Positions 1-64,000 of a DNA stretch of 64,000 nt are shown here, in pieces. The stretch comes from Spirochaetia bacterium (lineage in GTDB: Bacteria; Spirochaetota; Spirochaetia; UBA9216). Under the pieces are notes generated by a model. It did no database searches. It had not been told where the DNA came from and worked only from the letters and a program-made list of their open reading frames with translations. Numbering within the stretch: the first letter of the stretch is position 1; the number at the start of each line of letters is the position of its first letter. Location: contig OZ223269.1 in the NCBI GenBank assembly GCA_965140585.1, positions 896,001 through 960,000 of the forward strand, given 5' to 3'. Both the position numbers and the translations under genes were made by a program.

Positions 1-2
1 AA

Positions 3-1130
3 CTGCCCGATGAAATCAAACCCTTTGTACATCTCGGCGCAACATCCGTTGATATTCTTGACACTGCATCATCAATGAAGTATCGGGACGGTGTTAAAAA
101 CGTTATTCTCCCGCAGCTTATTGAGCTTGAAGAAAAGCTTATAAAAGTTGCTGCAGAAGAAGCAGACACTCCTCAGGTAGGAAGAACACACGGTCAGCAT
201 GCAGTTCCAGTAACATTAGGATTTGCACTTGCTGAATATGTATCACGTCTTGGTAAATCGATAATAGAAATTGAAAGACTTTCCAATCAGCTTAAAGGTA
301 AACTTGCCGGAGCGGTCGGAGCATATAATTCAACCAGTATGATGGTTAAGGATCCATTTGATCTTGAAAAGAGATATCTTGACTATTTAGGGCTTGAAGC
401 TTCAGAGCATTCAACACAGATGGTCGAGCCTGAGTACCTGTTAAGACTGCTTCTTGAAATCAACACTGCTTTCGGTGTACTTGCAAATCTCGCAGATGAT
501 CTGAGGCATCTTCAGCGTTCTGAGATTTCAGAATTGCGGGAGATGTTTACATCAACCCAGGTTGGTTCTTCAACAATGCCGCAGAAAAGAAATCCATGGA
601 ATTCAGAACATGTAAAGAGCCTCTGGAAGGCATTTGCTCCAAGGGTTGTAACTTTCTACATGGACCAGATTTCAGAACATCAGAGAGATCTTTCAAACTC
701 TGCGTCAGCAAGATTTATTGCAGATTATATAGCCGGATTCAGTGCGGCTGTCGCAAGGATGATCAAGATAGTAAGTACTCTTTATGTTGATAAAAAGAGA
801 CTTTCCGAGAATCTGCATTTTACAGGAGACCTGGTTCTTGCTGAAGCAGCATATATTCTTCTTTCATGTGCCGGAGAACCCGATGCTCACGAGGTTATCA
901 GAAAGGTCACACTCGAATGTGAAAAGAACGGAACTACACTTGCTGCAGAACTGCCGAAACAGCCTGAAGTATGGAAGAGTATTTCCGAACAGCTTTCTTC
1001 TACCGCAGGAATAGATGCTGCTGAATTCTTTGCAAAACCTGAACTTTACCGCGGCAAGGCTGTAGAAAAGACAATGATGATTACCGGAAGGTATACAGAT
1101 GAAATGAAAAAAATAAGGGAGAGTCTCTAA
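3..1130 (+). CDS. purB: Adenylosuccinate lyase (5'-truncated by window edge)
   Basis: Frame is open from position 3 (LPDEIKPFVHLGATSVDILDTA); GRTHGQHA and fumarase-family SSTMPQKRNP signature. Confidence 0.93.
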   Translation: MPDEIKPFVHLGATSVDILDTASSMKYRDGVKNVILPQLIELEEKLIKVAAEEADTPQVGRTHGQHAVPVTLGFALAEYVSRLGKSIIEIERLSNQLKGKLAGAVGAYNSTSMMVKDPFDLEKRYLDYLGLEASEHSTQMVEPEYLLRLLLEINTAFGVLANLADDLRHLQRSEISELREMFTSTQVGSSTMPQKRNPWNSEHVKSLWKAFAPRVVTFYMDQISEHQRDLSNSASARFIADYIAGFSAAVARMIKIVSTLYVDKKRLSENLHFTGDLVLAEAAYILLSCAGEPDAHEVIRKVTLECEKNGTTLAAELPKQPEVWKSISEQLSSTAGIDAAEFFAKPELYRGKAVEKTMMITGRYTDEMKKIRESL

Positions 1131-1131
1131 G

Positions 1132-2571
1132 ATGGAAATAAAAGAATCATACAGTTACGACGATATTCTGCTCATCCCGGGTAATTCTTCTGTACTTCCT
1201 CATACTGCGAGTGTGAAAACAAGACTGGCCGGTGATATATATCTTAATACTCCTGTTCTCTCAGCCGCTATGGATACGGTTACAGAAGAGGATATGGCCA
1301 TAGCCCTTGCACTTGAAGGCGGGGCCGGTGTTATTCACCGGAATCTGTCTCCGGAAGAACAGGCTGCTCAGGTTGGGTCTGTAAAGCGTTTTCTCAACTG
1401 GATCATAGAAAATCCTATAACTGTCCATGAAGACACGCTGATAGGCGATGTAAGGGCTCTGAGACAGAAATACGGCGTATCCGGTTTCCCGGTCACCAAT
1501 GAAACAGGAATTTTGACCGGAATTATTACCGGCCGTGATCTGAGGTTCTGTGACAACAATAACCTGCTTGTTAAAAATGTAATGACTGGAAAGGTTATTA
1601 CTGAAAGCGGTAACATAACACCGGAATCTGCACAAGATAAATTCAATACCTACAAAATTGAGAAACTGCCGGTAGTTGATGCTTCAGGGAAGATTACAGG
1701 ACTTATTACTGTAAAGGATATGGAAAAGCACAACGACCATCCTAATGCCGCAACTGATGCTCACGGAAGACTGATTGTAGGAGCCGCTGTTTCTCCGCAG
1801 GATTTTGATAGACGAATTCCGCTGCTGCTTGAAAACAGGGTTGATTTTATTGCACTCGATACAGCACACGGTGATGCAGACAGCGTAATCAAGGCTGTTG
1901 CCGATATAAAGAAAAAATACAATATAACTGTTATAGGCGGAAATGCTGCAACTGCTGAAGCTACCAGAAGGCTGATCGATGCCGGCTCTGATGCCGTAAA
2001 GGTTGGAGTTGGACCAGGCTCTATATGTACAACACGAATAGTAGCCGGAATTGGTGTTCCACAGTTTTCAGCTGTAATGTGGTGCGCCGAAGAAGCTGAA
2101 AAAGATAACATACCAATTATTGCTGACGGCGGAATCAAGTTTTCCGGTGATATAACCAAGGCTATTGCAGCGGGAGGTTCTTCGATCATGGTAGGAAACC
2201 TCTTCGCCGGTCTTAAGGAATCACCCGGTAAGGAAGTTATTTACGAAGGCCGTATTTTCAAGCAGTACAGAGGAATGGGCTCCATAGGTGCAATTGCCGA
2301 AGGTTCGGGCGACCGTTACCAGATGAAAGAGGGAGACGCCCCGGTTCCTGAGGGAATAGAAGGACGCGTTCCGTACAAGGGTGAGCTTAAGCCCTTCCTT
2401 CACCAGCTTATGACAGGCCTAAAAAAAGGAATGAGTTATTGCGGATGTTCGGATATAAATGAATTGCGCAATTATAAAAATTTTGTTAAGATTTCCCCCG
2501 CTGGTCTCCGGGAAAGTCATGCTCATGACATTATGATAACCCAGGAGGCTCCTAACTATTCAAAGAATTAA
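1132..2571 (+). CDS. guaB: IMP dehydrogenase with CBS pair
   Basis: SAAMDTVTE, GVGPGSICTTR catalytic Cys loop, YRGMGS, PEGIEG. Confidence 0.97.
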   Translation: MEIKESYSYDDILLIPGNSSVLPHTASVKTRLAGDIYLNTPVLSAAMDTVTEEDMAIALALEGGAGVIHRNLSPEEQAAQVGSVKRFLNWIIENPITVHEDTLIGDVRALRQKYGVSGFPVTNETGILTGIITGRDLRFCDNNNLLVKNVMTGKVITESGNITPESAQDKFNTYKIEKLPVVDASGKITGLITVKDMEKHNDHPNAATDAHGRLIVGAAVSPQDFDRRIPLLLENRVDFIALDTAHGDADSVIKAVADIKKKYNITVIGGNAATAEATRRLIDAGSDAVKVGVGPGSICTTRIVAGIGVPQFSAVMWCAEEAEKDNIPIIADGGIKFSGDITKAIAAGGSSIMVGNLFAGLKESPGKEVIYEGRIFKQYRGMGSIGAIAEGSGDRYQMKEGDAPVPEGIEGRVPYKGELKPFLHQLMTGLKKGMSYCGCSDINELRNYKNFVKISPAGLRESHAHDIMITQEAPNYSKN

Positions 2572-2582
2572 GGGGAATTTTT

Positions 2583-3806
2583 ATGAATCTTGTAGTTGTA
2601 GGCGCTCAGTGGGGTGATGAGGGCAAGGGTAAAATTGTTGATTATCTCGCTAGTGAGGCGGATCTCGTAGTACGATATTCCGGCGGCGCCAATGCTGGAC
2701 ATACTATTGTTGCAGGTGATACGACTTACAAGCTTCACCTGATTCCTTCCGGTATTATTTATGGAGATAAAACTGTTGTACTTGGTACCGGTATGGCTAT
2801 CGACCTTACTTCAATGTTTGAGGAGCTGGAAACCCTAAGCAGTCAGGGAATTGACTGGAAGGGAAGAGTTCTTATTTCTGATCGTGCACATATTGTTCTT
2901 CCGAGATATAAGGAAGAAGATATAGACCTCGATAAAAAACGAATCAAACCCATCGGGACAACAGGCCGCGGAATGGGTGTTACTTACGCTCACAAAGCAC
3001 ACCGCGACGGTGTGAGAATTGCGGATCTGTTTAACGATGATATTTACGGACGCCTAAGCAAGGCAGATACCGATTATCTTTCCCAGTACAAAGAACGTAT
3101 CAAAGAAATGGTAATCGATCTCTGCAGCTTTATGGCAGATAGCAAAGACAAAAAGGTTTTGTTCGAAGGAGCACAGGGTGTACTTCTTGACCTGGACGTC
3201 GGGACATATCCCTTTGTATCTTCTGGCTATTCACAGGCTGCCGGTGCAGCAATGGGCGGGGGAATCGGCCCCCGTAATATTCATGGAGTAATGGGCGTAT
3301 TCAAGGCTTACTCAACAAGAGTAGGAAATGGTCCTTTCCCGAGTGAGTTTAAAGAAGGCCGCGACGGCGATCTTGAAAACTACATACGGGAAACCGGCCG
3401 TGAATACGGTGTAACAACAGGGCGCCCCAGACGCTGCGGATACCTTGATCTTCCTGCTCTAAAATATTCATGCAGGGTTAACTCGCTTGATTCACTTGTT
3501 CTTACACACCTTGATGTCTACGACGAAATAGATGAGCTTAAAGTCTGTATAGCCTATGAATGCGACGGCGAGCTAATTGAAAACTTCCCTACAGATATAA
3601 CTGTTCTTGAAAAAGCTGTTCCTGTAACCCGGAAATTCAAAGGCTGGAAAAAAAGTCTCAAAGACTGCAGGTCTTTTGATGAACTTCCGAAAGAAGCCGT
3701 TGAATATATTGAATTCATTGAAAAGTACACTGAAACTTCAGTAGATATAGTTTCAATAGGATATAAAAGGGAAGAAACAATCTTAAGAAAGGATTTCTGG
3801 AAATAG
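2583..3806 (+). CDS. purA: Adenylosuccinate synthetase
   Basis: GAQWGDEGKGK, GGANAGHT, EGAQG, GVTTGRPRRCG. Confidence 0.97.
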   Translation: MNLVVVGAQWGDEGKGKIVDYLASEADLVVRYSGGANAGHTIVAGDTTYKLHLIPSGIIYGDKTVVLGTGMAIDLTSMFEELETLSSQGIDWKGRVLISDRAHIVLPRYKEEDIDLDKKRIKPIGTTGRGMGVTYAHKAHRDGVRIADLFNDDIYGRLSKADTDYLSQYKERIKEMVIDLCSFMADSKDKKVLFEGAQGVLLDLDVGTYPFVSSGYSQAAGAAMGGGIGPRNIHGVMGVFKAYSTRVGNGPFPSEFKEGRDGDLENYIRETGREYGVTTGRPRRCGYLDLPALKYSCRVNSLDSLVLTHLDVYDEIDELKVCIAYECDGELIENFPTDITVLEKAVPVTRKFKGWKKSLKDCRSFDELPKEAVEYIEFIEKYTETSVDIVSIGYKREETILRKDFWK

Positions 3807-5354
3807 ATGGATAAAATTCTCGTTTTTGATTTCGGCAGTCAGACTACACAGCTCATAGCAAGAAGGATACGTGACTTCGGTGTCTATACCGATATAGTTA
3901 CAGCGGAAACAGAATGTACTGCAGAACTGTTAAAAGATGTAAAGGGCATTATTATGTCCGGTTCACCTTCATCAGTTTATGAGCAAGATGCACCTAAACC
4001 GCATTTTTCCATATATGAGACAGGGCTGCCTATGCTTGGAATCTGTTACGGCTTTCAGAGAATGACAGCCGACTTCGGAGGAAAAGTTGAAGCGCTTGAA
4101 AAACGGGAATACGGAAGATCCAATATCTCCTATAAAAAAGAATCACAGCTTTTTGCTGGCATAAATGACGGATTCACATCCTGGATGAGCCACGGCGACA
4201 GTATTGAGAAGCTCGGAGACGGGTTTGAGCTGATTGCTAAATCGGAACATCATATTGCCTGCGGATATAACAGTAAAATAAATGCCTACGGTATTCAGTT
4301 CCATCCTGAAGTAACCCACTGTGAGCGGGGTATCGATGTTCTTAAAAACTTTGTTACAGGCATCTGCGCTGCAGAGACCGGATGGAATATGGACGCCTAC
4401 CTTCAGCAGGAAATTGAGGAAGTTCAGCGCCGTGTTGGGGAACATGATGTACTTCTTCTTATTTCCGGCGGTGTTGATTCTACAGTAGTAGGCGGACTAC
4501 TGCTTAAGGCCCTTGATCCTTCAAAAGTACATCTTATGTACATTGATACTGGTATGATGCGCAAGAATGAATCTGCCGAAGTAGAGCAGGGCCTTAAGAA
4601 ACTTGGTGCTGAAAATCTCTATCTTATTGATGCCTCAGAACGTTTTCTTACTGCTCTTAAGGGTATAAGCGAACCTGAGAAAAAGCGTGAAATTATCGGT
4701 GACCTTTTTATAAAGGTTCAGGAAGATGAGATCAAAAAACGTCTCAGCGGAGACTACATGCTCGCGCAGGGAACTTTGTACACCGACCTTATAGAATCTG
4801 GCAAGGGTGTTGGTAAGAAAGCACATGTAATTAAATCACACCACAATGTCCGCTCACCTCTTGTTGAAGCCAAGCGTAATGCAGGGCTTATTATTGAACC
4901 TCTTGGGAAATTGTATAAGGATGAAGTTCGCGAACTCGGACGTAAGGTCGGAATAAGCGAAGAGATTATCCGAAGGCATCCTTTCCCGGGCCCTGGCCTT
5001 GCAGTAAGAATAATCAGCGATATTACTTTCGAAAAATGCGAGCTTCTTCGTGAAGCAGATTATATATTTATCAGTGAGCTCAAAAAACGTGGGTTGTATG
5101 ATAAAATCTGGCAGGCGTTTGCCGTACTTCTGCCGGTAAAATCGGTGGGTGTCGCCGGAGATGTCAGAAAATACGGTAATGTTCTTGCACTGCGTGCAAT
5201 CAACAGCAGCGACGGTATGACTGCTGATGTATATCCATTCGAAACCAAAGACCTGCTTGAAATATCATCGCTTATAACAAACTCTATACCGGGTATCGGC
5301 AGGGTTGTTTATGATATTTCATCAAAACCGCCCGCAACAATCGAGTGGGAATAG
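3807..5354 (+). CDS. guaA: GMP synthase (glutamine-hydrolysing)
   Basis: DFGSQ, GICYG, QFHPEV, SGGVDS, IKSHHNV, HPFPGPGL, KPPATIEWE. Confidence 0.97.
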   Translation: MDKILVFDFGSQTTQLIARRIRDFGVYTDIVTAETECTAELLKDVKGIIMSGSPSSVYEQDAPKPHFSIYETGLPMLGICYGFQRMTADFGGKVEALEKREYGRSNISYKKESQLFAGINDGFTSWMSHGDSIEKLGDGFELIAKSEHHIACGYNSKINAYGIQFHPEVTHCERGIDVLKNFVTGICAAETGWNMDAYLQQEIEEVQRRVGEHDVLLLISGGVDSTVVGGLLLKALDPSKVHLMYIDTGMMRKNESAEVEQGLKKLGAENLYLIDASERFLTALKGISEPEKKREIIGDLFIKVQEDEIKKRLSGDYMLAQGTLYTDLIESGKGVGKKAHVIKSHHNVRSPLVEAKRNAGLIIEPLGKLYKDEVRELGRKVGISEEIIRRHPFPGPGLAVRIISDITFEKCELLREADYIFISELKKRGLYDKIWQAFAVLLPVKSVGVAGDVRKYGNVLALRAINSSDGMTADVYPFETKDLLEISSLITNSIPGIGRVVYDISSKPPATIEWE

Positions 5355-5355
5355 C

Positions 5356-5922
5356 TTAAAACACTCCCAGGTTTCGTAAAAGCATAATAACTGCTATCAG
5401 TACAAGCACTCCGCCGCCCGCAGTTTCCGCATGCTGCCCAAGCGATAGTCCAATCCGTTTGCCGGCATGGGCACCAAATGCTGAGATTATCAGTGTAACT
5501 ACACCTGTTATTAAAGCTGGAAATACAATTCCATAGCCCATGCTGGAATATGACAATCCTGCAGCCATGGCATCTATACTTGTTGCAACCGATAGCATGA
5601 GAAGTATCCTGAAATTGAAATAATCATCAGGGTCCCGGCAGCCTTCCTCGGATTTTATGCTCTCTACCATCATCTTGACTCCTACAAAACCAAGCAGTCC
5701 GAAAGAAATCCATCTTGTGACAACGGCCATAAAAAGGCTTAGGATATTTCCGGCGAACCATCCAATTATTGGCATTAGAAACTGAAAAAATCCGAATGCA
5801 CCGGCTACAATAAGAGATTTGGACCATTTAAGCCCGGGATTGGAACATCCGCATGTAATTGAAACAGCAAAGGCATCCATAGCCAGGCTGACGGCAATAG
5901 CTAATACAGTTGTCAGATGCAT
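5356..5922 (-). CDS. mntP: Manganese efflux pump MntP
   Basis: Two DUF204 repeats: SLAMDAFAVS and ATSIDAMAAG; hydrophobic. Confidence 0.88.
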   Translation of the reverse strand: MHLTTVLAIAVSLAMDAFAVSITCGCSNPGLKWSKSLIVAGAFGFFQFLMPIIGWFAGNILSLFMAVVTRWISFGLLGFVGVKMMVESIKSEEGCRDPDDYFNFRILLMLSVATSIDAMAAGLSYSSMGYGIVFPALITGVVTLIISAFGAHAGKRIGLSLGQHAETAGGGVLVLIAVIMLLRNLGVF

Positions 5923-6587
5923 ATATCAATCTCCAGAAGATCGGCAAGCTGTGTTACAGCATGAAAATAATAATCACATAAAGCTTTCATGTCATCTTCA
6001 ATTTCCGATATGGAATGCCCCCATCCTGCACCGGCAATATCTATACCGGAATTCCTGGCCATTGTGACTCCCGGCTTTAAATCGTCAATCATCAGTATTT
6101 CATCAGGGCTAAACCCATATTCATTTATTATCTGCTCAACCGGCCATATACTTGGCTTTCTTTTATTTTCATCATAATCCCAGCCGAATATCATATCAGG
6201 CATAAAACCGTCACCACGGGTTTTATAATGTCTTTTAATAACATCAGCTTCCGAATGTGAGACAACAATAATCTTACCGCCTCGATTCTGGAATATCTTC
6301 ATTATTTCAAGAATACCCTTAAAGAAATGAGGATTGGAGTCTTCATTGAAGCTTCTCCATATGTCGTATTCCTGCTTCATCTCATCATCTGAAAAACCAA
6401 GTTCATTTACAAAATATTCAATAACTCCGGGATGGTAGTTTTTTAAAAGCCAAGTATTTAAATCAACGGGTTTCTGTCCGGGACGCATTATCCGAATAGT
6501 TTCAACATGGGCAGGATAGTGAATCTCAGCAGTGCTTTTAACTGAAGTATCATCATGATCAAATATCAGACATTTGTATTTATTCAA
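5913..6587 (-). CDS. HAD-family hydrolase
   Basis: LIFDHDDT motif I, KPS, MIDDLKPG motif IV. Confidence 0.8.
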   Translation of the reverse strand: MNKYKCLIFDHDDTSVKSTAEIHYPAHVETIRIMRPGQKPVDLNTWLLKNYHPGVIEYFVNELGFSDDEMKQEYDIWRSFNEDSNPHFFKGILEIMKIFQNRGGKIIVVSHSEADVIKRHYKTRGDGFMPDMIFGWDYDENKRKPSIWPVEQIINEYGFSPDEILMIDDLKPGVTMARNSGIDIAGAGWGHSISEIEDDMKALCDYYFHAVTQLADLLEIDICI

Positions 6588-6678
6588 GGTAGCCTCTTAT
6601 TTCTTTTGTGCTCAATAATAATGATATTTCCTATTTACCACAAGCTAAGTGATTAGTATATTGTGTTGGGGTTTTATT

Positions 6679-7248
6679 ATGTCAGTAAAAAGCATCTGCG
6701 TATTCTGCGGGTCAAGTTTCGGAAACAACAAGCTATATAGAGAGAAAACAGAAACTCTTGGTAGATTATTAGCCGCAAAAGGCATTAACCTTGTCTATGG
6801 AGGCGGTGCCGTCGGGCTTATGGGAGTGCTGGCCGAAGCTGTTATGAATAACAGCGGAACAGTTACCGGTGTTATTCCTGAACTAATAAGCGGAAAGGTG
6901 GAACATATAAATCTGACCAGAAATATAGTTACAAAAGACATGCATGAACGAAAGAAAACCATGTATGAGCTTGCGGACGGTTTTATAGCACTTCCAGGTG
7001 GTATAGGCACTGTGGAAGAACTGTCGGAAGTCTATACATGGCAGCAGCTTGGATACCATAATAAACCGGTTTCGCTTTATAATATCAACGGATTTTTTGA
7101 CGGTTTTACCGGATTTCTTGATCATGCCGTGAATGAAGGTTTTATAAAACAGGTGCACAGAAACAGACTTATTATTTCTGATGAGCCTGAGAATTTATTT
7201 TATCAGCTGGATAATTACAGCGGTGAAACTATTGATAAATGGAGTTAA
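6679..7248 (+). CDS. LOG family / TIGR00730 nucleotide phosphoribohydrolase
   Basis: ICVFCGSS, YGGG, MHERK, PGGIGTVEEL; start moved to the ATG at 6679. Confidence 0.88.
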   Translation: MSVKSICVFCGSSFGNNKLYREKTETLGRLLAAKGINLVYGGGAVGLMGVLAEAVMNNSGTVTGVIPELISGKVEHINLTRNIVTKDMHERKKTMYELADGFIALPGGIGTVEELSEVYTWQQLGYHNKPVSLYNINGFFDGFTGFLDHAVNEGFIKQVHRNRLIISDEPENLFYQLDNYSGETIDKWS

Positions 7249-7249
7249 G

Positions 7250-8140
7250 ATGTCACAGGACAATATGCTGATTTTTCTTCTTGATAACGGAAGATATAGA
7301 GGCGCGATAATTGATTCTACTGAAATGCTCAGATTGATGCAGGAAAAACATGAAACAGGTGTACTTGAAACCTTCGCACTTGGTGAAACCTACACAGCCG
7401 CCGGATTATTAACATCGATGCTTAAGGGAAAAGACAGGATGATAATCCGCTTTGAATGCCAGGGGCCTATTAAGGGGATAAGTGTAGAAACAACTGCTGA
7501 AGGTAACGTCAGAGGTTATTTAATGAATAACCCTATACCTCTTTCAAAAATTCCAGAGAGTTTGGATCTGTCAGATTTATTCGGTCCAGGGTTTTTATCT
7601 ATAATTAAATTTCCGGAAGGCAGCCGGCAGTCGTTTACCGGCCAGGTTATGATTGAATACGGAAGCATAGCCAAAGATCTGGCCGGATATTATACAACAT
7701 CTGAAAATACTCCTACTGCATTTAATCTAAGTGTGAAATTCAATAAAGACGGTTCGATAAAAGGTGCCGGCGGTATATTTATTCAGCGTCTTCCCGATTC
7801 TGATACTATAAAGGGAGACGATGAGAGAACCGCAGAGATTGAACAGTCTTTGGTAAATATGGATTCTATCGGAGTAACCCTTTCAGCGGGCACAGAATTA
7901 TCTGAGATTGTTTTTAATAATTTCAGGAAATTTCAGCCGGATGTTATTGCTGAAAGGTCGATAAATTTTTCATGCAGCTGCAACAGAGAACTTTTTGAAA
8001 CTTATCTGAAGGGGCTTCCCGAAAACGATCGAACGGATCTCGCGGAGAATGGTCCATTTCCATTAAAAACCACCTGTCATAACTGCAACACTGTATATGA
8101 ATTTTCCAAACATGAACTTAGAAAGATGTTCAGCCTCTAA
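7250..8140 (+). CDS. hslO: Hsp33 redox chaperone
   Basis: GAGGIFIQRLP and C-terminal CSC...CHNC zinc site; GGAG RBS before the ATG at 7250. Confidence 0.85.
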   Translation: MSQDNMLIFLLDNGRYRGAIIDSTEMLRLMQEKHETGVLETFALGETYTAAGLLTSMLKGKDRMIIRFECQGPIKGISVETTAEGNVRGYLMNNPIPLSKIPESLDLSDLFGPGFLSIIKFPEGSRQSFTGQVMIEYGSIAKDLAGYYTTSENTPTAFNLSVKFNKDGSIKGAGGIFIQRLPDSDTIKGDDERTAEIEQSLVNMDSIGVTLSAGTELSEIVFNNFRKFQPDVIAERSINFSCSCNRELFETYLKGLPENDRTDLAENGPFPLKTTCHNCNTVYEFSKHELRKMFSL

Positions 8141-8157
8141 GCACTGAACATCTTTCT
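8120..8157. terminator. Putative bidirectional terminator between convergent genes
   Basis: 14-bp perfect stem AGAAAGATGTTCAG / CTGAACATCTTTCT with a 10-nt loop. Confidence 0.55.
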
Positions 8158-8166
8158 TACTAAGGC

Positions 8167-8511
8167 TTAAAGCGCGAATTCTTTAAGCTCGCCGATTTTA
8201 TATTTTTCCAGAGCAGCTTTTGCGCTTAAACCTTCTGCGCCGACATATATTTTAATTCCGGAACTCTTAAGTACTTCCGCAGCATTTCCGCCGGGACCGT
8301 TACCTGTTATCAAAACCTCTGAACCAGTATCAAAAAGTCTTTTAGTAGTTCTTGGACCTGCTCCATGTGCTTCATTCTGCACATCAGTATTGTCTACAAT
8401 TGTCACTGAATTATCTTCTTCATCTAGGCAGAGCAGATAATCTGTTCTGCCGAATCTTGCATCAATCTGTGAATCCAGATCTTTTCCCTTGGTTGTAAAT
8501 GCTATTTTCAT
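8167..8511 (-). CDS. NifB/NifX-family (FeMo-co biosynthesis domain) protein
   Basis: DARFGR, HGAG, LITGNGPGGNA motifs. Confidence 0.8.
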   Translation of the reverse strand: MKIAFTTKGKDLDSQIDARFGRTDYLLCLDEEDNSVTIVDNTDVQNEAHGAGPRTTKRLFDTGSEVLITGNGPGGNAAEVLKSSGIKIYVGAEGLSAKAALEKYKIGELKEFAL

Positions 8512-9395
8512 TTATTGTTCTCCTTGATTATATTTGTTATTTTTTTATGAATATCACAAATTATATTGTGTATTGATTCATCTGAAGTTTCCGCCACAGT
8601 TTTTCCTTCAAGCATCATTTCGGTAAAAACCCTGCTGTACGGTAATTCAGCAAGCAGGGGAAGGGCTCTTTGCTGAGCGAATGCTCTGATTTCAGCAGTA
8701 TTGGAATTGTTTAGGTCAGCCTTGTTTATAATAAGACATGAATTAATATCGAATTTCTGTGAAAGTTCAAAAACCCGTTTTAGATCGTGCAGACCGGACT
8801 TTGTCGGCTCGGTAACGAATACAATCAAATCTGCTCCGCTGATGGATGAAATTACAGGACAGCCGATACCGGGGGAGCCGTCAACAATAATAATTTCTTT
8901 ACTGTCTCTATCTGCTATTTCACGGGCTGTTTTTTTAACGTGAGCAACCAGTTTCCCTGAGTTGTCTGAGCCGGGTTTAAGCCTGGCATGTACCATTGTT
9001 GTTCCGGTCCGAATAGTAGACTGATAGCTTTCACCCGAATGTTTAGGTGAAAGCGTAACTGCTTCTGCCGGACATATTTCATAGCAGTATCCGCAGCCTT
9101 CACATGAAATCGAATTAACTGAGAAATTTCCTTTTTTAACGGAAATAGCTCTAAACGCACAGACATCTATACATTTACTGCATAAGATACATTTTGAAGA
9201 ATCTATATAAGCTTCATTTCCGCTGTAAAAATCTTTCTTTCCTGCATAGTCTGGTTCAAGCAGGATATGCATGTCATCAGCATCTACATCACAGTCACAT
9301 ACTACAGCTTCACTGCCGAACTTTACCGACATTGCTGCTGTTATGGATGTTTTTCCGGTGCCGCCCTTGCCTGATAAAACTACAATTTCTTTCAT
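8508..9395 (-). CDS. MinD/ParA-like P-loop ATPase with 4Fe-4S domain
   Basis: SGKGGTGKT, two CxxCxxCxxxC motifs, DGSPGIGCP. Confidence 0.85.
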   Translation of the reverse strand: MKEIVVLSGKGGTGKTSITAAMSVKFGSEAVVCDCDVDADDMHILLEPDYAGKKDFYSGNEAYIDSSKCILCSKCIDVCAFRAISVKKGNFSVNSISCEGCGYCYEICPAEAVTLSPKHSGESYQSTIRTGTTMVHARLKPGSDNSGKLVAHVKKTAREIADRDSKEIIIVDGSPGIGCPVISSISGADLIVFVTEPTKSGLHDLKRVFELSQKFDINSCLIINKADLNNSNTAEIRAFAQQRALPLLAELPYSRVFTEMMLEGKTVAETSDESIHNIICDIHKKITNIIKENNK

Positions 9396-10258
9396 CTCTT
9401 ACGCCTGCCTAAATATATTGAAAGTTTCTCAAGCTCCATCCTGAACTCAATAATTTCTTCAAAGAGCAGTTTTCCTTCTGAATACAGCTCTGCTGCTTTT
9501 CTGCTGTCGGGGAATTTTGCAGCAATATCTATGTTATTTTCTTCACAGTATTTCTCAACTTCATTATCACCTGTGCCGTAACGGTTGATCACAACTGCAA
9601 AATCTTTTCCTATAATCTGCATTGTTTCAATTGCCAGTTTCAGATCATGAAAACCGAATGGTGTAGGCTCTGTGACAAGTATAACAAAGTCTGAATTATG
9701 CACAGATTCAATCATGGGACATGAAGTACCTGGCGGACAGTCGAGAAGAATGTGTTCACTTCTAAAGTATTTTTCATCAATAAGATCCAAAGTCTGTTTG
9801 ATTAGCGGAACAGCCTGTTCCTGTCCAATATCAAGTCGGCTTTCGATGAAAACCATGTCGTTACCGCTGCTTATGGATGTAATTCCTATATGCAGATTGG
9901 TAAAGGGAAGGGCATTCTCGGGACATAATTCTGTACACATACGGCATGAATGGCAGACTTCAGGCAGGACGACGATGCTTTTTCCCATTTTAATAATGGA
10001 ATTAAAACGGCAGTAGTCATCGCACTTTCCGCAGAGAGTACAGTTACTTTTATCCCATGAAGGTACCTGCCTGTATTGTTCAATTTTTTCTGTATAATCT
10101 CCCTTGATAAATAGTCCAGAATTCGGCTCCTCTACATCAAGATCTGCAAGTACAACCTGCTTGCCTGTTTTCAACGTAGATGAAAGATAAGAAGCAAGAT
10201 TAACAGATAATGTTGTTTTTCCGGTACCGCCTTTGCCGCTGGCTATTGCTGTAATCAT
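9392..10258 (-). CDS. MinD/ParA-like P-loop ATPase with 4Fe-4S domain (paralogue)
   Basis: SGKGGTGKTT, DLDVEEPN, two CxxCxxC motifs, DCPPGTSCP. Confidence 0.85.
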   Translation of the reverse strand: MITAIASGKGGTGKTTLSVNLASYLSSTLKTGKQVVLADLDVEEPNSGLFIKGDYTEKIEQYRQVPSWDKSNCTLCGKCDDYCRFNSIIKMGKSIVVLPEVCHSCRMCTELCPENALPFTNLHIGITSISSGNDMVFIESRLDIGQEQAVPLIKQTLDLIDEKYFRSEHILLDCPPGTSCPMIESVHNSDFVILVTEPTPFGFHDLKLAIETMQIIGKDFAVVINRYGTGDNEVEKYCEENNIDIAAKFPDSRKAAELYSEGKLLFEEIIEFRMELEKLSIYLGRRKR

Positions 10259-10698
10259 GAATGAAACTCCCTGCAGCATTTACCGTGGCCAAAGCTTTCA
10301 GCAATATCTGTCAATTCAATGCTTCCGCAATCAGGGCATTCCTTTCCCTTTTCATTCATCTCTTTTCGGAAAATATGCTGACAGTTCCTGCATCTGTAGA
10401 TGTTTCCCTTAAAATGGATATTTCCGCCTTCTATACGAAGTTCTGAACCTTGTACAAGATGCCTGGCAGATTTCTCTCTTGCCGAATCAATAAGCCTTGT
10501 GAACGTAGGTCTTGAAATTCCCATTAGTTCTGAAGCACTTTCATGATCATGGTTTAGAAAATCTGCAAGTCTTATTGCTTCATATTCATCAAGCGACATT
10601 ATCACTGTATATATTTTGCTTCTTTGTACACCTGTAGGTTTAAATGAACTGAATACTGGCGGTACAGATACTATCCTCTCTTTTTGAGGTCTTGGCAT
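10255..10698 (-). CDS. DUF134 family DNA-binding protein with C-terminal Zn ribbon
   Basis: MPRP...DEYEAIRLAD...MGISRPTF...IEGG; CxxC...CxxC. Confidence 0.85.
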   Translation of the reverse strand: MPRPQKERIVSVPPVFSSFKPTGVQRSKIYTVIMSLDEYEAIRLADFLNHDHESASELMGISRPTFTRLIDSAREKSARHLVQGSELRIEGGNIHFKGNIYRCRNCQHIFRKEMNEKGKECPDCGSIELTDIAESFGHGKCCREFHS

Positions 10699-10735
10699 AT
10701 TATCTCCATAAAAAATGTTTATTGAGATATTATAT

Positions 10736-10749
10736 TGAACATATGCTCA
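10736..10749. promoter_or_regulatory. Putative operator upstream of the DUF134 operon
   Basis: Near-palindrome TGAACATATGCTCA about 40 bp upstream of the start codon. Confidence 0.4.
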
Positions 10750-10802
10750 TAATGCAAGAGCAATAAAACATTGCAGAGTGTTTTTATTAATATGTATCAG
10801 GC

Positions 10803-11990
10803 TTAAAGGCGTTCTTTAAGAACTTCAAAAATTTCCTGTGAATCAAGTTTTACAGGGTTTTTCTTGTTATCAGAAGCTTCAGCAATCTTTTTAAGATCTT
10901 CTGTTTTCAGCCCGTAATCGGAAAATCTGGGAATATTTAGACTTTCAGTCAGACCTTCAAGGATTCTGATTAATCTGGTACGTGATTCGGAAGGAAGCAT
11001 ATCATCACTGCCTGAAGCAATATTTCCAAGCGCCGAGAATTTAAGAAGATACGGTGATTCCGGCTCCACTCGTGCCAGCTTGTTAATAGTATGTTTCATT
11101 GAAGGAGCAAGCAGAGTACCGCATATGACCCCGTGTGGAATATCATAGAATCCGCCGGCAGGTCCGGCTATGCCGTGTACAAGAGCAAGTCCTGCATTCA
11201 GAAGCGCAAAACCGCTTATGAATGCAGCATATGCAATTTTCTCCCATGCTTTAGCAGCTTTTTCTTCAGATTCATTATTCCCGGTGATAACAGGAAGGGC
11301 TTCGAGGGCTAATTTAATAGCACCCGAAACATGCATATCGGTATAAAAATTTGAACTTGTTGATATGTAGGATTCAATAAGCTGTGATAAGGCATCCATA
11401 CCGCTGGAAGCTGCAACAGCTGAGGGACAGCTCATATAAAGTTCAGGATCAATTATTGCAATATCAGGTATATAGTTAAAATGTCTTAGAGATTTTTTGT
11501 AGCCTTTTGATCCTAAATTTGTAATTACTGCGTTGCAGCTGGCTTCACTTCCTGTCCCGGCAGTTGTTGGTACAGCAATAACAGGTACTTTTTGTCCGGT
11601 CGGTTTTTCAGTACCAACACCCTCGAGATAGTCGCTTATTTTTCCAGGCTGACTGAGCATTGCGCTGACTGCTTTTGCAGAATCAATAACGCTGCCGCCT
11701 CCGACAGCGCAGATAACATCAGGCTTGTTTTTCCTGTATTCTCCGGTAATTTCATCAATAACATCAGGAGATGGTTCACCAATTATCACTTCAGACGAAA
11801 CCTTTGCTCCTGTTCCCCGATATCCGGATATAATTTCGTCCAGCTTACCGCTGTCTTTCAGTGATTTACCGCCGGTAAGAAGCAGGACCTTTTCTCCAAA
11901 GAATGCGGCTTCTTCAGGTAATTTAATAATTGAACCCTTACTGAAGATTACTTTTTTATTGTTTACACAGTTAAAAGCAGAAACATTCAT
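10803..11990 (-). CDS. Iron-containing alcohol dehydrogenase
   Basis: GGGSVIDSAK, PTTAGTGSE, GMDALSQ, HG...HG metal motifs. Confidence 0.9.
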   Translation of the reverse strand: MNVSAFNCVNNKKVIFSKGSIIKLPEEAAFFGEKVLLLTGGKSLKDSGKLDEIISGYRGTGAKVSSEVIIGEPSPDVIDEITGEYRKNKPDVICAVGGGSVIDSAKAVSAMLSQPGKISDYLEGVGTEKPTGQKVPVIAVPTTAGTGSEASCNAVITNLGSKGYKKSLRHFNYIPDIAIIDPELYMSCPSAVAASSGMDALSQLIESYISTSSNFYTDMHVSGAIKLALEALPVITGNNESEEKAAKAWEKIAYAAFISGFALLNAGLALVHGIAGPAGGFYDIPHGVICGTLLAPSMKHTINKLARVEPESPYLLKFSALGNIASGSDDMLPSESRTRLIRILEGLTESLNIPRFSDYGLKTEDLKKIAEASDNKKNPVKLDSQEIFEVLKERL

Positions 11991-12108
11991 TTGGAAACTC
12001 CCTCTTCAAATTATCTCCAGTTATTTTAATTTATAAAGAAAAAAAAATATACTGAAAACCTGAAGAAAAAAGACTTGAACTCTGATGTATTTCCATTTAC
12101 TGTAACTT

Positions 12109-12411
12109 ATGCGTGAAGTCATTGAATCCATAATTGATGCAGAGAAAGAGGCTGAGAAAATGATTAGTGAAGCCAAAAACACTGCCATGGGTTTGATAAG
12201 TCAGGCTGAATCGGATGTTTCTATCGAAACAAGAAAACATCGTGAAACTGAAATTAAAAGGTTTAATCAGGAAGTACAAGTATTTGAAGAGTCGCGCAGT
12301 AAATTAATTCAGAAAGAACAGCATTGTGAAGTCAACATCCCTGATACTTCAAATATTACTGAAAAAATAATTAATAGGATTAAACAGACAGTTTTCGATC
12401 AGCAGCGTTAA
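12109..12411 (+). CDS. V/A-type ATPase subunit G/H-like
   Basis: Short coiled-coil protein (IIDAEKEAEKMISEA) heading the ATPase operon. Confidence 0.6.
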   Translation: MREVIESIIDAEKEAEKMISEAKNTAMGLISQAESDVSIETRKHRETEIKRFNQEVQVFEESRSKLIQKEQHCEVNIPDTSNITEKIINRIKQTVFDQQR

Positions 12412-12430
12412 AAGGGGATGAATCAGTAAA

Positions 12431-13501
12431 ATGAGTAAAACTGCTGTCGGCCGATATGCTTATATCAATGCGAAACTTCGTACTAGGCTCAGCAGTATTC
12501 TGTCTGATAATTTTACCGATGCTCTTATACATTCCGCAGATATTTCAGAAGCTGTAAAGATAGTCGCAGACAGCGGTTATCAGGGTGTTGCCGAAGTATG
12601 GCAGAATACCGCCGATATTCAGCTTGTTGAGTTTGAACTTTTTAAAAAACTGATTCATGAATATATTTTAATTCTTAAAAATACTGAAGAAGAAGTCAGT
12701 GATTTCTGCTCTGTACTTCTATATAAACCTGAAATTGAAAACCTTAAGAATACTGTGAGACTCTGGTATGGAAGCCATATTAAAGGTCGTCCAATAGAGT
12801 ACCGGTCAGGATATATCTATAAGAAAAAAATACATGAAGATATCAATTGGCTTTCTATTATTAATGCGGAATCCTTCGGAGATATAAAAGATATTCTCTC
12901 TAAAACCGCATATGGCAGTATTTTCTCTTCTAAAAACGATGATATAAACAGAAAATCCGGCCTTTTTGAATTTGAAACCGCACTTGACAGATTTTATTAT
13001 AAATCACTTATTGAAGCTTCTAAACAACTTCCCAGTAGAGATTCTGAAATTGTCAGAGATATAACAAGAACCGAGATAGATCTTCTGAACATAAGCTGGC
13101 TTGTAAGATACACTCATTTTTATAAACTCCAGACTGAAGATCTGAGAAATATTCTGCTTCCCGGCGGGCATGATCTTAATGCTGATCTGATAAATAATTT
13201 CATAAAGGGAGATACGGATAAACTGAATCCTGCTGAACTTTTAAGCCGCAGCTATCCGGAACTTTCCAGAATAAACATTTCCGAGAATCGAAACTTTTCA
13301 TCCCAGGCGATGCTATTTGAAAAACTGCTTTCAGAAACAAGGAAAAGATATTTTACTTCCATTCTTGCAGGATATCCATTTACAATAGGTACAGTACTTG
13401 TTTTTCTTTCTATGGTTGAACGGGAAGTGAAATTCATTTCATCTGTCTTAAGCGGTAAATATTATAAGTTAAATGATGATAAATTCAGGGAGTTTCTTTA
13501 A
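12431..13501 (+). CDS. atpC: V/A-type ATPase subunit C
   Basis: YAYINAKLR N-terminus, ETALDRFYY; operon context. Confidence 0.8.
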   Translation: MSKTAVGRYAYINAKLRTRLSSILSDNFTDALIHSADISEAVKIVADSGYQGVAEVWQNTADIQLVEFELFKKLIHEYILILKNTEEEVSDFCSVLLYKPEIENLKNTVRLWYGSHIKGRPIEYRSGYIYKKKIHEDINWLSIINAESFGDIKDILSKTAYGSIFSSKNDDINRKSGLFEFETALDRFYYKSLIEASKQLPSRDSEIVRDITRTEIDLLNISWLVRYTHFYKLQTEDLRNILLPGGHDLNADLINNFIKGDTDKLNPAELLSRSYPELSRINISENRNFSSQAMLFEKLLSETRKRYFTSILAGYPFTIGTVLVFLSMVEREVKFISSVLSGKYYKLNDDKFREFL

Positions 13502-15504
13502 TGAGTTTATTTACATCAAAGATGAGCCTTCTTACTGCTGTGGTAAGTGAAGAAAAGTCTGAAAAAGTAACAGCTCAGCTTTTAAAACTGGGTGTCATTG
13601 ATTTTATCAAGGTTTCAAGTGTCCCTGAAATTGCTGAAATAGAATTAAAAAACACCGGAGTGAGTTCCGAAAGACTGAAAATAAGTGATTTACGAAAAAA
13701 AATTGAAAGTATCTATTCACAGACTAAACTTCCGTCATTGTATGATATTGAATTGAGTGTTGAACAGATAGAACCGCTGGATCTGGAGTCTTGTGTTCAA
13801 AGTATTGATTTAATCAACAATGAAATTAACAAAAGAAGAGAAGAACTGAAAGCCCTTAATCAGGAACTGATGAAAATTGAGGAAGTTTCAGAATACTTTA
13901 ACTCAAATGATAATGATTCAAAATCAACTGGCGGGAAATTCCTTGCTGTACTGAGAGGCCGCCCATCGAAAACCTCTCTTGAAATTTTTGAAGCAGGTTT
14001 TGAAAGTTATCCTCACATGCTATACCGGATACCTGAATCAGATGATTGTGTGCTGCTTGTTCTTAAACGTGATATAAAACCTGTAAACGGGCTGCTTGAA
14101 AAATACGGATGGATAGAATCCGAGACTCAGCCTGTGGGCAGAAAAGAAAACGATGCTGTTTCCGAAAAGATCAGTAATCAGGAACTTGATATCAAGGAAA
14201 AAATGGAATCTGTTAAAAAATCTATCACTACCTTCATCAGTGATAAGAGTCCTGAACTTACATCTCAATGGACAAATCTAAGACTTCATGAGCTTTACGG
14301 AATTATCAGAGAGAATTATTCACATACAAAAAAAACAAGCCTCTTTTCAGGCTGGCTTCCTGCTGATAAGGCTGATGACATTGAAACTGTAATAAGAAAA
14401 ACATCTGATGACCAATGTTATATTGAGTGGTCAGAAACCTCTGATTTTGATAAAAGCCGTATCCCTGTTGAAATAAATCATTCTAAAGTTTTACAGCCGT
14501 TCAGAATGCTGGTAACAAATTATGCCACTCCTGAATACGGTGCGGTTGATCCGACAATATTTGTTGCTGTAGCCTATACCATTATGTTCGGGCTTATGTT
14601 CGGCGATGCCGGGCAGGGCCTGGTTATTATGCTGATAGGGCTGCTTGGTAAAAGACTTTTTAAAAACGTGACAGAAGGAATTAAAAATCTCATGCAGCTT
14701 TTTATTTACTGTGGGAGTGCTTCAATAGTTACCGGAATTCTTTTCGGCAGCTATTTCGGAAATGCCCTGTTTCCTCCGCTGTGGTTTGATTATCACGGAA
14801 TAGTTTCAGGGCATCACGCTGAAGCAGGCAGCAGTATTCAGAATGTTTATGATATTTTGAAGATAACCATCTATTTCGGTATAAGCGTTATCTTTCTTGG
14901 GCTTATCCTAAACTGGATAAACCTGATAAAAAAGAAATATTTCTTTACTCTGCTTCTTGATAAGTCAGGAATACTTGGCGGATGGTTTTATGGTTTTGGA
15001 GTCTATACGTCATTTTACTTTGTCGGAACGGGTTATAAATCTCTGCCGGAAGGTAATTTTATTCCGCTTGTATTCGGCATACCAGTACTGCTGCTGTTTA
15101 TCAAAGCACCTCTGAATTTCTATCTATATGAAAAAGGGCATAAGCAATTCACTCCGTTTACTATAATTGATTTTGTAATGGAGTGGATTGTCGAGCTACT
15201 GGAAATTTTTTCGGGCTATCTGGCAAACACGCTATCATTTATGAGGGTTGCAGGTTTGGGTATTGCACATGTAAGTCTGATGACAGCATTCTCTGCTATT
15301 GCAGCGATGACCGGCGGAGGACTAGGAGCTATAATAATTCTTATACTGGGAAACATCCTGGTAATTGCCCTTGAGGGGCTTTCTGCAGGTATTCAGGCCT
15401 TAAGGCTTAATTATTATGAATTTTTTTCAAGGTATTTTACCGGAAAGGGCGTAGCCTATAATCCGGTTTCTCTGAAGAATAGAAACTCTGGAGGGAGTAA
15501 ATGA
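13501..15504 (+). CDS. atpI: V/A-type ATPase subunit I (a)
   Basis: FGLMFGDAGQG, NTLSFMR, IQALRLNYYEFFSRYF. Confidence 0.92.
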   Translation: MSLFTSKMSLLTAVVSEEKSEKVTAQLLKLGVIDFIKVSSVPEIAEIELKNTGVSSERLKISDLRKKIESIYSQTKLPSLYDIELSVEQIEPLDLESCVQSIDLINNEINKRREELKALNQELMKIEEVSEYFNSNDNDSKSTGGKFLAVLRGRPSKTSLEIFEAGFESYPHMLYRIPESDDCVLLVLKRDIKPVNGLLEKYGWIESETQPVGRKENDAVSEKISNQELDIKEKMESVKKSITTFISDKSPELTSQWTNLRLHELYGIIRENYSHTKKTSLFSGWLPADKADDIETVIRKTSDDQCYIEWSETSDFDKSRIPVEINHSKVLQPFRMLVTNYATPEYGAVDPTIFVAVAYTIMFGLMFGDAGQGLVIMLIGLLGKRLFKNVTEGIKNLMQLFIYCGSASIVTGILFGSYFGNALFPPLWFDYHGIVSGHHAEAGSSIQNVYDILKITIYFGISVIFLGLILNWINLIKKKYFFTLLLDKSGILGGWFYGFGVYTSFYFVGTGYKSLPEGNFIPLVFGIPVLLLFIKAPLNFYLYEKGHKQFTPFTIIDFVMEWIVELLEIFSGYLANTLSFMRVAGLGIAHVSLMTAFSAIAAMTGGGLGAIIILILGNILVIALEGLSAGIQALRLNYYEFFSRYFTGKGVAYNPVSLKNRNSGGSK

Positions 15505-15848
15505 GCGAAAAACAAAATTTTAAAAGAAAGGTAACATTCAGTGTTGTATTCTTAACGGTCTTCCTAATTATTTTTTTCTTTGCCGGTCCGGTAAGTGTAT
15601 TTGCTGAAGATACAAATGATGCTTCAAGCTCCTCATCTCTGCAATGGGCTCTTATAGCGGCTGCTGTGGCTTTCGGGTTCGGAGCTATCGGAGCAGGAAT
15701 TGCGATTGCAAATGTAGGAGCGGCGGCCATGGGCGCTATAGGTGAAAAGCCGGAACTGGCCTCTCAGGCTCTTATCTTTATAGCTCTTGCAGAGGGCCTT
15801 GTCGTATTCGGTTTTATTACAGCACTTATGATACTCGGAAAGGTTTGA
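15501..15848 (+). CDS. atpK: V/A-type ATPase proteolipid subunit K (c), single hairpin with N-terminal leader
   Basis: GAIGAGIAIA...EKPE...ALAEGL conserved Glu. Confidence 0.88.
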   Translation: MSEKQNFKRKVTFSVVFLTVFLIIFFFAGPVSVFAEDTNDASSSSSLQWALIAAAVAFGFGAIGAGIAIANVGAAAMGAIGEKPELASQALIFIALAEGLVVFGFITALMILGKV

Positions 15849-15863
15849 CGGTAACAAACCCGG

Positions 15864-16169
15864 ATGAATTATTTTATCATCGGTGATGAGGATACCGTTC
15901 TTGGATTTGAACTTGCAGGAGTAAGCGGAAAGGCGGTAAGAAACCAATCCGAAGCACTTGAGGTTTTTAACGAAGCCCTTCAGAACAAGGAATACGGAAT
16001 TATCATTATCACTGAAAATACAGCTGATATGATTCGTGAAGTTGTAGACAGGTATCTGTTTTCAGCAAAATTCCCTCTGATAGTAGAGATTCCCGGTAGC
16101 CGCGGCCGAAAGGAAGGCCGGAGGGATCTTCGTACGCTGGTTAATGAAGCCATCGGAATAAAATTGTAA
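15864..16169 (+). CDS. atpF: V/A-type ATPase subunit F
   Basis: IGDEDTVLGFELAG, PLIVEIP, AIGIKL. Confidence 0.9.
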   Translation: MNYFIIGDEDTVLGFELAGVSGKAVRNQSEALEVFNEALQNKEYGIIIITENTADMIREVVDRYLFSAKFPLIVEIPGSRGRKEGRRDLRTLVNEAIGIKL

Positions 16170-16173
16170 AGAT

Positions 16174-16800
16174 ATGTCTGAAAATAAAATTATACAGAAA
16201 ATTCTTGAAGACGCGGAAAATGAAAAAAGCCGAATAATCAGTGAGGCAAATGAACGAGCTTCAATCATCCGAGGCGGAACAGGAACACAGATCTCCCGAA
16301 TCACTGCAGAGACCGATGAGAAGATATCTAAAAAGATTAAGCTGATAGAGATGCAGACTGAATCTGTAATAGAGGCGGAACGGCGTAAAACCATACTGAA
16401 AAAACGTGAACAGATTTATTTAAAATCTATTGCCGAGGTTAAAGAGCACTTTTTAGAAATTATAAATAAACAAGAGTTTGAAAACATTCTTTGTGCCTGG
16501 ATCGCTGAAGGCTGTATATCTGTTGATTATCCTGAGATGTATATCAGAAGCAGCCGGAACATATTTTTATCAGACGAAATAATTCAAAAGTCCGTTGAGA
16601 AAGTTGAGAAATATACCGGAAAGGATATTCTGCTTAAATCGGATCAAAAAAATTATCTTTTTGAAAACGGTATTAGCGTTCTGTCATCTGATATGAGGGT
16701 TTCGTATACTAATACAGTTGAATCCAGGATAAGACGTTTTAAAGATGATATTAACCGGATAATTTCAAGCGACCTCGAAAAGGAGAGGCTTCAGAAATGA
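16174..16800 (+). CDS. atpE: V/A-type ATPase subunit E
   Basis: IIQKILEDAE coiled-coil N-terminus; position between F and A. Confidence 0.75.
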   Translation: MSENKIIQKILEDAENEKSRIISEANERASIIRGGTGTQISRITAETDEKISKKIKLIEMQTESVIEAERRKTILKKREQIYLKSIAEVKEHFLEIINKQEFENILCAWIAEGCISVDYPEMYIRSSRNIFLSDEIIQKSVEKVEKYTGKDILLKSDQKNYLFENGISVLSSDMRVSYTNTVESRIRRFKDDINRIISSDLEKERLQK

Positions 16801-18575
16801 TGGACAGAATAATCGGGCAGGTAAAGCGGGTAAACGGACCTGTTATTGAAGCAGATAATATAACAGATGCCATGATGATGGAACTTGTACGAGTAGGAGA
16901 AGGCCGGCTTGTCGGTGAAATTGTAAAACTATACGGAAATACAGCAGTTGTACAGGTTTATGAAGACACGACTGGCATTAAACCCGGAGACAATGTTTTC
17001 GGCAGCGGGATGCCTCTTTCAGTTGAACTTGGACCCGGACTTATCGGAACTATCTACGACGGTATTCAGCGTCCTCTTGAGGCTTTACGCGAGGCCAGTG
17101 GAGAGTTTATTGAACGGGGTATAACCAGACCGGCTCTCAACAAGGAAAAGCAATGGGAGTTTATTCCCGCTTTGGGTTTAAAATCCGGTGACAATATAGT
17201 TGCCGGCTCAGTCCTCGGTACAGTCCAGGAGACAGAGAGAGTTCTTCATAAAATTCTGCTGCCGTCCGGAATGGAAGGTGAACTGGTAAGAGTGTCAGTA
17301 CAGGGACTTTATAATATTGAGGATACCATTGCAGTAGTCAAAAAAAATGATGGAAGCGAGGCTGAGGTTTCTATGCTGCAGCGCTGGCCGATACGAAAAC
17401 CCCGACCTGTAAAATCAAGACAGCCTCTAAATATCCCGCTTGTAACAGGACAGCGGGTAATTGATACTCTCTTTCCGCTTGCAAAAGGCGGGACTGTAGC
17501 AATTCCCGGAGGATTTGGAACCGGAAAGACAATGACTCAGCATGCGATCGCAAAATGGTGTGATGCTGATATTATTGTCTACATTGGCTGCGGTGAACGC
17601 GGCAATGAAATGACTGATGTTCTTATGGAGTTTCCCGAGCTTATTGACCCGCGAACAGGAATGTCACTTATGGAGCGGACAATCCTTATTGCAAATACCA
17701 GCAATATGCCGGTTTCAGCTCGTGAAGCCAGTATATACACAGGGGTTACGCTTGCAGAGTATTACAGAGATCAGGGCTACCATGTAGCCATAATGGCAGA
17801 CTCTACATCAAGATGGGCCGAAGCTCTGCGTGAACTTTCAGGACGAATGGAGGAAATGCCTGCTGAAGAAGGGTTCCCCGCATATCTGCCTACAAGAATT
17901 GCAGAGTTTTATGAAAGAGCCGGATACATGAAAACTCTTAATGATGAAGAAGGTTCGGTTACCATTATCGGTGCCGTATCTCCGCCGGGCGGTGATTTTT
18001 CTGAACCGGTCACACAGCATACCAAACGTTTTGTACGGTGTTTCTGGGGACTGGATCGCCAGCTGGCAAACGCAAGACATTATCCGGCTATAGGTTGGCT
18101 AGATTCTTACAGCGAATATATTGATGATGTTGCTTCGTGGTGGGAGGATAAATCTGAAACATCATGGGTTCACAACAGAAACGAAATAATGGAGCTGCTT
18201 CAGAAGGAGGTAAGGCTACAGCAGGTTGTAAAACTTGTAGGACCTGACGCTCTTCCTGACAGTCAGAGATTTATTATTGAAGTCTGCACTCTATTCAAGA
18301 ACGCCTTTTTGCAGCAGAACGCTTTTGATGATATCGACAGATATTCTACAGTTGAAAAACAAATCAAGATGCTTGAAATAATTCTTGAATACAGCCGCAG
18401 AGGAAGTGACGCAATTAAAAAAGGAATTACAATTCTGAAGCTTAGGCATATGAAAGTTGTTCAGGATATTGCCCGGATGAAATTCAATGTTTCAAATGAA
18501 AATACAAAGGCTCTGGATAAACTTCAGGTAAAACTTGAGAGGGCGATGGATCAGCTGGAGAGTATTTATGAATGA
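16797..18575 (+). CDS. atpA: V/A-type ATPase subunit A
   Basis: [42 protein letters not shown]. Confidence 0.97.
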
Positions 18576-19974
18576 TTTAAACAGCATAGAAAAACAACTA
18601 CTTGCAGGAAGAGAATATTCCGGTGTGAATCAGATAGAAGGTCCGCTTGTTTATATAAAAAATACGCATCCGGTAGGATACCAGGAACTTGTAGAATGTG
18701 TTGATAAAGAAGGAAACATCAGAACAGGACTGGTACTGGATACTTCAAATGATGCTGTCGTAGTCCAGATTTTTGAAGGAACTTCGGGACTTACACTGCC
18801 TGACACGAAGATACGCTTCATGGGTGAACCGCTATCGATAGGCGTCTCAGAATCGATGCTCGGCCGTGTTTTTAACGGTCTGGGTAAGCCTATTGACGGC
18901 GGAGGCACCCCCGGTTCTGACGATGTGCTGAATGTAAACGGCAGGCCGATCAACCCGACAGCCCGTGAATATCCACGCGATTTTATTCAAACCGGTATTT
19001 CTATAATAGATGGAATGACCACTCTCATACGTGGACAAAAACTGCCAATTTTCAGCGGTAACGGACTGCCTCATAACGAGCTTGCCGCACAGATTGCCAG
19101 GCAGGCTAAAATTAAAGGCGGAACCTCAAACTTTGCTGTTGTTTTTGCTGCTATGGGAGTTAAGCATGATGTAGCAAGATTCTTTATAAAAAGCTTTGAG
19201 GAAACCGGTGTACTCGCAAATGTAGCACTCTTTCTTTCACTTGCTGATGACCCGTCAATAGAACGTACAATTACACCCCGAACAGCACTTACTCTTGCCG
19301 AACATCTTGCCTTTACAAAAGGAATGCATGTACTTGTTATAATGACGGACATGACAAACTACTGCGAATCTCTTCGGGAAATTTCAACGCTTCGCGGCGA
19401 AATCCCTTCACGTAAAGGATACCCAGGCTACCTGTATTCAGATCTTGCAGAGATATATGAAAGATCCGGAATGCTGAAAGGCTATTCAGGTTCAATCACT
19501 CAGCTTCCTATTCTTACCATGCCGAATGACGATATAAGCCATCCGGTTCCTGATCTTTCAGGGTACATTACAGAAGGTCAGATTGTATTTGAACGGGAGA
19601 TGTACAGCAGAGGAATCTATCCGCCTGTTGCAGGGCTTCCATCGTTATCAAGGCTGATGAAAGACGGTATAGGGGATGGAATGACACGTGAAGATCATCC
19701 GCATCTTTCTAATCAGCTTTTTGCTTCGTACAGTTATGTTAAGGACGTGCGTAACCTTGCATCGGTAATCGGTGAAGAGGAGCTTACCCCGCTTGACCAC
19801 CAATATCTTGAGTTCGGTGAATACTTTGAAAGAAATTTTGTAAATCAGGGATACCATGATGATCGCAGCATTGAAGAAACCCTAGACATAGGATGGCAGG
19901 CTCTTTCCAGGCTTCCGGCGGAAGAACTTCATCGTGTTACCGAAGATGAAATTGATGACTACTACAAAGGATAA
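18568..19974 (+). CDS. atpB: V/A-type ATPase subunit B
   Basis: [36 protein letters not shown]; ATG at 18568. Confidence 0.96.
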
Positions 19975-20613
19975 ATGAGCAAAAACATAGCACCTACAAG
20001 ATCCAATTTGATGAAACTCAAAGAAGAACTGAAGTTCGCTGAACTTGGATATGAACTGCTTGATCAGAAAAGAAACATTCTTGTTATTGAACTGCTGAAT
20101 CTTGTCGATCAGGCTGTAGAATATGAAACAAGGGTAAATGATTCTCTCAGTCAGGCTTATAGCAGCCTTGAGGACGCTGTAATGGAAATGGGTAAACTTA
20201 AAATAGGGAACCTGACCGGAGCCATAGATATTACCAGTAATATTAAACTTAAAGAGCGACGGGTAATGGGAGTTCGGCTTCCGGTTGTAAATACCGAGTT
20301 TATTGATAACGGACCGTACTTCAGTCCGCTAGGCACAAGCTATTTAATTGAAGATGCTCTGGATAATTTCAAGGAAGCATTAAAATTGATGGGTAGAATG
20401 GCAGAGCTGAAAGTATCTATTATGCGACTGGCCCAGGAAGTAAAAAAAACTATCAGAAAAGTAAATGCACTTGAAAAAATCGCTATACCTGATCTAAAAG
20501 AATCAATCCAGTTTACTATAAGCCGTCTTGAAGAAGCAGAAAGAGAGAGTTTTCTATTGATGAAGATGGTTAAAAGCCGTCTGGAAAAGAAAAAGCAGCT
20601 TGAAAATAAATGA
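19975..20613 (+). CDS. atpD: V/A-type ATPase subunit D
   Basis: PTRSNL, GYELLDQKR, RKVNALEK. Confidence 0.93.
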   Translation: MSKNIAPTRSNLMKLKEELKFAELGYELLDQKRNILVIELLNLVDQAVEYETRVNDSLSQAYSSLEDAVMEMGKLKIGNLTGAIDITSNIKLKERRVMGVRLPVVNTEFIDNGPYFSPLGTSYLIEDALDNFKEALKLMGRMAELKVSIMRLAQEVKKTIRKVNALEKIAIPDLKESIQFTISRLEEAERESFLLMKMVKSRLEKKKQLENK

Positions 20614-20642
20614 TGAGTTATATGTAAAAAGGTACAAATCAT

Positions 20643-21902
20643 TTAAATATTATCAAGTGGACTTTGTACCCCGAGTTTGTTCTTATTTGTCACATGTGTG
20701 TAGATCATCGTTGTACTAAGATCAGAATGACCAAGAAGTTCCTGAACCGTTCGGATATCATATCCTGATTCTATCAGATTAGTCGCAAAACTGTGTCTGA
20801 GAGAATGTACGCTTGCCTGTTTTGTTATGCCTGCCTGCAATACTGCTGAATGAAAGGCTTTTTGCAATGTGGAAGGATAGATATGAAATCTTCTGATCAC
20901 CTGAGAAAATGGATCAACAGAAAGATGATGAGAAGGAAACACCCAGAACCATATCCAGGATTTAGAAGCATTACTATATTTGGAGGATAAAGCCTGAGGC
21001 ATCATAACGCCTTCACAACCAGAAGAACGATCCTTTTCATAAATCTTCCTTATCCCTTCCAGATGGACTTTAAGTTCTGATATTAGGGATTCGGGAAGCA
21101 ATGTCAACCGATCTTTATTGCCCTTACCAGAGCGGATGTGAATAAACTTTCCGTTAAAATCTATATCCTTTACTCGTAATGAGAGACATTCCTTTAAACG
21201 CATACCACTGCCGAAAATCAGTTTAGACATAAGTTTGTTTGTGCCATCCATGTAACTGAATATCTTAGAAATTTCTTCTATCGTAAGTACTACAGGTAAT
21301 TTGGGATGCCTTTTAGAAAGCTTTATATCCTTAATATTAATTTCATCGATGCTGTATACGCTTCTTGCAAAAAATAGAATAGCGTTGAAAGCCTGCTTTT
21401 GTGTATTTACAGAAATCCGCCTAGTTGAAGCGAGAGTTTGAATATATTTGATAAAATCCTGCTCATAAACATTATCAGGGACAGCATCAGTATGTTTTAT
21501 AAAGTCTTTTACCCACCATTGATATGATTTTTCAGTCTGTAATGATCTATGTTTTAAACGTAGCTGAATTCGGTTTTCCTCAATTTTTGATAACCATTCC
21601 GGCTTAATATCAATAAAATTATTTTGTTCCAATTTGATTTCAATAGAATTGAATTTGAAGTATTTCAGTACAGCATCTTCAGCCTGAATAAGCTGCCAAT
21701 CTTCAAGTTTTGAATCTAATTTAAGGTCATCTATAAAAGTTTTATACGAATAGTCCTCTGACTGTTTCTTTTTTTTAAACGATAAAAATTTACTAACCCA
21801 ATAACAGTAGTATGGGTATACCTTAGCCGGAAGAGAAGTATAGCTTCTGAGATACCCTGTATAAGCATCCAAATTAGCAGATTTATTTTTTGATTCTTTC
21901 AT
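20643..21902 (-). CDS. intI: Integron integrase (tyrosine recombinase) with N-terminal extension
   Basis: Catalytic R (GMRLKE), K (GKGNKDR), HSLRH, LGH and Y (TMIYTH) all intact; integron-specific insert [16 protein letters not shown]...DP...RRFH; adjacent to an attC array. Confidence 0.95.
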
Positions 21903-22089
21903 GTATATTTAAACTGCTAAATTTTCTGATTGATTGAAAAATATTTTCAGGTGTATCCTATTATATATAACTTTATAGTTTTTAACGATTTTTTAGAGAT
22001 ATGCGGTATAACATTGCAATAGCGGAGTTATATGGAACTCAGGAACAAGAAATTTGGTTAGTTTAAGAGTTCTGTTATTTTTAAGATAT

Positions 22090-22133
22090 TTTTTTGTTAT
22101 ATAGAAAAATAGGGATCGAATATGTTATGTAGA
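22090..22133 (+). other. attI: attI site; crossover G|TT at 22124/22125
   Basis: GTTATGTAGA (22124-22133) is the exact reverse complement of TCTACATAAC (23942-23951) ending cassette 1; further TGTTAT repeats upstream. The left boundary is approximate. Confidence 0.75.
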
Positions 22134-22236
22134 ATTTAGGAATGATTATATGTTTTATAACGATTTGTCAATAAAAAAATTTAGATGTGTTATAGAAATT
22201 TATGCTAAAATATAAGAAAAGTGACATGAGGGGAAT

Positions 22237-23940
22237 ATGAAAATTACATGTATTGATAAGGATATAAAGAAAGTTTTAGAGACTGGGTATTTTCATATAC
22301 CGAGGTTTCAAAGGCCATATTCTTGGGAAAAAGAGCATATCGAACAATTTTGGATCGATACAGTAAAAAATCATACTAAAGATTATTTTATTGGGTCGTT
22401 TGTTTTATTTAAGAAAGAAGATGAATTATATGGAATAGTAGATGGTCAACAGAGAATAACCACAATTACATTGATTTTATGTGCTTTACGAGATGCATAT
22501 ATAAAGTATGATTTTGATAATCAAGCTAAAGGTGTTCATAATCTTGTTGAAAAAATAAACTTAGATAATGAGAAACGTTTTATTTTACAGACTGAATCAT
22601 CATATCCGTATTTTCAAGAATATATACAAAAATATGATGACCCAGAAATTGAAGTTGAATTGGGATCCGAGGAGATTAATTTAAAAAAAGCATTTGATCT
22701 AATTAATAAATATATCAAAGAAGATTTGGAGTTAATTAATAAAAATCAACAAATTTCTGATAAGAAAGAAGAAATAGAAAAGCATCTTAGCTTTATAAGA
22801 AATTGTATTCTTAAATTGAATGTAATATATATTGAATTGGATAATGAAGAGAATGCTTATACAGTTTTTGAAACATTAAACACTAGAGGTAAAGAATTAA
22901 ATGTCTCAGATCTCATAAAAAACTATTTATTAAAAAATATCAAATCGAAGAATGTGAAGGTAGATATTGCAAAAGAAAAATGGAATAGAATTAGAGATAA
23001 TATTGATAGAGCAGCTATTAATATTGATATGGATACTTTTATGGTACATCATTGGTTATCTAAGTATGAATATACAACAAAAAAAACATTATTTTCTCGA
23101 GTTGAAGTTGTTATAAAAATTATTGATATACAAAGATATTTAGATGAGTTAGTTAACGATTCTAATATTTATTCTATAATTTATGATCCGGATCTATATA
23201 AATGGAGTAAGAATGAAATTATTCTAAAAGAATCTTTAAATGCGTTGTCCTTATTTAATGTTTCACAACAAACACCAATAATTTTATCAATTTTAAGAGC
23301 TTATCATGAAAAACGCATTACTTTTGCATATGCAAGAGATTTTCTATTATTGATTGAAAAATTTCATTTTATATTTACGGCAATAACATCACAAAGATCT
23401 TCTGGAAGCATTGCTACAATGTATTCAACAATGGCAAGAAAATTATCAAATTCTGGATCAAATAAAGAAACGGCTGATATTTATAAGGAGCTAAAACATC
23501 GACTAATTGCAAAACTTCCCTCATATGATGAATTCCTTGCTAATTTTGTTAAATTACAATATACAGACACTTATAGAAAAGATAAAAAAATAATTCAGTA
23601 TACTTTGAAGAAATTTGATATGTTTTTTAATAAAAGAGGATCACCTATAAATTATGATCTTATGACTATAGAGCATATTTCGCCTCAAAATCCTAAAGAA
23701 AAATATGATATTAATTATGATGATTCTATGGGTGCAATTGGGAATTTGCTTCTCACTGATGCAAATTTAAATGGAAAATTGAAGAATAAAAAATTTAGTG
23801 ATAAAAAAGAACTTCTTTTGAAAACGTCTATCAATATTGATGAAATAATAATTAATAGTATTGAATGGAACAACGAGAAAATACAAGAAAGAACTTTGTT
23901 TATATCTAAAAAATTATATGAAAATGTATTTAGATTATAA
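22237..23940 (+). CDS. Cassette 1: GmrSD-like DUF262+DUF1524 modification-dependent nuclease
   Basis: IPRFQRPYSW, VDGQQRITT, FETLNTRG; C-terminal TIEHISPQ...GNLLL...N HNH motif. Confidence 0.88.
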   Translation: MKITCIDKDIKKVLETGYFHIPRFQRPYSWEKEHIEQFWIDTVKNHTKDYFIGSFVLFKKEDELYGIVDGQQRITTITLILCALRDAYIKYDFDNQAKGVHNLVEKINLDNEKRFILQTESSYPYFQEYIQKYDDPEIEVELGSEEINLKKAFDLINKYIKEDLELINKNQQISDKKEEIEKHLSFIRNCILKLNVIYIELDNEENAYTVFETLNTRGKELNVSDLIKNYLLKNIKSKNVKVDIAKEKWNRIRDNIDRAAINIDMDTFMVHHWLSKYEYTTKKTLFSRVEVVIKIIDIQRYLDELVNDSNIYSIIYDPDLYKWSKNEIILKESLNALSLFNVSQQTPIILSILRAYHEKRITFAYARDFLLLIEKFHFIFTAITSQRSSGSIATMYSTMARKLSNSGSNKETADIYKELKHRLIAKLPSYDEFLANFVKLQYTDTYRKDKKIIQYTLKKFDMFFNKRGSPINYDLMTIEHISPQNPKEKYDINYDDSMGAIGNLLLTDANLNGKLKNKKFSDKKELLLKTSINIDEIIINSIEWNNEKIQERTLFISKKLYENVFRL

Positions 23941-23944
23941 ATCT

Positions 23945-24080
23945 ACATAACAAGAGATTTGGAGTAGTCAAAATTTATTGTCACGATTCTGGCTAAAGAC
24001 GTTCGCTGATCGCTCACTCCAGAATCGCGCCAATTCGGCGAAGACGCCGATCAATTTTGCTACTCAAATCGTCGTTCTAC
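23945..24080 (+). repeat. attC 1 (main family)
   Basis: ACATAAC...GATTTGGAGTAG...CTACTCAAATC...GTTCTAC. Confidence 0.93.
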
Positions 24081-24268
24081 AGAACAATATAGTTAGTGAC
24101 AACAACAATAAAATAAGTAGATGCAATTAAGGTAAAAAGTTCACTGGTAGCTGGTCATTTGGGGATAAACCTCCGGTGGAAGATTTATTTTGTGGCTATA
24201 AATTTGGAAATAGACAATAATTGAATTATATAGTACATTTAACGTGCGTTATAGCGTACGGAGGTTTT

Positions 24269-24511
24269 ATGAGTTCTATAAACATTACAAATGCGAGAAA
24301 AGACCTATACAGAATTGTTGAATCAGTCAATTTATCACATGAACCAATTCATATAACTGGAAAAAATAATTCCGCTGTTCTAATTGGGGAAGAGGATTGG
24401 AAGAGTATTGAAGAAACACTTTACTTAATGTCTATTCCAGGAATGAGAGAATCTATAGTAGATGGAATGAATTCACCTATAGATGATTTAGAAGAGGATC
24501 TGGATTGGTAA
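24269..24511 (+). CDS. Cassette 2: Phd/YefM antitoxin
   Basis: INITNARKDLY...EPIHI...EETLYL; GGAGG RBS before 24269. Confidence 0.88.
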   Translation: MSSINITNARKDLYRIVESVNLSHEPIHITGKNNSAVLIGEEDWKSIEETLYLMSIPGMRESIVDGMNSPIDDLEEDLDW

Positions 24512-24772
24512 ATGTATCGATTACTCTATACAAAACAAGCTAAAAGAGACGCTAAGAAACTATCAGAAAGTAATCTTAAAAGAAAAACCCAAGAATTATT
24601 AGACATAATAAAAATAGATCCATTTCAAAATCCACCACCATATGAAAAATTAATTGGAGATTTAACTGGAGCCTATTCTATACGCATAAATATCCAGCAT
24701 CGACTTGTATACCAAGTTATTAATGACGAACATATTGTAAAAATATTAAGAATGTGGACACATTATGAATAA
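24512..24772 (+). CDS. yoeB: Cassette 2: Txe/YoeB toxin
   Basis: DPFQNPPPYEKL.GDL.GAYS.RINIQHRLVY...MWTHYE. Confidence 0.9.
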   Translation: MYRLLYTKQAKRDAKKLSESNLKRKTQELLDIIKIDPFQNPPPYEKLIGDLTGAYSIRINIQHRLVYQVINDEHIVKILRMWTHYE

Positions 24773-24781
24773 TATATGTCT

Positions 24782-24919
24782 GTAGAACAAGCAGTTGCAA
24801 CAGTCTTAGCTATTGTCAAGGTTCTGGCTGAGACGTTTCGCGCTGATGCGCTACACTCCAGAACCTCGCCAATGCGTGTGAAAACACACGCCGCTAAGCT
24901 GCTGAACTGGTCGTTATGT
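24782..24919 (+). repeat. attC 2 (variant family shared with attC 18)
   Basis: GTAGAAC...GTTATGT; GTAGAAC is complementary to the cassette-start GTTCTAC. Confidence 0.9.
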
Positions 24920-25032
24920 TTAACATTTTATAGAGTAAATAGTAATGGGATGAAAAATCTTTAATTGATTGAATAGAATTTAAGAGATTGATACCCTATA
25001 AAAGTATTTTTATATATTGAATAAATAGTAGG

Positions 25033-25827
25033 ATGGAGATAATGAAAAAGAAATTAATAATAGCATTATGCTTTTTTATGGTTGTAATATCAGTATATTC
25101 GCAAGAAAGATATGAAATACTTGTTTCTGAACCAGAAATCGATAAGAAGTTAGTTTTAGATGATTATTATCTGTGTCGAAATATATATTTTGATTTCTTT
25201 GTTTCTTTAAAAATTGATGATGAATTATCAATTAATGATACGAAGACCTTATTTAAAAAGATAATTGAGAATACATGCGAAACAAGACAACAAGAGATAA
25301 CAATCAACGGGAAAGAAAGAATATTTATCAGGATAAAACCAATTATTATTAATAATCAAGAAAATTTAGTTGTATACTCAAATTATAATGTTAAAACTAA
25401 ATTATTTGAAAAGGATTTTGAACAATTAAAAGACTTATATGCAAAAAGGTATATGATAGTAAATGATAAGATCATTGATGCAAAGAAGATCCTTGATGAT
25501 ATTGAAGAAAGAAAACTAATAGACGATTGGAAAAACACAAACCAATATAATAAGATCGCTGATCATCTAATAAACTATTCAGTTAATGATAATATTCAAG
25601 ATATTATTACTACATTAAATATGGGAATTAATAATAATTCTAATACAATTGAAGATACGTTATTACTGAATTTTAGTTATTTAGAATATTTTTTAAAAAT
25701 GAAAGAATACAAAGATTTTGAAAACAAAATATATGAAATTGGTGTGGTTGATGGCGATTCTGATTTTATTCAAGATATCATTAGAAATTTTGATAGATTA
25801 AAGCAAATTTTAGTTGGAATAGAATAA
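25033..25827 (+). CDS. Cassette 3: hypothetical secreted protein
   Basis: KKKLIIALCFFMVVISVYS signal-peptide-like N-terminus. Confidence 0.7.
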   Translation: MEIMKKKLIIALCFFMVVISVYSQERYEILVSEPEIDKKLVLDDYYLCRNIYFDFFVSLKIDDELSINDTKTLFKKIIENTCETRQQEITINGKERIFIRIKPIIINNQENLVVYSNYNVKTKLFEKDFEQLKDLYAKRYMIVNDKIIDAKKILDDIEERKLIDDWKNTNQYNKIADHLINYSVNDNIQDIITTLNMGINNNSNTIEDTLLLNFSYLEYFLKMKEYKDFENKIYEIGVVDGDSDFIQDIIRNFDRLKQILVGIE

Positions 25828-25847
25828 CTATTAAAAGAATTATGTAA

Positions 25848-25985
25848 ACATAACATGAGATTTGGAGTAGTCAAAATCTTTGTCACAGTTCTGGCGGAGA
25901 CACTCCGCGCTGATCGCGCTGCGTTCCAGAACTGCGCCAAGCCTCGAAGACTCGGCCGATTTCGCTACTCAAATCGTCGTTATAT
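25848..25985 (+). repeat. attC 3
   Basis: ACATAAC...GTTATAT, main family. Confidence 0.93.
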
Positions 25986-26020
25986 TCAATAAAGGTAACG
26001 GCCGGTAACTTGGTCAACAC

Positions 26021-26303
26021 ATTTCTAATAGATTAGTGTACAGCAGCGATTTATTAAGAAAAAGAGATTAGATTAGCTCCTGATTAAAATAATACGCCTA
26101 AAAGAGTTATAAGATTAAAGGAACTTATTGATTTTCCATTTCATTACAAATCAATAAGTCTTTATATTCTAATGACTTAGCTAACAATTGTCTATTTAAA
26201 GATGCGAATGATAGAATTATTTATAAAATATAGTTCCCAGGGGCTGAAAACAGCCTTAAAATGGTAAAATACAGAAAATTGTGTACACGTAGTTATTAGA
26301 AAT
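26021..26303. other. Non-coding inverted-repeat-bounded element in the cassette 4 leader (copy at 46764-47046)
   Basis: ATTTCTAATA-n5-GTGTACA ... TGTACAC-n5-TATTAGAAAT; internal 12-bp stem 26123-26159. Confidence 0.55.
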
Positions 26304-26416
26304 TTGTATACAAAGCTCGGTCTGAACATAAATTGTGTTTTAATTAAATATTTGTAGGAGAAGTTGCTAATTTAATGGTATAAGTAAATAATATTATAAA
26401 ATTAAGGATTTAAGAA

Positions 26417-27130
26417 ATGAATGAAGTTGCAAAAATTATTTTAAAAAACAAAAATATTTTATTGATTTTAATCTCAATTATTCTATTGGTGATTTTAAAT
26501 TCTCTTAAAGATGTATTTTTTAGTGGTGAATTTTATGAAAGAACTAATAGATACATCAGCTGGATACTGGATCTCTTAATTATAATACAAAAAATTAAGT
26601 TGATTAAACATATATATAAAGATTTGATAGATGAAAATTATAGAGCTAATTTGAATATCAAGAGGGCTATAATAAATTACATAAGTTCAAATTTGGCAAT
26701 TGCAATACAAATGTTTCCATTTATTATAGGGTTTGTAGTAATCGAGTTGTTTAAAAGAAACTCTATTATTAATTTTAGTAATGAAAAAAATGATTTAATT
26801 TTTTTAATTGTTACGACTCCATACCTATATTTATTTATCTTTACTTTAGTGATAGCGTCAGTTGAAGATATAGGATGGTTTCCTAATACAAAAAGTTCAT
26901 TCATGTTTATTAGAGAAAATAATGGTGAACTGTATAAATTGATAATTATATATTTGTTTCCACAAGTAATATTATATATATCAAATGCTTTTCTTCCTTT
27001 AGATAATCAAGAATATATTTTATATAAATCTTTAATTGAAGTTGTTAAGATATTAATTTTCCCGGCATTATGTTATAAATATTTTGTAATTAATTTTAAG
27101 AATAAAAAACTTTTAATCAATAATATGTGA
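26417..27130 (+). CDS. Cassette 4: hypothetical multi-pass membrane protein
   Basis: About 6 hydrophobic segments; same protein sequence as 47160-47873. Confidence 0.72.
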   Translation: MNEVAKIILKNKNILLILISIILLVILNSLKDVFFSGEFYERTNRYISWILDLLIIIQKIKLIKHIYKDLIDENYRANLNIKRAIINYISSNLAIAIQMFPFIIGFVVIELFKRNSIINFSNEKNDLIFLIVTTPYLYLFIFTLVIASVEDIGWFPNTKSSFMFIRENNGELYKLIIIYLFPQVILYISNAFLPLDNQEYILYKSLIEVVKILIFPALCYKYFVINFKNKKLLINNM

Positions 27131-27145
27131 TATTAATAAAATTGA

Positions 27146-27284
27146 ATATAACAAGAGATTTGGAGTAGTCAAAACCTTTGTCACAGTTCTGGCTAAAGAC
27201 ACTCCGCGCTGATCGCGCTGCGTTCCAGAACTGCGCCAAGCCTCGAAGACTCGGCCGGTTTCGCTACTCAAATCGTCGTTATAT
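27146..27284 (+). repeat. attC 4
   Basis: ATATAAC...GTTATAT; 12-bp end complementarity with the cassette start. Confidence 0.93.
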
Positions 27285-27617
27285 TTATTCACAGGGACGA
27301 GCATACATCTTTGCGTATAGATACTGAATAAGTAGGTAACCTAAGAATAGTAGATAGAATTTAATCAGATTTTATAAATAATTTGGATGTAAAGAAATTG
27401 TAAAATATGGAAACTTAATGATTTTCTATTACATAGAAAATCATTAACTAAATATCTTTTAAAGAATTATTAAGATTTGCCAATATGAATGTTTGCATGA
27501 TAAAATTAAAAAGATTAGCAAAAGATATATGGGGACAGTAGAAAAAGTGAAAATATTTTTTAACATAATAATTAGAATTATGCAATCAATACCCCTTTGG
27601 ATCAGTAGGACTATAAG

Positions 27618-28580
27618 ATGATTGAGATAAAAAGTATTGAACAGGATATGTTGAATGAATTATTTAATTCGAATATAAGACCAAGAATTCAACTAAATAA
27701 GAACGATGTGTATTCAGTTAAATTCTCAGATGATGAATTAGTAAAAATTAAAGAAATAGAAAAATCATATCATACAGTAGTTGGGATTGATATTTATCAA
27801 TATAGTCTTTTCCCGATAAAAAAACAAATCTTCATACCACATCTATTTAAATTAATATATGATGCTACTTGGGAAATGATTGTAGAGAATTATGAGTTTA
27901 TATTTCAAAATTATAAATGGATAAAGCATCCTGATGATAATTTAATGAAATATGAAGATTATTTTATAGATACAGGGGATGGAGGATTTCAAATTCTTGA
28001 AAGTCCATTACATGGTATTATTTTTATATTAACTTTTTCGACTATTTTAAGATTATATAATTCTGATTTATTCATGAGAAAATTGTATGCGAAAATAGGT
28101 AAAATTGAATTACGATATTCAATGACTTTTGATAATCTATATAGATACAATAATAATTATTATGGTACCGCGATCATTAATAATTCTAGAATTTTGGGAA
28201 AGGATAAATTAAATCGATTTTTAATAGATAGCAATACTTATGATTGGTTTTTAGATAGAATGATAGGGATTGAGAATCTAATGTCATTAGGCCTAAATAA
28301 TATAAAAGAAATTGAAGAATTTAAAAATTATGATTTTGACAGGATCCATACAATGCAAAATGCTCTTATCCCAGAGGAATTTAATAAAATAAATAAAGAA
28401 GGTATAAAATCAATAGATGTTCAAAAGATAGGAAAGATTCTACAAAAAAAGACTTATTTAGATATTTATAATGTACATATCCAGGCTGTTATTCAATATA
28501 TCAATTTATTTAAATATGAAAAAATAATTACCATATCTGTTGGAAATCTAAATATCAGCGGTATTGAAGGCTTGGAGTAG
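27618..28580 (+). CDS. Cassette 5: class III nucleotide cyclase-like protein
   Basis: VVGIDIYQYS, FIDTGDGGF and YYGTAIINNSRI match the D, GD and N-xxx-R catalytic pattern. Confidence 0.6.
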   Translation: MIEIKSIEQDMLNELFNSNIRPRIQLNKNDVYSVKFSDDELVKIKEIEKSYHTVVGIDIYQYSLFPIKKQIFIPHLFKLIYDATWEMIVENYEFIFQNYKWIKHPDDNLMKYEDYFIDTGDGGFQILESPLHGIIFILTFSTILRLYNSDLFMRKLYAKIGKIELRYSMTFDNLYRYNNNYYGTAIINNSRILGKDKLNRFLIDSNTYDWFLDRMIGIENLMSLGLNNIKEIEEFKNYDFDRIHTMQNALIPEEFNKINKEGIKSIDVQKIGKILQKKTYLDIYNVHIQAVIQYINLFKYEKIITISVGNLNISGIEGLE

Positions 28581-28604
28581 AAAGATTATTAAGAAATATG
28601 AAAA

Positions 28605-28742
28605 ATATAACAAAAGATTTGGAGTAGTCAAAATCTTTGTCACAGTTCTGGCAGAGACACTTCGCGCTGATCGCGCTGCGTTCCAGAACTGCGCCAAGCC
28701 TCGAAGACTCGGCCGATTTTGCTACTCAAATCGTCGTTACAT
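28605..28742 (+). repeat. attC 5
   Basis: ATATAAC...GTTACAT. Confidence 0.93.
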
Positions 28743-28771
28743 GGAAATCGGAAAGCGGAGATGAAATAGTT

Positions 28772-30109
28772 ATGAGAATTATGGAATTCTATGAAAATGA
28801 AATGAAAACACTATCTGATTTCGAAATAGTAGAAGAAAGAAATAATTATTACCAATGCTTTTATAAGTCTCACAATGACGATAAAAAAGTTAATATATTG
28901 AGCATCGATATTAATGACAATTGCTTCATATTCTACCCTAAGAATACAATTCCCAGTAGTAGTAACTATTTAAAGCAGAAATACGATAAAATTTATACAA
29001 TAGTTCTGTATTCAGATTTCACATCTTGGAAAAACATAAATATTGAGACACTTCTCCAAAAACTAGAAGAGCTACCACGAGGATTCATAAAAGACTATTC
29101 ATATGGGTTTGGTCTACTAAAGGATTATCGCTTTGTTATTCATGAAATAGAATCTCAGTTAGATGTGAAATGTATCATCTTTACGGATAATAAAACTGAA
29201 TATAATGAGAATGCTTTTATATTCAATTTGGATGATTTTGATACGATAAGAAGAATGATTGATCGAATAAATGATAAACATCAGGAAAATAGTAGAAATG
29301 AAAAGCAGATATCCACTTACAATGCATTATTCCCTAATCTACCACCCAAAAAAGAAGAATATAAAGAAGATGTGATCTATAAATTTTTAAGAAATAAGAA
29401 ATCTCCCGAAGGTATATCAATAAAAGATCAACAAGTATTACTAGATTATTTAGTTATAAGCGCTGAAGATATTATTAAAAACAAGCCTCAAGCTCTATCT
29501 GAACTTAAAGAAGAAATAGATGCATATGGAATTATTTATTTCAAAGAATTATTTGAGAAACTGTATAATGAAAATGCAAAAGAAAATAGATGGCAAGCTT
29601 TACTTAATGAGCATTCATATATCTTCACTTTGATTGTTGGATCTCCTGTAATAAATCTATATGAACAAGTTCCGGTAGGTGGTAGAGATTTAGAAGGGAA
29701 AAATACAAGTATTGTAGATTTCTTAAATAAGAATCCTTTTACAAATAATTTATCTATAATAGAAATAAAGACACCAAAGAAGAAATTATTAAACAAAACA
29801 GAATATAGGCACTCTGTTTATTCTCCTTCAAATGAATTAGCTGGATCAATAAACCAACTCTTAGATCAAAAGAATAAGCTACAAAAGGAAATAACTACGT
29901 TAAAAGTTAATTCTGGGGTCTATGACATTGAAACATATCATATTGAATGCTTATTAATAATTGGACTGACACCAGAATCTGATGCAGAAAAGAAATCATT
30001 TGAATTATTTAGACATGCGATTAAAGATATAAAAATAATAACATTTGATGAATTACTGGATATAATAAAGAATATAGTATTGATTATTGAAAATGCAAAG
30101 AGAGAATAA
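28772..30109 (+). CDS. sduA: Cassette 6: Shedu (DUF4263) anti-phage nuclease
   Basis: ENRWQ, VDFL, IIEIKTP, YSPSNELAGSINQLLDQK, ITFDEL; the track start at 28637 lies inside attC. Confidence 0.8.
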   Translation: MRIMEFYENEMKTLSDFEIVEERNNYYQCFYKSHNDDKKVNILSIDINDNCFIFYPKNTIPSSSNYLKQKYDKIYTIVLYSDFTSWKNINIETLLQKLEELPRGFIKDYSYGFGLLKDYRFVIHEIESQLDVKCIIFTDNKTEYNENAFIFNLDDFDTIRRMIDRINDKHQENSRNEKQISTYNALFPNLPPKKEEYKEDVIYKFLRNKKSPEGISIKDQQVLLDYLVISAEDIIKNKPQALSELKEEIDAYGIIYFKELFEKLYNENAKENRWQALLNEHSYIFTLIVGSPVINLYEQVPVGGRDLEGKNTSIVDFLNKNPFTNNLSIIEIKTPKKKLLNKTEYRHSVYSPSNELAGSINQLLDQKNKLQKEITTLKVNSGVYDIETYHIECLLIIGLTPESDAEKKSFELFRHAIKDIKIITFDELLDIIKNIVLIIENAKRE

Positions 30110-30114
30110 AATCC

Positions 30115-30220
30115 ATGTAACAAGCGCATGCAACTGACAATTTTTTTGTCACCCTTTTTGAATGCTCAAAAAGGTCGCCAACCCTTCGGGACAAAATTGC
30201 AGCTGATGCGGGCGTTATGT
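30115..30220 (+). repeat. attC 6 (short divergent family, related to attC 14)
   Basis: ATGTAAC AAG CGCATGCAACTG...CAGCTGATGCG GGC GTTATGT. Confidence 0.9.
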
Positions 30221-30275
30221 ACACAAAATTTGGGTTTTAAAAGCCTTTATAAACTGAATTAAAGAGAGGGTTATA

Positions 30276-31385
30276 ATGAGTAAAAGTAAAGATGTCTTTT
30301 TTCTTGGTGCGGGTTTTTCTAAGGGGGTTGGTGCGCCATTACAAGCTGAGATTCTATATAAAATTCTAAATCTAAATACAGCTAATATACAATATGAAAA
30401 AAGGCCAATATTTGTTGAGAATGTCGATAGAATAAGAAAACTTTTAACTGAGATTATGTATTTAGATATAACTGATAAAGAATTATTAATTGATTTGGAA
30501 GATGTATTTACTCCTCTTGATGCATGCATTAGTAATAACTATTCATTCAGAAATCTTTCAATAAATGATGTGATTGAATATAGGAAATCCTTAGATGTTA
30601 TACTTTCTATGTTTATGGAATATGAATTGGAATATTTAGATATTAGAAGTTCATACATACAGAAGATAGCAGACTACGTAGTTGAACAAAAAGTTGTTAG
30701 ACCTAAGAGTGATAAAGTATCTTTTATTACAACAAACTGGGATATAATATTGGATAATGCAATTTATAGGTCAATTAATAAGCAAAATTTAAAAAATGGA
30801 GTAATAGATTATTGTTGCCATACTACTCAATATGATACAGAAGATAAAATAATGCCGTCTCTGTTAGCGAAAGGAAAAGGATATTATAATGTTAAAATCT
30901 TGAAATTACATGGATCTTTAAATTGGTTGTTTTGTCCTAGATGTAATAGGTTATATACGAAGTTTTATAAAAAAATTTCAACTCATGAGTTTATAAAACG
31001 ACCAGTGTGTAGAATATGTGATAAAAATTTTAGAAATACAAATAGCAATGATCAAGGCCCTATGCTTACGGGGCAATTATTGATGCCAACATATATGAAA
31101 GATTTATCAAATGTGCAATTCAAAATGATATGGCAAAAAGCAAATATTGAATTGTCAGAAGCAAAAAAGATTATTTTTATTGGCTATTCATTTCCTATGG
31201 CCGATTTTGAAATTAGACAATTATTATCTAGAAATGTTCCTCATGATACTGAAATAGAAGTAGTATTAAAGGGCAATAATAAAGAAATTGAAAGAAGATA
31301 TCGAAGTTTTTTTGGAAGGCGAAATATTAATTTTAATATAGAAGGTGCTGAAAAATACATTGAAGAATATATTGAAAGTAATTGA
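30276..31385 (+). CDS. Cassette 7: SIR2-like NADase with Zn-finger insert
   Basis: FLGAGFS, ITTNWD, KLHGSLNW, CPRC...CRIC, IFIGYS. Confidence 0.82.
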   Translation: MSKSKDVFFLGAGFSKGVGAPLQAEILYKILNLNTANIQYEKRPIFVENVDRIRKLLTEIMYLDITDKELLIDLEDVFTPLDACISNNYSFRNLSINDVIEYRKSLDVILSMFMEYELEYLDIRSSYIQKIADYVVEQKVVRPKSDKVSFITTNWDIILDNAIYRSINKQNLKNGVIDYCCHTTQYDTEDKIMPSLLAKGKGYYNVKILKLHGSLNWLFCPRCNRLYTKFYKKISTHEFIKRPVCRICDKNFRNTNSNDQGPMLTGQLLMPTYMKDLSNVQFKMIWQKANIELSEAKKIIFIGYSFPMADFEIRQLLSRNVPHDTEIEVVLKGNNKEIERRYRSFFGRRNINFNIEGAEKYIEEYIESN

Positions 31386-31392
31386 GATCGGT

Positions 31393-31531
31393 ACATAACA
31401 TGAGATTTGGAGTAGTCAAAATTTATTGTCACGATTCTGGCTAAAGACGTTCGGGCAATGGCCCTCACTCCAGAATCGCGCCAATTCGGCGAAGACGCCG
31501 AACAATTTTGCTACTCAAATCGTCGTTATGC
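31393..31531 (+). repeat. attC 7
   Basis: ACATAAC...GTTATGC. Confidence 0.93.
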
Positions 31532-31558
31532 CGACGCAAGAAAAATCAAATAATCTTA

Positions 31559-31597
31559 TTGACAAAATATGCTAAATAATTAACTATTTACTTAGTT
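31559..31597 (+). promoter_or_regulatory. Promoter/operator of the TetR cassette
   Basis: TTGACA at 31559; inverted repeat TAACTA...TAGTTA just before the ATG; similar TAATTAAGTAATTAGTTA upstream of 32270. Confidence 0.5.
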
Positions 31598-32215
31598 ATG
31601 AGTACGAGAAATAGAGATATTACCAGAGCTAAAATATTAGAGGTCGCTTTAGAAAAATTCTCTGAAAAGGGGTTTAGCGCAGCTACAGTCAAATCAATCG
31701 CTGAGGATGCCCAAGTTAATCAGGCGTTAATCTATTATTATTTTGATAGCAAAAAGAAAATTTTAGAGGAATTAATAGATGATTTTATAGAAACCGCTAA
31801 TAGTTTTTTATATGAAATATTTATAAATGGATATCAATTTGGATCTTCCGAAATGAAAGAACAAATGGAAAAGTACAATGACTTTTTATTAAAGAATGAT
31901 AAAACATTACGGCTTATTTTTACAGAATCATTGAAAGACGAATATGAAATACCTCCCATTTTTAAGCTAATATTATCTGCAAATGAAAGTAACCAGAAGT
32001 TACAGTTTATAGATAAAATGAAACAGAATGGATTTAATTTTGATAGTGATATAAATCAATATATGGTAACTGAATTCTTTACAGGGATAATACCAGTTTT
32101 AGTTTTTAGCCTATTTAAGGGGAAATGGTGTTCAACATTTGGTGTTGATTCAAAGAATTTGTATGAGATGTTTTTAAAAGCTAATGATGCTACACATAAT
32201 GAAATGCATAAATAA
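31598..32215 (+). CDS. Cassette 8: TetR/AcrR regulator
   Basis: ILEVALEKFSEKGF...IAEDAQVNQALIYYYFDSK HTH. Confidence 0.9.
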   Translation: MSTRNRDITRAKILEVALEKFSEKGFSAATVKSIAEDAQVNQALIYYYFDSKKKILEELIDDFIETANSFLYEIFINGYQFGSSEMKEQMEKYNDFLLKNDKTLRLIFTESLKDEYEIPPIFKLILSANESNQKLQFIDKMKQNGFNFDSDINQYMVTEFFTGIIPVLVFSLFKGKWCSTFGVDSKNLYEMFLKANDATHNEMHK

Positions 32216-32269
32216 GAATAAAAAATTTGAATATATATTAATTAAGTAATTAGTTAGTAGGAGTGTAAT

Positions 32270-33082
32270 ATGACTGAAATATATTATTTTACAGGAACAG
32301 GTTTTACTTTAAAATGTGCAAAATTATTAAAACAATATATAGATGATAAAGTGGAACTAATACCAATTATTTCACTGAAGGAAGTGGAAAAAATTGAATG
32401 TGAATCAGATAATGTCGGATTTTTGTTTCCAATGCATTCATTTGATATACCCCCAATATATAAAGAATTTATTAAGAAATTCCACTGTCCAAAAGCAAAA
32501 TATATATTTTCATTAGTAACGTGTGGAGGAGCCCCTGTAAATGTTTTCAGAACAATAAGTAGACAGTTGAAAAAAGATAAAAAAGACTTAGATGCTTATA
32601 ATTTTATAGTTGCTCCAAATACATTTGATCCAGTTTTTAAAGTTTTAGTTGATAATAGTGTAAAAAATGAAAGAAAAAAAATAGAGGAAAAAGTCAAAGA
32701 ATTTGCACAGATAATAAACGAAAGAAAAATATCAAGAAAATTATCTTATAGAAATTACTTGATAGAATATACGATATTCCCGATTATTCGAATCCTAAAC
32801 CATCTTACAAAATATTATAAATTAGAAAAGGCTTTTTACACAGATGAATCATGTATTTCTTGTGGTAAATGTATAAGCATATGTCCAGTCCAAAAAATTA
32901 AGTTTAAAAATAATCAACCATATTGGGATGAAAATGTTAACTGTGTTTTTTGTTTAGCTTGTTTCCATAGATGTCCAACAGAATCGATACAAATAAGACA
33001 AACAAAATCAAAACAACTAAAACGAATATATCCAGAAGATATAAAAATAGAAGAATTGATAAAACAAAATACATATGAATAA
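32270..33082 (+). CDS. Cassette 8: EFR1-type flavodoxin-ferredoxin fusion
   Basis: YYFTGTG flavodoxin start; CISCGKCISICP and CVFCLACFHRCP. Confidence 0.85.
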   Translation: MTEIYYFTGTGFTLKCAKLLKQYIDDKVELIPIISLKEVEKIECESDNVGFLFPMHSFDIPPIYKEFIKKFHCPKAKYIFSLVTCGGAPVNVFRTISRQLKKDKKDLDAYNFIVAPNTFDPVFKVLVDNSVKNERKKIEEKVKEFAQIINERKISRKLSYRNYLIEYTIFPIIRILNHLTKYYKLEKAFYTDESCISCGKCISICPVQKIKFKNNQPYWDENVNCVFCLACFHRCPTESIQIRQTKSKQLKRIYPEDIKIEELIKQNTYE

Positions 33083-33103
33083 TTTATCGGTTATAATATA
33101 GCG

Positions 33104-33243
33104 GCATAACAAGAGAAATGCAGTAGTCAAAACCTTTGACACGGTTTTTGCAGAGAAGTAGGGTAGAGGTAAAAAGCTATGCAAAAACGCGCGCCAACCC
33201 TCGAAGACTCGGGACGTTTTCGCTACTGATTTCGTCGTTATGT
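33104..33243 (+). repeat. attC 8 (compensatory variant)
   Basis: GCATAAC...GAAATGCAGTAG...CTACTGATTTC...GTTATGT. Confidence 0.9.
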
Positions 33244-33357
33244 GGATATAAGAAATAAATATAAAAATGATAAAATAGTTCTGGAGATGAAAAATGAAAA
33301 AAGGGTTATATCAGTGGTCTTCTTCCGAAACAAGTAAAACTTAAAGAAAAAGTATGG

Positions 33358-34224
33358 TTGAAAAAAGATGAAATATTATTGGAAAAGAAAAATGATGAAA
33401 TAATTGCGTATCTTATTGGAGATGAAAAATTACAGTTTGATGATAATAATAAAATAATTCCATATTTATGGATGTCCTGTCTTATAACAAATAATACTCC
33501 AAATTTAAAAAGTTGTGGTGGAGCTTTAATAGAATCGGTTGAAAAGCTTGGAACAAAATCCATATTGTATGGTTCATTATTAGAGATAATACCAGAAGAA
33601 GCAGTCAATGAGATCGAAAAATACACTGGGGAATTTATTAAATTTATTGGAGATTTACACGATAAATATATTTTATTAATTGAGGAAAATGACTTTTTAA
33701 AGATTTCCTTAAAATATTTTTATGAAGCAGAAAAGAAAAATGTAAATTCTGATGAAGGTTTTATAGATTCAATAACATGTTTAGAAGCCCTGTTTAATGA
33801 AAGCTCAAATGATATTAAATATAAATTATCACATCGAGCAGGATTCTTATTAGGATTATTTAAATATAATTCTATAGAAGTATATGAGAAATTAAAGAAA
33901 TTTTATAATGATAGGAGTAATTTGGTTCATGGAAATGGTGCTTTGAAGTATGAGAAAGATAGATATCTTATTGAAGAATATACAAGAAGCGCAATCATTA
34001 TTTTTCTTATCCTTTTGTCGAATGATAAAAGAAAAGAAGATATTAAGAAAAAAGACAGAAAAAATCAGATATTAAAAGAAATAGATCATGCAATGCTTGA
34101 CTATGAAAAAAGTAATAACTTAAAGAAAGAGATTGATATTGGTATTGAAGATTTCAAATTAAATATACCAAGGGTTTTTGAAGGGAAAGGTAAAAAAGGT
34201 AATTATTATATACACGCATGGTAA
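33358..34224 (+). CDS. Cassette 9: HEPN (ApeA-like) domain protein; probable true start at 33294 is out of frame by one A
   Basis: ITCLEALF...KLSHR...FYNDRSNLVHG RxxxxH motif. Confidence 0.72.
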   Translation: MKKDEILLEKKNDEIIAYLIGDEKLQFDDNNKIIPYLWMSCLITNNTPNLKSCGGALIESVEKLGTKSILYGSLLEIIPEEAVNEIEKYTGEFIKFIGDLHDKYILLIEENDFLKISLKYFYEAEKKNVNSDEGFIDSITCLEALFNESSNDIKYKLSHRAGFLLGLFKYNSIEVYEKLKKFYNDRSNLVHGNGALKYEKDRYLIEEYTRSAIIIFLILLSNDKRKEDIKKKDRKNQILKEIDHAMLDYEKSNNLKKEIDIGIEDFKLNIPRVFEGKGKKGNYYIHAW

Positions 34225-34228
34225 AACC

Positions 34229-34367
34229 ACATAACAAAAGATTTGGAGTAGTCAAAATTTATTGTCACGATTCTGGCTAAAGACGTTCGGGCAATGGCCC
34301 TCACTCCAGAATCGCGCCAATTCGGCGAAGACGCCGATCAATTTTGCTACTCAAATCGTCGTTATAC
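34229..34367 (+). repeat. attC 9
   Basis: ACATAAC...GTTATAC. Confidence 0.93.
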
Positions 34368-34475
34368 GGAATATCGTGTATCTTTATAGCCTTATCCTGA
34401 AATTGGGGCGTAATTGGGGTGAATTTATGGATTCAATCTCAAGAATTGTTTTCATATCTTTGATTGATTAAATAG

Positions 34476-34510
34476 TTGACGTACGTTAATAAGTACTATA
34501 TATTGTACAT
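34476..34510 (+). promoter_or_regulatory. sigma70-like promoter with GTAC operator repeats, probably leaderless
   Basis: TTGACG-17bp-TATATT, ATG 6 nt later; three GTAC motifs including TGTACA. Confidence 0.6.
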
Positions 34511-34765
34511 ATGGAAGCTGTTAATTATTCAGATCTAAGACGAAATTTAAAGGCTCATATGGATCAAGTTTATCAGGATCACGAACCTCTTATTATTACA
34601 AGAAAAGATAATGAGAATTTAGTGATGATTTCATTAGATGATTACAATAGTCTTACAGAGACACAATACTTATTATCATCTAAGAAAAATTCTGAACATT
34701 TGATGAAATCACTTGAATCAGCTAGGGCTGGTAAGACTCTTAAAAAAGAATTAATTGTAGAATGA
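34511..34765 (+). CDS. yefM: Cassette 10: YefM antitoxin
   Basis: NYSDLRRNLK...DHEPLIITR...SLDDYNSLTETQYLL. Confidence 0.9.
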   Translation: MEAVNYSDLRRNLKAHMDQVYQDHEPLIITRKDNENLVMISLDDYNSLTETQYLLSSKKNSEHLMKSLESARAGKTLKKELIVE

Positions 34766-35016
34766 ATTTACTATTTACGCCTGAATCCTGGGATGATTAT
34801 CTATTCTGGCAGAAGAATGATAAAAAGAATTTAAGAAGAATTAATGAATTAATAAAAGATATTAGACGAAATCCATTTGAAGGAATTGGTAAACCTGAAC
34901 CATTAAAATATCAACTGCAAGGATGTTGGTCTCGTAGAATCGATCAAGAACATCGTCTTGTATATGAAGTAGAAGAAAAATTTATAAGAATCATTGCATG
35001 TCGATACCATTATTGA
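34762..35016 (+). CDS. yoeB: Cassette 10: YoeB toxin
   Basis: WDDYLFWQ...PFEGIGKPEPLK...WSRRIDQEHRLVY...CRYHY. Confidence 0.93.
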   Translation: MNLLFTPESWDDYLFWQKNDKKNLRRINELIKDIRRNPFEGIGKPEPLKYQLQGCWSRRIDQEHRLVYEVEEKFIRIIACRYHY

Positions 35017-35141
35017 ATGATGCTTTCTTGTTTCAGAATATCTATTATAAATAAGAAATATTAGAAATTTAAGAATATAAGATATCTGGATATTAAAAGA
35101 ATAAAAGCTCCTGTAAACCTTAAAACCATTGTAAAATATCC

Positions 35142-35273
35142 GTATAACAAATGAAATGCAGTAGTCAAAACCTTTGACACGGTTCTGGCAGAGACACTCG
35201 CTTAGCGCTCGTTCCAGAACCGCGCCAAGCCTCGAAGACTCGGCCGGTTTCGCTACTGATTTCGTCGTTATGC
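35142..35273 (+). repeat. attC 10
   Basis: GTATAAC...GTTATGC. Confidence 0.92.
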
Positions 35274-35300
35274 GGACGCCTCCGGCGCCTAAGGAAGAAA

Positions 35301-36344
35301 ATGAAGAAAAGGAAAGTAGTCCTAATAGTGATTACTGTAATTGTGCTAATTTTATTGGTTATAGAAATACTCCCAAATAAAACCACAGTTGAGAGCACAA
35401 CTGATGGTATATATCTCCTAAAAGAGATGAATCTGGTAGGATTGAAGCAATCTATCCTGATAAGAGGAGAAAATAGATCAAACCCAGTAATAATCTTTCT
35501 ACATGGAGGGCCAGGATTCGCTAGTATAAGTTATATAAAGAAATTTCAGAAAGAAATTGAAAAACATTATGTAGTAGTAAATTGGGATCAGAGGGGAGCA
35601 GGGAAGTCATTTTCATTATTTATTGATAAAAATACAATGACAGAAGAACAAATTTTAAATGATCTTGATCAATTAGTAGATTATTTAAGTAAAGAATTTG
35701 ATAAGGAAAAAATATATATAGTAGGACATTCATGGGGAACAATATTAGGAAAGGACTATGTTCAAAAACATCCAGAAAAAGTTGAATATTATGTAGCCAT
35801 TGGAGAATATGTATCAAGCAATGAATCAGATAAGTATTCTTATGAATATTTACTAAAAGAATCTGAAGCAAATAATGATAAGAAGACATTAGAAAATCTG
35901 AAAGAAATTGGAAAACCTCCTTATGGGGATAATATAAGAAAACAACGGAAATTTAGAAAAATTATTAATGAATATGATGGAAATGAGATAATCGTAAATA
36001 TAAATAAAGAAATGTTAAAAGGCGCAATAACAGAACCAGAATATTCAATAATTGATCTTCTGAAATTGACTATAGGCAATTACTATTCCATCTATCATTT
36101 ATTTAATGAATATGAGGATAGAGATTTTAGAGAAGAAAATTTGGAATTTAATGTTCCAATACTATTTATATTAGGAAAGAAAGACCTTGTCACAAATAGT
36201 CTATTAGCAGAAGAATATTTTGAAGAAATAGAAAGTAAAAATAAGAAATTAATATGGTTTGAAAAATCTGGTCATGATCCACAATATGAAGAATTAGCCA
36301 GATTCAATGATATTCTAATAGGTTTATTAGAACGAACCGATTAA
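35301..36344 (+). CDS. Cassette 11: alpha/beta hydrolase (proline iminopeptidase-like) with N-terminal anchor
   Basis: HGGPG, WDQRGAGKS, GHSWG, D, SGH. Confidence 0.88.
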   Translation: MKKRKVVLIVITVIVLILLVIEILPNKTTVESTTDGIYLLKEMNLVGLKQSILIRGENRSNPVIIFLHGGPGFASISYIKKFQKEIEKHYVVVNWDQRGAGKSFSLFIDKNTMTEEQILNDLDQLVDYLSKEFDKEKIYIVGHSWGTILGKDYVQKHPEKVEYYVAIGEYVSSNESDKYSYEYLLKESEANNDKKTLENLKEIGKPPYGDNIRKQRKFRKIINEYDGNEIIVNINKEMLKGAITEPEYSIIDLLKLTIGNYYSIYHLFNEYEDRDFREENLEFNVPILFILGKKDLVTNSLLAEEYFEEIESKNKKLIWFEKSGHDPQYEELARFNDILIGLLERTD

Positions 36345-36353
36345 TGGGAATTC

Positions 36354-36491
36354 GCATAACATGAGATTTGGAGTAGTCAAAATCTTTGTCACAGTTCTGG
36401 CGGAGACACTTCGCGCTGATCGCGCTGCGTTCCAGAACTGCGCCAAGCCTCGAAGACTCGGCCGATTTTGCTACTCAAATCGTCGTTATGT
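36354..36491 (+). repeat. attC 11
   Basis: GCATAAC...GTTATGT. Confidence 0.93.
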
Positions 36492-36530
36492 TCACAAAAA
36501 TTGGGAATTTATTAAATCCGAGGGATTTAA

Positions 36531-36794
36531 ATGAGTAAATTCAGAACCACTGAAAGCCATCAAAAGGGCTACCAAGGACTGCGATGGTTTGAGATACACA
36601 ATGATAAGATTTATCCTACAGTTTCTAATCCAGACGGATGGAGTAGTATGTCATGGTACGAAATTAAGGGTGATAAGATATATCCTTCCATTAGTCATCC
36701 TAAAGTGTGGTCAGGCTTACCTTGGTTTGAAATAAAAGAAAATAAGATAAATTGTACTGTGAGCCATTCAGATGGCACGGTCACCTTGGTATAA
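36531..36794 (+). CDS. Cassette 12: small protein with ~23-aa W[FY]EI..[DN]KI repeats
   Basis: GAGG RBS; three internal repeats. Confidence 0.6.
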   Translation: MSKFRTTESHQKGYQGLRWFEIHNDKIYPTVSNPDGWSSMSWYEIKGDKIYPSISHPKVWSGLPWFEIKENKINCTVSHSDGTVTLV

Positions 36795-36868
36795 AAATTA
36801 TTAGATAACAATTTTTTTAGAAATATAAATTGTGATGTGATCAGTGATTAGAAATTAAGAGGTTATTT

Positions 36869-37516
36869 ATGGAAGAAATAAATAGAATAGAATTATCTGA
36901 ATTAGATTATAAAAAATATTTAAATAAATTGAGTCAGATTAATATTAAAGTTAATAGATTATTATATAAAGTAAGTTTGGAGGAATACTATGGAGCTATA
37001 TTTTCTAAGATTATTTTAATAAGATTAATAATTACTTTTAAAAATGTAAAAACGTTTATTCTCAAAGAATTAGCGATAGAATCTTTTGTATTAATGCGCT
37101 TCATTCAAGAACAGAGATGTTATTCGTATAGCTTATTAGATGTAAAAAATGATGAAGATATTAAAAAAATATCTATAACAAAGAGTATAAATAAGTTCAA
37201 AGAAAGATTCTTAATAAATGGTCAATTTTATGGAGAATTAACAAGATATGTCCATTTGGATATACATGAAATTGGTTTTTATACATCACTAGATGAAAAG
37301 ACTGAGAATATAATGAATGTAGATTTAAATCATAATGACTCGGAAATTAATTATAAGATGTTCGATAGTTTCTATGTTTTAACATTGTTTTATCTTGATC
37401 TTGTACAATATATTTTAGAACTTGAGAATAAAGATGATTCATCTATACGAAAAATTGAAAAATATAATAGTGAAATTTATGATGTATTCAGAAAGGTATT
37501 TCAGAATGAAAATTAG
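36869..37516 (+). CDS. Cassette 12: hypothetical protein
   Basis: GAGG RBS; 215 aa; ends at attC. Confidence 0.65.
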   Translation: MEEINRIELSELDYKKYLNKLSQINIKVNRLLYKVSLEEYYGAIFSKIILIRLIITFKNVKTFILKELAIESFVLMRFIQEQRCYSYSLLDVKNDEDIKKISITKSINKFKERFLINGQFYGELTRYVHLDIHEIGFYTSLDEKTENIMNVDLNHNDSEINYKMFDSFYVLTLFYLDLVQYILELENKDDSSIRKIEKYNSEIYDVFRKVFQNEN

Positions 37517-37517
37517 A

Positions 37518-37655
37518 ACATAACAAGAGATTTGGAGTAGTCAAAACCTTTGTCACAGTTCTGGCGGAGACACTCCGCGCTGATCGCGCTGCGTTCCAGA
37601 ACTGCGCCAAGCCTCGAAGACTCGGCCGATTTTGCTACTCAAATCGTCGTTATAT
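37518..37655 (+). repeat. attC 12
   Basis: ACATAAC...GTTATAT. Confidence 0.93.
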
Positions 37656-37773
37656 GCACGAATTTAGATATTGTAAAAATATTAGATATATGTGAATTTT
37701 GGGTGTAAAATAATAAAATAAAGTCGTGTTCCGATAAGAATTTAAATAGATGTTCATCATCTAAGCGTTGATT

Positions 37774-37797
37774 TCCTCGGCCATCCATGGCCTCGGA
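37774..37797 (+). other. Hairpin with ATCCAT loop upstream of the RT
   Basis: TCC-tc-GGCC ATCCAT GGCC-tc-GGA. Confidence 0.6.
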
Positions 37798-37812
37798 GCA
37801 AAGGAATAAAAA

Positions 37813-39408
37813 ATGGATTACGATAAAGCAATTAATCTTGCAATATCAAATACATTAAAAGAAGGTTTAAACGATACCTTTCCACGCCCATTTGAAGTTG
37901 ATTTACTCAAAAATACAGTATTTCAAAAAAAAATTTTTGATGTAATTAAAAAATCATTAAATGGGAATTCTTTTGAAAGTATGGGAGTAAATAACATTTC
38001 ACATGTGTTGTTTCCTAAAAACACAGCTTTTGATTTTAGACGATGTGCACTGATACAGCCTATGGATCTTATAAAATACAATGCAATCATAATATCTCTT
38101 GCTGATGAAATAGAAAAGAAAAGAATTCCAATATCAAAAAAGAACATTTTTTCTTATCGATTTAAACCTGAAAAAGGATATTTGTTCAATAGGAATTATC
38201 ATATAACCTCCTTTCAGAAGCAAGTACGAGAAGTTGCAAAGAAAAAAAGAGTAAATTTCGTCGTTTCATGTGATATAGCTAATTTTTATGATAGATTAAA
38301 CTTGCATCGCCTAGAAAATTCATTACTTTCAATTGGATGTGATAAGAATAAAGTTAAAACTATAAACGAACTACTTCTATTTTGGTCAAATAGAGATTCT
38401 TATGGACTTCCTGTTGGGTCAAATGGGAGCAGAATATTAGCTGAAGCGAGTTTAATTGGTATAGATAATTTTCTTAAAGATAATAATATCGAATTTATAA
38501 GATTTGTTGATGATTTTAGACTATTTGCTCCTGATACAACAACTGCGCATTATTGGTTAACACTTTTAATTGAAAGACTTTGGAGAGAAGGTTTAAATAT
38601 AAGCAAAAGTAAAACAAAAATAGAAGCAACTTCAAAAATTAAAGAAGATAACGTGGAAAAAAATAAGACTTCACCAGAAAAAAGAAAGGATAAAAATCCA
38701 TTTATAATAATAGCTGGGTATGGTGGAACTGTTCCAACTAGATTTAGAGAGATTTCTAAAAGGGAAATTGAACAATTAACAAAAATAAATTTAGAAGAAC
38801 TTATAAAGGATATTTCTGAATCTGATTTTATAAATTCTGATAGATTAATGGAATTGATAAAAATCATTGTAATAAAGAAACGATTTGATCTACTGGAAAA
38901 GACAATTAAATCGTTGCCAAAATATCCGCAAATGACTCCATATTTGATAGATGCTATAATTAAAAATATAGATATTATACCAAAGGAAATAATAAAAGCA
39001 GTGAAGGATATATTTTCTGAAAAAATAATATCACAGAAATATATACCTGAATATTTAGCTATATCATATATAAGGTTGCTTGGGTGTGTACCGTTTTATA
39101 ATAAAGAGATTATTTTAAAATATTTTAGGGAATTACAAAAGAATTCAGGTGATTATATAGGAAGGGTCACCCTCGAAGCTTTAAATGTTGATTTGACACG
39201 GGAAGATGTAATTGAATTAAAAAGCTATTATGATAAGTGTGATTTATGGGAAAAAAGACAGATTATTAGATTAATAAATAAATTCTTAAATGATGAAGAA
39301 AAAAGACCTTGGATTAAAAATCTAAGATATATAGAAAAAGATAATCTGTTTATAAATGAAACAATAAGTCCGTCAGAAAAACCACGAAAGAAGAAAAAAA
39401 AGAAGTAA
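37813..39408 (+). CDS. Cassette 13: reverse transcriptase, UG/Abi/DRT-like, with helical C-terminal domain
   Basis: PK...FRR, SYRF, CDIANFYD, GLPVGSNGSRILAE, FIRFVDDFRLF, GLNISKSKT. Confidence 0.88.
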   Translation: MDYDKAINLAISNTLKEGLNDTFPRPFEVDLLKNTVFQKKIFDVIKKSLNGNSFESMGVNNISHVLFPKNTAFDFRRCALIQPMDLIKYNAIIISLADEIEKKRIPISKKNIFSYRFKPEKGYLFNRNYHITSFQKQVREVAKKKRVNFVVSCDIANFYDRLNLHRLENSLLSIGCDKNKVKTINELLLFWSNRDSYGLPVGSNGSRILAEASLIGIDNFLKDNNIEFIRFVDDFRLFAPDTTTAHYWLTLLIERLWREGLNISKSKTKIEATSKIKEDNVEKNKTSPEKRKDKNPFIIIAGYGGTVPTRFREISKREIEQLTKINLEELIKDISESDFINSDRLMELIKIIVIKKRFDLLEKTIKSLPKYPQMTPYLIDAIIKNIDIIPKEIIKAVKDIFSEKIISQKYIPEYLAISYIRLLGCVPFYNKEIILKYFRELQKNSGDYIGRVTLEALNVDLTREDVIELKSYYDKCDLWEKRQIIRLINKFLNDEEKRPWIKNLRYIEKDNLFINETISPSEKPRKKKKKK

Positions 39409-39437
39409 TCCTAAAGTCCGTCCATGGACTTTAGGAT
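39408..39437 (+). other. 12-bp hairpin with GTCCAT loop directly after the RT stop
   Basis: ATCCTAAAGTCC GTCCAT GGACTTTAGGAT. Confidence 0.7.
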
Positions 39438-39461
39438 ATTTATTGGAAAAGAAAGAGTTGC

Positions 39462-39599
39462 ATATAACAAAAGATTTGGAGTAGTCAAAATCTTTGTCAC
39501 AGTTCTGGCGGAGACACTCCGCGCTGATCGCGCTACGTTCCAGAACTGCGCCAAGCCTCGAAGACTCGGCCGATTTTGCTACTCAAATCGTCGTTAAAT
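39462..39599 (+). repeat. attC 13
   Basis: ATATAAC...GTTAAAT. Confidence 0.93.
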
Positions 39600-39670
39600 A
39601 CACAAAAAGTAATTCTTATAGTATCATATGAATATAAAATATATAATTTACTACAATTGGAAGAGATTAG

Positions 39671-39925
39671 ATGAGTGGAGCTGGAACAAATTTAGGGATA
39701 GAATACCAACAAAGAGTATCTGCGTGGTTCTTAGTCCAGTTATACCTTTCAACTGGTATTAATCTTTTTTTTAGAAACTTTAATGATAATTTTGTACCAA
39801 TAGAACTACAATATGAATCTGATAATGCAGTTGATGATTTAAATATTATAGGAAGTGATTATACACTTTTTGCGCAAATAAAACGAAATTTAGCAATGTC
39901 ATCTAATAAGAAAAGTGATTTTTAA
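39671..39925 (+). pseudogene. Cassette 14: truncated N-terminal Cap4/Mrr-like nuclease domain
   Basis: GIEYQ...E...VDDL...FAQIK PD-(D/E)xK-type pattern; stops at 84 aa next to a compositional junction. Confidence 0.55.
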
Positions 39926-39981
39926 ACTGAGCACGGAATGTCAGGTTTTTCGGTTTTTGATACCTTATCTTATTACAAACC

Positions 39982-40902
39982 ATGATGCTTATGAATGAAA
40001 AAGATTTCCGGTATCACCGGCGGCTACAGAATGCAATAGATTATATCGAAGCTCATCTTCATGTGGATTTATCATTGCAGGAGGTGGCAATGCAGGCCAA
40101 CACTTCAATTTTTCACTTCCACAGACTCTTCCGGGCCTTTATGGGCCGGTCTCTGGCGGAGTATATAAGGGAACGCAGGCTATATTATGCGGCTCGAGAT
40201 CTGGTGGAAACCAAAAAAAGCATTTTTGATATTGCATTTGAATATGGATATTCCAGCGGGGAAAGCTTCCTTCGGGCTTTCAAGTCTCAATACGGTCAAA
40301 CCCCGCGGCGTTTTCGAAAGATACGAAATCTCCCTCCCTTCATGAGCATGGTTAATTTAATGGACGGCAACCATCATGGTGCCAAAGGAAGGTTAATCAT
40401 GAATCCAAAAATCAAGGTGCTAGATTCTCTGCGGATAATCGGTACACGCATTCAAACCAGTCATAGTTCCTGTCATGAAGATGTTTCCGACCTATGGAAA
40501 GATATCCATAGCAAGGCAAGTACAGGATTACACGACGAACTCAGCAGTGTAGATGCCATATACAGCGTTTGTTACGGCTCTTGCAATGGCTGCAGTTGTA
40601 CCGGAAATACTCACTCGGGAAGTGAAAATTTTGCTTTTTTTATCGGATATCAGGCACAGAAAGAAAAAGAATTGCCTGCCGGTACTTTCGAAACGACAAT
40701 TCACGGAGGAACCTATGCACTGTTCAGCCTCAAAATTAGTGAGATGCAACAGACAATGGATCAAATATATTCTCAATGGCTTCCTAAATCCGGGTATGAG
40801 CTGGATCACTACCCTATAATTGAAAGATATGGAAAGGACTGGCAGGAGAAAAAAGAGGGTATTATGGAAATATGGTTGCCCCTCAAAGTAGAAGCCTCAT
40901 GA
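39982..40902 (+). CDS. AraC regulator with GyrI-like effector domain
   Basis: AIDYIEAHL...FHFHRLF...IAFEYGYSSGESFLRAFK; C-terminal IYSQWLPKSGYE...EIWLP. Confidence 0.9.
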   Translation: MMLMNEKDFRYHRRLQNAIDYIEAHLHVDLSLQEVAMQANTSIFHFHRLFRAFMGRSLAEYIRERRLYYAARDLVETKKSIFDIAFEYGYSSGESFLRAFKSQYGQTPRRFRKIRNLPPFMSMVNLMDGNHHGAKGRLIMNPKIKVLDSLRIIGTRIQTSHSSCHEDVSDLWKDIHSKASTGLHDELSSVDAIYSVCYGSCNGCSCTGNTHSGSENFAFFIGYQAQKEKELPAGTFETTIHGGTYALFSLKISEMQQTMDQIYSQWLPKSGYELDHYPIIERYGKDWQEKKEGIMEIWLPLKVEAS

Positions 40903-42021
40903 AGAATCAACCTACAATACTGCTTTTTATAATCGGATTCTTTCTATTTTGGGTGAACTGTAGTGTCCTACATGCTTTGCTTCGGTCTGTTCACTCTATT
41001 TTTTGGTCCCCTGGGTGATAGGTTCGGCAAAACCAGAATACTGAAGCTGGCGGCAATGGGTTCTGCTGTTGCAAGTTTGGCTTCAGCCTTTTCTCCAAAT
41101 CTGAATGTAATTATTGTTATCCGGGCAATTAACGGTGCTTTTTCTGCCGGGGTTATGCCGATTTCAATGGCTTATATCGGAGAAACATCTCCTCAACATG
41201 AAATGCACAGCCGAATCGGCAAGGTTATGGGGCTGATGTTCCTGGGAAGCGCCCTGGCCACGGTAATCGGCGGAACAGTATCCCAGCTGGGTTCCTGGAG
41301 AATGGTATATTTGGTATACGGATTTGCGGAGTTGCTGTTAGTAATTCCTCTTTTCCTTCTGTTGCCTACTGACTCAACAGTAAAAAACAGCTCTATAGGG
41401 TCAGGATACAAAGAATTGCTTCGAACCCCGGGGTTCCTGAAAACTGTCGGTTTACTGTTTTTTATCGGCTTTTCTACCCTAGGTACTTTCGCATACCTGG
41501 GAGAGTACCTTCGTCAGCTCACCGGTTACGGTCTGATTCGGATCGGGTGGATTTTGGGAGCCTACGGAATCGGAACACTCTTAGGCGGAAGAATAGCGGC
41601 AGAATTACGCATGAAAATCGGCAAAGCCTTTTATTTTCTTGCTGGTTTAACGGGCGGAATAGGCTTCACATTCATATCCTTCAGCAGTACTTCTGCATAC
41701 ATCGCGGTGGCAGGATTATTTTTGGCAGGCTTAGCCTTCATCAGCCTGCAATCTTCCATTGTTTTTCAAGCACAGAATCTTGCACCGATGCGTAGAGGAG
41801 CTGTAATGTCAGCCGCTTCTTTTACAATGGTAACCAGTGCAGCCTTGGGAACATTTCTAAACGGAAAAATATTTGCCATAATGTCGGACGGCCTGCTCTA
41901 TTGTGCCGCCGGGGCTTTCTTAACCGCCGGTCTGCTGGCAACCCTAGTTTTATTATTTCGTAAACCCGGGGGGCAGAACAGACCCTCATCAATAGAATCA
42001 CATACTTCATTGAAAACATGA
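40899..42021 (+). pseudogene. MFS transporter with N-terminal deletion/frameshift
   Basis: Coupled ATG at 40899 (MKNQPTILLFIIGFFLFWVN) is in a different frame from the MFS body (GPLGDRFGK motif A) starting near 40963. Confidence 0.65.
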
Positions 42022-42211
42022 TTTGTTAACCGGCAGTCTTCACAAAAGGCTACCGGATTTTTATTTTATAGATATTTAGGTGAAAACTGCCAGTAATTCA
42101 ATGCCATGAAGAGACTGGAAGTTGGAATCTTTCTTACATGAAAGAAAAACACTGAGAACAATAACAATTTACAATCAAATTCCTCATATTATATTATTAA
42201 TTTTAATAAAA

Positions 42212-42739
42212 TTATTTTCTCCTTTTTGCAAAAACTTCCTGGTTCATTTTCCAAGTTTTCGTTTTATCATTAGTAACAAACGCTTCCCATTTAAATGATT
42301 CATCAGTTATATCTTTAAAAACCCATCTTGAGATTTTGCCTTTATCAATAAATGGTATTTCATCTTGAACTATCTCATCATTTTCTACAGTAACTTTAAA
42401 TACGTTGAACTGCGAAAGTATTGGTCCAAACCAAAATGCTTTTATATTGTTTTCTTTAAAATCATAGACTCTGATTGTCGTCCCATACTCACCTTCCGGA
42501 TATTTATCCGTTTTTCGGAGTTCTCTTAATGGACATATCCAATTATCTTGAATAACACGCCCTTCCAAAATCCATGTAAAAATCCATTCACCTGGAACTG
42601 TCCAAGTTGAGCCATCATCCTCATGTCCCACCCAATCAAAATTCCAGTTGCCAATTAGCGGAGCATATGGACGTAATTTCTCCTGATATTGTTCATGAAC
42701 ATTATCAGCTAGTAAGGACTTTATAAATGTGTTTATCAT
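42212..42739 (-). CDS. Hypothetical protein (beta-barrel-like)
   Basis: AGGAG RBS before the ATG at 42739; LIGNWNFDW...GEWIFTWILEGRVIQD. Confidence 0.65.
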   Translation of the reverse strand: MINTFIKSLLADNVHEQYQEKLRPYAPLIGNWNFDWVGHEDDGSTWTVPGEWIFTWILEGRVIQDNWICPLRELRKTDKYPEGEYGTTIRVYDFKENNIKAFWFGPILSQFNVFKVTVENDEIVQDEIPFIDKGKISRWVFKDITDESFKWEAFVTNDKTKTWKMNQEVFAKRRK

Positions 42740-42852
42740 ATTTACTCCTATCGAATAAAAATCTATACAAGGTCTTTCATAGTTAGTAGCGAAGCACAGA
42801 TGCCGAATGTTCAAAATCGCAAAATAAAAAACTCTGATTTGGCACAATTCCC

Positions 42853-43512
42853 TTAACTAACAATAACTTTATACAGACATAATGAAATCGGCAAACTAAA
42901 AGCCAAAAAACCACTGATTGTATGACCCCGTGCTGACCATTTTGCAGAATTAGTAACAAACGTAACTATTGAATATGTGACTCCAAGAGGAAATGTAGAA
43001 ATTATAAAAATTACAGGATGATCACTTTGGATAGAAAACTGAGGTGCGATATGCCAAAGAGTAAAAAATATTGACGGAATAAATACAGACCACAATATAC
43101 TTTTAGGAAATACTTTAATATAAAGTCCTCTCCAAAATAATTCCTCACAATATCCATGAATTATTGAGAGTGGGATAGCAAGAATTATTATAGCTGGAAT
43201 CATTGATGGTAGCTTCGGAATGAAGTACATAAATATCGGTACCAATATTGTGGATGCAAATAATATTAAAATCCACCAATTCTTCTTCCTGAAAAGAGGT
43301 CTTTCATTTCTGAAAAAGCTGAAAAATGATCTCTTCGATGTATAAAGCGGAATTAATATGCACCATATTATGTAATAAAATGCAAAGCCTAATAGATAAC
43401 CCCAATACTTTCCCAGGGATTTAGTTGCAACATAGAAAACAAACGATGTAGTTAAGATCAAAAGAATGGGGAGTATTATAAAGAGTCCTTTTTTCGTTAG
43501 CATAGAAAACAT
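42853..43512 (-). CDS. CPBP/Abi (CAAX-type) intramembrane metalloprotease
   Basis: EELFWRG, FTLWH, H motif; multi-pass membrane. Confidence 0.82.
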   Translation of the reverse strand: MFSMLTKKGLFIILPILLILTTSFVFYVATKSLGKYWGYLLGFAFYYIIWCILIPLYTSKRSFFSFFRNERPLFRKKNWWILILFASTILVPIFMYFIPKLPSMIPAIIILAIPLSIIHGYCEELFWRGLYIKVFPKSILWSVFIPSIFFTLWHIAPQFSIQSDHPVIFIISTFPLGVTYSIVTFVTNSAKWSARGHTISGFLAFSLPISLCLYKVIVS

Positions 43513-43661
43513 TATTTAGCTCTCCAATCTGCTATAGATAGCATATTCTTTTTATTCATATAAATTATTTTGCGTTTATTTCCAATAATGTTTCAGAAAT
43601 ATGCGAAATGCGGCAACTTCGCATTTGCCGAAGGCCGGCCCATTGGGTGCAGTGCATATTT

Positions 43662-44453
43662 CTAGTTAATTGTGTCATATGGTACAGGTTGAGTACCATC
43701 GATATCTTCAAAACCATATTCCTTAGCCAATTCAGCAGTTACTAATATTTGTCCAGTTTTTGATATTGGTTTTACATCAGAAGCCAAGTGTGAAATTGCC
43801 CTCCCGACGAACTGAGAGGATTCTTTTTTGGGATTGGGCTTCTTCTTGTTATCGTCAATGTAACCGGGATATAATGAAACACAAGTAATGTTATATGGTT
43901 TTAGTTCGACTGCCATATCCATAGACATTTTATCAACTGCTGCCTTTGCAGTACCGTAAATTACATTTCCGTAGTATTTAAGACTGGCATAAAACGAAAT
44001 ATTTACTATTAATCCTTGCTTTTGCTCAATCATCATTTCTGTGGCAAAAACACTTGAAACAAAATTTGAACGAACACCAACATGGTTCATTTCATCCCAC
44101 AACTCTATAGGTTGTTTCCAAAAAACTTCTTTCCACTTAAAGCCTTTATATTTAGTTCTGTTACGTAACCGATTATAACCACCCCAAGCATTGTTAACCA
44201 ATATATCCAGCTTTCCTTCTTTTTCTTTAATAATTTCAAATACTTTTTTTACTTCCTCATCTATCTCATGATTACATGCTAATGCAATACCTTTTCCGCC
44301 AGCAGCAGTAATACCCTTTACATCTTTGTCGGTTATACTTCTGCCTGTTACATAGACAGTTGCTCCTGCTTCACCTAAACCGATTGCGATTCCTTTGCCA
44401 ACGTTACGGGTTCCGCCTGTTACAAGCGCAACTTTCCCTTTAAGATTTTTCAT
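43662..44453 (-). CDS. SDR oxidoreductase (DHRS1-like)
   Basis: TGGTRNVGKG, LVNNA, YGTAK. Confidence 0.9.
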   Translation of the reverse strand: MKNLKGKVALVTGGTRNVGKGIAIGLGEAGATVYVTGRSITDKDVKGITAAGGKGIALACNHEIDEEVKKVFEIIKEKEGKLDILVNNAWGGYNRLRNRTKYKGFKWKEVFWKQPIELWDEMNHVGVRSNFVSSVFATEMMIEQKQGLIVNISFYASLKYYGNVIYGTAKAAVDKMSMDMAVELKPYNITCVSLYPGYIDDNKKKPNPKKESSQFVGRAISHLASDVKPISKTGQILVTAELAKEYGFEDIDGTQPVPYDTIN

Positions 44454-44537
44454 TTTGTCTCCTGATTACCAATTTTAGATATTATTTTAGTTAAATTTGT
44501 GGTTGTTTTCTTGACCTATATTGCTATTTTTGTGTAT

Positions 44538-44783
44538 TTAACCAAAATATATTGCACAGCCATAGTTATTTATCTTTCTTATGTTGTGAACTAAGCAATA
44601 TAATAGCCATTGCGTATTTACCTTCTTTTTACTCCGTAATGTGAAATGATTTAATTATAATACTCCACTTAAATGACCAAATATGGATTCAACTGTCCCC
44701 ATCCTCTTACTATAAATGCTCCAGCCTTCTACAGTATCAAATCGTTTTTTTATTTTTGATGTAAACGACTCTTTGCTCCTAGG
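44538..44783 (-). pseudogene. IS1182-family transposase C-terminal remnant (not in ORF track)
   Basis: Manual translation RFDTVEGWSIYSKRMGTVESIFGHLSGVL*LNHFTLRSKKKVNTQWLLYCLVHNIRKI, with one internal stop. Confidence 0.75.
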
Positions 44784-44833
44784 ATGTGCAAAGCTGTTAT
44801 ATCATTCTTGTCGATACACTCAATATTTTTTTA

Positions 44834-45049
44834 TTATCCCCAAAAACAACAATACTCATCCTTCTCAACTATTTCTATAAATTCTTCAAGTTTATCTACA
44901 ATTGGAGCAGTTTCGTATATATGCCATTTTAGATCACTTCTCATCCATAATATTTTCCATTTTTTCTTAGTAGCTACATATGTTGTTTTGGCTATATCAT
45001 GATTGTGAATTATATCTCTATTATCCCATTGCGGCCTAATCTCAAATGC
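44834..45049 (-). pseudogene. DUF3024 family protein, 5'-truncated (not in ORF track)
   Basis: Manual translation FEIRPQWD...IAKTTYV...WKILWMRSDLKWHIYE...EKDEYCCFWG*; no start codon. Confidence 0.7.
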
Positions 45050-45535
45050 ATTGGCCTATTCCATGGAGATGAGAATAAAGATATTGATACTTATTATAAA
45101 AATCAAACATCAGGAGCAAGCAATATTGTTGAGCAAGCTGATAATAGCAAATGGATAGAGCATTATGAAGAATATGAAAGGGAAATTGCAGCTCTTGAAT
45201 CTTTGCCTATTATTATAAACCTGAATCCGTATCAATCAAGGGGAAAATAAAAATTATTTCTTTGATATACAGAGAATAAGCATATTTTCATACGTTCACC
45301 TATTGGGTGAAACCCAATATCATGGATATTTCCATATAAAACAATGAATTAGCATTTGTCCTTTTGGCTTTTTATACGGATTCAGGTGAAAATAGAATAT
45401 GCTACTTAGAGGATAAATTTACTGGATTCTTATAGGATTATTTGAATCTTGTCAAAAAAATCTAAAATAAAATAAATTAATAGAAAAAAAAATTTAAAAA
45501 AGAGTAAAAGTAAAATTGATAAAAATAGAAATGGT

Positions 45536-45670
45536 ATTTAACAAATCGCTGAAACTGACCAAATCTTTGTCATGCTTTTTGCCTTCGGCCGTTCAGTCAC
45601 TGATCGTTCTTTCACTCAAAAAGCACGCCAACCCTTCGGGACGATTTGGCAGCTTAGCTCGGCGTTAAAT
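45536..45670 (+). repeat. attC 14 (divergent family)
   Basis: ATTTAAC...GCCAACCCTTCGGGAC...GGCGTTAAAT. Confidence 0.88.
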
Positions 45671-45788
45671 ACACGATGTTTTTCCGTTTAGGGAAATCCT
45701 TGGGTGTGATAGGATTGATTAAGAAAAATAAGATGAATTTCCATAGGTGCGCTGCCAACATCATTAGTTGAAAGCCATTATAAGTGGA

Positions 45789-45810
45789 AAATAGCCATCC
45801 ATGGCTATTT
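45789..45810 (+). other. Hairpin with ATCCAT loop upstream of the TA module
   Basis: AAATAGCC ATCCAT GGCTATTT. Confidence 0.6.
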
Positions 45811-45821
45811 GAAGAAAATAC

Positions 45822-45857
45822 TTGAAATAAGTTAGCATGCATGCTAACTTATATTGT
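45822..45857 (+). promoter_or_regulatory. TA promoter overlapped by a 26-bp perfect palindrome (operator)
   Basis: TTGAAA-17bp-TAACTT; ATAAGTTAGCATGCATGCTAACTTAT at 45827-45852. Confidence 0.65.
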
Positions 45858-46220
45858 ATGAAACGAGAAATTATCTTCTATGAAAAAGAAAATGGAAGAT
45901 GTCCAGTTGAAGAATTTTTAGATGATCTTGAGATAAATATTGTTAAAAAGATTACATGGACTCTAAAAATTATTGAAGAGATAGATATAGTTCCAAAGAC
46001 TTATTTCAAAAAATTAGAATCAACAGAAGAAATTTGGGAAGTAAGAATAAAATTCGCTTCAAATATATATAGAATATTTAGTTTCTGGGATAAAAATAAC
46101 ATAATTGTGTTAACGCATGGATTAATAAAGAAAACTCAAAAAACCCCTGCAAAAGAGATAAAACAAGCAGAAGAATATAGACGAGATTATCTGAGGAGGA
46201 AGAATAATGAACTTAGATGA
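45858..46220 (+). CDS. Cassette 15: RelE/HigB-like (DUF891/Gp49) toxin
   Basis: FYEKENGRCPVEEFL...IWEVRI...YRIF...HGLIKKTQKTP.KEI. Confidence 0.85.
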   Translation: MKREIIFYEKENGRCPVEEFLDDLEINIVKKITWTLKIIEEIDIVPKTYFKKLESTEEIWEVRIKFASNIYRIFSFWDKNNIIVLTHGLIKKTQKTPAKEIKQAEEYRRDYLRRKNNELR

Positions 46221-46479
46221 ATATGTTGATAAAAGAATAAAAAAAGAAGGAATTAAAGAAGAAGAATTCTGGGAAGGGTATGAGGAATTCAAGATCGGTG
46301 TATTTCTAAGAGAAGCAAGAGAGAAAAATGGATTAACCCAGGAAGAATTAGCTAGAATGATACATACTACAAAGAGTGTAATATCAAGAATGGAAAATCA
46401 TTCAGAGGATATAAAATTATCAACAATTGAAAAAGTCGCAAAGGCTTTAGGAAAGGAAGTGAAAATAGCGATAGTATAA
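46207..46479 (+). CDS. Cassette 15: XRE-HTH (HigA-like) antitoxin
   Basis: LREAREKNGLTQEELA...ISRMEN. Confidence 0.85.
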   Translation: MNLDEYVDKRIKKEGIKEEEFWEGYEEFKIGVFLREAREKNGLTQEELARMIHTTKSVISRMENHSEDIKLSTIEKVAKALGKEVKIAIV

Positions 46480-46482
46480 AAT

Positions 46483-46506
46483 TCCAAAGACATCCTTGTC
46501 TTTGGA
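46483..46506 (+). other. Hairpin with ATCCTT loop directly after the antitoxin stop
   Basis: TCCAAAGAC ATCCTT GTCTTTGGA. Confidence 0.6.
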
Positions 46507-46589
46507 CATATAACATAAACTTTCAGCTATGAAGAAAATAAGAAGAAAAAAATATTTTGATTTTTCTGAAATGAATGAAAAACATCGGT

Positions 46590-46728
46590 ATTTAACAAGA
46601 GATTTGGAGTAGTCAAAATTTATTGTCACGATTCTGGCTAAAGACGTTCGGCCAATGGGCCTCACTCCAGAATCGCGCCAATTCCGCGAAGACGCGGAAC
46701 AATTTTGCTACTCAAATCGTCGTTATAT
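46590..46728 (+). repeat. attC 15
   Basis: ATTTAAC...GTTATAT. Confidence 0.93.
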
Positions 46729-47159
46729 TCAATAAAGGTAACGGCCGGTAACTTGGTCAACACATTTCTAATAGATTAGTGTACAGCAGCGATTTATTAA
46801 GAAAAAGAGATTAGATTAGCTCCTGATTAAAATAATACGCCTAAAAGAGTTATAAGATTAAAGGAACTTATTGATTTTCCATTTCATTACAAATCAATAA
46901 GTCTTTATATTCTAATGACTTAGCTAACAATTGTCTATTTAAAGATGCGAATGATAGAATTATTTATAAAATATAGTTCCCAGGGGCTGAAAACAGCCTT
47001 AAAATGGTAAAATACAGAAAATTGTGTACACGTAGTTATTAGAAATTTGTATACAAAGCTCGGTCTGAACATAAATTGTGTTTTAATTAAATATTTGTAG
47101 GAGAAGTTGCTAATTTAATGGTATAAGTAAATAATATTATAAAATTAAGGATTTAAGAA

Positions 47160-47873
47160 ATGAATGAAGTTGCAAAAATTATTTTAAAAAACAAAAATAT
47201 TTTATTGATTTTAATCTCAATTATTCTATTGGTGATTTTAAATTCTCTTAAAGATGTATTTTTTAGTGGTGAATTTTATGAAAGAACTAATAGATACATC
47301 AGCTGGATACTGGATCTCTTAATTATAATACAAAAAATTAAGTTGATTAAACATATATATAAAGATTTGATAGATGAAAATTATAGAGCTAATTTGAATA
47401 TCAAGAGGGCTATAATAAATTACATAAGTTCAAATTTGGCAATTGCAATACAAATGTTTCCATTTATTATAGGGTTTGTAGTAATCGAGTTGTTTAAAAG
47501 AAACTCTATTATTAATTTTAGTAATGAAAAAAATGATTTAATTTTTTTAATTGTTACGACTCCATACCTATATTTATTTATCTTTACTTTAGTGATAGCG
47601 TCAGTTGAAGATATAGGATGGTTTCCTAATACAAAAAGTTCATTCATGTTTATTAGAGAAAATAATGGTGAACTGTATAAATTGATAATTATATATTTGT
47701 TTCCACAAGTAATATTATATATATCAAATGCTTTTCTTCCTTTAGATAATCAAGAATATATTTTATATAAATCTTTAATTGAAGTTGTTAAGATATTAAT
47801 TTTCCCGGCATTATGTTATAAATATTTTGTAATTAATTTTAAGAATAAAAAACTTTTAATCAATAATATGTGA
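47160..47873 (+). CDS. Cassette 16: membrane protein identical to 26417-27130
   Basis: Identical translation. Confidence 0.72.
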   Translation: MNEVAKIILKNKNILLILISIILLVILNSLKDVFFSGEFYERTNRYISWILDLLIIIQKIKLIKHIYKDLIDENYRANLNIKRAIINYISSNLAIAIQMFPFIIGFVVIELFKRNSIINFSNEKNDLIFLIVTTPYLYLFIFTLVIASVEDIGWFPNTKSSFMFIRENNGELYKLIIIYLFPQVILYISNAFLPLDNQEYILYKSLIEVVKILIFPALCYKYFVINFKNKKLLINNM

Positions 47874-47888
47874 TATTAATAAAATTGA

Positions 47889-48027
47889 ATATAACAAGAG
47901 ATTTGGAGTAGTCAAAACCTTTGTCACAGTTCTGGCTAAAGACACTCCGCGCTGATCGCGCTGCGTTCCAGAACTGCGCCAAGCCTCGAAGACTCGGCCG
48001 GTTTCGCTACTCAAATCGTCGTTATAT
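47889..48027 (+). repeat. attC 16
   Basis: Same sequence as attC 4. Confidence 0.93.
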
Positions 48028-48116
48028 ACATAAGAGATTTTTATTGAAAATGAGCTTAAATAAGCTTGAAAAAACTTGTAGGATATGGTGAACAATCTAT
48101 TTAAAAAGGGGATTTA

Positions 48117-49313
48117 ATGAAAAGAATTATATTTTCTATTTTAATGACTTTTCTTGCAATCGGTTCTGTCTATTGTGATCCAATAGAAGACGTAATTGAG
48201 CAATCAAGACAATTGGTTGAAGGAAGACAATATAAGTCTGCAATGGATTTATTATACTCTATTGATAGAAATAATAGTAATAAAATTATTGTAATTGAGA
48301 AATCTAAGATATTTAGAAATTATTTTGCACAGAGTATAAATCATAAGATGTTTGGATTAAAAGATTTAGAAGAGAATGAGAATTTATATGATTTAAGAGA
48401 AAAAGGCGGGAAATTCTCATTATTTTTATTTGATGGAATAGAAATTTTAAAAACATTTTTAGAAAATGAAAATGGTGAAATATCGAATGAAATAGGGTTG
48501 TATTACAACTCGATATATTCTGGATATAGAGATAGCTCTAATGATCATTATGGAAATGTTAATGCATTAAGATATGAATATTTAGATGCTGCATATAGAA
48601 AATATCAATACTATGATCCAATTTCATGGGAAATTCTTGGAAAATATTATTATTCTAATAACAAAATTACCGATGCATTTACAATATTTAATAAGCTAGT
48701 AGAAAATGATCCAGCCAATCCAGAATATAATTTTACATATGGATTAATGCTTTTTAATAATAGAAATTATAATGAAGCAATTCCGTTTGTCGAAAAGGCA
48801 ATTGAGAATTATAAAAGAAGTGACTATAAATATGATGCAATAAGTATGCTTGGATCAATTTATTATAAAATAGATGATATCATAAACGCATTAGAGAATT
48901 TTGAACAAGTTATGGAATCAAATCCATATGATTATAGAATTTATGATAGATATGTTGATTGCTTAATAAGAAATGATGAAATAGAGAAAGCAATAGAATT
49001 TAGTTATAACGCTTTATTAATAGAACCTGATAATAGTTATATTGCCAATGCTTTGTTACCTGTATATGTAAGTAATAATGAATTGAAAGTTTTTCATGAA
49101 ATCCTAGAAAAATGTCTTAATGAAATTAATGGAAATACCTTAGCAGAAGCAAATTTTTATTTTCAAATAGCTAATGTTATGATTCAAGAAAGAGCTTCGC
49201 AGATAGAAATTAATACAAGCTTAGAAAATGCTAGAGAAAGATATGTAAAAGGAACAAATGGGGAACATCCAGCGATTGAAGCTATTAATAACTATTTAGA
49301 GAATAATGAATGA
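48117..49313 (+). CDS. Cassette 17: secreted TPR-repeat protein
   Basis: Signal peptide; TPR-like units (LGKYYY...A...F..L...DPAN; YG...A...EKAI). Confidence 0.78.
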   Translation: MKRIIFSILMTFLAIGSVYCDPIEDVIEQSRQLVEGRQYKSAMDLLYSIDRNNSNKIIVIEKSKIFRNYFAQSINHKMFGLKDLEENENLYDLREKGGKFSLFLFDGIEILKTFLENENGEISNEIGLYYNSIYSGYRDSSNDHYGNVNALRYEYLDAAYRKYQYYDPISWEILGKYYYSNNKITDAFTIFNKLVENDPANPEYNFTYGLMLFNNRNYNEAIPFVEKAIENYKRSDYKYDAISMLGSIYYKIDDIINALENFEQVMESNPYDYRIYDRYVDCLIRNDEIEKAIEFSYNALLIEPDNSYIANALLPVYVSNNELKVFHEILEKCLNEINGNTLAEANFYFQIANVMIQERASQIEINTSLENARERYVKGTNGEHPAIEAINNYLENNE

Positions 49314-49322
49314 AATATTATT

Positions 49323-49461
49323 ATATAACATGAGATTTGGAGTAGTCAAAATTTATTGTCACGATTCTGGCTAAAGACGTTCGGGCAATGGCCCTCACTC
49401 CAGAATCGCGCCAATTCCGCGAAGACGCGGATCAATTTTGCTACTCAAATCGTCGTTCTAC
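49323..49461 (+). repeat. attC 17
   Basis: ATATAAC...GTTCTAC. Confidence 0.93.
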
Positions 49462-49605
49462 GGCCAATTATAGAGGCTTCACAGTAGGTACTGAAATAAT
49501 AAAGAATATTGCATCAAATGAACCTAAATAATTAATGACACTACTATTAGCATAATCCATTAAAAAAGTATTGACAAAAGGCACACATAGACTTAAATTT
49601 ACATT

Positions 49606-49899
49606 ATGACTTTCAATTGGAATGACGAAAAGAATGAACTTTTGAAAAATACAAGAAAGATCTCATTTGAGGAGATAGTTCTCTGTATTTCCGAAGGAAA
49701 GATCGTAAAAGTTCTTAAACATCCTAATAGTAATAAATATGGCAATCAAAAATTATATTTGATTGAATATAAGAATTATATTTATGTCGTTCCATTTGTG
49801 ATAAATGAAAAAGATAATGAGATTTTCTTGAAAACAATATTTCCAAGTAGGGAATATACAAAAAAATATCTTTCTAACGGAGGGAATAATGAAAAATAA
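49606..49899 (+). CDS. Cassette 18: BrnT-like toxin
   Basis: FNWNDEKNELLK..RKISFEE...HP...FLKTIFPSR; TTGACA-17bp-TAAATT promoter at 49571. Confidence 0.8.
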   Translation: MTFNWNDEKNELLKNTRKISFEEIVLCISEGKIVKVLKHPNSNKYGNQKLYLIEYKNYIYVVPFVINEKDNEIFLKTIFPSREYTKKYLSNGGNNEK

Positions 49900-50191
49900 T
49901 AGAGTAATCACTCCAATTGATAATGATGAATTAGAATTAATAGAATCAATTAATAATGATGAATGGTTAGAATCTGAAGAAGAAGAAAAATATATTGTCC
50001 AGGCTAAAGAATATGCAGAAGCTACTATTAAAAAAGATAAACGAATGAATATAAGAATCTCTGAAAGAGATCTAAAGAATTTAAAAGTTAGAGCTTTAGA
50101 AGAAGGTTTGCCTTATCAGACATTGGTTTCTATGATACTTCATAAATATGTATCTGGGAAATTAATAGAAAAATCCAGTAATTATAATTAG
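49889..50191 (+). CDS. Cassette 18: CopG/BrnA-like RHH antitoxin
   Basis: KDKRMNIRISERDL...ALEEGLPYQTLV.MILHKYV. Confidence 0.82.
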   Translation: MKNNRVITPIDNDELELIESINNDEWLESEEEEKYIVQAKEYAEATIKKDKRMNIRISERDLKNLKVRALEEGLPYQTLVSMILHKYVSGKLIEKSSNYN

Positions 50192-50193
50192 AC

Positions 50194-50332
50194 GTAGAAC
50201 AAACGGTTGCAACTGTCTTGGCTATTGTCAAGGTTCTGGCTTAGACGTTCCGCGCTGAACGCGCTGCACTCCAGAACCTCGCCAATGCGCGTGAAGACAC
50301 GCGCCGCCAAGCAGCTGAACCGGGCGTTATGT
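50194..50332 (+). repeat. attC 18 (family of attC 2)
   Basis: GTAGAAC...GTTATGT. Confidence 0.9.
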
Positions 50333-50395
50333 ACACATGACAAAATAGATAAAAACCACGAAATAATTGACTAATACCATCTCGTATGATAATAT

Positions 50396-51010
50396 ATGGT
50401 CATGAAGAAGATTTATAACGAAAATAGTGACTTTCTGAGTGTAATAGGTACAACTGTATATCATGGGATGCTCACTGCTGATAGTGAAATCCAAAGTAAA
50501 GAATATTTAAAATATTGTTACGGTCGCAATCACGTTAGTAATATTAGAAGAGCAGTTGTAGAATATGAATTATTGAAATTAGGTAGTATTGGGGAAAATG
50601 CAATTCTATCGAAGGAAGAATATACAAAGAAGCAAACATCATTCTTTTTAAAGATGAATTTCAATGATGAACTAATACTTACTACATTTAGATTAAGAAA
50701 TAGGGGAGATTTCCCTAAGAAAGCGAATTACCGTGGTAATTATGCTGAAAACAATCAAATTTCTTTATTCCCTGAATATGAAGAAAAGGATTTAGTATTA
50801 CAAGATCAATCTTATGGAATAATTTGTTTTGGAAAAGATGCCGAAGGTATTTTTTCTTTTATTGGGTATCCTGATGAGAATAATAAAGAATGGATACAAG
50901 TTACAAATCTGGAAGATTATTTTAATATCAATGTTGAACCTGAAGTTTTTGTAGATGAAGTACAGCCGAAATTAAAGATAAGCCAGGAAGTAAAAGATGG
51001 AGTCATTTAG
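50396..51010 (+). CDS. Cassette 19: hypothetical protein, partner of the XRE-peptidase
   Basis: 204 aa; overlaps the next gene; TTGACT...TGATAAT promoter-like sequence upstream. Confidence 0.68.
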   Translation: MVMKKIYNENSDFLSVIGTTVYHGMLTADSEIQSKEYLKYCYGRNHVSNIRRAVVEYELLKLGSIGENAILSKEEYTKKQTSFFLKMNFNDELILTTFRLRNRGDFPKKANYRGNYAENNQISLFPEYEEKDLVLQDQSYGIICFGKDAEGIFSFIGYPDENNKEWIQVTNLEDYFNINVEPEVFVDEVQPKLKISQEVKDGVI

Positions 51011-52136
51011 AGGAGATTTTATTGGTGAACGATTAAGAGAAGCAAGAGAATTCAATGAATTATCACAAACCAAATTAGCTCAATTAATTGGTGTACAACG
51101 TCAGACAATCTCTGCAATTGAGAAAGATGTACAAAATCCCAATGCTGAGAATACTATTAAGATATCTAATGCTTTGAAATTTCCTATTGAATATTTCTAT
51201 TACGACAATAATTATAATAATAAAATAACAGGAGTAACAACATTTCGAAGTGTTAAATCAAGCTCTAAAAGAAAAAAATTAAGAGCTGAAATATTTATAA
51301 AATGGTTATACCAGATAATTATTAATTTGAAAGAATACGTAGAATTTCCTGAATTTAATTTGGAAGGTTATGAAAATATTGATTATAAGAAATTAAAACC
51401 ACATGATATTGAAATAATAACTGATGAAATACGAAATAGATTAAATATAGGTTTTGGTCCAATTATAAATATTGTGAATTTAATTGAAAATCAAGGAGTA
51501 TTTGTTGGTGTATCAGAATTTCCCGAAAAAATTGATGCATTTTCAGCTTCATACAAGAATTTTGCAACAATGTTGTCTTCTTTTGAAAATAACAAAGCAG
51601 CCCGGAATAGATTTAATTTAGCACATGAACTAGGGCATATTGTTTTACATCGTTTAATTGATGAAGAACAATATATTGAAGATTTTAATCTGATTGAAAA
51701 ACAAGCACATAGGTTTGCTTCTTCGTTGTTATTACCTAGAAATGAATTTACAAAAGAATTCTTTTCAACTGATTTAAATAATTTGATTCGAATGAAAGAG
51801 CGATGGCATGTTTCAATAGCAGCTATTGTTGTACGTGCAAGACAATTAAATTTAATTTCAGAAGATAAAATGAGTAATGTATTTAGAAGAATGAATTATA
51901 ATGGTATTAGAAAGATTGAACCACTTGATGATAGATTAATCATAGATAGACCTACTTTGTTAAAAAAAGCTATCGAATTAATAATTGATAACGATGTATC
52001 AACTAAGGAAAAATTTATAAAGGAAGTAGGCGTACCAGGTACTTTTATTGCTCAAATAGTAGATCTTGAAGATGATTATTTTATAGAACATAATAAAATT
52101 ATTGACTTCAACTTAAAATTAAAAAATAGTACATAA
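50997..52136 (+). CDS. Cassette 19: XRE-HTH + ImmA/IrrE (M78) metallopeptidase
   Basis: RLREAR...SQTKLA HTH; RNRFNLAHELGH; EKQAHRFASSLLLP. Confidence 0.9.
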   Translation: MESFRGDFIGERLREAREFNELSQTKLAQLIGVQRQTISAIEKDVQNPNAENTIKISNALKFPIEYFYYDNNYNNKITGVTTFRSVKSSSKRKKLRAEIFIKWLYQIIINLKEYVEFPEFNLEGYENIDYKKLKPHDIEIITDEIRNRLNIGFGPIINIVNLIENQGVFVGVSEFPEKIDAFSASYKNFATMLSSFENNKAARNRFNLAHELGHIVLHRLIDEEQYIEDFNLIEKQAHRFASSLLLPRNEFTKEFFSTDLNNLIRMKERWHVSIAAIVVRARQLNLISEDKMSNVFRRMNYNGIRKIEPLDDRLIIDRPTLLKKAIELIIDNDVSTKEKFIKEVGVPGTFIAQIVDLEDDYFIEHNKIIDFNLKLKNST

Positions 52137-52269
52137 CAAGAGATTTGGAGTAGTCAAAATTTATTGTCACGATTCTGGCTAAAGACGTTCGGGCAATGGC
52201 CCTCACTCCAGAATCGCGCCAATTCCGCGAAGACGCGGAACAATTTTGCTACTCAAATCGTCGTTCTAC
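52131..52269 (+). repeat. attC 19
   Basis: ACATAAC...GTTCTAC; the gene stop lies inside R''. Confidence 0.93.
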
Positions 52270-52286
52270 GGACAAAAGGTGAGAAA

Positions 52287-53297
52287 ATGAGAAAAACACC
52301 AATTGAAAAACTAAAAACTAAAATCACACGATTAAAAAGTGATTCAAATATTGAAGTACTTAATGATCGAGTAAAAATCCGAAATAAAATTTTTTTTAAA
52401 TATAATGAGTCATTTATAGAGTATTCCAAGAGAAGATACTATCCAACAAAAAAAGATGATATTGTTGATGATAACTATACTACCAAAATTCTTCTTGATG
52501 AAAAAAACATCAATATTCTTGGATCAAATATTATTAATCCACCAAAGGGTATTTCAATTGTACTAGACTCATTGAGAAACCTAGTATCAAAAAACATTAA
52601 CCATATTATAATAGGAGATATAAACTCCTTAGAACCGAATACTGTACAAATAACTTATGAATTATATAATGAGATCTTAAATATAGATAAATCAGAACGA
52701 AATGAAAAAAAAGTTAGGTTTAGTAATAGGATTATTCCATTTCTTAACGATAGACTTGGAACTGATCTTGAGAAGTTTGATACTGAAATTGATTATTCTC
52801 TTCTTTTAAATGAATTTCTAACTAGTGGTGAATTTACAAATGAAGATATACTTGCTTTATCAGACAAGATTTCCTCAGGTAGTTTAAATAAAATAGTAAT
52901 CGAAAAACAGATTTTTAAGCAAGCTGATTGGTTGATATCAAGTATGCAAGATATAATTGATACTATCCCTCTTTCAAATGATATAGCAAAGAATCTAGGT
53001 AAAAAAAATTTTGGTTTTAGTAAGATCGATATAACTGGTCCTGAACATCTAATGGAAAAAATATTAACCATCTATGGTAAAACTATCATTTTTGGTGTTC
53101 CTTTTCTGATAAACACAGACAAATATGTTATATCAAAAGCAAAAAAGGGCCTTTCACGTTCTCAATTTGATCTTATCCTTGTTAATCATCTAGCTGATAT
53201 ACAAGTTGTTGAATTAAAAAGATCTGATAAATTCTTATTAGATTATGATTCTTCAAGAGCAAAGTTCTATCCTTTTATGAAAGTAATAATCAAATAA
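52287..53297 (+). pseudogene. Cassette 20: Shedu/DUF4263-like nuclease, apparently 3'-truncated
   Basis: E...QFDLILVN...VVELKR...YDSSRAKFYP then an abrupt end; cassette cores do not match. Confidence 0.55.
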
Positions 53298-53439
53298 GTT
53301 ATTTTTATCCAAATGATTGTGATGGCGATGGAGATATAGATTTTTTGATTTATACTGCTATGGAAAGTAATTCATTTGTGTTTTTAGAACAAAAGTAAAA
53401 ACTCGATTTATTTAAAATAGAAAAATATAATTTAGCTAC

Positions 53440-53578
53440 AGATAACAAGAGATTTGGAGTAGTCAAAACCTTTGTCACAGTTCTGGCTAAAGACACTCCG
53501 CGCTGATCGCGCTGCGTTCCAGAACTGCGCCAAGCCTCGAAGACTCGGCCGGTTTCGCTACTCAAATCGTCGTTATAA
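53440..53578 (+). repeat. attC 20
   Basis: AGATAAC...GTTATAA. Confidence 0.92.
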
Positions 53579-53764
53579 GGAATACTTTGGAGCGATACGA
53601 AGAATTTAAGATATTACGCATATAAATTCCTTAAATATAAATAATTAAATAATTTATTGTGTTAATTTGCGAAAGATAAAAATCCCAATATTGCCTAAAT
53701 TGATTGAAAAATCATTCATTTATGTGTATATTTATAGTGTAAGATACACATTGGAGGCACTTGT

Positions 53765-53959
53765 ATGCGAACAAATATAGTGATTGATGATAGTTTAATG
53801 AATCAAGCAATTGAATTATCTGGATACAATACAAAGAAAGAAACAGTTGAAGAAGCTTTAAGAATGTTAATAAAGTTCAAACAGCAGAATGCGATAAGAT
53901 CATTAAGAGGCAAATTGAAGTGGGAAGGCGATCTTGATGAGATGAGAATTGATAAATGA
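53765..53959 (+). CDS. vapB: Cassette 21: VapB (DUF2191-like) antitoxin
   Basis: MRTNIVIDD.LM..A...TKKETVEEAL...WEGDLDEMR. Confidence 0.88.
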   Translation: MRTNIVIDDSLMNQAIELSGYNTKKETVEEALRMLIKFKQQNAIRSLRGKLKWEGDLDEMRIDK

Positions 53960-54348
53960 TTGTTGTAGATACATCAGCTTGGATAGATTATTTTAATGGA
54001 AAAAAGGCTCCTCATACGGATAGATTGGATAAAGATTTAGGAATAGAAAGAGTAATTATAGGAGATTTAATAATTACAGAATTATTGCAAGGATTTAAAA
54101 ATGATAAAGATTATGGAATAGCTAAGAAATTAATAGGAAGTCTTGAATATAGAGATTTTGTCGGCAAAGAAATAGCAATCCAGGCAGCAGATAATTATAG
54201 ATTTTTAAGAAAAAGGGGAGTAACTGTAAGAAAAACAATAGATGTGCTAATAGCAACTTTTTGTATAGAAAACGGATATGAACTAATACATAATGATAAA
54301 GATTTCGAACCTTTTGAAGAATATCTTGGATTAAAAGTAAGAAGATAG
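53956..54348 (+). CDS. vapC: Cassette 21: VapC PIN toxin
   Basis: VDTSAWID, ELLQG, TIDVLIA, HNDKDF. Confidence 0.9.
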   Translation: MIVVDTSAWIDYFNGKKAPHTDRLDKDLGIERVIIGDLIITELLQGFKNDKDYGIAKKLIGSLEYRDFVGKEIAIQAADNYRFLRKRGVTVRKTIDVLIATFCIENGYELIHNDKDFEPFEEYLGLKVRR

Positions 54349-54443
54349 AAGAAAAGAAAGAGAAAAGAAGAAAGAAATTTTAAAATACCAACAGCTTAAG
54401 AGATTAATAAAAATGATGCATTAAAATGTAAATCAAAGTATCC

Positions 54444-54582
54444 TTATAACAAGAGATTTGGAGTAGTCAAAATTTATTGTCACGATTCTGGCTAAAGACG
54501 TTCGGGCAATGGCCCTCACTCCAGAATCGCGCCAATTCGGCGAAGACGCCGAACAATTTTGCTACTCAAATCGTCGTTATGA
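54444..54582 (+). repeat. attC 21
   Basis: TTATAAC...GTTATGA. Confidence 0.93.
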
Positions 54583-54600
54583 GGAATTTAGGAGAGAATT

Positions 54601-55860
54601 ATGGCAAAGTATAAAAAACGTGATTCATATCGTGGTTTATATGATGTTCTCATTGAAAGTGAAAATACAAAAACGCCACTATCTGTTGATGAGATTGCTC
54701 AAAAATCTGGATATAAAGCTGGTAGTGTTGGTGCCTATATCAGAAATAAATTGAAGAACGTGTATCTATTTGAAATAGAACAAAATAAATATATTGCAAG
54801 AGGAATTAGAAGCCTTAATTTTGAAACATTTTCCTATTTTATGTCTCAAAAAAGTCATGTAGTTGAGCAGGGGGATGAATCTTTACTTCTTAACCTTATT
54901 AATAGAAGTTTACAAGCGTTTTATTTATCAATCGGAACATATAATAATCCAGTTCTAAAATATAGAGTAGAATCATTTAGTATTTTAATAGCAAACGCTT
55001 GGGAGTTATTATTGAAAGCTAGAATAATAGAGAAATATGGAGAAGAAGAAATAAAAAGAACTCAAGATAAAACTATTAGCCTTCTAACAGCTGTAGCAAA
55101 AGTGTTCCCAGAAAAATCAAATCCAATTAGAAAAAATATAGAGAAAATAAATGAATTAAGAGATAAATCAATACATTTATTGATACCAGATATACAAAAA
55201 ACTTTGTCTAGGATTTTCCAGGCTTCAGTATTAAATTATTTAGAATGCATTGAAGAATTTAAATATCATAATCCATATGGAACTGAAATGCCTGGTTTAT
55301 TATCACTTATTTCTGATAAAAATGAATTAGATGATATTAATATAATAAATAAATATGGGGAAAATACTAAAACAATAGTAAAAAAGTTTTTAGAAGATTT
55401 TAATAAAGAAGAAGATGAGATTAAATCTTATCATCTTGCTATTCCTTTAGAATATAAAGTTGTTTTGACAAAAAAAGAAGGGGAAGGGGATCTGAAATTA
55501 TCTATTTCAGATGAAGGTGCGAATGCAAAATTAATTGAAGTTCCTAAAGATCACAATCGAACACACCCATATACCTCAAAAGATATAATTCAAAAAATTA
55601 ATGAAATATTATTCGCTGAGAAATTTGATGAAAAAATGACTTCTTATACTTTTCAAGGTATGTTATTAATTGAAAATATTAGAACAACTCATGATAATCA
55701 ATATTATCACCTTATTGAAAATCCTAAAACACATACATATTCTGATCTACTAATTGATTTAGTTATGCACAAAATAAAAACTAATGAAAAATATTTAGAA
55801 ACTTGTAAGATAAAATGGAGTGAATTATTGAAAACAAAAAGAAGAAAAAAATCCTCATAA
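54601..55860 (+). CDS. Cassette 22: DUF3644-domain protein with N-terminal HTH
   Basis: YNNP..KYRVESFSILIANAWELLLKA...LRDKSIH. Confidence 0.78.
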   Translation: MAKYKKRDSYRGLYDVLIESENTKTPLSVDEIAQKSGYKAGSVGAYIRNKLKNVYLFEIEQNKYIARGIRSLNFETFSYFMSQKSHVVEQGDESLLLNLINRSLQAFYLSIGTYNNPVLKYRVESFSILIANAWELLLKARIIEKYGEEEIKRTQDKTISLLTAVAKVFPEKSNPIRKNIEKINELRDKSIHLLIPDIQKTLSRIFQASVLNYLECIEEFKYHNPYGTEMPGLLSLISDKNELDDINIINKYGENTKTIVKKFLEDFNKEEDEIKSYHLAIPLEYKVVLTKKEGEGDLKLSISDEGANAKLIEVPKDHNRTHPYTSKDIIQKINEILFAEKFDEKMTSYTFQGMLLIENIRTTHDNQYYHLIENPKTHTYSDLLIDLVMHKIKTNEKYLETCKIKWSELLKTKRRKKSS

Positions 55861-55993
55861 CAAGAGATTTGGAGTAGTCAAAACTTTTGTCACAGTTCTG
55901 GCTAAAGACACTCCGCGCTGATCGCGCTGCGTTCCAGAACTGCGCCAAGCCTCGAAGACTCGGCCCGTTTTGCTACTCAAATCGTCGTTAAAT
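55855..55993 (+). repeat. attC 22
   Basis: TCATAAC...GTTAAAT. Confidence 0.93.
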
Positions 55994-56026
55994 TGAAAGC
56001 AACTGTTTATTTAGGAATAGAGAAAA

Positions 56027-56857
56027 TTGAGAAGATATATATTGTTTAATATTGTATTGTATTTTGTTTCATTACAGGTATATACAATCGAGATATCAAT
56101 TGGGGATTCGTTAAAAGACATTATAGGGAATATTAATGAAGATGATTATTTAGGAATGGATAATCTTGGGCTTTGGCCAGAAAATGAATACCATGTGTAT
56201 AATATTGAAGATGATAATAGGATTTTTCTATCAATGAACTTTTATCCCTTTGGTGTATTAGTAGAAAAGAATGATACACATGTCTTTCTCATTGATTTTG
56301 ATGGAGATTCATATTTAGACTTTGAAGCCAATTATCTTTACATTCCACCTTGGGTTATTTCACTTAATTCAAATGGATCACATTCAGGGAATTTTATGTT
56401 GGAATACCTCGATTTAACTTCTAAAGCATTCCAATCTGACGAGTTACCTCAAGATTCAGATGATATGAAAATCAGAACAACAAAATTAATTGAGATTGCT
56501 GATAATAGAAATGCAGAAGACCGTGTTTATGTATATTACGATTATTTGTATAACTATCTATACAGTCGTAAGGAATATGAAACAGCATATTACTGCTTAC
56601 AGAATTTATTTCAATCAATGAATTCTCCACAAAATGAAACAATCCTAATTTATATGGTCGAATTGGCTTATCGAAATGGTCAACTGAATGAATCTAGAGG
56701 ATTGAATAATATTCTTATTGAGTATTTTCCAGACTTTATTCCAGGACTTGTATATCAATATATACTAGAAGAGGATCAAGAATTAAAGGAAAAGTATAAA
56801 ATGGTTTTATTAGAAGAGCATGCGAATCATTGGATGGTTAAGGAAAAAATAAAATAG
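56027..56857 (+). CDS. Cassette 23: hypothetical secreted protein
   Basis: Signal-peptide-like start; DFDGD motif; helical C-terminus. Confidence 0.68.
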   Translation: MRRYILFNIVLYFVSLQVYTIEISIGDSLKDIIGNINEDDYLGMDNLGLWPENEYHVYNIEDDNRIFLSMNFYPFGVLVEKNDTHVFLIDFDGDSYLDFEANYLYIPPWVISLNSNGSHSGNFMLEYLDLTSKAFQSDELPQDSDDMKIRTTKLIEIADNRNAEDRVYVYYDYLYNYLYSRKEYETAYYCLQNLFQSMNSPQNETILIYMVELAYRNGQLNESRGLNNILIEYFPDFIPGLVYQYILEEDQELKEKYKMVLLEEHANHWMVKEKIK

Positions 56858-56930
56858 CTTAATTCTATATTCCAACCTGATGTATATGAGTCAAAAACAT
56901 GGGCAAATAATTCTTGCCTTATAGAAGGAT

Positions 56931-58214
56931 ATGCAAATGATTTTACAACACCGAAGATTTATGCTGTTTTTATTTCTTATTGAAATATTTGTCAGAAACA
57001 TTTTTGCAATAGGAATAGAATTGATCAATATTCCAAATATTCCCGGATTTGAAGAATTTAATGAAGAAATACAATTTATATTTCAAAATGAGTTTTATTT
57101 TGATGTATATGTACCTGATGAATATTGGAAATATGATTCTTCAAAACAAGATTTAGCAAATGAGGTTACTCATTTTGCAGAAATACTTGAAGGGCTTGAT
57201 AATTCAAAACAGAATCAGGACTTAGCTTTGTTAAAAGGTTTGCTCTATTTCTATTTATATAATCTTGATCAACCAGGCTCTCTTAATAAGGCGATTCATC
57301 AGATGGAAATAATAGGGAACTATTCTAATCCTGATTATAGATATATTTGGTTTCTTGCCGCAATCCAATCTGCTTCAACAGAAAGCTATAAAGCAATAGA
57401 TAATTTTCAATATATTGAAAACCGAATTCCTGAAGATAAAATCCATCCCAGATTTTGGTATGATTATGCAATCGCATCATCTTTAGCATTTATGCCTTCA
57501 AAAGCCCTTGATTGTTATGAAAAACTTGGCAAATATAGTGATTATGATTTACAAAATGATAAATTCTATATTGATCTAAGAGATAATTTCATAAGAGCTT
57601 CAAGTGATGATTTTATTGATAAAAATGAACTTTTTACTTTCTATAATTATGAAAATGGACCGGGAGTAATATCTCGCCAATTGGGGATCTGGATGCCCCT
57701 AAAAAACAGTTGGTATCCTATGCTTGCTGATTATAAAAATCATTTTAGTGCTATCAAGTTCTCATCAGAACCAATAATTAATGAAGATACTGTAGATGGA
57801 ATCTCATATACAATAACTACATTCTTCTTTCATAACACGGATTCTATTTTATCTAAGTTCAACTCGATAGCTCCTAATGTTGAAGAAATTAGGAATTCTG
57901 AATTTGATCCCATGTTTACAGTTTTAGAAATTAGTGAACCAGAGAAGTATCCTCATATGGGTGGAGCACATGGATATGTCGTAATTTATGAAAAAGATAT
58001 TAGCAATTCAAAAACTATAGATATTGAGAAACCAATAGAAATGGAATATGAAAAAGATGGATCACCAAAATATTTCCATTTAGATAAAAACTACTTACGG
58101 TTGGATGGTAAAATCTCATATGTCTTCCTTCTAGATAGTTGTGAATTTATCTTTGAAGAGTCAAAAAAAGATTTTATCGAATTTATTACAAACATGGTAA
58201 TTGAAGACAATTAG
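56931..58214 (+). CDS. Cassette 23: hypothetical secreted protein, TPR-like N-half
   Basis: Signal-peptide-like start; 427 aa. Confidence 0.68.
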   Translation: MQMILQHRRFMLFLFLIEIFVRNIFAIGIELINIPNIPGFEEFNEEIQFIFQNEFYFDVYVPDEYWKYDSSKQDLANEVTHFAEILEGLDNSKQNQDLALLKGLLYFYLYNLDQPGSLNKAIHQMEIIGNYSNPDYRYIWFLAAIQSASTESYKAIDNFQYIENRIPEDKIHPRFWYDYAIASSLAFMPSKALDCYEKLGKYSDYDLQNDKFYIDLRDNFIRASSDDFIDKNELFTFYNYENGPGVISRQLGIWMPLKNSWYPMLADYKNHFSAIKFSSEPIINEDTVDGISYTITTFFFHNTDSILSKFNSIAPNVEEIRNSEFDPMFTVLEISEPEKYPHMGGAHGYVVIYEKDISNSKTIDIEKPIEMEYEKDGSPKYFHLDKNYLRLDGKISYVFLLDSCEFIFEESKKDFIEFITNMVIEDN

Positions 58215-58217
58215 TCA

Positions 58218-58315
58218 ATTTAACAATGATTTGCTACGGATTTGCCTTTGTCACAATTATTGCTATTCGCAATAATTCCGCCAAATACGGCAAACCGCAG
58301 AAATCGGCGTTATAT
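58218..58315 (+). repeat. attC 23 (shortest, 98 bp, unique type)
   Basis: ATTTAAC AATGATTTGCTACGG...CCGCAGAAATCGGC GTTATAT. Confidence 0.87.
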
Positions 58316-58336
58316 AGAATTAAGATGAGATTAATG

Positions 58337-58364
58337 TTGACAAAAGACGGTATAGTAGTATAAT
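58337..58364 (+). promoter_or_regulatory. Consensus sigma70 promoter inside cassette 24
   Basis: TTGACA-16bp-TATAAT. Confidence 0.7.
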
Positions 58365-58420
58365 TTAAGGGTCTAATATGTATAAAAATTACAGAATTAC
58401 ACTTTAAATTGGGTAAATAC

Positions 58421-59716
58421 ATGATTATTGACTTTTCAGTTAGCAATTTTTTATCAATAAATGATGAAATCTCTTTAAGTTTTACAGCAAATAATAAAAA
58501 AAGTGATGACGAAGTTAAAATAGTTCCTGTGGATGGTAAGAGATATGATTTATATACATTTACCGCTATATATGGGCCAAATGCTTCAGGGAAAACTAAT
58601 ATAATAAAAGCACTCTCGCAGTTTATAAACTTAATACTATACTCACATAGATCTGATTTAGATCAATTGATATCAGCTTATCAACCATTTCGATTAGATA
58701 AAAAAAATTCTAAGTTACCAGTTTCTTTTGAAATTGAGTTTATTGTTGAAGACATTCGTTATATTTATAGTATAGAATTTAATGAAAAAGCTTTTTTAAA
58801 GGAAGAATTGCATTTTTTTCCTGAGGGACGAAAAGCGATTTTATTCATTCGCGAAAATGAAAATGTAAAGTATGGAAGTTATTTTACTGGAGAGAAGAAA
58901 AATCTTGAAACCTTTTTGCTTCCTAATAGATTATTTCTTTCGGTAGTTGCAAATTCAAAAAACAATATACTCAATACAATATATAGATTCTTTAGAGATT
59001 CAATTAATATACACGTTAGGATGGATTCCTCTGATCGTCCTTTTCATAGTACTACATTTGAATTGAGAGATAAGGAAGATGAATTTAAAGATGTTTTGTT
59101 AAGAATACTAAAAGCAGCAGATCTTTCAGTCGCAGATATAAGATTGGATGAGGATGAAGACGTATCTGAAAAATTACAACTTCCAGATGACATTCCTGAT
59201 GAGATTAGAAAAAAAATTATAAATGATTTTAAGTACACACCATTATTAGGACATAATATCTTCGATAACGGTGTACAAACTAATGAAATTGAATATTTTG
59301 ATCTTGATTCAGAAGAATCTACTGGAACAATAAAAATGTATGATATAGCTGGAGAAGTTATCGCAGCATTAAAAACTGGTAAAATTTTAATAATTGATGA
59401 ATTTAACAGTGGGTTACATCCATTGTTAAATAAATTTATAATTGAATTATTTACTAATGAGAAGATTAATATCAATAATTCACAATTGTTAATTTCAACA
59501 CATGATACTTGTGCATTAGATTTACAAATTCTGAAAAGAGAACAAATATGGTTTACTGATAAGAAAAAAGATAATTCTACAGATTTATACTCTTTAGATG
59601 AATTTGATAAAAATGTCGTTAGAGAAAAATCTAGGTATTCAAAAATGTACTTAGACGGTAGATTTAAAGCTATTCCAACAACAAGTATTGGAGATTTGAT
59701 AAAGGGTATTTTTTAA
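58421..59716 (+). CDS. Cassette 24: AAA_21 ATPase (RloA/AbiLi-like)
   Basis: IYGPNASGKTN, ESTGT, IIDEFNSGLHP, QLLISTHD, REQIWF, YLDGRF. Confidence 0.88.
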   Translation: MIIDFSVSNFLSINDEISLSFTANNKKSDDEVKIVPVDGKRYDLYTFTAIYGPNASGKTNIIKALSQFINLILYSHRSDLDQLISAYQPFRLDKKNSKLPVSFEIEFIVEDIRYIYSIEFNEKAFLKEELHFFPEGRKAILFIRENENVKYGSYFTGEKKNLETFLLPNRLFLSVVANSKNNILNTIYRFFRDSINIHVRMDSSDRPFHSTTFELRDKEDEFKDVLLRILKAADLSVADIRLDEDEDVSEKLQLPDDIPDEIRKKIINDFKYTPLLGHNIFDNGVQTNEIEYFDLDSEESTGTIKMYDIAGEVIAALKTGKILIIDEFNSGLHPLLNKFIIELFTNEKININNSQLLISTHDTCALDLQILKREQIWFTDKKKDNSTDLYSLDEFDKNVVREKSRYSKMYLDGRFKAIPTTSIGDLIKGIF

Positions 59717-60343
59717 TGCCTAAACCAAGAAAACAATCAGGTTCAAGAAAACTACAACATAGAATGTATATTCTTTGTGAAGGTATGAAAAATAAATCTG
59801 AAAGTGCATATTTTAAAGCCTTAATTAGAGAATGCAAATTTGTTAGTAATAAAATTGATGTTAAAGTAATTGATACAGAAAAAAAATACAGGAAAAGAAT
59901 TAGTCGCTGAGGCTAAAAAATGTCGAATAATTCCAGAAGATAAAATATGGGTGGTTTATGATAAAGATGGTTATACTAAACACCCTGAAACCTTTTCTAA
60001 TGCCAAGGATGCAGGTATAAAAATTGCATTTTCAGCTATATCATTTGAAACTTGGATTTTGATGCATTATGAGTATACTGCAAAAGCATTTGATAGAAGT
60101 GAAGATATTATAAAATATTTGAGTGGGAAAAATTATTTAGATTATAAAAAGGGTGACAAAACTATTTATGAGCAAACCAAATCTTTAATTGAAACTGCTA
60201 TAACTAACTCAAATCGTCTAAGAAAAAGTCAAATTGAAAGTAATCCTCGAAACTTTAAAATATATAATCTAAATCCATATACTGATATTGATCTTGTAAT
60301 TATTGATATTAGAGAAATGGAAGAATTAGAAAAATCTATATAA
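59716..60343 (+). pseudogene. Cassette 24: RloB-like protein split by a +1 frameshift in an A8 run
   Basis: ILCEG...ESAYF in the first ORF; WVVYDKD, FETWILMHY, NPYT in the second; A8 at 59879-59886. Confidence 0.8.
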
Positions 60344-60472
60344 CAAGAGATTTGGAGTAGTCAAAATTTATTGTCACGATTCTGGCTAAAGACACTCGCT
60401 GATCGCTCGTTCCAGAATCGCGCCAATTCGGCGAGACGCCGAACAATTTTGCTACTCAAATCGTCGTTATGC
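60338..60472 (+). repeat. attC 24
   Basis: ATATAAC...GTTATGC. Confidence 0.93.
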
Positions 60473-60513
60473 ATATATAGGTGGCAAAAATAGATATTGA
60501 TAGAATATTTTGA

Positions 60514-61017
60514 ATGGCAATAATGAATATATCAGCTCAATATTTTCAAATACCAATTGCGAATAAAGAAAAACCAATCTATATAGAAAGGGTTTATTGT
60601 TATGAATTGTATCACCAGATGAGAAAAGAATGGGATGAACATGAGCGATATCAATTATGTGGAGAATTGGATAAATCGGGACATCCCCTAATAAGAAATA
60701 ATATTCTTGATAAAAGTAAACCTGATTTTTTAGTACATGAACCTGGGAATATGGATGGAAATCTACTTGTAATTGAAGTGAAACCAGTTAATGCAAGAAA
60801 AAATGGGCTTAAAAAGGATTTAGAGACATTAACTAATTATCATACTTTAGCAAATTACAGCAGAGCTATTCTTTTAATTTATGGTGATGATGATATTGCG
60901 AAATTAAAACGAAATATTATGGAAATATCAAAAAAATACGATGAGATTTCTTTAGAATTGATAGAAATTTATTGGCATAAAGAAGTTGGTAGAGAAATAA
61001 TAAAAATTGAGATATAG
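60514..61017 (+). CDS. Cassette 25: PD-(D/E)xK nuclease-like protein
   Basis: ERVYCYELYHQ, GELDK, KPDFLVH, VIEVK, KDLETL. Confidence 0.7.
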   Translation: MAIMNISAQYFQIPIANKEKPIYIERVYCYELYHQMRKEWDEHERYQLCGELDKSGHPLIRNNILDKSKPDFLVHEPGNMDGNLLVIEVKPVNARKNGLKKDLETLTNYHTLANYSRAILLIYGDDDIAKLKRNIMEISKKYDEISLELIEIYWHKEVGREIIKIEI

Positions 61018-61026
61018 AAATTTGAG

Positions 61027-61614
61027 GTGTATATGTTAGAGATTATTGATGATTTAATAAAAAAGGTGAAAATCCAACGTGATCTTCATAGTTATTTTGA
61101 ACAAAAAAGAAAAGCTCTATCGATTTTAATTAAGGTTATAAATATATTAATTCCTGGATTACTTACTTTAATAGCATTCGCGGATTTTGATTATATTAGT
61201 ATTTTGATTAAAATTGAAAACACCAGATATATTATAATTTTCTTAGGAATACTTTCTTTTTGCTTGTTCGTAATTAGTATTTTTGATGAAATATTCAATT
61301 TAACAACTAATTTTCGTTCTCATAGGTTATCAATTGAACAATATTCTTTATTAATAAGAGATATCAAAATTTTTAAGAAGAAAATTGATAAATTTCAAGA
61401 TAATGAAATAATTAGAAAGATAGAAGCATATAATGAGAGATATATGCAAATATCATCATCATCATTAACTTTTACTGATAAAGAATATCTTAAAGCAAGC
61501 AAAGCAAGTAAAATTAAAAAGAGAATAAAATTAGAAATTTCAAGAAATCCTTTCCAAAGTATAATATTTTTAAAGTTGAAATATAGATTTGGTATCAAAA
61601 AATATAATGCATAA
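61027..61614 (+). CDS. Cassette 25: 2-TM SLATT-like membrane protein
   Basis: Two hydrophobic helices followed by an H....YSLLIRDI helical tail. Confidence 0.55.
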   Translation: MYMLEIIDDLIKKVKIQRDLHSYFEQKRKALSILIKVINILIPGLLTLIAFADFDYISILIKIENTRYIIIFLGILSFCLFVISIFDEIFNLTTNFRSHRLSIEQYSLLIRDIKIFKKKIDKFQDNEIIRKIEAYNERYMQISSSSLTFTDKEYLKASKASKIKKRIKLEISRNPFQSIIFLKLKYRFGIKKYNA

Positions 61615-61754
61615 CAAAAATTTTGGAGCAGTCGCCGTCTATTGTCATGATTCTGGCGGAGACGTTCCGCGCTGATCGCGCTACACTCCAGAATCACGCC
61701 AATTCCTTCCGCTTCGCTCCAGGATCGAGGGCGCAGCTCAAATTGTCGTTATGC
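61609..61754 (+). repeat. attC 25 (long variant shared with attC 26)
   Basis: GCATAAC...GTTATGC. Confidence 0.9.
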
Positions 61755-61867
61755 ACCCGCTTCGCGGGATATAGAATTTCAATCTTTGATAGAATACTTG
61801 TTTTCTGGTGTCATTTAGAGTAAATTTTTGAAGATATATTTTTAACAAATCAGGAAAAAATGTAAAG

Positions 61868-62740
61868 ATGGCTGAATATAAAAACCAACATTATGTACCG
61901 CAATCTTATCTTGAAGGGTTTAAAGCTAAGAATTTACCAAATGAATGGGAGAAAACTTCTGCGATATGGGTATTAGATAAAATATCAGGTGAAATAAGGC
62001 TAAAATCAATAAAGAAAACAGCTTCTAAAAACTATTATTATTCATTTATTGATAAAAATCATGAAATGAATAATGAAATAGAGAAATGTTTTAATCAAAT
62101 AGAAAAAGAGTATAGTTTAATTAGAGGTACAATTAAGAATCTTATAGAAGAAATTAATTTATCTAATACAGCATACAATATTAATCCCAAATATAAGAAA
62201 CTAATATCAGAATATTTTTATATACAAATGATAAGAGTTCCTAGGGTATTTGAGGAATTAAAAGGAATTGCTAAGAATATTAATTTGAGCTTAAGTGATA
62301 AATATAATGAAGAATATGATGAAAATGAAACACAAATTTTAACATTAAGAATGTTATCGAAAGTTGGACGATATAAAAATATAAATTTTTATGAAAATTT
62401 TATGAAAAGAACTTTATATATTGAATATTTCCCAAGGACTAAAGTATCTATTGCCACTTCAGATTCACCAATAATGATGTATGATGAAACCAGAGGCGCT
62501 GGTTTAGCATATGAAACAACAAAAATTTGTTTGGTATTAGGTCCTTCAATAATTTTAACATTAGGGGAGTTTGGAGATGATATTAAGATTTTAAAGCGTC
62601 GTGAATTATCAATGGCTTCTGATTTTAATAACTTAATTGGTTTAAAAAGTGATAAAGAAATTTATAGCAATAATCCCCAAACATTAGTTAATATTGGAGA
62701 AAGAATTGGAATAAAAACAAAGATTATTAATAAATCATAA
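61868..62740 (+). CDS. Cassette 26: DUF4238-domain protein
   Basis: QHYVPQSYLEGF, NYYYS, EIEK.F..IE, TSDSP. Confidence 0.8.
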   Translation: MAEYKNQHYVPQSYLEGFKAKNLPNEWEKTSAIWVLDKISGEIRLKSIKKTASKNYYYSFIDKNHEMNNEIEKCFNQIEKEYSLIRGTIKNLIEEINLSNTAYNINPKYKKLISEYFYIQMIRVPRVFEELKGIAKNINLSLSDKYNEEYDENETQILTLRMLSKVGRYKNINFYENFMKRTLYIEYFPRTKVSIATSDSPIMMYDETRGAGLAYETTKICLVLGPSIILTLGEFGDDIKILKRRELSMASDFNNLIGLKSDKEIYSNNPQTLVNIGERIGIKTKIINKS

Positions 62741-62754
62741 GAAAATGTTAAAAT

Positions 62755-62900
62755 GCATAACAAATGAAATACAGTTGTCGCCGTCTATTGTCACGATTCT
62801 GGCGGAGACGTTCCGCGCTGATCGCGCTGCACTCCAGAATCGCGCCAATTCCTTCCGCTTCGCTCCAGGATCGAGGGCGCAACTGATTTCGTCGTTATGC
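62755..62900 (+). repeat. attC 26
   Basis: GCATAAC...GTTATGC. Confidence 0.9.
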
Positions 62901-63073
62901 ACACGCCTCCGGCGGGCAAGAATTTCTTATCGTACATTGACTTCCTGCTTTTGTGGGTTATTTGGGATATAAAAGAAAAACTCCGTTTAGTCACGTAATA
63001 AAAGTGAAAAGATATACGTGAAAAAAGTTGATTTATACGTATATAAGTGGTAAATTATTACGTGGAGGGTAGT

Positions 63074-63316
63074 ATGAATAAAAAGCTTACACTCAATGTA
63101 GACGAATCGCTAATAGATTTTGCTAAAACATATTCAAAAGAAAGTAATCAATCAATATCCAACATCTTTGAGAAATATCTAATCAGATTAAAGACTGAAA
63201 CAAAATCGGTAGAAATTTCTGAAGATGCAAGAGAATTATACGGAATAATAAGTAAAGATGAACTTCCAGATAAAAAGGAAATGAGAAAGAGATTTTATGA
63301 AAAAAGTATTGATTGA
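63074..63316 (+). CDS. Cassette 27: DUF6364-like RHH antitoxin
   Basis: KKLTLNVD..LI..AK.Y......SIS.IFE.YL; GGAGG RBS; TACGTA/TACGTG repeats upstream. Confidence 0.78.
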   Translation: MNKKLTLNVDESLIDFAKTYSKESNQSISNIFEKYLIRLKTETKSVEISEDARELYGIISKDELPDKKEMRKRFYEKSID

Positions 63317-63707
63317 TTTAAATATAATAATAGATTTTCTCAATAAAAGAGATGATCATGAAGCAGCTCTTGCAGTATATGATAAATGTGTAAAGAAAGA
63401 GATAAAAGGCTTTGTAAGCTCACATGAAATAACGACTTTATCATATTTCCTGGAAAGAGAAAAATATGAAAGAATAAAGAGAAATAAGATAATTTCAAAT
63501 TTACTAGATAACTTAAGCGTCCTGACGGCCCATGAAGAAATATTAAGAAAATCTATGATATCAGAATTAGAAGATTATGAAGACGCAGTAATTGATGAAT
63601 TAGCTTTGAATGAAGGAATTGATTTTATAGTAACAAGAAATTTGAAAGATTTTAAGAAATCAAGAAACAAGATATATACAGCAAGAGAAATTTTGGATGT
63701 GATTTAA
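63297..63707 (+). CDS. Cassette 27: PIN-domain toxin
   Basis: LIDLNIIIDFL, DYEDAV, IVTRNLKDF. Confidence 0.86.
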   Translation: MKKVLIDLNIIIDFLNKRDDHEAALAVYDKCVKKEIKGFVSSHEITTLSYFLEREKYERIKRNKIISNLLDNLSVLTAHEEILRKSMISELEDYEDAVIDELALNEGIDFIVTRNLKDFKKSRNKIYTAREILDVI

Positions 63708-63722
63708 GAAAAGGAAAGAGAA

Positions 63723-63893
63723 GTGGGGAAAATAAATAAAGAGTGGCATGAGAAGAATAAGATGCCAGAAAAAGCTACAGAAGAACAAAGAATAGAATGG
63801 CATCTTGAACATGTGAAATACTGTGCTTGTAGACCGATTCCCAAAGGTGTAATAGAAATAATGAAAAAGAAAAATATCACAATCCCAGATTGA
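63723..63893 (+). CDS. Cassette 27: 56-aa His/Cys-rich small protein (below track cutoff)
   Basis: GTG start: MGKINKEWHEKNKMPEKATEEQRIEWHLEHVKYCACRPIPKGVIEIMKKKNITIPD. Confidence 0.6.
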   Translation: MGKINKEWHEKNKMPEKATEEQRIEWHLEHVKYCACRPIPKGVIEIMKKKNITIPD

Positions 63894-63937
63894 TTGTTTA
63901 AAATAATTAAAGAGAAATGAATTTAAGAATTATAAAT

Positions 63938-64000
63938 GCATAACAAGAGATTTGGAGTAGTCAAAATTTATTGTCACGATTCTGGCTAAAGACGTTCGGG
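63938..64000 (+). repeat. attC 27 (partial, cut by window end)
   Basis: GCATAACAAGAGATTTGGAGTAGTC... Confidence 0.9.

Follow-up and report, generated by a model that had tools for sequence, protein, structure and literature searches.

A single-gene integron cassette encoding a UG7/DRT8-family reverse transcriptase in a spirochaete relative

The 64,000-nt stretch of DNA analysed in this study (the window) harbours an integron integrase gene, intI (20643..21902, minus strand), whose 419-aa ORF is divergent from a cassette array. The ORF had no internal stops and scored 374.7 bits against the integron integrase model TIGR02249 (integrase_gron; curated cut-off 265), with a match spanning window positions 20649-21575 (contig 916649-917575). 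A search of the window with an attC profile (nhmmer) gave 25 matches belonging to one family, all on the plus strand and distributed from 23947 to 63997, and an additional attC site was detected at 30112-30229 with a second profile. The motif at the attC 3' end occurred 17 times, against 0 occurrences expected by chance. The integrase gene adjoins this array of same-strand attC sites, and the host element is a sedentary chromosomal integron in which the remaining cassettes are rich in defence genes, with matches to SduA, RmrT/RmrA, AbiLi/AbiLii, PDC-S19 and Orf5/HEC-06. The presence of defence cassettes in chromosomal integrons is documented (Darracq et al., preprint 10.1101/2024.07.02.601686). 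Twelve attC sites were counted between intI and the reverse transcriptase (RT) ORF that is the subject of this report, so that the RT cassette is the thirteenth of the array, approximately 16 kb from intI. The RT and PDC-S19 cassettes were common to two spirochaete integrons, at 61-63% identity.

The RT gene cassette (37650..39593, plus strand, 1944 nt) is delimited by the G/TT positions of two attC sites of approximately 135 nt each. The attC of the preceding cassette (37520..37652, plus strand; nhmmer E 1.4e-45, repeat families D1/D4/D5) supplies the 5' boundary with its GTT at 37649-37651. The attC belonging to the RT cassette itself (39464..39598, plus strand; nhmmer E 1.1e-44) has its R'' (...ATAAC) from 39463 and its R' GTT at 39593-39595. 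The start of the cassette (GTTATATGCA, 37649-37658) is complementary over 10 nt to the start of its own attC (inverse sequence TGCATATAAC, 39459-39468). The bottom strand of this attC was predicted to fold into an imperfect hairpin (-33.5 kcal/mol, z -6.6), the outer stem of which carries two single-base bulges. An inverse core ending in AAC, a core beginning with GTT, an imperfect-hairpin fold and a cassette start at G/TT were thus all found at this locus. A 1867-nt DNA contig (run X1) spanned positions 37625-39491 with 0 differences. Apparent joints in X1 contigs between 37653-55 and 39462-64 were considered as possible excision products and rejected; such joints would be expected of contigs of other cassettes with ends of approximately 30 nt in the shared attC repeats. 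A preliminary description of this DNA, made from the letters of the sequence, had proposed a complete integron cassette holding a single gene, and both parts of that proposal held: the interval lies between two attC sites according to the G/TT rule, and the intact 531-aa RT ORF is the sole gene in it.

The RT gene is preceded in the cassette by an A+T-rich leader of 163 nt (37650..37812, plus strand), with an AGGA ribosome-binding site at 37802-37805 and two weak hairpins in its minimum-energy fold. At the other end of the gene, there is a perfect 12-bp hairpin (39408..39437, plus strand), terminator-like on both strands; its first position is the final base of the stop codon, in agreement with the preliminary description. 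This hairpin had a folding energy of -19.1 kcal/mol and a z of -4.94, was equalled by 0 of 200 shuffles and was the top terminator-like site within 23900-43800. It is not a family-wide feature, as the 3' flank had a z below -3 in 5 of 42 homologues. Judged by the coordinates, the attC counts and the shuffle tests, the cassette, the ORF, its motifs and the 3' hairpin were well beyond chance, whereas the structure of the leader was not clearly so.

The 531-aa RT (37813..39408, plus strand) contains neither frameshifts nor internal stops and was matched by Pfam RVT_1 (E 1.7e-14). Placement with PADLOC, a step left over from the preliminary description, which had recognised a UG/Abi defence-type RT and left its clade unassigned, assigned the protein to UG7, that is DRT type 8: the model PDLC03783 (Drt8) matched residues 4-506 over profile positions 4-477 of 493 (E 4.3e-127, 423.4 bits), and the runner-up, RT_UG20, scored 131 bits. 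UG7 is handled as DRT type 8 in the Class 1 section of the survey by Mestre et al. (2022, PMC9226505). In Class 1 enzymes the RT domain is joined on its C-terminal side to a helical-repeat domain. The palm motifs (DIANFYD at residues 154-160, GLPVGSNGSRILAE at 198-211 and FVDD at 231-234), the helical C-terminal region and the basic tail (KPRKKKKKK) were all where they had been described. All 60 columns that are invariant among 58 aligned family members were retained in the window RT, including the catalytic aspartates D154, D233 and D234, each present in 58/58. The full-length profile match, the catalytic aspartates and the Class 1 architecture together place the protein in UG7/DRT8. Scores against the NCBIfam Drt4 (67.6 bits, cut-off 450) and Drt5 (51.2 bits, cut-off 550) equivalogs were below their cut-offs. 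At E up to 1e-20, matches to the RT were found in 4 of 72,556 plasmid records and in 0 of 50,697 phage records.

An AlphaFold2 model of the RT (pLDDT 87, pTM 0.86) comprised RT fingers and palm (residues ~1-280), a disordered linker (280-307) closing in an invariant GYGG that contains Y303, a helical repeat (~308-518, with helices running through residues 316-518) and a basic tail (519-531). Whole-length structural matches were obtained with DRT6 (9wy8; Z 19.9, 441 residues aligned, model residues 5-521), AbiA (8oz7; Z 19.1, 398 residues), DRT4 (9vdo; Z 18.1, 426 residues), AbiK (7r06; Z 17.0, 451 residues) and Abi-P2 (7r08; Z 16.1, 392 residues), and end-to-end alignment was limited to these five. 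Structures of DGR and group II intron RTs aligned within residues 1-346 alone, and alignment to DRT9 and DRT2 was confined to the RT domain. The RT is therefore predicted, on the basis of this model, to have the two-domain Abi/DRT4-type fold.

The validated DRT8 consists of two genes, a UG7 RT and a PD-(D/E)XK nuclease, and the sole DRT8 to have been tested experimentally depended on the active site of the nuclease (Mestre et al. 2022, PMC9226505). A second ORF is absent from the cassette examined here, and no PD-(D/E)XK effector (Mestre cluster 17; PADLOC RTasPDDEXK) was found adjacent to the RT. The DRT8 nuclease model PDLC03797 (RTasPDDEXK) gave 0 matches at E up to 0.01 in the genome that carries the window, which is 98.5% complete; as a positive control, the canonical pair was recovered in homologue locus L080 (RT 536 bits, nuclease 225 bits), whose RT is 36% identical to the window RT in the best segment. 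When the L080 nuclease was used in tblastn against 67 homologue loci and the window, matches were found in L080 and L084 alone. The 56 closer homologue loci were devoid of this nuclease. No recurrent partner emerged from clustering 419 neighbouring ORFs of 56 loci, a count that depends on mechanical ORF calls with over-calling in G+C-rich loci, and no co-directional ORF of at least 120 aa lay directly downstream of the RT in a match from Caballeronia. In a quick tree that left out partial ORFs and loci taken as duplicates (L031, L040, L045, L049, L084), the window RT fell in a clade of 39 rows (SH-aLRT 97), on the far side of a long branch (support 99) from the nuclease-linked L080; the split between nuclease-linked and stand-alone RTs in this tree rests on that one nuclease-linked row, and all six viral-contig rows were on long branches. 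As the genome is without a match to the nuclease model, an RT-alone composition is favoured at this locus, and the cassette is probably a nuclease-less, defence-associated RT of the UG7/DRT8 family.

The RT might instead be the orphaned half of a two-component system, having lost a nuclease or ATPase partner and persisting either as an inert cassette relic or in reliance on a factor encoded elsewhere. The need of the validated DRT8 for its nuclease speaks for this, and a nuclease acting in trans on behalf of partnerless UG7 RTs was left possible by Mestre et al. (PMC9226505). The closest homologue, L001 from an Oceanispirochaeta MAG, is 63% identical to the window RT (no homologue above 65% identity was found) and likewise lies between attC sites; its cassette carries an OLD-like ATPase alongside the RT. 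As the RT and an OLD-like ATPase-nuclease share one cassette in L001, a partner may have been lost at the window locus. An AAA_15/OLD-type ATPase gene was adjacent to and co-oriented with the RT in 6 of the 67 homologue loci (L001, L014, L020, L021, L048, L081), but the OLD-adjacent rows were scattered in the tree, showing no greater clustering than shuffled labels give (a value as low in 172 of 500 shuffles), and the clade is without a constant neighbour. The window was also without a homologue of the L001-type OLD protein. The next cassette opens with an 84-aa ORF (39671-39925) that has a nuclease-like N-terminus. We dismissed the idea that this fragment is a lost DRT8 effector, since the fragment matched the N-terminus of PDC-M54A (E 4e-10), had no match to RTasPDDEXK and gave 0 matches at E below 5 among the 419 neighbour ORFs. 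The RT ORF is, moreover, intact with every family-invariant residue kept, and 165 of 358 UG7 members had no associated gene, although these were counted but not assayed (Mestre et al., PMC9226505). Loss of a partner is therefore an unlikely explanation. A cassette that by itself defines the system, as proposed earlier, is a reasonable though not a rigorous reading, tempered by the two-gene composition of the validated DRT8 and by the additional OLD-like ATPase in the L001 cassette. The attC sites of L001 had been missed by a regex-plus-fold scan and by the first attC profile and were found by a repeat search and the second profile, so attC sites of unrelated sequence may also be missed in the other 66 loci, among which L037 gave one weak attC match (E 0.009).

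The position of the cassette raises the question of its expression. It could be silent stored cargo, a gene of the integron reservoir that is unexpressed in its present position and has no current function. It is the thirteenth cassette from intI; promoter-like matches in the cassette region numbered 13, against 11.6 expected from shuffles, and the single promoter-like match in the leader (9/12, 37683-37711) was no better than shuffles give. Distal Vibrio cassettes were reported as poorly expressed before being moved to the first position (Darracq et al., 10.1101/2024.07.02.601686). Against a functionless cargo, the strong terminator-like 3' hairpin and the leader of 163 nt point to an independent transcription unit, and the RT gene has remained free of frameshifts and stops. 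Storage is in any case compatible with the best explanation, as the cassette would then be a stored defence gene, and a lack of any current function seems improbable. Lying approximately 16 kb from intI, the cassette may remain silent as long as shuffling has not brought it into first position; a promoter within the leader would remove this dependence. The 3' hairpin at the stop codon would then end the transcript ahead of attC.

The preliminary description had also left room for a system composed of the RT plus a short leader RNA, in which the RT would bind and copy all or part of the 163-nt leader, as in DRT2, DRT3 and DRT9. For a cassette, this is a long leader, and both of the hairpins that had been noted in it were present in the minimum-energy fold. 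They are weak, and the description of the leader as structured did not stand out clearly from chance. Hairpin 1 (37747-37763, -5.2 kcal/mol) taken alone had a z of -4.2, in a window picked after the fold was seen, and hairpin 2 (37773-37798, -11.7 kcal/mol) had a z of -1.86, which became -0.04 when the ORF start was included. For the entire leader the z was -1.86, with 10 of 200 shuffles equally good. No Rfam family was matched at E up to 1 in a scan of 37400-39750, no second copy of the leader occurred in its own genome, and none of 50 homologue upstream regions was similar to it (best blastn match 12 nt, E 0.12); the comparison of homologous leaders proposed earlier gave no conserved sequence, with no homologue above 65% identity for covariation at close range. 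Some gaps upstream of the RT were short. In L001 just 59 nt precede the RT, and, by mechanical ORF calls that over-call in G+C-rich loci, an ORF of at least 100 aa ended at most 100 nt from the RT start in 12 of 46 loci. The leader was also considered as the remnant of an upstream gene, and this was rejected: blastx against the OLD-type gene and a 149-aa ORF of L001 gave only a 14-residue match to the latter, at E 1.8. The conserved structured upstream RNA of the RNA-templated DRTs was thus not seen in Rfam, the 50 leaders, the upstream gaps or the folds. The full-length fold matches were to template-independent Class 1 enzymes, whereas DRT9 and DRT2 matched in the RT domain only, and the NCBIfam Drt2 and Drt3a scores were far under their cut-offs. 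An RT that copies its leader is accordingly very unlikely.

That the RT belongs to a mobile element or a diversity-generating system (group II intron, retron or DGR) is highly improbable. RTs of DGRs and of group II introns did align with the RT domain alone, at Z 19-21 over ~250 residues, but the score against TIGR04416 was 55.7 bits (cut-off 300) and the C-terminal helical-repeat domain is common to Abi/DRT Class 1 enzymes alone. Scans with Rfam, repeats and profiles agreed with the earlier reading that intron RNA, a DGR TR/VR pair and a fused nitrilase are absent: a group II intron RT/maturase was rejected on the TIGR04416 score and the absence of intron RNA from 37400-39750 (Rfam, E up to 1), and a DGR on the absence of any direct repeat of at least 60 nt, other than attC, in or beside the cassette. 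No retron RNA was matched in Rfam, which is incomplete for them, and no retron RT model was among the best 25 of 49 PADLOC matches.

A mode of action for the stand-alone RT can be outlined by analogy with the Class 1 enzymes AbiK, Abi-P2, AbiA, DRT4 and DRT6, from which the individual steps are taken; we regard these steps as having roughly even chances of applying here. The RT would oligomerise and prime synthesis on a tyrosine residue of its own, producing untemplated single-stranded DNA. Some phage factor would next allow this DNA to accumulate or act, and growth of the infected cell would stop (abortive infection). The products of DRT4 and DRT6 are protein-linked, template-independent DNA, and AbiA primes at Tyr298 or Tyr303, within the linker that joins its RT domain to its helical domain (PMC12783706). 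In the window RT, Y303 is conserved as Y in 58/58 sequences and comes after a variable linker, modelled at a pLDDT of less than 50. Y115 and Y159 are likewise invariant (58/58), whereas Y129, which aligns with the priming Tyr125 of DRT4, is Y in 44/58, so that the candidate priming site may differ from that of DRT4. From its conservation and position, Y303 appears to be the best candidate for the priming residue, an assignment that could go either way.

A broader possibility, which we offer tentatively and consider less likely than not to be right, and for which the cassette would be natural evidence, is that nuclease-less UG7 RTs are complete one-protein immune systems, in which template-free DNA primed from Y303 would itself be the effector in place of a nuclease. 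This minimal form would circulate in the integrons of marine spirochaetes, with the OLD-type ATPase as an optional addition. We know of no demonstrated case of defence by a nuclease-less UG7 RT.

A review table of 2026 listed DRT8 as 'family-level only', its mechanism not being worked out (PMC13213688), and about half of the UG7/DRT8 family is without the nuclease needed by the one tested system (Mestre et al., PMC9226505). A cassette that is moved by the integron as one unit, in a genome lacking this nuclease, is a clean natural candidate for the question of whether the RT is sufficient, with Y303 as a specific tyrosine open to mutation. The cassette also adds an RT to the kinds of defence genes known from chromosomal integrons. 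The current picture of integrons and of DRTs is unchanged by it; judged from its sequence, the window cassette adds one member to the already known UG7/DRT8 family.

Among the systems already described, DRT type 8 (Mestre et al., PMC9226505) shares with the window cassette the RT family, the RT-plus-helical build and the intact catalytic motif; the window RT differs in being without RTasPDDEXK in cassette or genome and in being carried as an integron cassette. DRT4 (UG15) and DRT6 (UG12) are single-gene Class 1 systems like the window RT and matched it structurally over the whole length, but the Drt4 score was far below the cut-off given above, and the PDB sequence match to DRT4 was restricted to residues 122-291 (E 8e-6). 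Phage T5 is a target of DRT8, DRT4 and DRT6 alike. DRT2, DRT3 and DRT9 are defence RTs of the same superfamily which have an upstream non-coding RNA, none being conserved here, and they differ further in the RT-domain-only structural matches (DRT2, DRT9) and the sub-threshold NCBIfam scores (Drt2, Drt3a). AbiK, Abi-P2 and AbiA (7r06/7r07, 7r08 and 8oz7, respectively) matched the full-length fold at 13-18% sequence identity, with just 48 bits for the PADLOC AbiP2 model. AbiA resembles the window RT in carrying its priming tyrosines in the RT-helical linker, the position of the invariant Y303 here, and has an extra C-terminal domain. These three enzymes are encoded by lactococcal plasmids or by coliphage P2 and are not integron cassettes.

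The terms 'reverse transcriptase' and 'DRT' are absent from the main texts of the preprints on phage-defence integron cassettes by Darracq et al. (10.1101/2024.07.02.601686) and Kieffer et al. (10.1101/2024.07.02.601719). The cassettes described there are nevertheless similar to the one reported here in having a compact gene with its own attC, a long chromosomal array and defence neighbours, and in representing a reduced-gene version of a known multi-gene system; the host in the present case is a relative of the spirochaetes rather than Vibrio or an enterobacterial plasmid.

A single gene cassette of an integron occupies 37650-39593. The intI gene for the integron integrase, on the minus strand at 20643-21902, has no internal stops and scored 374.7 bits against TIGR02249 (curated cut-off 265). 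Between 23947 and the window's end, a profile of a repeat of about 135 nt gave 25 matches, every one of them on the plus strand, and a 25-base motif from the 3' end of this repeat occurred 17 times, with none expected by chance. A shorter attC class, including the site at 30112-30229, was added by a second profile. The attC repeats start with ...ATAAC, finish with GTTA... and fold into long imperfect hairpins; the fold of the site 3' of the RT gene has an energy of -33.5 kcal/mol (z -6.6) and two bulged bases. With twelve attC sites ahead of the RT gene, the RT cassette is the 13th; it lies about 16 kb from intI. The 10-nt inverted repeat GTTATATGCA / TGCATATAAC, recorded in the preliminary description, was found to reflect pairing within the attC core of the cassette itself, whose two halves come together when the cassette is circular. 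The G|TT crossover rule is standard for integrons, and the Darracq preprint (10.1101/2024.07.02.601686) repeats it.

Judged by its gene content, the integron is a putative defence store. Its cassettes gave matches to Orf5/HEC-06 (22237-23940; E 5e-139), Shedu SduA (28637-30109; E 4e-124), RmrT and RmrA (50396-52133; E 3.5e-99 for RmrA), PDC-S19 (54601-55857; E 2e-73), AbiLi with AbiLii (58409-60340), and a 2TM effector (61027-61611); a toxin-antitoxin-like pair is present at 45837-46479. In the cassette following that of the RT, the first ORF (84 aa, 39671-39925) matched only positions 1-84 of the PADLOC candidate PDC-M54A, of about 1650 aa (E 4e-10), and stops there. Past this ORF (39980-44460), about 2 kb at 41-50% G+C, against about 27%, encode an AraC/GyrI-like regulator together with an MFS transporter that is short at its N-terminus, and are followed by three minus-strand genes (an unknown ORF, a Rce1-like protease and a short-chain dehydrogenase). 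The attC profiles detected no site between 39598 and about 45540, and the stretch 39671-44460 looks like a disrupted or invaded part of the array. The same ten bases, TTAAATACAC, begin the cassettes at 39594-39603 (after the RT attC) and 45669-45678 (after the attC at about 45540-45678), which may be chance or the trace of a rearrangement behind the attC-free stretch. Elsewhere, a 300-nt stretch beginning at an attC 3' end is present twice (25959-26258 and 46702-47001); the copies are 100% identical and lie 20.7 kb apart, suggesting a duplicated cassette start.

The only ORF of the cassette (37813-39408, plus strand, 531 aa) follows an AGGA ribosome-binding site at a distance of 8 nt, and homologues align from residue 1. 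Its product belongs to the RT family UG7/DRT8. The sole Pfam match was RVT_1, and the PADLOC Drt8 model matched residues 4-506 (E 4.3e-127, 423 bits), which supplies the UG clade that the preliminary description could not assign. The second-best UG model reached 131 bits, and the NCBIfam models for Drt4, Drt5, Drt2, Drt3a and group II intron RTs were all far under their cut-offs. A protein search returned 932 relatives at E ≤ 0.001 among 8000 scored candidates; among the matches listed, the closest was 65% identical, and 119 of 120 relatives measured 524-584 aa (the remaining one 406 aa). The active site is intact: the 60 invariant columns of a 58-member alignment include the catalytic D154 and D233/D234, together with many positions of the C-terminal half. 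The lysine-rich tail picked out earlier (KPRKKKKK) is a family trait, with at least five K/R within the last 12 residues in 32 of the 58 members. Contigs from a sequencing run of another study, under another organism label (X3), covered a small share of the RT gene, in pieces within 38639-38929; as these differ at 2-3 positions per 151 nt, a near-identical RT is present in a second data set.

The closest genomic homologue, from an Oceanispirochaeta MAG (L001), has an RT 63% identical to that of the window, and lies in an integron-like array (1608-7534 of that locus). An element of about 115 nt (5598-5714) begins at most 5 bases after the RT stop codon; its arms are nearly identical to those of the window attC at 30112-30229 and it has the same fold (z -5.6). 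Further copies at 1608-1713 and 7413-7534 bring the number of attC sites to three. An OLD-like ATPase/TOPRIM gene (2710-3942) lies directly upstream of the RT in the same cassette, and the next cassette encodes a PDC-S19 protein 61% identical to that of the window. Since both hold RT and PDC-S19 cassettes, the two spirochaete integrons use a common cassette pool. In the genomes of 40 relatives (1 of the same genus, 9 of the same family and 30 of the same class), no full-length Drt8 match was found, the best (75 bits) covering the RT domain only; this absence fits acquisition via the integron.

An AlphaFold2 model built from the 58-member alignment had a mean pLDDT of 87 and a pTM of 0.86, and was confident except in the linker 280-307. 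The top Foldseek matches were DRT6, DRT4/UG15, AbiK, Abi-P2 and AbiA (E 2e-11 to 2e-9). In structural alignment, only DRT6 (Z 19.9, 441 residues aligned), AbiA (19.1, 398), DRT4 (18.1, 426), AbiK (17.0, 451) and Abi-P2 (16.1, 392) matched over residues ~4-521, at an rmsd of about 5 Å, whereas the match to DGR, group II intron, DRT9 and DRT2 enzymes was confined to the RT domain. The C-terminal region of about 250 residues, previously described simply as helical, is thus the helical-repeat domain that characterises UG/Abi enzymes of Class 1.

AbiK, Abi-P2, AbiA, DRT4 and DRT6 make template-free DNA covalently on an enzyme tyrosine; in DRT4 and DRT6, activation follows when this DNA is protected against host exonucleases by a DNA-binding protein of the phage (PMC12783706). 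By analogy, the cassette RT most likely shares the mode of action of DRT4 and DRT6: it would prime on itself and synthesise template-free single-stranded DNA, which, accumulating upon infection, would arrest the cell. The best candidate for priming is Y303, which is invariant (58/58) and part of a GYGG motif that closes the variable, disordered linker joining the two domains. The priming Tyr298/Tyr303 of AbiA lie in the equivalent linker between its RT and helical domains (PMC12783706). The priming Tyr125 of DRT4 corresponds to Y129, kept in just 44 of the 58 sequences. Y115 and Y159 are likewise invariant; Y159 is five residues past D154, the position where RTs usually have the sugar-selecting aromatic residue.

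Counting against this reading, the cassette may be silent here: distal cassettes often are (10.1101/2024.07.02.601686), and none of the 13 promoter-like matches (11.6 in shuffles) stands out. A partner of the RT may likewise have been lost, or may act in trans. The PADLOC model of the DRT8 effector (PDLC03797, RTasPDDEXK) detected a canonical pair in a viral contig (L080), where a 245-aa ORF scoring 225 bits overlaps the RT (536 bits), and had no match at E ≤ 0.01 in the window's own genome (98.5% complete). By tblastn over 67 homologue loci and the window, the L080 nuclease was found only in L080 and its twin L084, and when 419 neighbouring ORFs of 56 loci were clustered, no partner was common to more than four loci. 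A quick tree of 44 RTs, by maximum likelihood, made the cassette RT sister to L001 (support 100) within a 39-row clade spanning many phyla (support 97), from which a long branch (support 99) set apart L080, the one nuclease-linked row on a side of the tree with long branches. An AAA_15/OLD-type ATPase gene adjoins the RT, co-oriented, in 6 of the 67 loci (L001, L014, L020, L021, L048, L081), upstream in some and downstream in others. As these rows are dispersed over the tree, the association is a lead and not a finding; it could reflect common residence in defence islands, or else a partner that recurs but is optional.

A short leader RNA acting with the RT, one of the two options first proposed, is unlikely: the leader (37650-37812) matched no Rfam family (E ≤ 1) and has no second copy in its own genome, blastn against 50 homologue upstream regions found nothing longer than 12 nt, its fold is weak (z -1.86 whole, -0.04 for the second hairpin in context), only 59 nt lie upstream of the RT in the nearest relative, and an ORF of at least 100 aa ends less than 100 nt before the RT start in 12 of 46 loci. 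The hairpin at the stop codon (39408-39437) is indeed strong (z -4.9) and is the best terminator-like site within 20 kb; it is no family feature, a similarly strong fold being found in the 3' flank of 5 of 42 homologues. Most simply, it would terminate a cassette-specific transcript ahead of the attC.

Chromosomal integrons are already known to carry defence cassettes, in which the systems often comprise a smaller number of genes than related systems outside integrons (10.1101/2024.07.02.601686; 10.1101/2024.07.02.601719); the main texts of both preprints mention no reverse transcriptase, and a literature search returned neither a DRT reported from an integron nor a study of the DRT8 mechanism. 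UG7 is DRT type 8, treated in the Class 1 section of Mestre et al. 2022, where two variants are distinguished, one associated with a PD-(D/E)XK-like protein (150/385 members) and the other with no associated gene (165/358 members); the DRT8 system tested there was of the nuclease-linked kind, acted against T5 and required the nuclease active site (PMC9226505). Whereas that validated two-gene system has a PD-(D/E)XK nuclease, the RT cassette has none and thus stands outside it; its main value lies in offering a clean natural case for testing the nuclease-less UG7 form.

Follow-up and report, generated by a model that had tools for sequence, protein, structure and literature searches.

What do hairpins with a common loop mean when they lie at both ends of genes carried in integron cassettes? 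The question is raised by a 64,000-nt stretch of DNA (hereafter, the window) from an uncultured Spirochaetia bacterium. The window holds a chromosomal integron whose plus-strand cassette array runs from position ~23946 to past the end of the window. The original prediction was that four hairpins with an invariant C-RTCCWT-G loop bracket the genes of two unrelated cassettes and may, as single-stranded DNA, show where a gene-capture unit begins and ends. This interpretation proves to be partly supported overall. The genome of the window is denoted G000 and is 98.5%-complete, G001 is a genome of the same genus, and G007 belongs to another genus. The relevant features are listed below (RT, reverse transcriptase; TA, toxin-antitoxin), where z compares the folding of each hairpin with that of shuffled sequences.

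20643..21902, minus strand: intI, the integron integrase gene (TIGR02249, 374.7 bits; cut-off 265 bits)
37519..37657, plus strand: attC before the RT cassette, type A, ~135 nt (nhmmer E = 1.4e-43)
37779..37792, plus strand: hairpin 1, RT-cassette leader, GGCC-ATCCAT-GGCC, 4 bp (z = -0.80)
37813..39408, plus strand: RT gene, 531 aa, defence-type Drt8 (RVT_1 E = 1.7e-14; PADLOC Drt8 E = 4.3e-127)
39408..39437, plus strand: hairpin 2, RT-cassette trailer, ATCCTAAAGTCC-GTCCAT-GGACTTTAGGAT, 12 bp (z = -4.75)
39463..39600, plus strand: attC closing the RT cassette (nhmmer E = 2.5e-42)
45556..45671, plus strand: divergent attC before the TA cassette, family D14 (nhmmer E = 7.7e-07)
45789..45810, plus strand: hairpin 3, TA-cassette leader, AAATAGCC-ATCCAT-GGCTATTT, 8 bp (z = -2.84)
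45827..45852, no strand assigned: palindrome ATAAGTTAGCA-TGCA-TGCTAACTTAT with perfect 11-bp arms, nearly conserved in G007
45858..46479, plus strand: TA pair, Gp49/HigB-like toxin and HTH_3 antitoxin (46207-46479)
46483..46506, plus strand: hairpin 4, TA-cassette trailer, TCCAAAGAC-ATCCTT-GTCTTTGGA, 9 bp (z = -5.70)
46592..46729, plus strand: attC closing the TA cassette (nhmmer E = 2.8e-39)

All four hairpins are present at the coordinates first given, three of them strong and the first with a stem of only 4 bp. By its z-score, hairpin 1 alone folds no better than chance. It is a weak member, assigned to the leader class described below solely on its loop, the GCC/GGC bases that close it, and its position: an AAAGGAA ribosome-binding site follows directly, and 20 nt separate its end from the RT ATG. 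Hairpin 2 begins inside the TAA stop codon of the RT gene and ends 26 nt before the next attC, and hairpin 4 is separated by 3 nt from the antitoxin stop and by 86 nt from the attC downstream. Hairpin 3 is located upstream of the toxin gene start (45837 as listed for the ORF, with the ATG at 45858 likelier) and of the palindrome, which is not of the TCC-loop type and is likely the operator of the TA pair. In the 83%-identical G007 homologue of this TA cassette, hairpins 3 and 4 are identical to those of the window; there, the spacer just 5′ of hairpin 3 has many substitutions and indels (judged by eye), and the flanks of hairpin 4 differ. Folds of the ATCCAT loop allow an internal A-U pair that leaves a UCCA tetraloop. 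The hairpins were at first described as having no poly-U tail; when scored as terminators (a stable hairpin with a T-rich tail), hairpin 2 is terminator-like on both strands, hairpin 4 on the minus strand only, and hairpins 1 and 3 on neither.

When motif frequencies are compared with shuffled controls, the bare CRTCCWTG 8-mer is not enriched in the window (8 copies versus 4.5 expected, with at least 8 in 11 of 100 shuffles), whereas hairpins that carry it are. All four plus-strand copies in the array portion of the window are hairpins. Genome-wide, G000 has 1071 copies of CRTCCNTG, 9 of which are flanked by at least 8 pairs with one mismatch allowed, versus 0, 2, 1, 0, 1, 0, 0 and 0 hairpins for eight scrambled-loop controls. 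Stems of at least 8 pairs accompany 7 of the 21 copies in the array and 2 of the 1050 copies elsewhere (Fisher p = 1e-11). The common strand noted at first for the four hairpins proved to be strict: 26 of 41 sense-strand motif copies in arrays have at least 5 pairs (plus window hairpin 1 with 4), as opposed to 0 of 12 antisense copies (p = 6.5e-5). Likewise, an unbiased list of 81 hairpins with a 6-nt centre and at least 7 bp, from 282 kb of arrays, includes RTCCNT 18 times in sense and 0 times in antisense orientation. Weak TCC-motif hairpins inside ORFs are mostly antisense to the ORF, and composition alone can therefore bias the strand.

The hairpins also concentrate at the ends of cassettes. 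Of the hairpins with at least 8 bp, 13 of the 24 within 140 nt before an attC are of the TCC type, as are 9 of the 20 within 140 nt after one and 3 of the 67 at internal positions (p = 2e-8). There are 36 instances (31 unique), always on the ORF strand, in five arrays from three genomes (two arrays each in G000 and G001, one in G007). These arrays have 187 detected attC sites, and thus about one cassette in eight carries hairpins. The proposed arrangement of one upstream and one downstream hairpin recurs in several cassettes, which represent seven distinct cassette families by our own count.

The stems are not free to vary, as had been supposed, but fall into two consensus classes. Leader hairpins have a GCC/GGC closure and lie a few bases before a ribosome-binding site or, in TA cassettes, before the promoter. 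Trailer hairpins begin at the stop codon or shortly behind it; their 5′ arm is A-rich and ends in TAC, GAC or TCC, and their 3′ arm is T-rich. Both classes are found within a few to ~35 nt of the extended attC stem, one on either side of it, and share the apical loop C-[A/G/U]UCC(N)U-G. Beyond the form first described, the first position of the loop can also be T and its fifth may be absent. Pairing is kept across many different stem sequences, with 201 of 217 cells paired at stem positions 2-8 and three to four pair types per position, although this count is partly circular because hairpins were chosen for at least 6 pairs. Related trailer hairpins beside unrelated ORFs show two compensatory double changes. 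The proposal that selection acts on a structure with a fixed apical loop is supported. In a second TA cassette, the leader hairpin ends 4 nt 5′ of a perfect TTGACA-17-TATAAT promoter, which would place it outside that cassette's own mRNA.

These two classes resemble parts of a known RNA motif. TD-1 and TD-2 (RF03155 and RF03162) were described as Treponema denticola motifs by Weinberg et al. in 2007 (PMC1950547). The portion of that report concerned with these motifs notes overlapping reverse complements, such that the acting strand was already uncertain, assigns no function, gives T. denticola as the only source and does not mention integrons (PMC1950547). When reverse-complemented, the leader and trailer types match the TD-2 consensus, accgcc-AuGGAu-ggcggu ... 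GcUgAAaAguGugc-AcGgAU-gcaCacUuUUcAgC. Specifically, hairpin 1 of TD-2 (gcc-AUGGAU-ggc) corresponds to the leaders, and its form fits the reverse complements of window hairpins 1 and 3 (GGCC/AAATAGCC-ATGGAT-...) by eye, in an unscored comparison. Hairpin 3 of TD-2, which has an A-rich/U-rich 14-bp stem ending in ..GUGC and the loop ACGGAU, corresponds to the trailers; its form fits the reverse complements of window hairpins 2 and 4 and of 13 other trailers, and is also seen in 53 hairpins from TD-2 loci of G007 and G043.

A scan of the window with the Rfam TD-2 model at its gathering cut-off (48.7 bits, three ordered hairpins) gave no match, and the four hairpins had no Rfam match even at E <= 1 (37400-47000). 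Consequently, the link to TD-2 is drawn from hairpin-by-hairpin comparison with the consensus and from two core-gene loci. TD-1, which has a 5′ regulatory configuration (cut-off 64.5 bits), matched neither the window nor loci L008, L013 and L039, and its matches were seen only in G043. In the array the hairpins are set apart, with an attC of 90-140 nt between the trailer of one cassette and the leader of the next, and no middle hairpin of TD-2 was seen there. This arrangement accounts for the lack of a full TD-2 match in the array and for the failure of the Rfam models to find the window hairpins. The array stems are also far more diverged than those of TD-2. Both are found in the same class of bacteria.

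The two core-gene loci bring these types together away from attC. A full TD-2 unit lies between two core genes of G000 (C6:268628-268712, 54.1 bits versus the cut-off of 48.7), and the ahcY-metK interval holds a match of 35.4 bits. Leader and trailer types are located at core-gene boundaries far from attC, such as ahcY-metK and a FAD-oxidase/Fe-S gene pair, and four relatives retain the leader hairpin of metK although its stem is altered. TD-2 matches number 54 in G043, and each of the 6 genomes of genus g4 has between 3 and 24; counts for individual genomes include 54, 24, 17 and 12, with dozens in related genomes, mostly antisense to the flanking genes. Of 17 TD-2 loci in G007, 14 have their GGA strand antisense to the ORFs beside them, and the strand of TD-2 does not switch along a single contig (coordinates compared by eye). 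G007 also has tandem TD-2 arrays of 4.8 and 2.5 units on the GGA strand, whose consensus has two GGA loops per unit by eye. The array hairpins are best explained as cassette-borne copies of the outer hairpins of the TD-2/TD-1 family, a reading that comes from sequence likeness. What had been proposed as a second recognition signal probably consists of copies of a known Rfam motif.

Several sets of integron loci elsewhere are without these hairpins. RT cassettes in G044 and G172, which represent two other families (63% and 42% protein identity), lack them, and there attC abuts the stop codon. Arrays of five Spirochaetia genomes from other families contain no sense-strand hairpins of this kind, and in 594 kb surrounding 45 IntI-like genes from other phyla the 8-mer occurs 136 times, but never in a hairpin with at least 6 pairs. 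The hairpins are therefore real, strongly enriched in the untranslated zones of cassettes, specific to strand and lineage, and similar to TD-2 hairpins; they are a lineage-specific addition to cassettes.

We consider it somewhat probable (roughly 0.55) that these are lineage-specific gene-boundary hairpins of the TD-2 type that act in the sense transcript, rather than the ends of capture units. Between co-oriented core genes, a trailer, a middle hairpin and a leader stand side by side and are detected as TD-2. The trailer could serve in termination or 3′-end protection and the leader in 5′ protection or translational control, and the loop might be read by a lineage-specific partner, either a protein or a GGA-bearing RNA. 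The latter is suggested by the exact complementarity of the loop to a CsrA-type A(N)GGAN loop. An RNA-protein binding loop, offered originally as the alternative, is a viable if putative reading. Points against this view are that most of the hairpins are without a T run, that only a minority of cassettes carry them, and that the leader of the second TA cassette would lie outside its mRNA. Also, we know of no partner that reads a UCC loop, and the sole fitting protein consensus known, that of CsrA, fits the opposite strand. Two A.C mismatches in the array hairpins are G.U on the opposite strand, and thus mismatches do not favour the sense strand; a wobble count on 53 TD-2 hairpins is balanced between the strands.

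In a competing idea, the GGA strand acts, the hairpins are CsrA-type A(N)GGAN sites on antisense transcripts at both ORF ends, and TD-2 RNAs bind CsrA. In the CsrA consensus, A(N)GGAX, the N is optional, and known sites are located either in sponge sRNAs or in a sense leader, where they cover the ribosome-binding site. Taken on the minus strand, the array loops read C-A-N-G-G-A-Y-G, and all four window hairpins have the apical GGA of a candidate CsrA site. The high-affinity apical hexaloop bound by CsrA/RsmE is CANGGANG (as given in the portion of PMC4894983 on this site), and the two variable positions and the optional base of our loops coincide with its N positions. Moreover, Rfam models TD-2 on the GGA strand, a csrA gene is present in the genome (90.9 bits), three A.C mismatches on the TCC strand are G.U on the GGA strand, and the tandem GGA-strand units of G007, with two GGA loops each, recall CsrB/RsmZ sponges. 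In all 53 hairpins taken at 40 TD-2 loci, the loop is A-N-GGA-N or AGGA-N with C-G closure, which alone confirms nothing because the search pattern required that loop form. Unlike known CsrA sites, though, each array instance has its GGA strand antisense to the genes of the cassette, and the same holds for neighbouring genes at both G000 core loci and most G007 loci, which speaks against an independent sRNA gene. The hairpins instead keep to positions set by the stop codon and ribosome-binding site of the sense gene, and the balanced wobble test gives the GGA strand no advantage. Among sequencing runs recorded as RNA, none contains this stretch. We regard this idea as unlikely. Slightly less likely is a small dispersed palindromic repeat of the REP or MITE type that colonises intergenic space and has no role of its own in cassettes. 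REP/BIME and comparable small repeats (ERIC, Correia and the Neisseria dRS3/NTS elements) are short hairpins at gene boundaries that are multi-copy and lineage-specific; some are tandem, and some terminate transcription or stabilise mRNA. TD-2 similarly is multi-copy with a conserved consensus, forms tandem arrays and is limited to certain lineages, and the absence of hairpins from homologous RT cassettes elsewhere is as expected of insertion. The one-sided orientation could then arise if selection removes the opposite one, which would place CsrA sites on mRNAs, or from the compositional bias apparent inside ORFs. Nevertheless, loop and pairing persist in array stems that are otherwise widely diverged, TA cassettes show perfect conservation of the hairpins but much less of the adjacent spacer (by eye), and hairpin positions relative to stop codons and ribosome-binding sites are tight. 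In addition, no Y1 HUH transposase/RAYT gene (PF01797) was found in the G000 genome, although control genomes gave matches. NTS repeats are said to "surround key genes", and the nuclease SsnA reads them as single-stranded DNA; what is recognised in REP and NTS is the sequence of the stem and flanks, and NTS can do without its loop (PMC11893778), whereas here the loop is the invariant part.

Far less probable is the proposal that the hairpins mark, as single-stranded DNA, the ends of a gene-capture unit read by an HUH nuclease or a recombinase, which we judge highly improbable. It gains from the location of the hairpins exactly at the junctions of ORF payload and attC-derived sequence, from their pairing in seven cassette families, and from a core TD-2 unit in which the middle hairpin fills the place that attC has in the array. 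Three cassettes with unrelated ORFs also share a related trailer, with likeness starting at the first base of the hairpin, but a shared trailer consensus and a shared attC type suffice for this. Because TD-2-type hairpins mark ordinary gene boundaries as well, with no attC nearby, a special capture signal is unlikely. Hairpin orientation follows the direction of the neighbouring gene, likeness between homologous cassettes spans attC core site to attC core site without halting at the hairpins, only a minority of cassettes carry them, and both the RT cassettes of the two other families and the integron loci of other phyla are without them. The co-occurring HUH/RAYT gene that the proposal put up for checking was not found. 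IS200/IS605 ends, whose left and right subterminal hairpins are alike, fit no better, given that no Y1 (TnpA) gene was found and that leader and trailer within a cassette have unrelated stems. Although attC sites share the arrays, the strand and a structure-based definition with the hairpins, the latter are only 14-32 nt long (attC, 90-145 nt), lack R″/R′ core sites and also occur away from integrons; the attC nhmmer profiles of both types do not cover them, and no core sites (RYYYAAC...GTTRRRY) lie within. Scarcely credible, finally, is that ordinary terminators or palindromes share a loop by chance. The bare 8-mer is indeed not enriched, and outside arrays 8 cases with at least 5 bp versus ~4 expected (our estimate) is about the chance rate. 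Trailers do follow stop codons as intrinsic terminators do, and many have A-tract/T-tract arms like those of bidirectional terminators. Yet most array hairpins have no T run after the stem, leaders directly precede ribosome-binding sites, and the loops of intrinsic terminators are under no sequence constraint. For the whole set, chance is refuted by the loop controls, the Fisher test, recurrence in two further genomes and the 18-to-0 strand split, whereas window hairpin 1 alone may be a chance case.

Two bolder possibilities concern the TD-2 family. Should its GGA strand act, TD-2 may be the CsrA-sponge RNA that is missing in spirochaetes, and the tandem arrays of G007 would be the sponges. 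It is also conceivable, albeit improbable, that TD-2-type units are sites where the cassettes of this lineage are made or refitted, with attC in the slot of the middle hairpin and the loops read by the machinery that joins ORF and attC. A new cassette would then take its own gene's leader and the trailer behind the gene. If true, this would provide a first sequence handle on how cassettes arise.

The DNA considered here carries an integron integrase gene and a cassette array, and the hairpins of the original prediction lie at the ends of two cassettes of that array.

20643-21902, minus strand: integron integrase gene (TIGR02249, 374.7 bits; cut-off 265)
about 23946 to beyond the window end, plus strand: cassette array (located with an attC profile)
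37779-37792, plus strand: hairpin 1, leader (5′ hairpin before the ORF) of the RT cassette
39408-39437, plus strand: hairpin 2, trailer (3′ hairpin at or after the stop codon) of the RT cassette
45789-45810, plus strand: hairpin 3, leader of the toxin-antitoxin cassette
46483-46506, plus strand: hairpin 4, trailer of the toxin-antitoxin cassette

All four hairpins are present as predicted, with perfect stems of 4, 12, 8, and 9 bp. Compared with shuffled sequence, folding is far stronger for hairpins 2, 3, and 4 (z = -4.75, -2.84, and -5.70) but no better for hairpin 1 (z = -0.80). The RT cassette encodes a Drt8-type defense reverse transcriptase (PADLOC E = 4e-127), and the other encodes a Gp49/HigB-like toxin with an HTH antitoxin. 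An attC profile derived from the sites of the window itself (type A, about 135 nt) finds 28 attC on contig C6, of which the window is positions 896001-960000, four on contig C2, and one on contig C9 of the same genome (G000). Four type-A attC form a minus-strand cluster at C2:31248-35243, and because a search of C2 with the IntI model gave no match, this cluster looks to be of the CALIN type. Contig C9 has another integron-like array at about 455000-487900 (loci L008 and L009, minus strand), consisting of at least 36 attC that are shorter (about 90 nt), with one type-A attC among them. Upstream of it, in the same orientation, is a 365-aa integrase-like gene whose match to the IntI model, split into two parts of 99 and 96 bits, stays under the cut-off.

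Enrichment was confirmed for the hairpins carrying the motif, but not for the bare 8-mer CRTCCWTG (8 copies vs 4.5 expected). The genome holds 1071 copies of CRTCCNTG, 26 of which have a perfect stem of at least 4 bp. With one mismatch allowed, nine copies have at least 8 pairs, whereas the same search with eight scrambled-loop controls gave 0, 2, 1, 0, 1, 0, 0, and 0 hairpins. Hairpins with at least 8 pairs are formed by 7 of the 21 copies in the two G000 arrays vs 2 of 1050 elsewhere (p = 1e-11). For replication we used five arrays: two in G000, two in G001 (same genus), and one in G007 (another genus of the same family). On the cassette-sense strand, 26 of 41 motif copies have at least 5 pairs (hairpin 1 has 4), and none of the 12 antisense copies forms a hairpin, which bears out the predicted strand bias. 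An unbiased list of hairpins with a 6-nt center and a stem of at least 7 bp, drawn from 282 kb of array outside attC, has 81 entries; RTCCNT occurs in 18 and its reverse complement in none. If T at loop position 1 and a pentaloop (GTCCT) are also allowed, the set grows to 36 instances, 31 of them unique. This TCC type makes up 13 of the 24 perfect hairpins of at least 8 bp in the 140-nt stretches before attC, 9 of 20 in those behind it, and 3 of 67 in the rest of the arrays.

As a negative control, the arrays of five Spirochaetia genomes from other families (G043, G044, G045, G054, and G018) were scanned for sense-strand hairpins with perfectly paired stems of at least 4 bp, and the sole one found was a 4-bp case in G045; the G044 array has one 7-bp antisense case. 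Likewise, 136 motif copies in 594 kb around 45 IntI-like genes from other phyla include no hairpin with at least 6 pairs.

The stems had been described as free, but the hairpins fall into two classes, each with its own consensus. Leaders are closed GCC...GGC; in trailers the 5′ arm is A-rich and finishes with TAC, GAC, or TCC, and the 3′ arm is T-rich. Every stem position shows 3-4 pair types, and positions 2-8 are paired in 201 of 217 cells, a count that is partly circular because the set was chosen for at least 6 pairs. A leader hairpin is separated from the start codon by 14-27 nt and from the ribosome-binding site by 2-10 nt. In two toxin-antitoxin cassettes the leader lies upstream of a promoter or operator, and in the second of these 4 nt separate it from a perfect TTGACA-17-TATAAT. 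Trailers start -1 to +29 nt from the stop codon, and their 3′ ends are 10-129 nt upstream of the following attC. The proposed pairing around ORFs stands for seven distinct cassette families (RT, the window toxin-antitoxin, a second toxin-antitoxin, and HNH, with others in G001 and G007), but all other hairpins occur singly, and only about one cassette in eight carries any. A short conserved leader sequence after the core site (e.g., CAATAAGCGCCAAG) is complementary to the sequence before an attC of the same type. This makes it an outer extension of the attC stem and places the hairpins right at the junction of attC-derived sequence and payload.

Several other features of the arrays were recorded. 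Several type-A attC are followed by a conserved linker of some 95 nt (window 37658-37750 and 45672-45760), which is also found in the G001 and G007 arrays and on C9 (L008, about 14690-14790, minus strand). The linker, whose end is a type-B-like core site (..AACCCCGGGACGTTAT/GTTAGAC), is degenerate in both window cassettes, and it accounts for the regular distance of 118-124 nt from attC to leader hairpin. It could be a very small cassette lacking an ORF, or else a hybrid attC. The 300 nt at window 25959-26258 and 46702-47001 are 100% identical, and thus the cassette following the toxin-antitoxin cassette appears to be a duplicate of an earlier one. Three minus-strand ORFs (211, 219, and 263 aa) at window 42212-44453 fall in a 6-kb part of the array, 39600-45556, in which no attC was detected; this part could be an insert that is not a cassette, or several cassettes in inverted orientation. 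In the C9 array, three tandem, nearly identical cassettes (L008 16689-18766) encode a 167-aa putative P-loop-like (GSGKT) protein, and each has the leader hairpin AATCCGCC-TTCCGT-GGCGGATT, with T at loop position 1.

Where homologous cassettes occur in different arrays, their likeness spans the distance between core sites and is not confined to the part between the hairpins. G007 has an attC type in common with G000 (up to 97% identity), and the toxin-antitoxin cassettes of the two genomes, which are 83% identical, have identical copies of both hairpins; the spacer before the leader hairpin has many substitutions and indels, judging by eye from their alignment. Three cassettes with unrelated ORFs (two small proteins; a putative 171-aa acetyltransferase-like protein; a two-gene pair) have related trailers in which two base pairs have changed in a compensatory way, and the resemblance of these cassettes sets in with the hairpin's first base. 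Given the common trailer consensus and the single attC type, this likeness is no proof that hairpin and attC travel as a unit. Homologs of the RT in two other Spirochaetia families, G044 (63% protein identity) and G172 (42%), are also cassettes. At neither of these (L175 and L176) was a TCC hairpin found, and attC abuts the stop codon, which indicates that the hairpins are a lineage-specific addition. Both RT genes are also of the Drt8 type, and in G044 roughly 620 kb separate the gene from intI.

Strong cases outside the G000 arrays occur in two core intergenic regions, one between ahcY and metK and one in a FAD-oxidase/Fe-S gene pair. In both, the stop codon of the first gene is followed by a trailer, then by a middle hairpin, and then by a leader that precedes the ribosome-binding site of the second gene. 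On the opposite strand these regions match TD-2 (Rfam RF03162), a three-hairpin spirochete motif, with 54.1 bits (cut-off 48.7) for the FAD-oxidase/Fe-S pair and 35.4 bits for the ahcY-metK region, and the leader and trailer types are the reverse complements of TD-2 consensus hairpins 1 and 3, respectively. In the arrays, attC separates the trailer of one cassette from the leader of the next. The window itself gave no Rfam match, either at gathering level or at E ≤ 1, and scans of the loci L008, L013, and L039 returned the core TD-2 match only. In the passages of Weinberg et al. 2007 (PMC1950547) that treat them, TD-2 and the related TD-1 (RF03155) are known from Treponema denticola only (36 and 28 copies), seven TD-1 copies overlap TD-2 reverse complements, and no function is assigned. 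This was the one paper on these motifs found in the literature searched. The DUF1874 motif in the integron section of PMC5737381 is distinct from the TD-type hairpin, and the system described in PMC11893778 is an analog only.

At E ≤ 0.001, TD-2 was found in 9 of the 61 Spirochaetia genomes searched, with 54 matches in G043 (another family), 3-24 in all six genomes of genus g4, and one in G000; none was found in G001 under stricter filters. Three 29-bit matches in G000, apparently just downstream of an rRNA gene as judged by eye, were not counted. The metK leader (C7, L040 1900-2140) is kept in G001, G007, G006, and G004 (L089-L092), with differing stems (TTCCGC, CCGC, CGGATT, and CGGGC) and the loops ATCCAT, TTCCAT, TCCAT, and AGCCAT; none was seen in the G005 homolog. 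Six of the 54 G043 matches lie on both strands within about 50 kb beside intI (C1 1245868-1291288; L017 and L018), together with two TD-1 matches of 88.8 and 70.2 bits.

We consider it somewhat favored, at a probability of about 0.55, that these are lineage-specific gene-boundary hairpins of the TD family that would act in the sense transcript, with the UCC loop as the part that is recognized. The strand modeled by Rfam offers a different reading. Its loops read C-A(N)GGAN-G, with the variable bases at N positions of the high-affinity apical-loop consensus of CsrA/RsmE, CANGGANG (PMC4894983). By sequence, the CsrA recognition loop is the exact complement of the invariant TCC loop, and G000 encodes CsrA. 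Two tandem TD-2 arrays in divergent intergenic regions of G007 (L139 1453-1990, 4.8 x 112 nt with 98% matches; L140 1521-1775, 2.5 x 101 nt) are co-oriented with the downstream gene, have two GGA loops per consensus unit by eye, and are similar in design to the CsrB/RsmZ sponge RNAs. A literature search on CsrA, Treponema, and small RNA gave nothing on TD-2 among the matches listed. However, the GGA strand is antisense to the neighboring genes for every array instance, at both G000 core loci, and, with ORFs of at least 90 aa as unannotated gene proxies, at 14 of 17 G007 loci (the exceptions being one convergent case and the two tandem arrays) and at about 9 of 16 G043 loci (3-4 sense, 3 unclear). 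An action of the GGA strand through CsrA is a serious rival reading but rather unlikely. A replication-linked orientation was rejected because there is no strand switch of TD-2 along the single G007 contig; orientation is thus tied to transcription, which favors either a function in the sense transcript or a constraint imposed by it. Internal wobbles are balanced, with 5 G.U vs 4-5 A.C on the GGA strand of 53 hairpins. A search of sequencing runs found none recorded as RNA that contains the locus. That the hairpins are inert palindromic repeats is the other serious rival and seems somewhat less likely still.

The idea that the loop end N-T-G (ATG, GTG, TTG, or CTG) serves as a start codon was set aside, since by eye the ATG of hairpin 1 is out of the RT frame and opens only a short ORF and that of hairpin 3 starts a 3-codon ORF. 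Kissing with trans TD-2 RNAs was likewise rejected for G000, which has no independently oriented TD-2 copy. Between the loop and the downstream ribosome-binding site, the GGA:UCC core alone fits by eye, and one leader has no downstream GGA. The suggestion of a gene-capture signal nested within attC cassettes, tempting as it is, proved unsupported and was dropped, because the hairpins also occur at core genes, are missing from homologous cassettes elsewhere, and are accompanied by no HUH gene that we could find. What remains is a narrow form, in which attC occupies the place of the TD-2 middle hairpin because cassettes are made at such units, and this form has no positive support.

In one family of uncultured Spirochaetia, the TD-type hairpin is the dominant stable hairpin at cassette ORF ends. 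An orphan Rfam motif, described in 2007 from one species, is thereby tied to two testable things: the ends of cassette ORFs and the complement of a CsrA loop. If the GGA strand works, TD-2 would be a large CsrA-binding RNA family in spirochetes. If the hairpins act at the RNA level as we favor, they would give promoterless or self-expressed cassettes, the carriers including defense RT, toxin-antitoxin, and HNH cassettes, a lineage-specific means of defining transcript ends.
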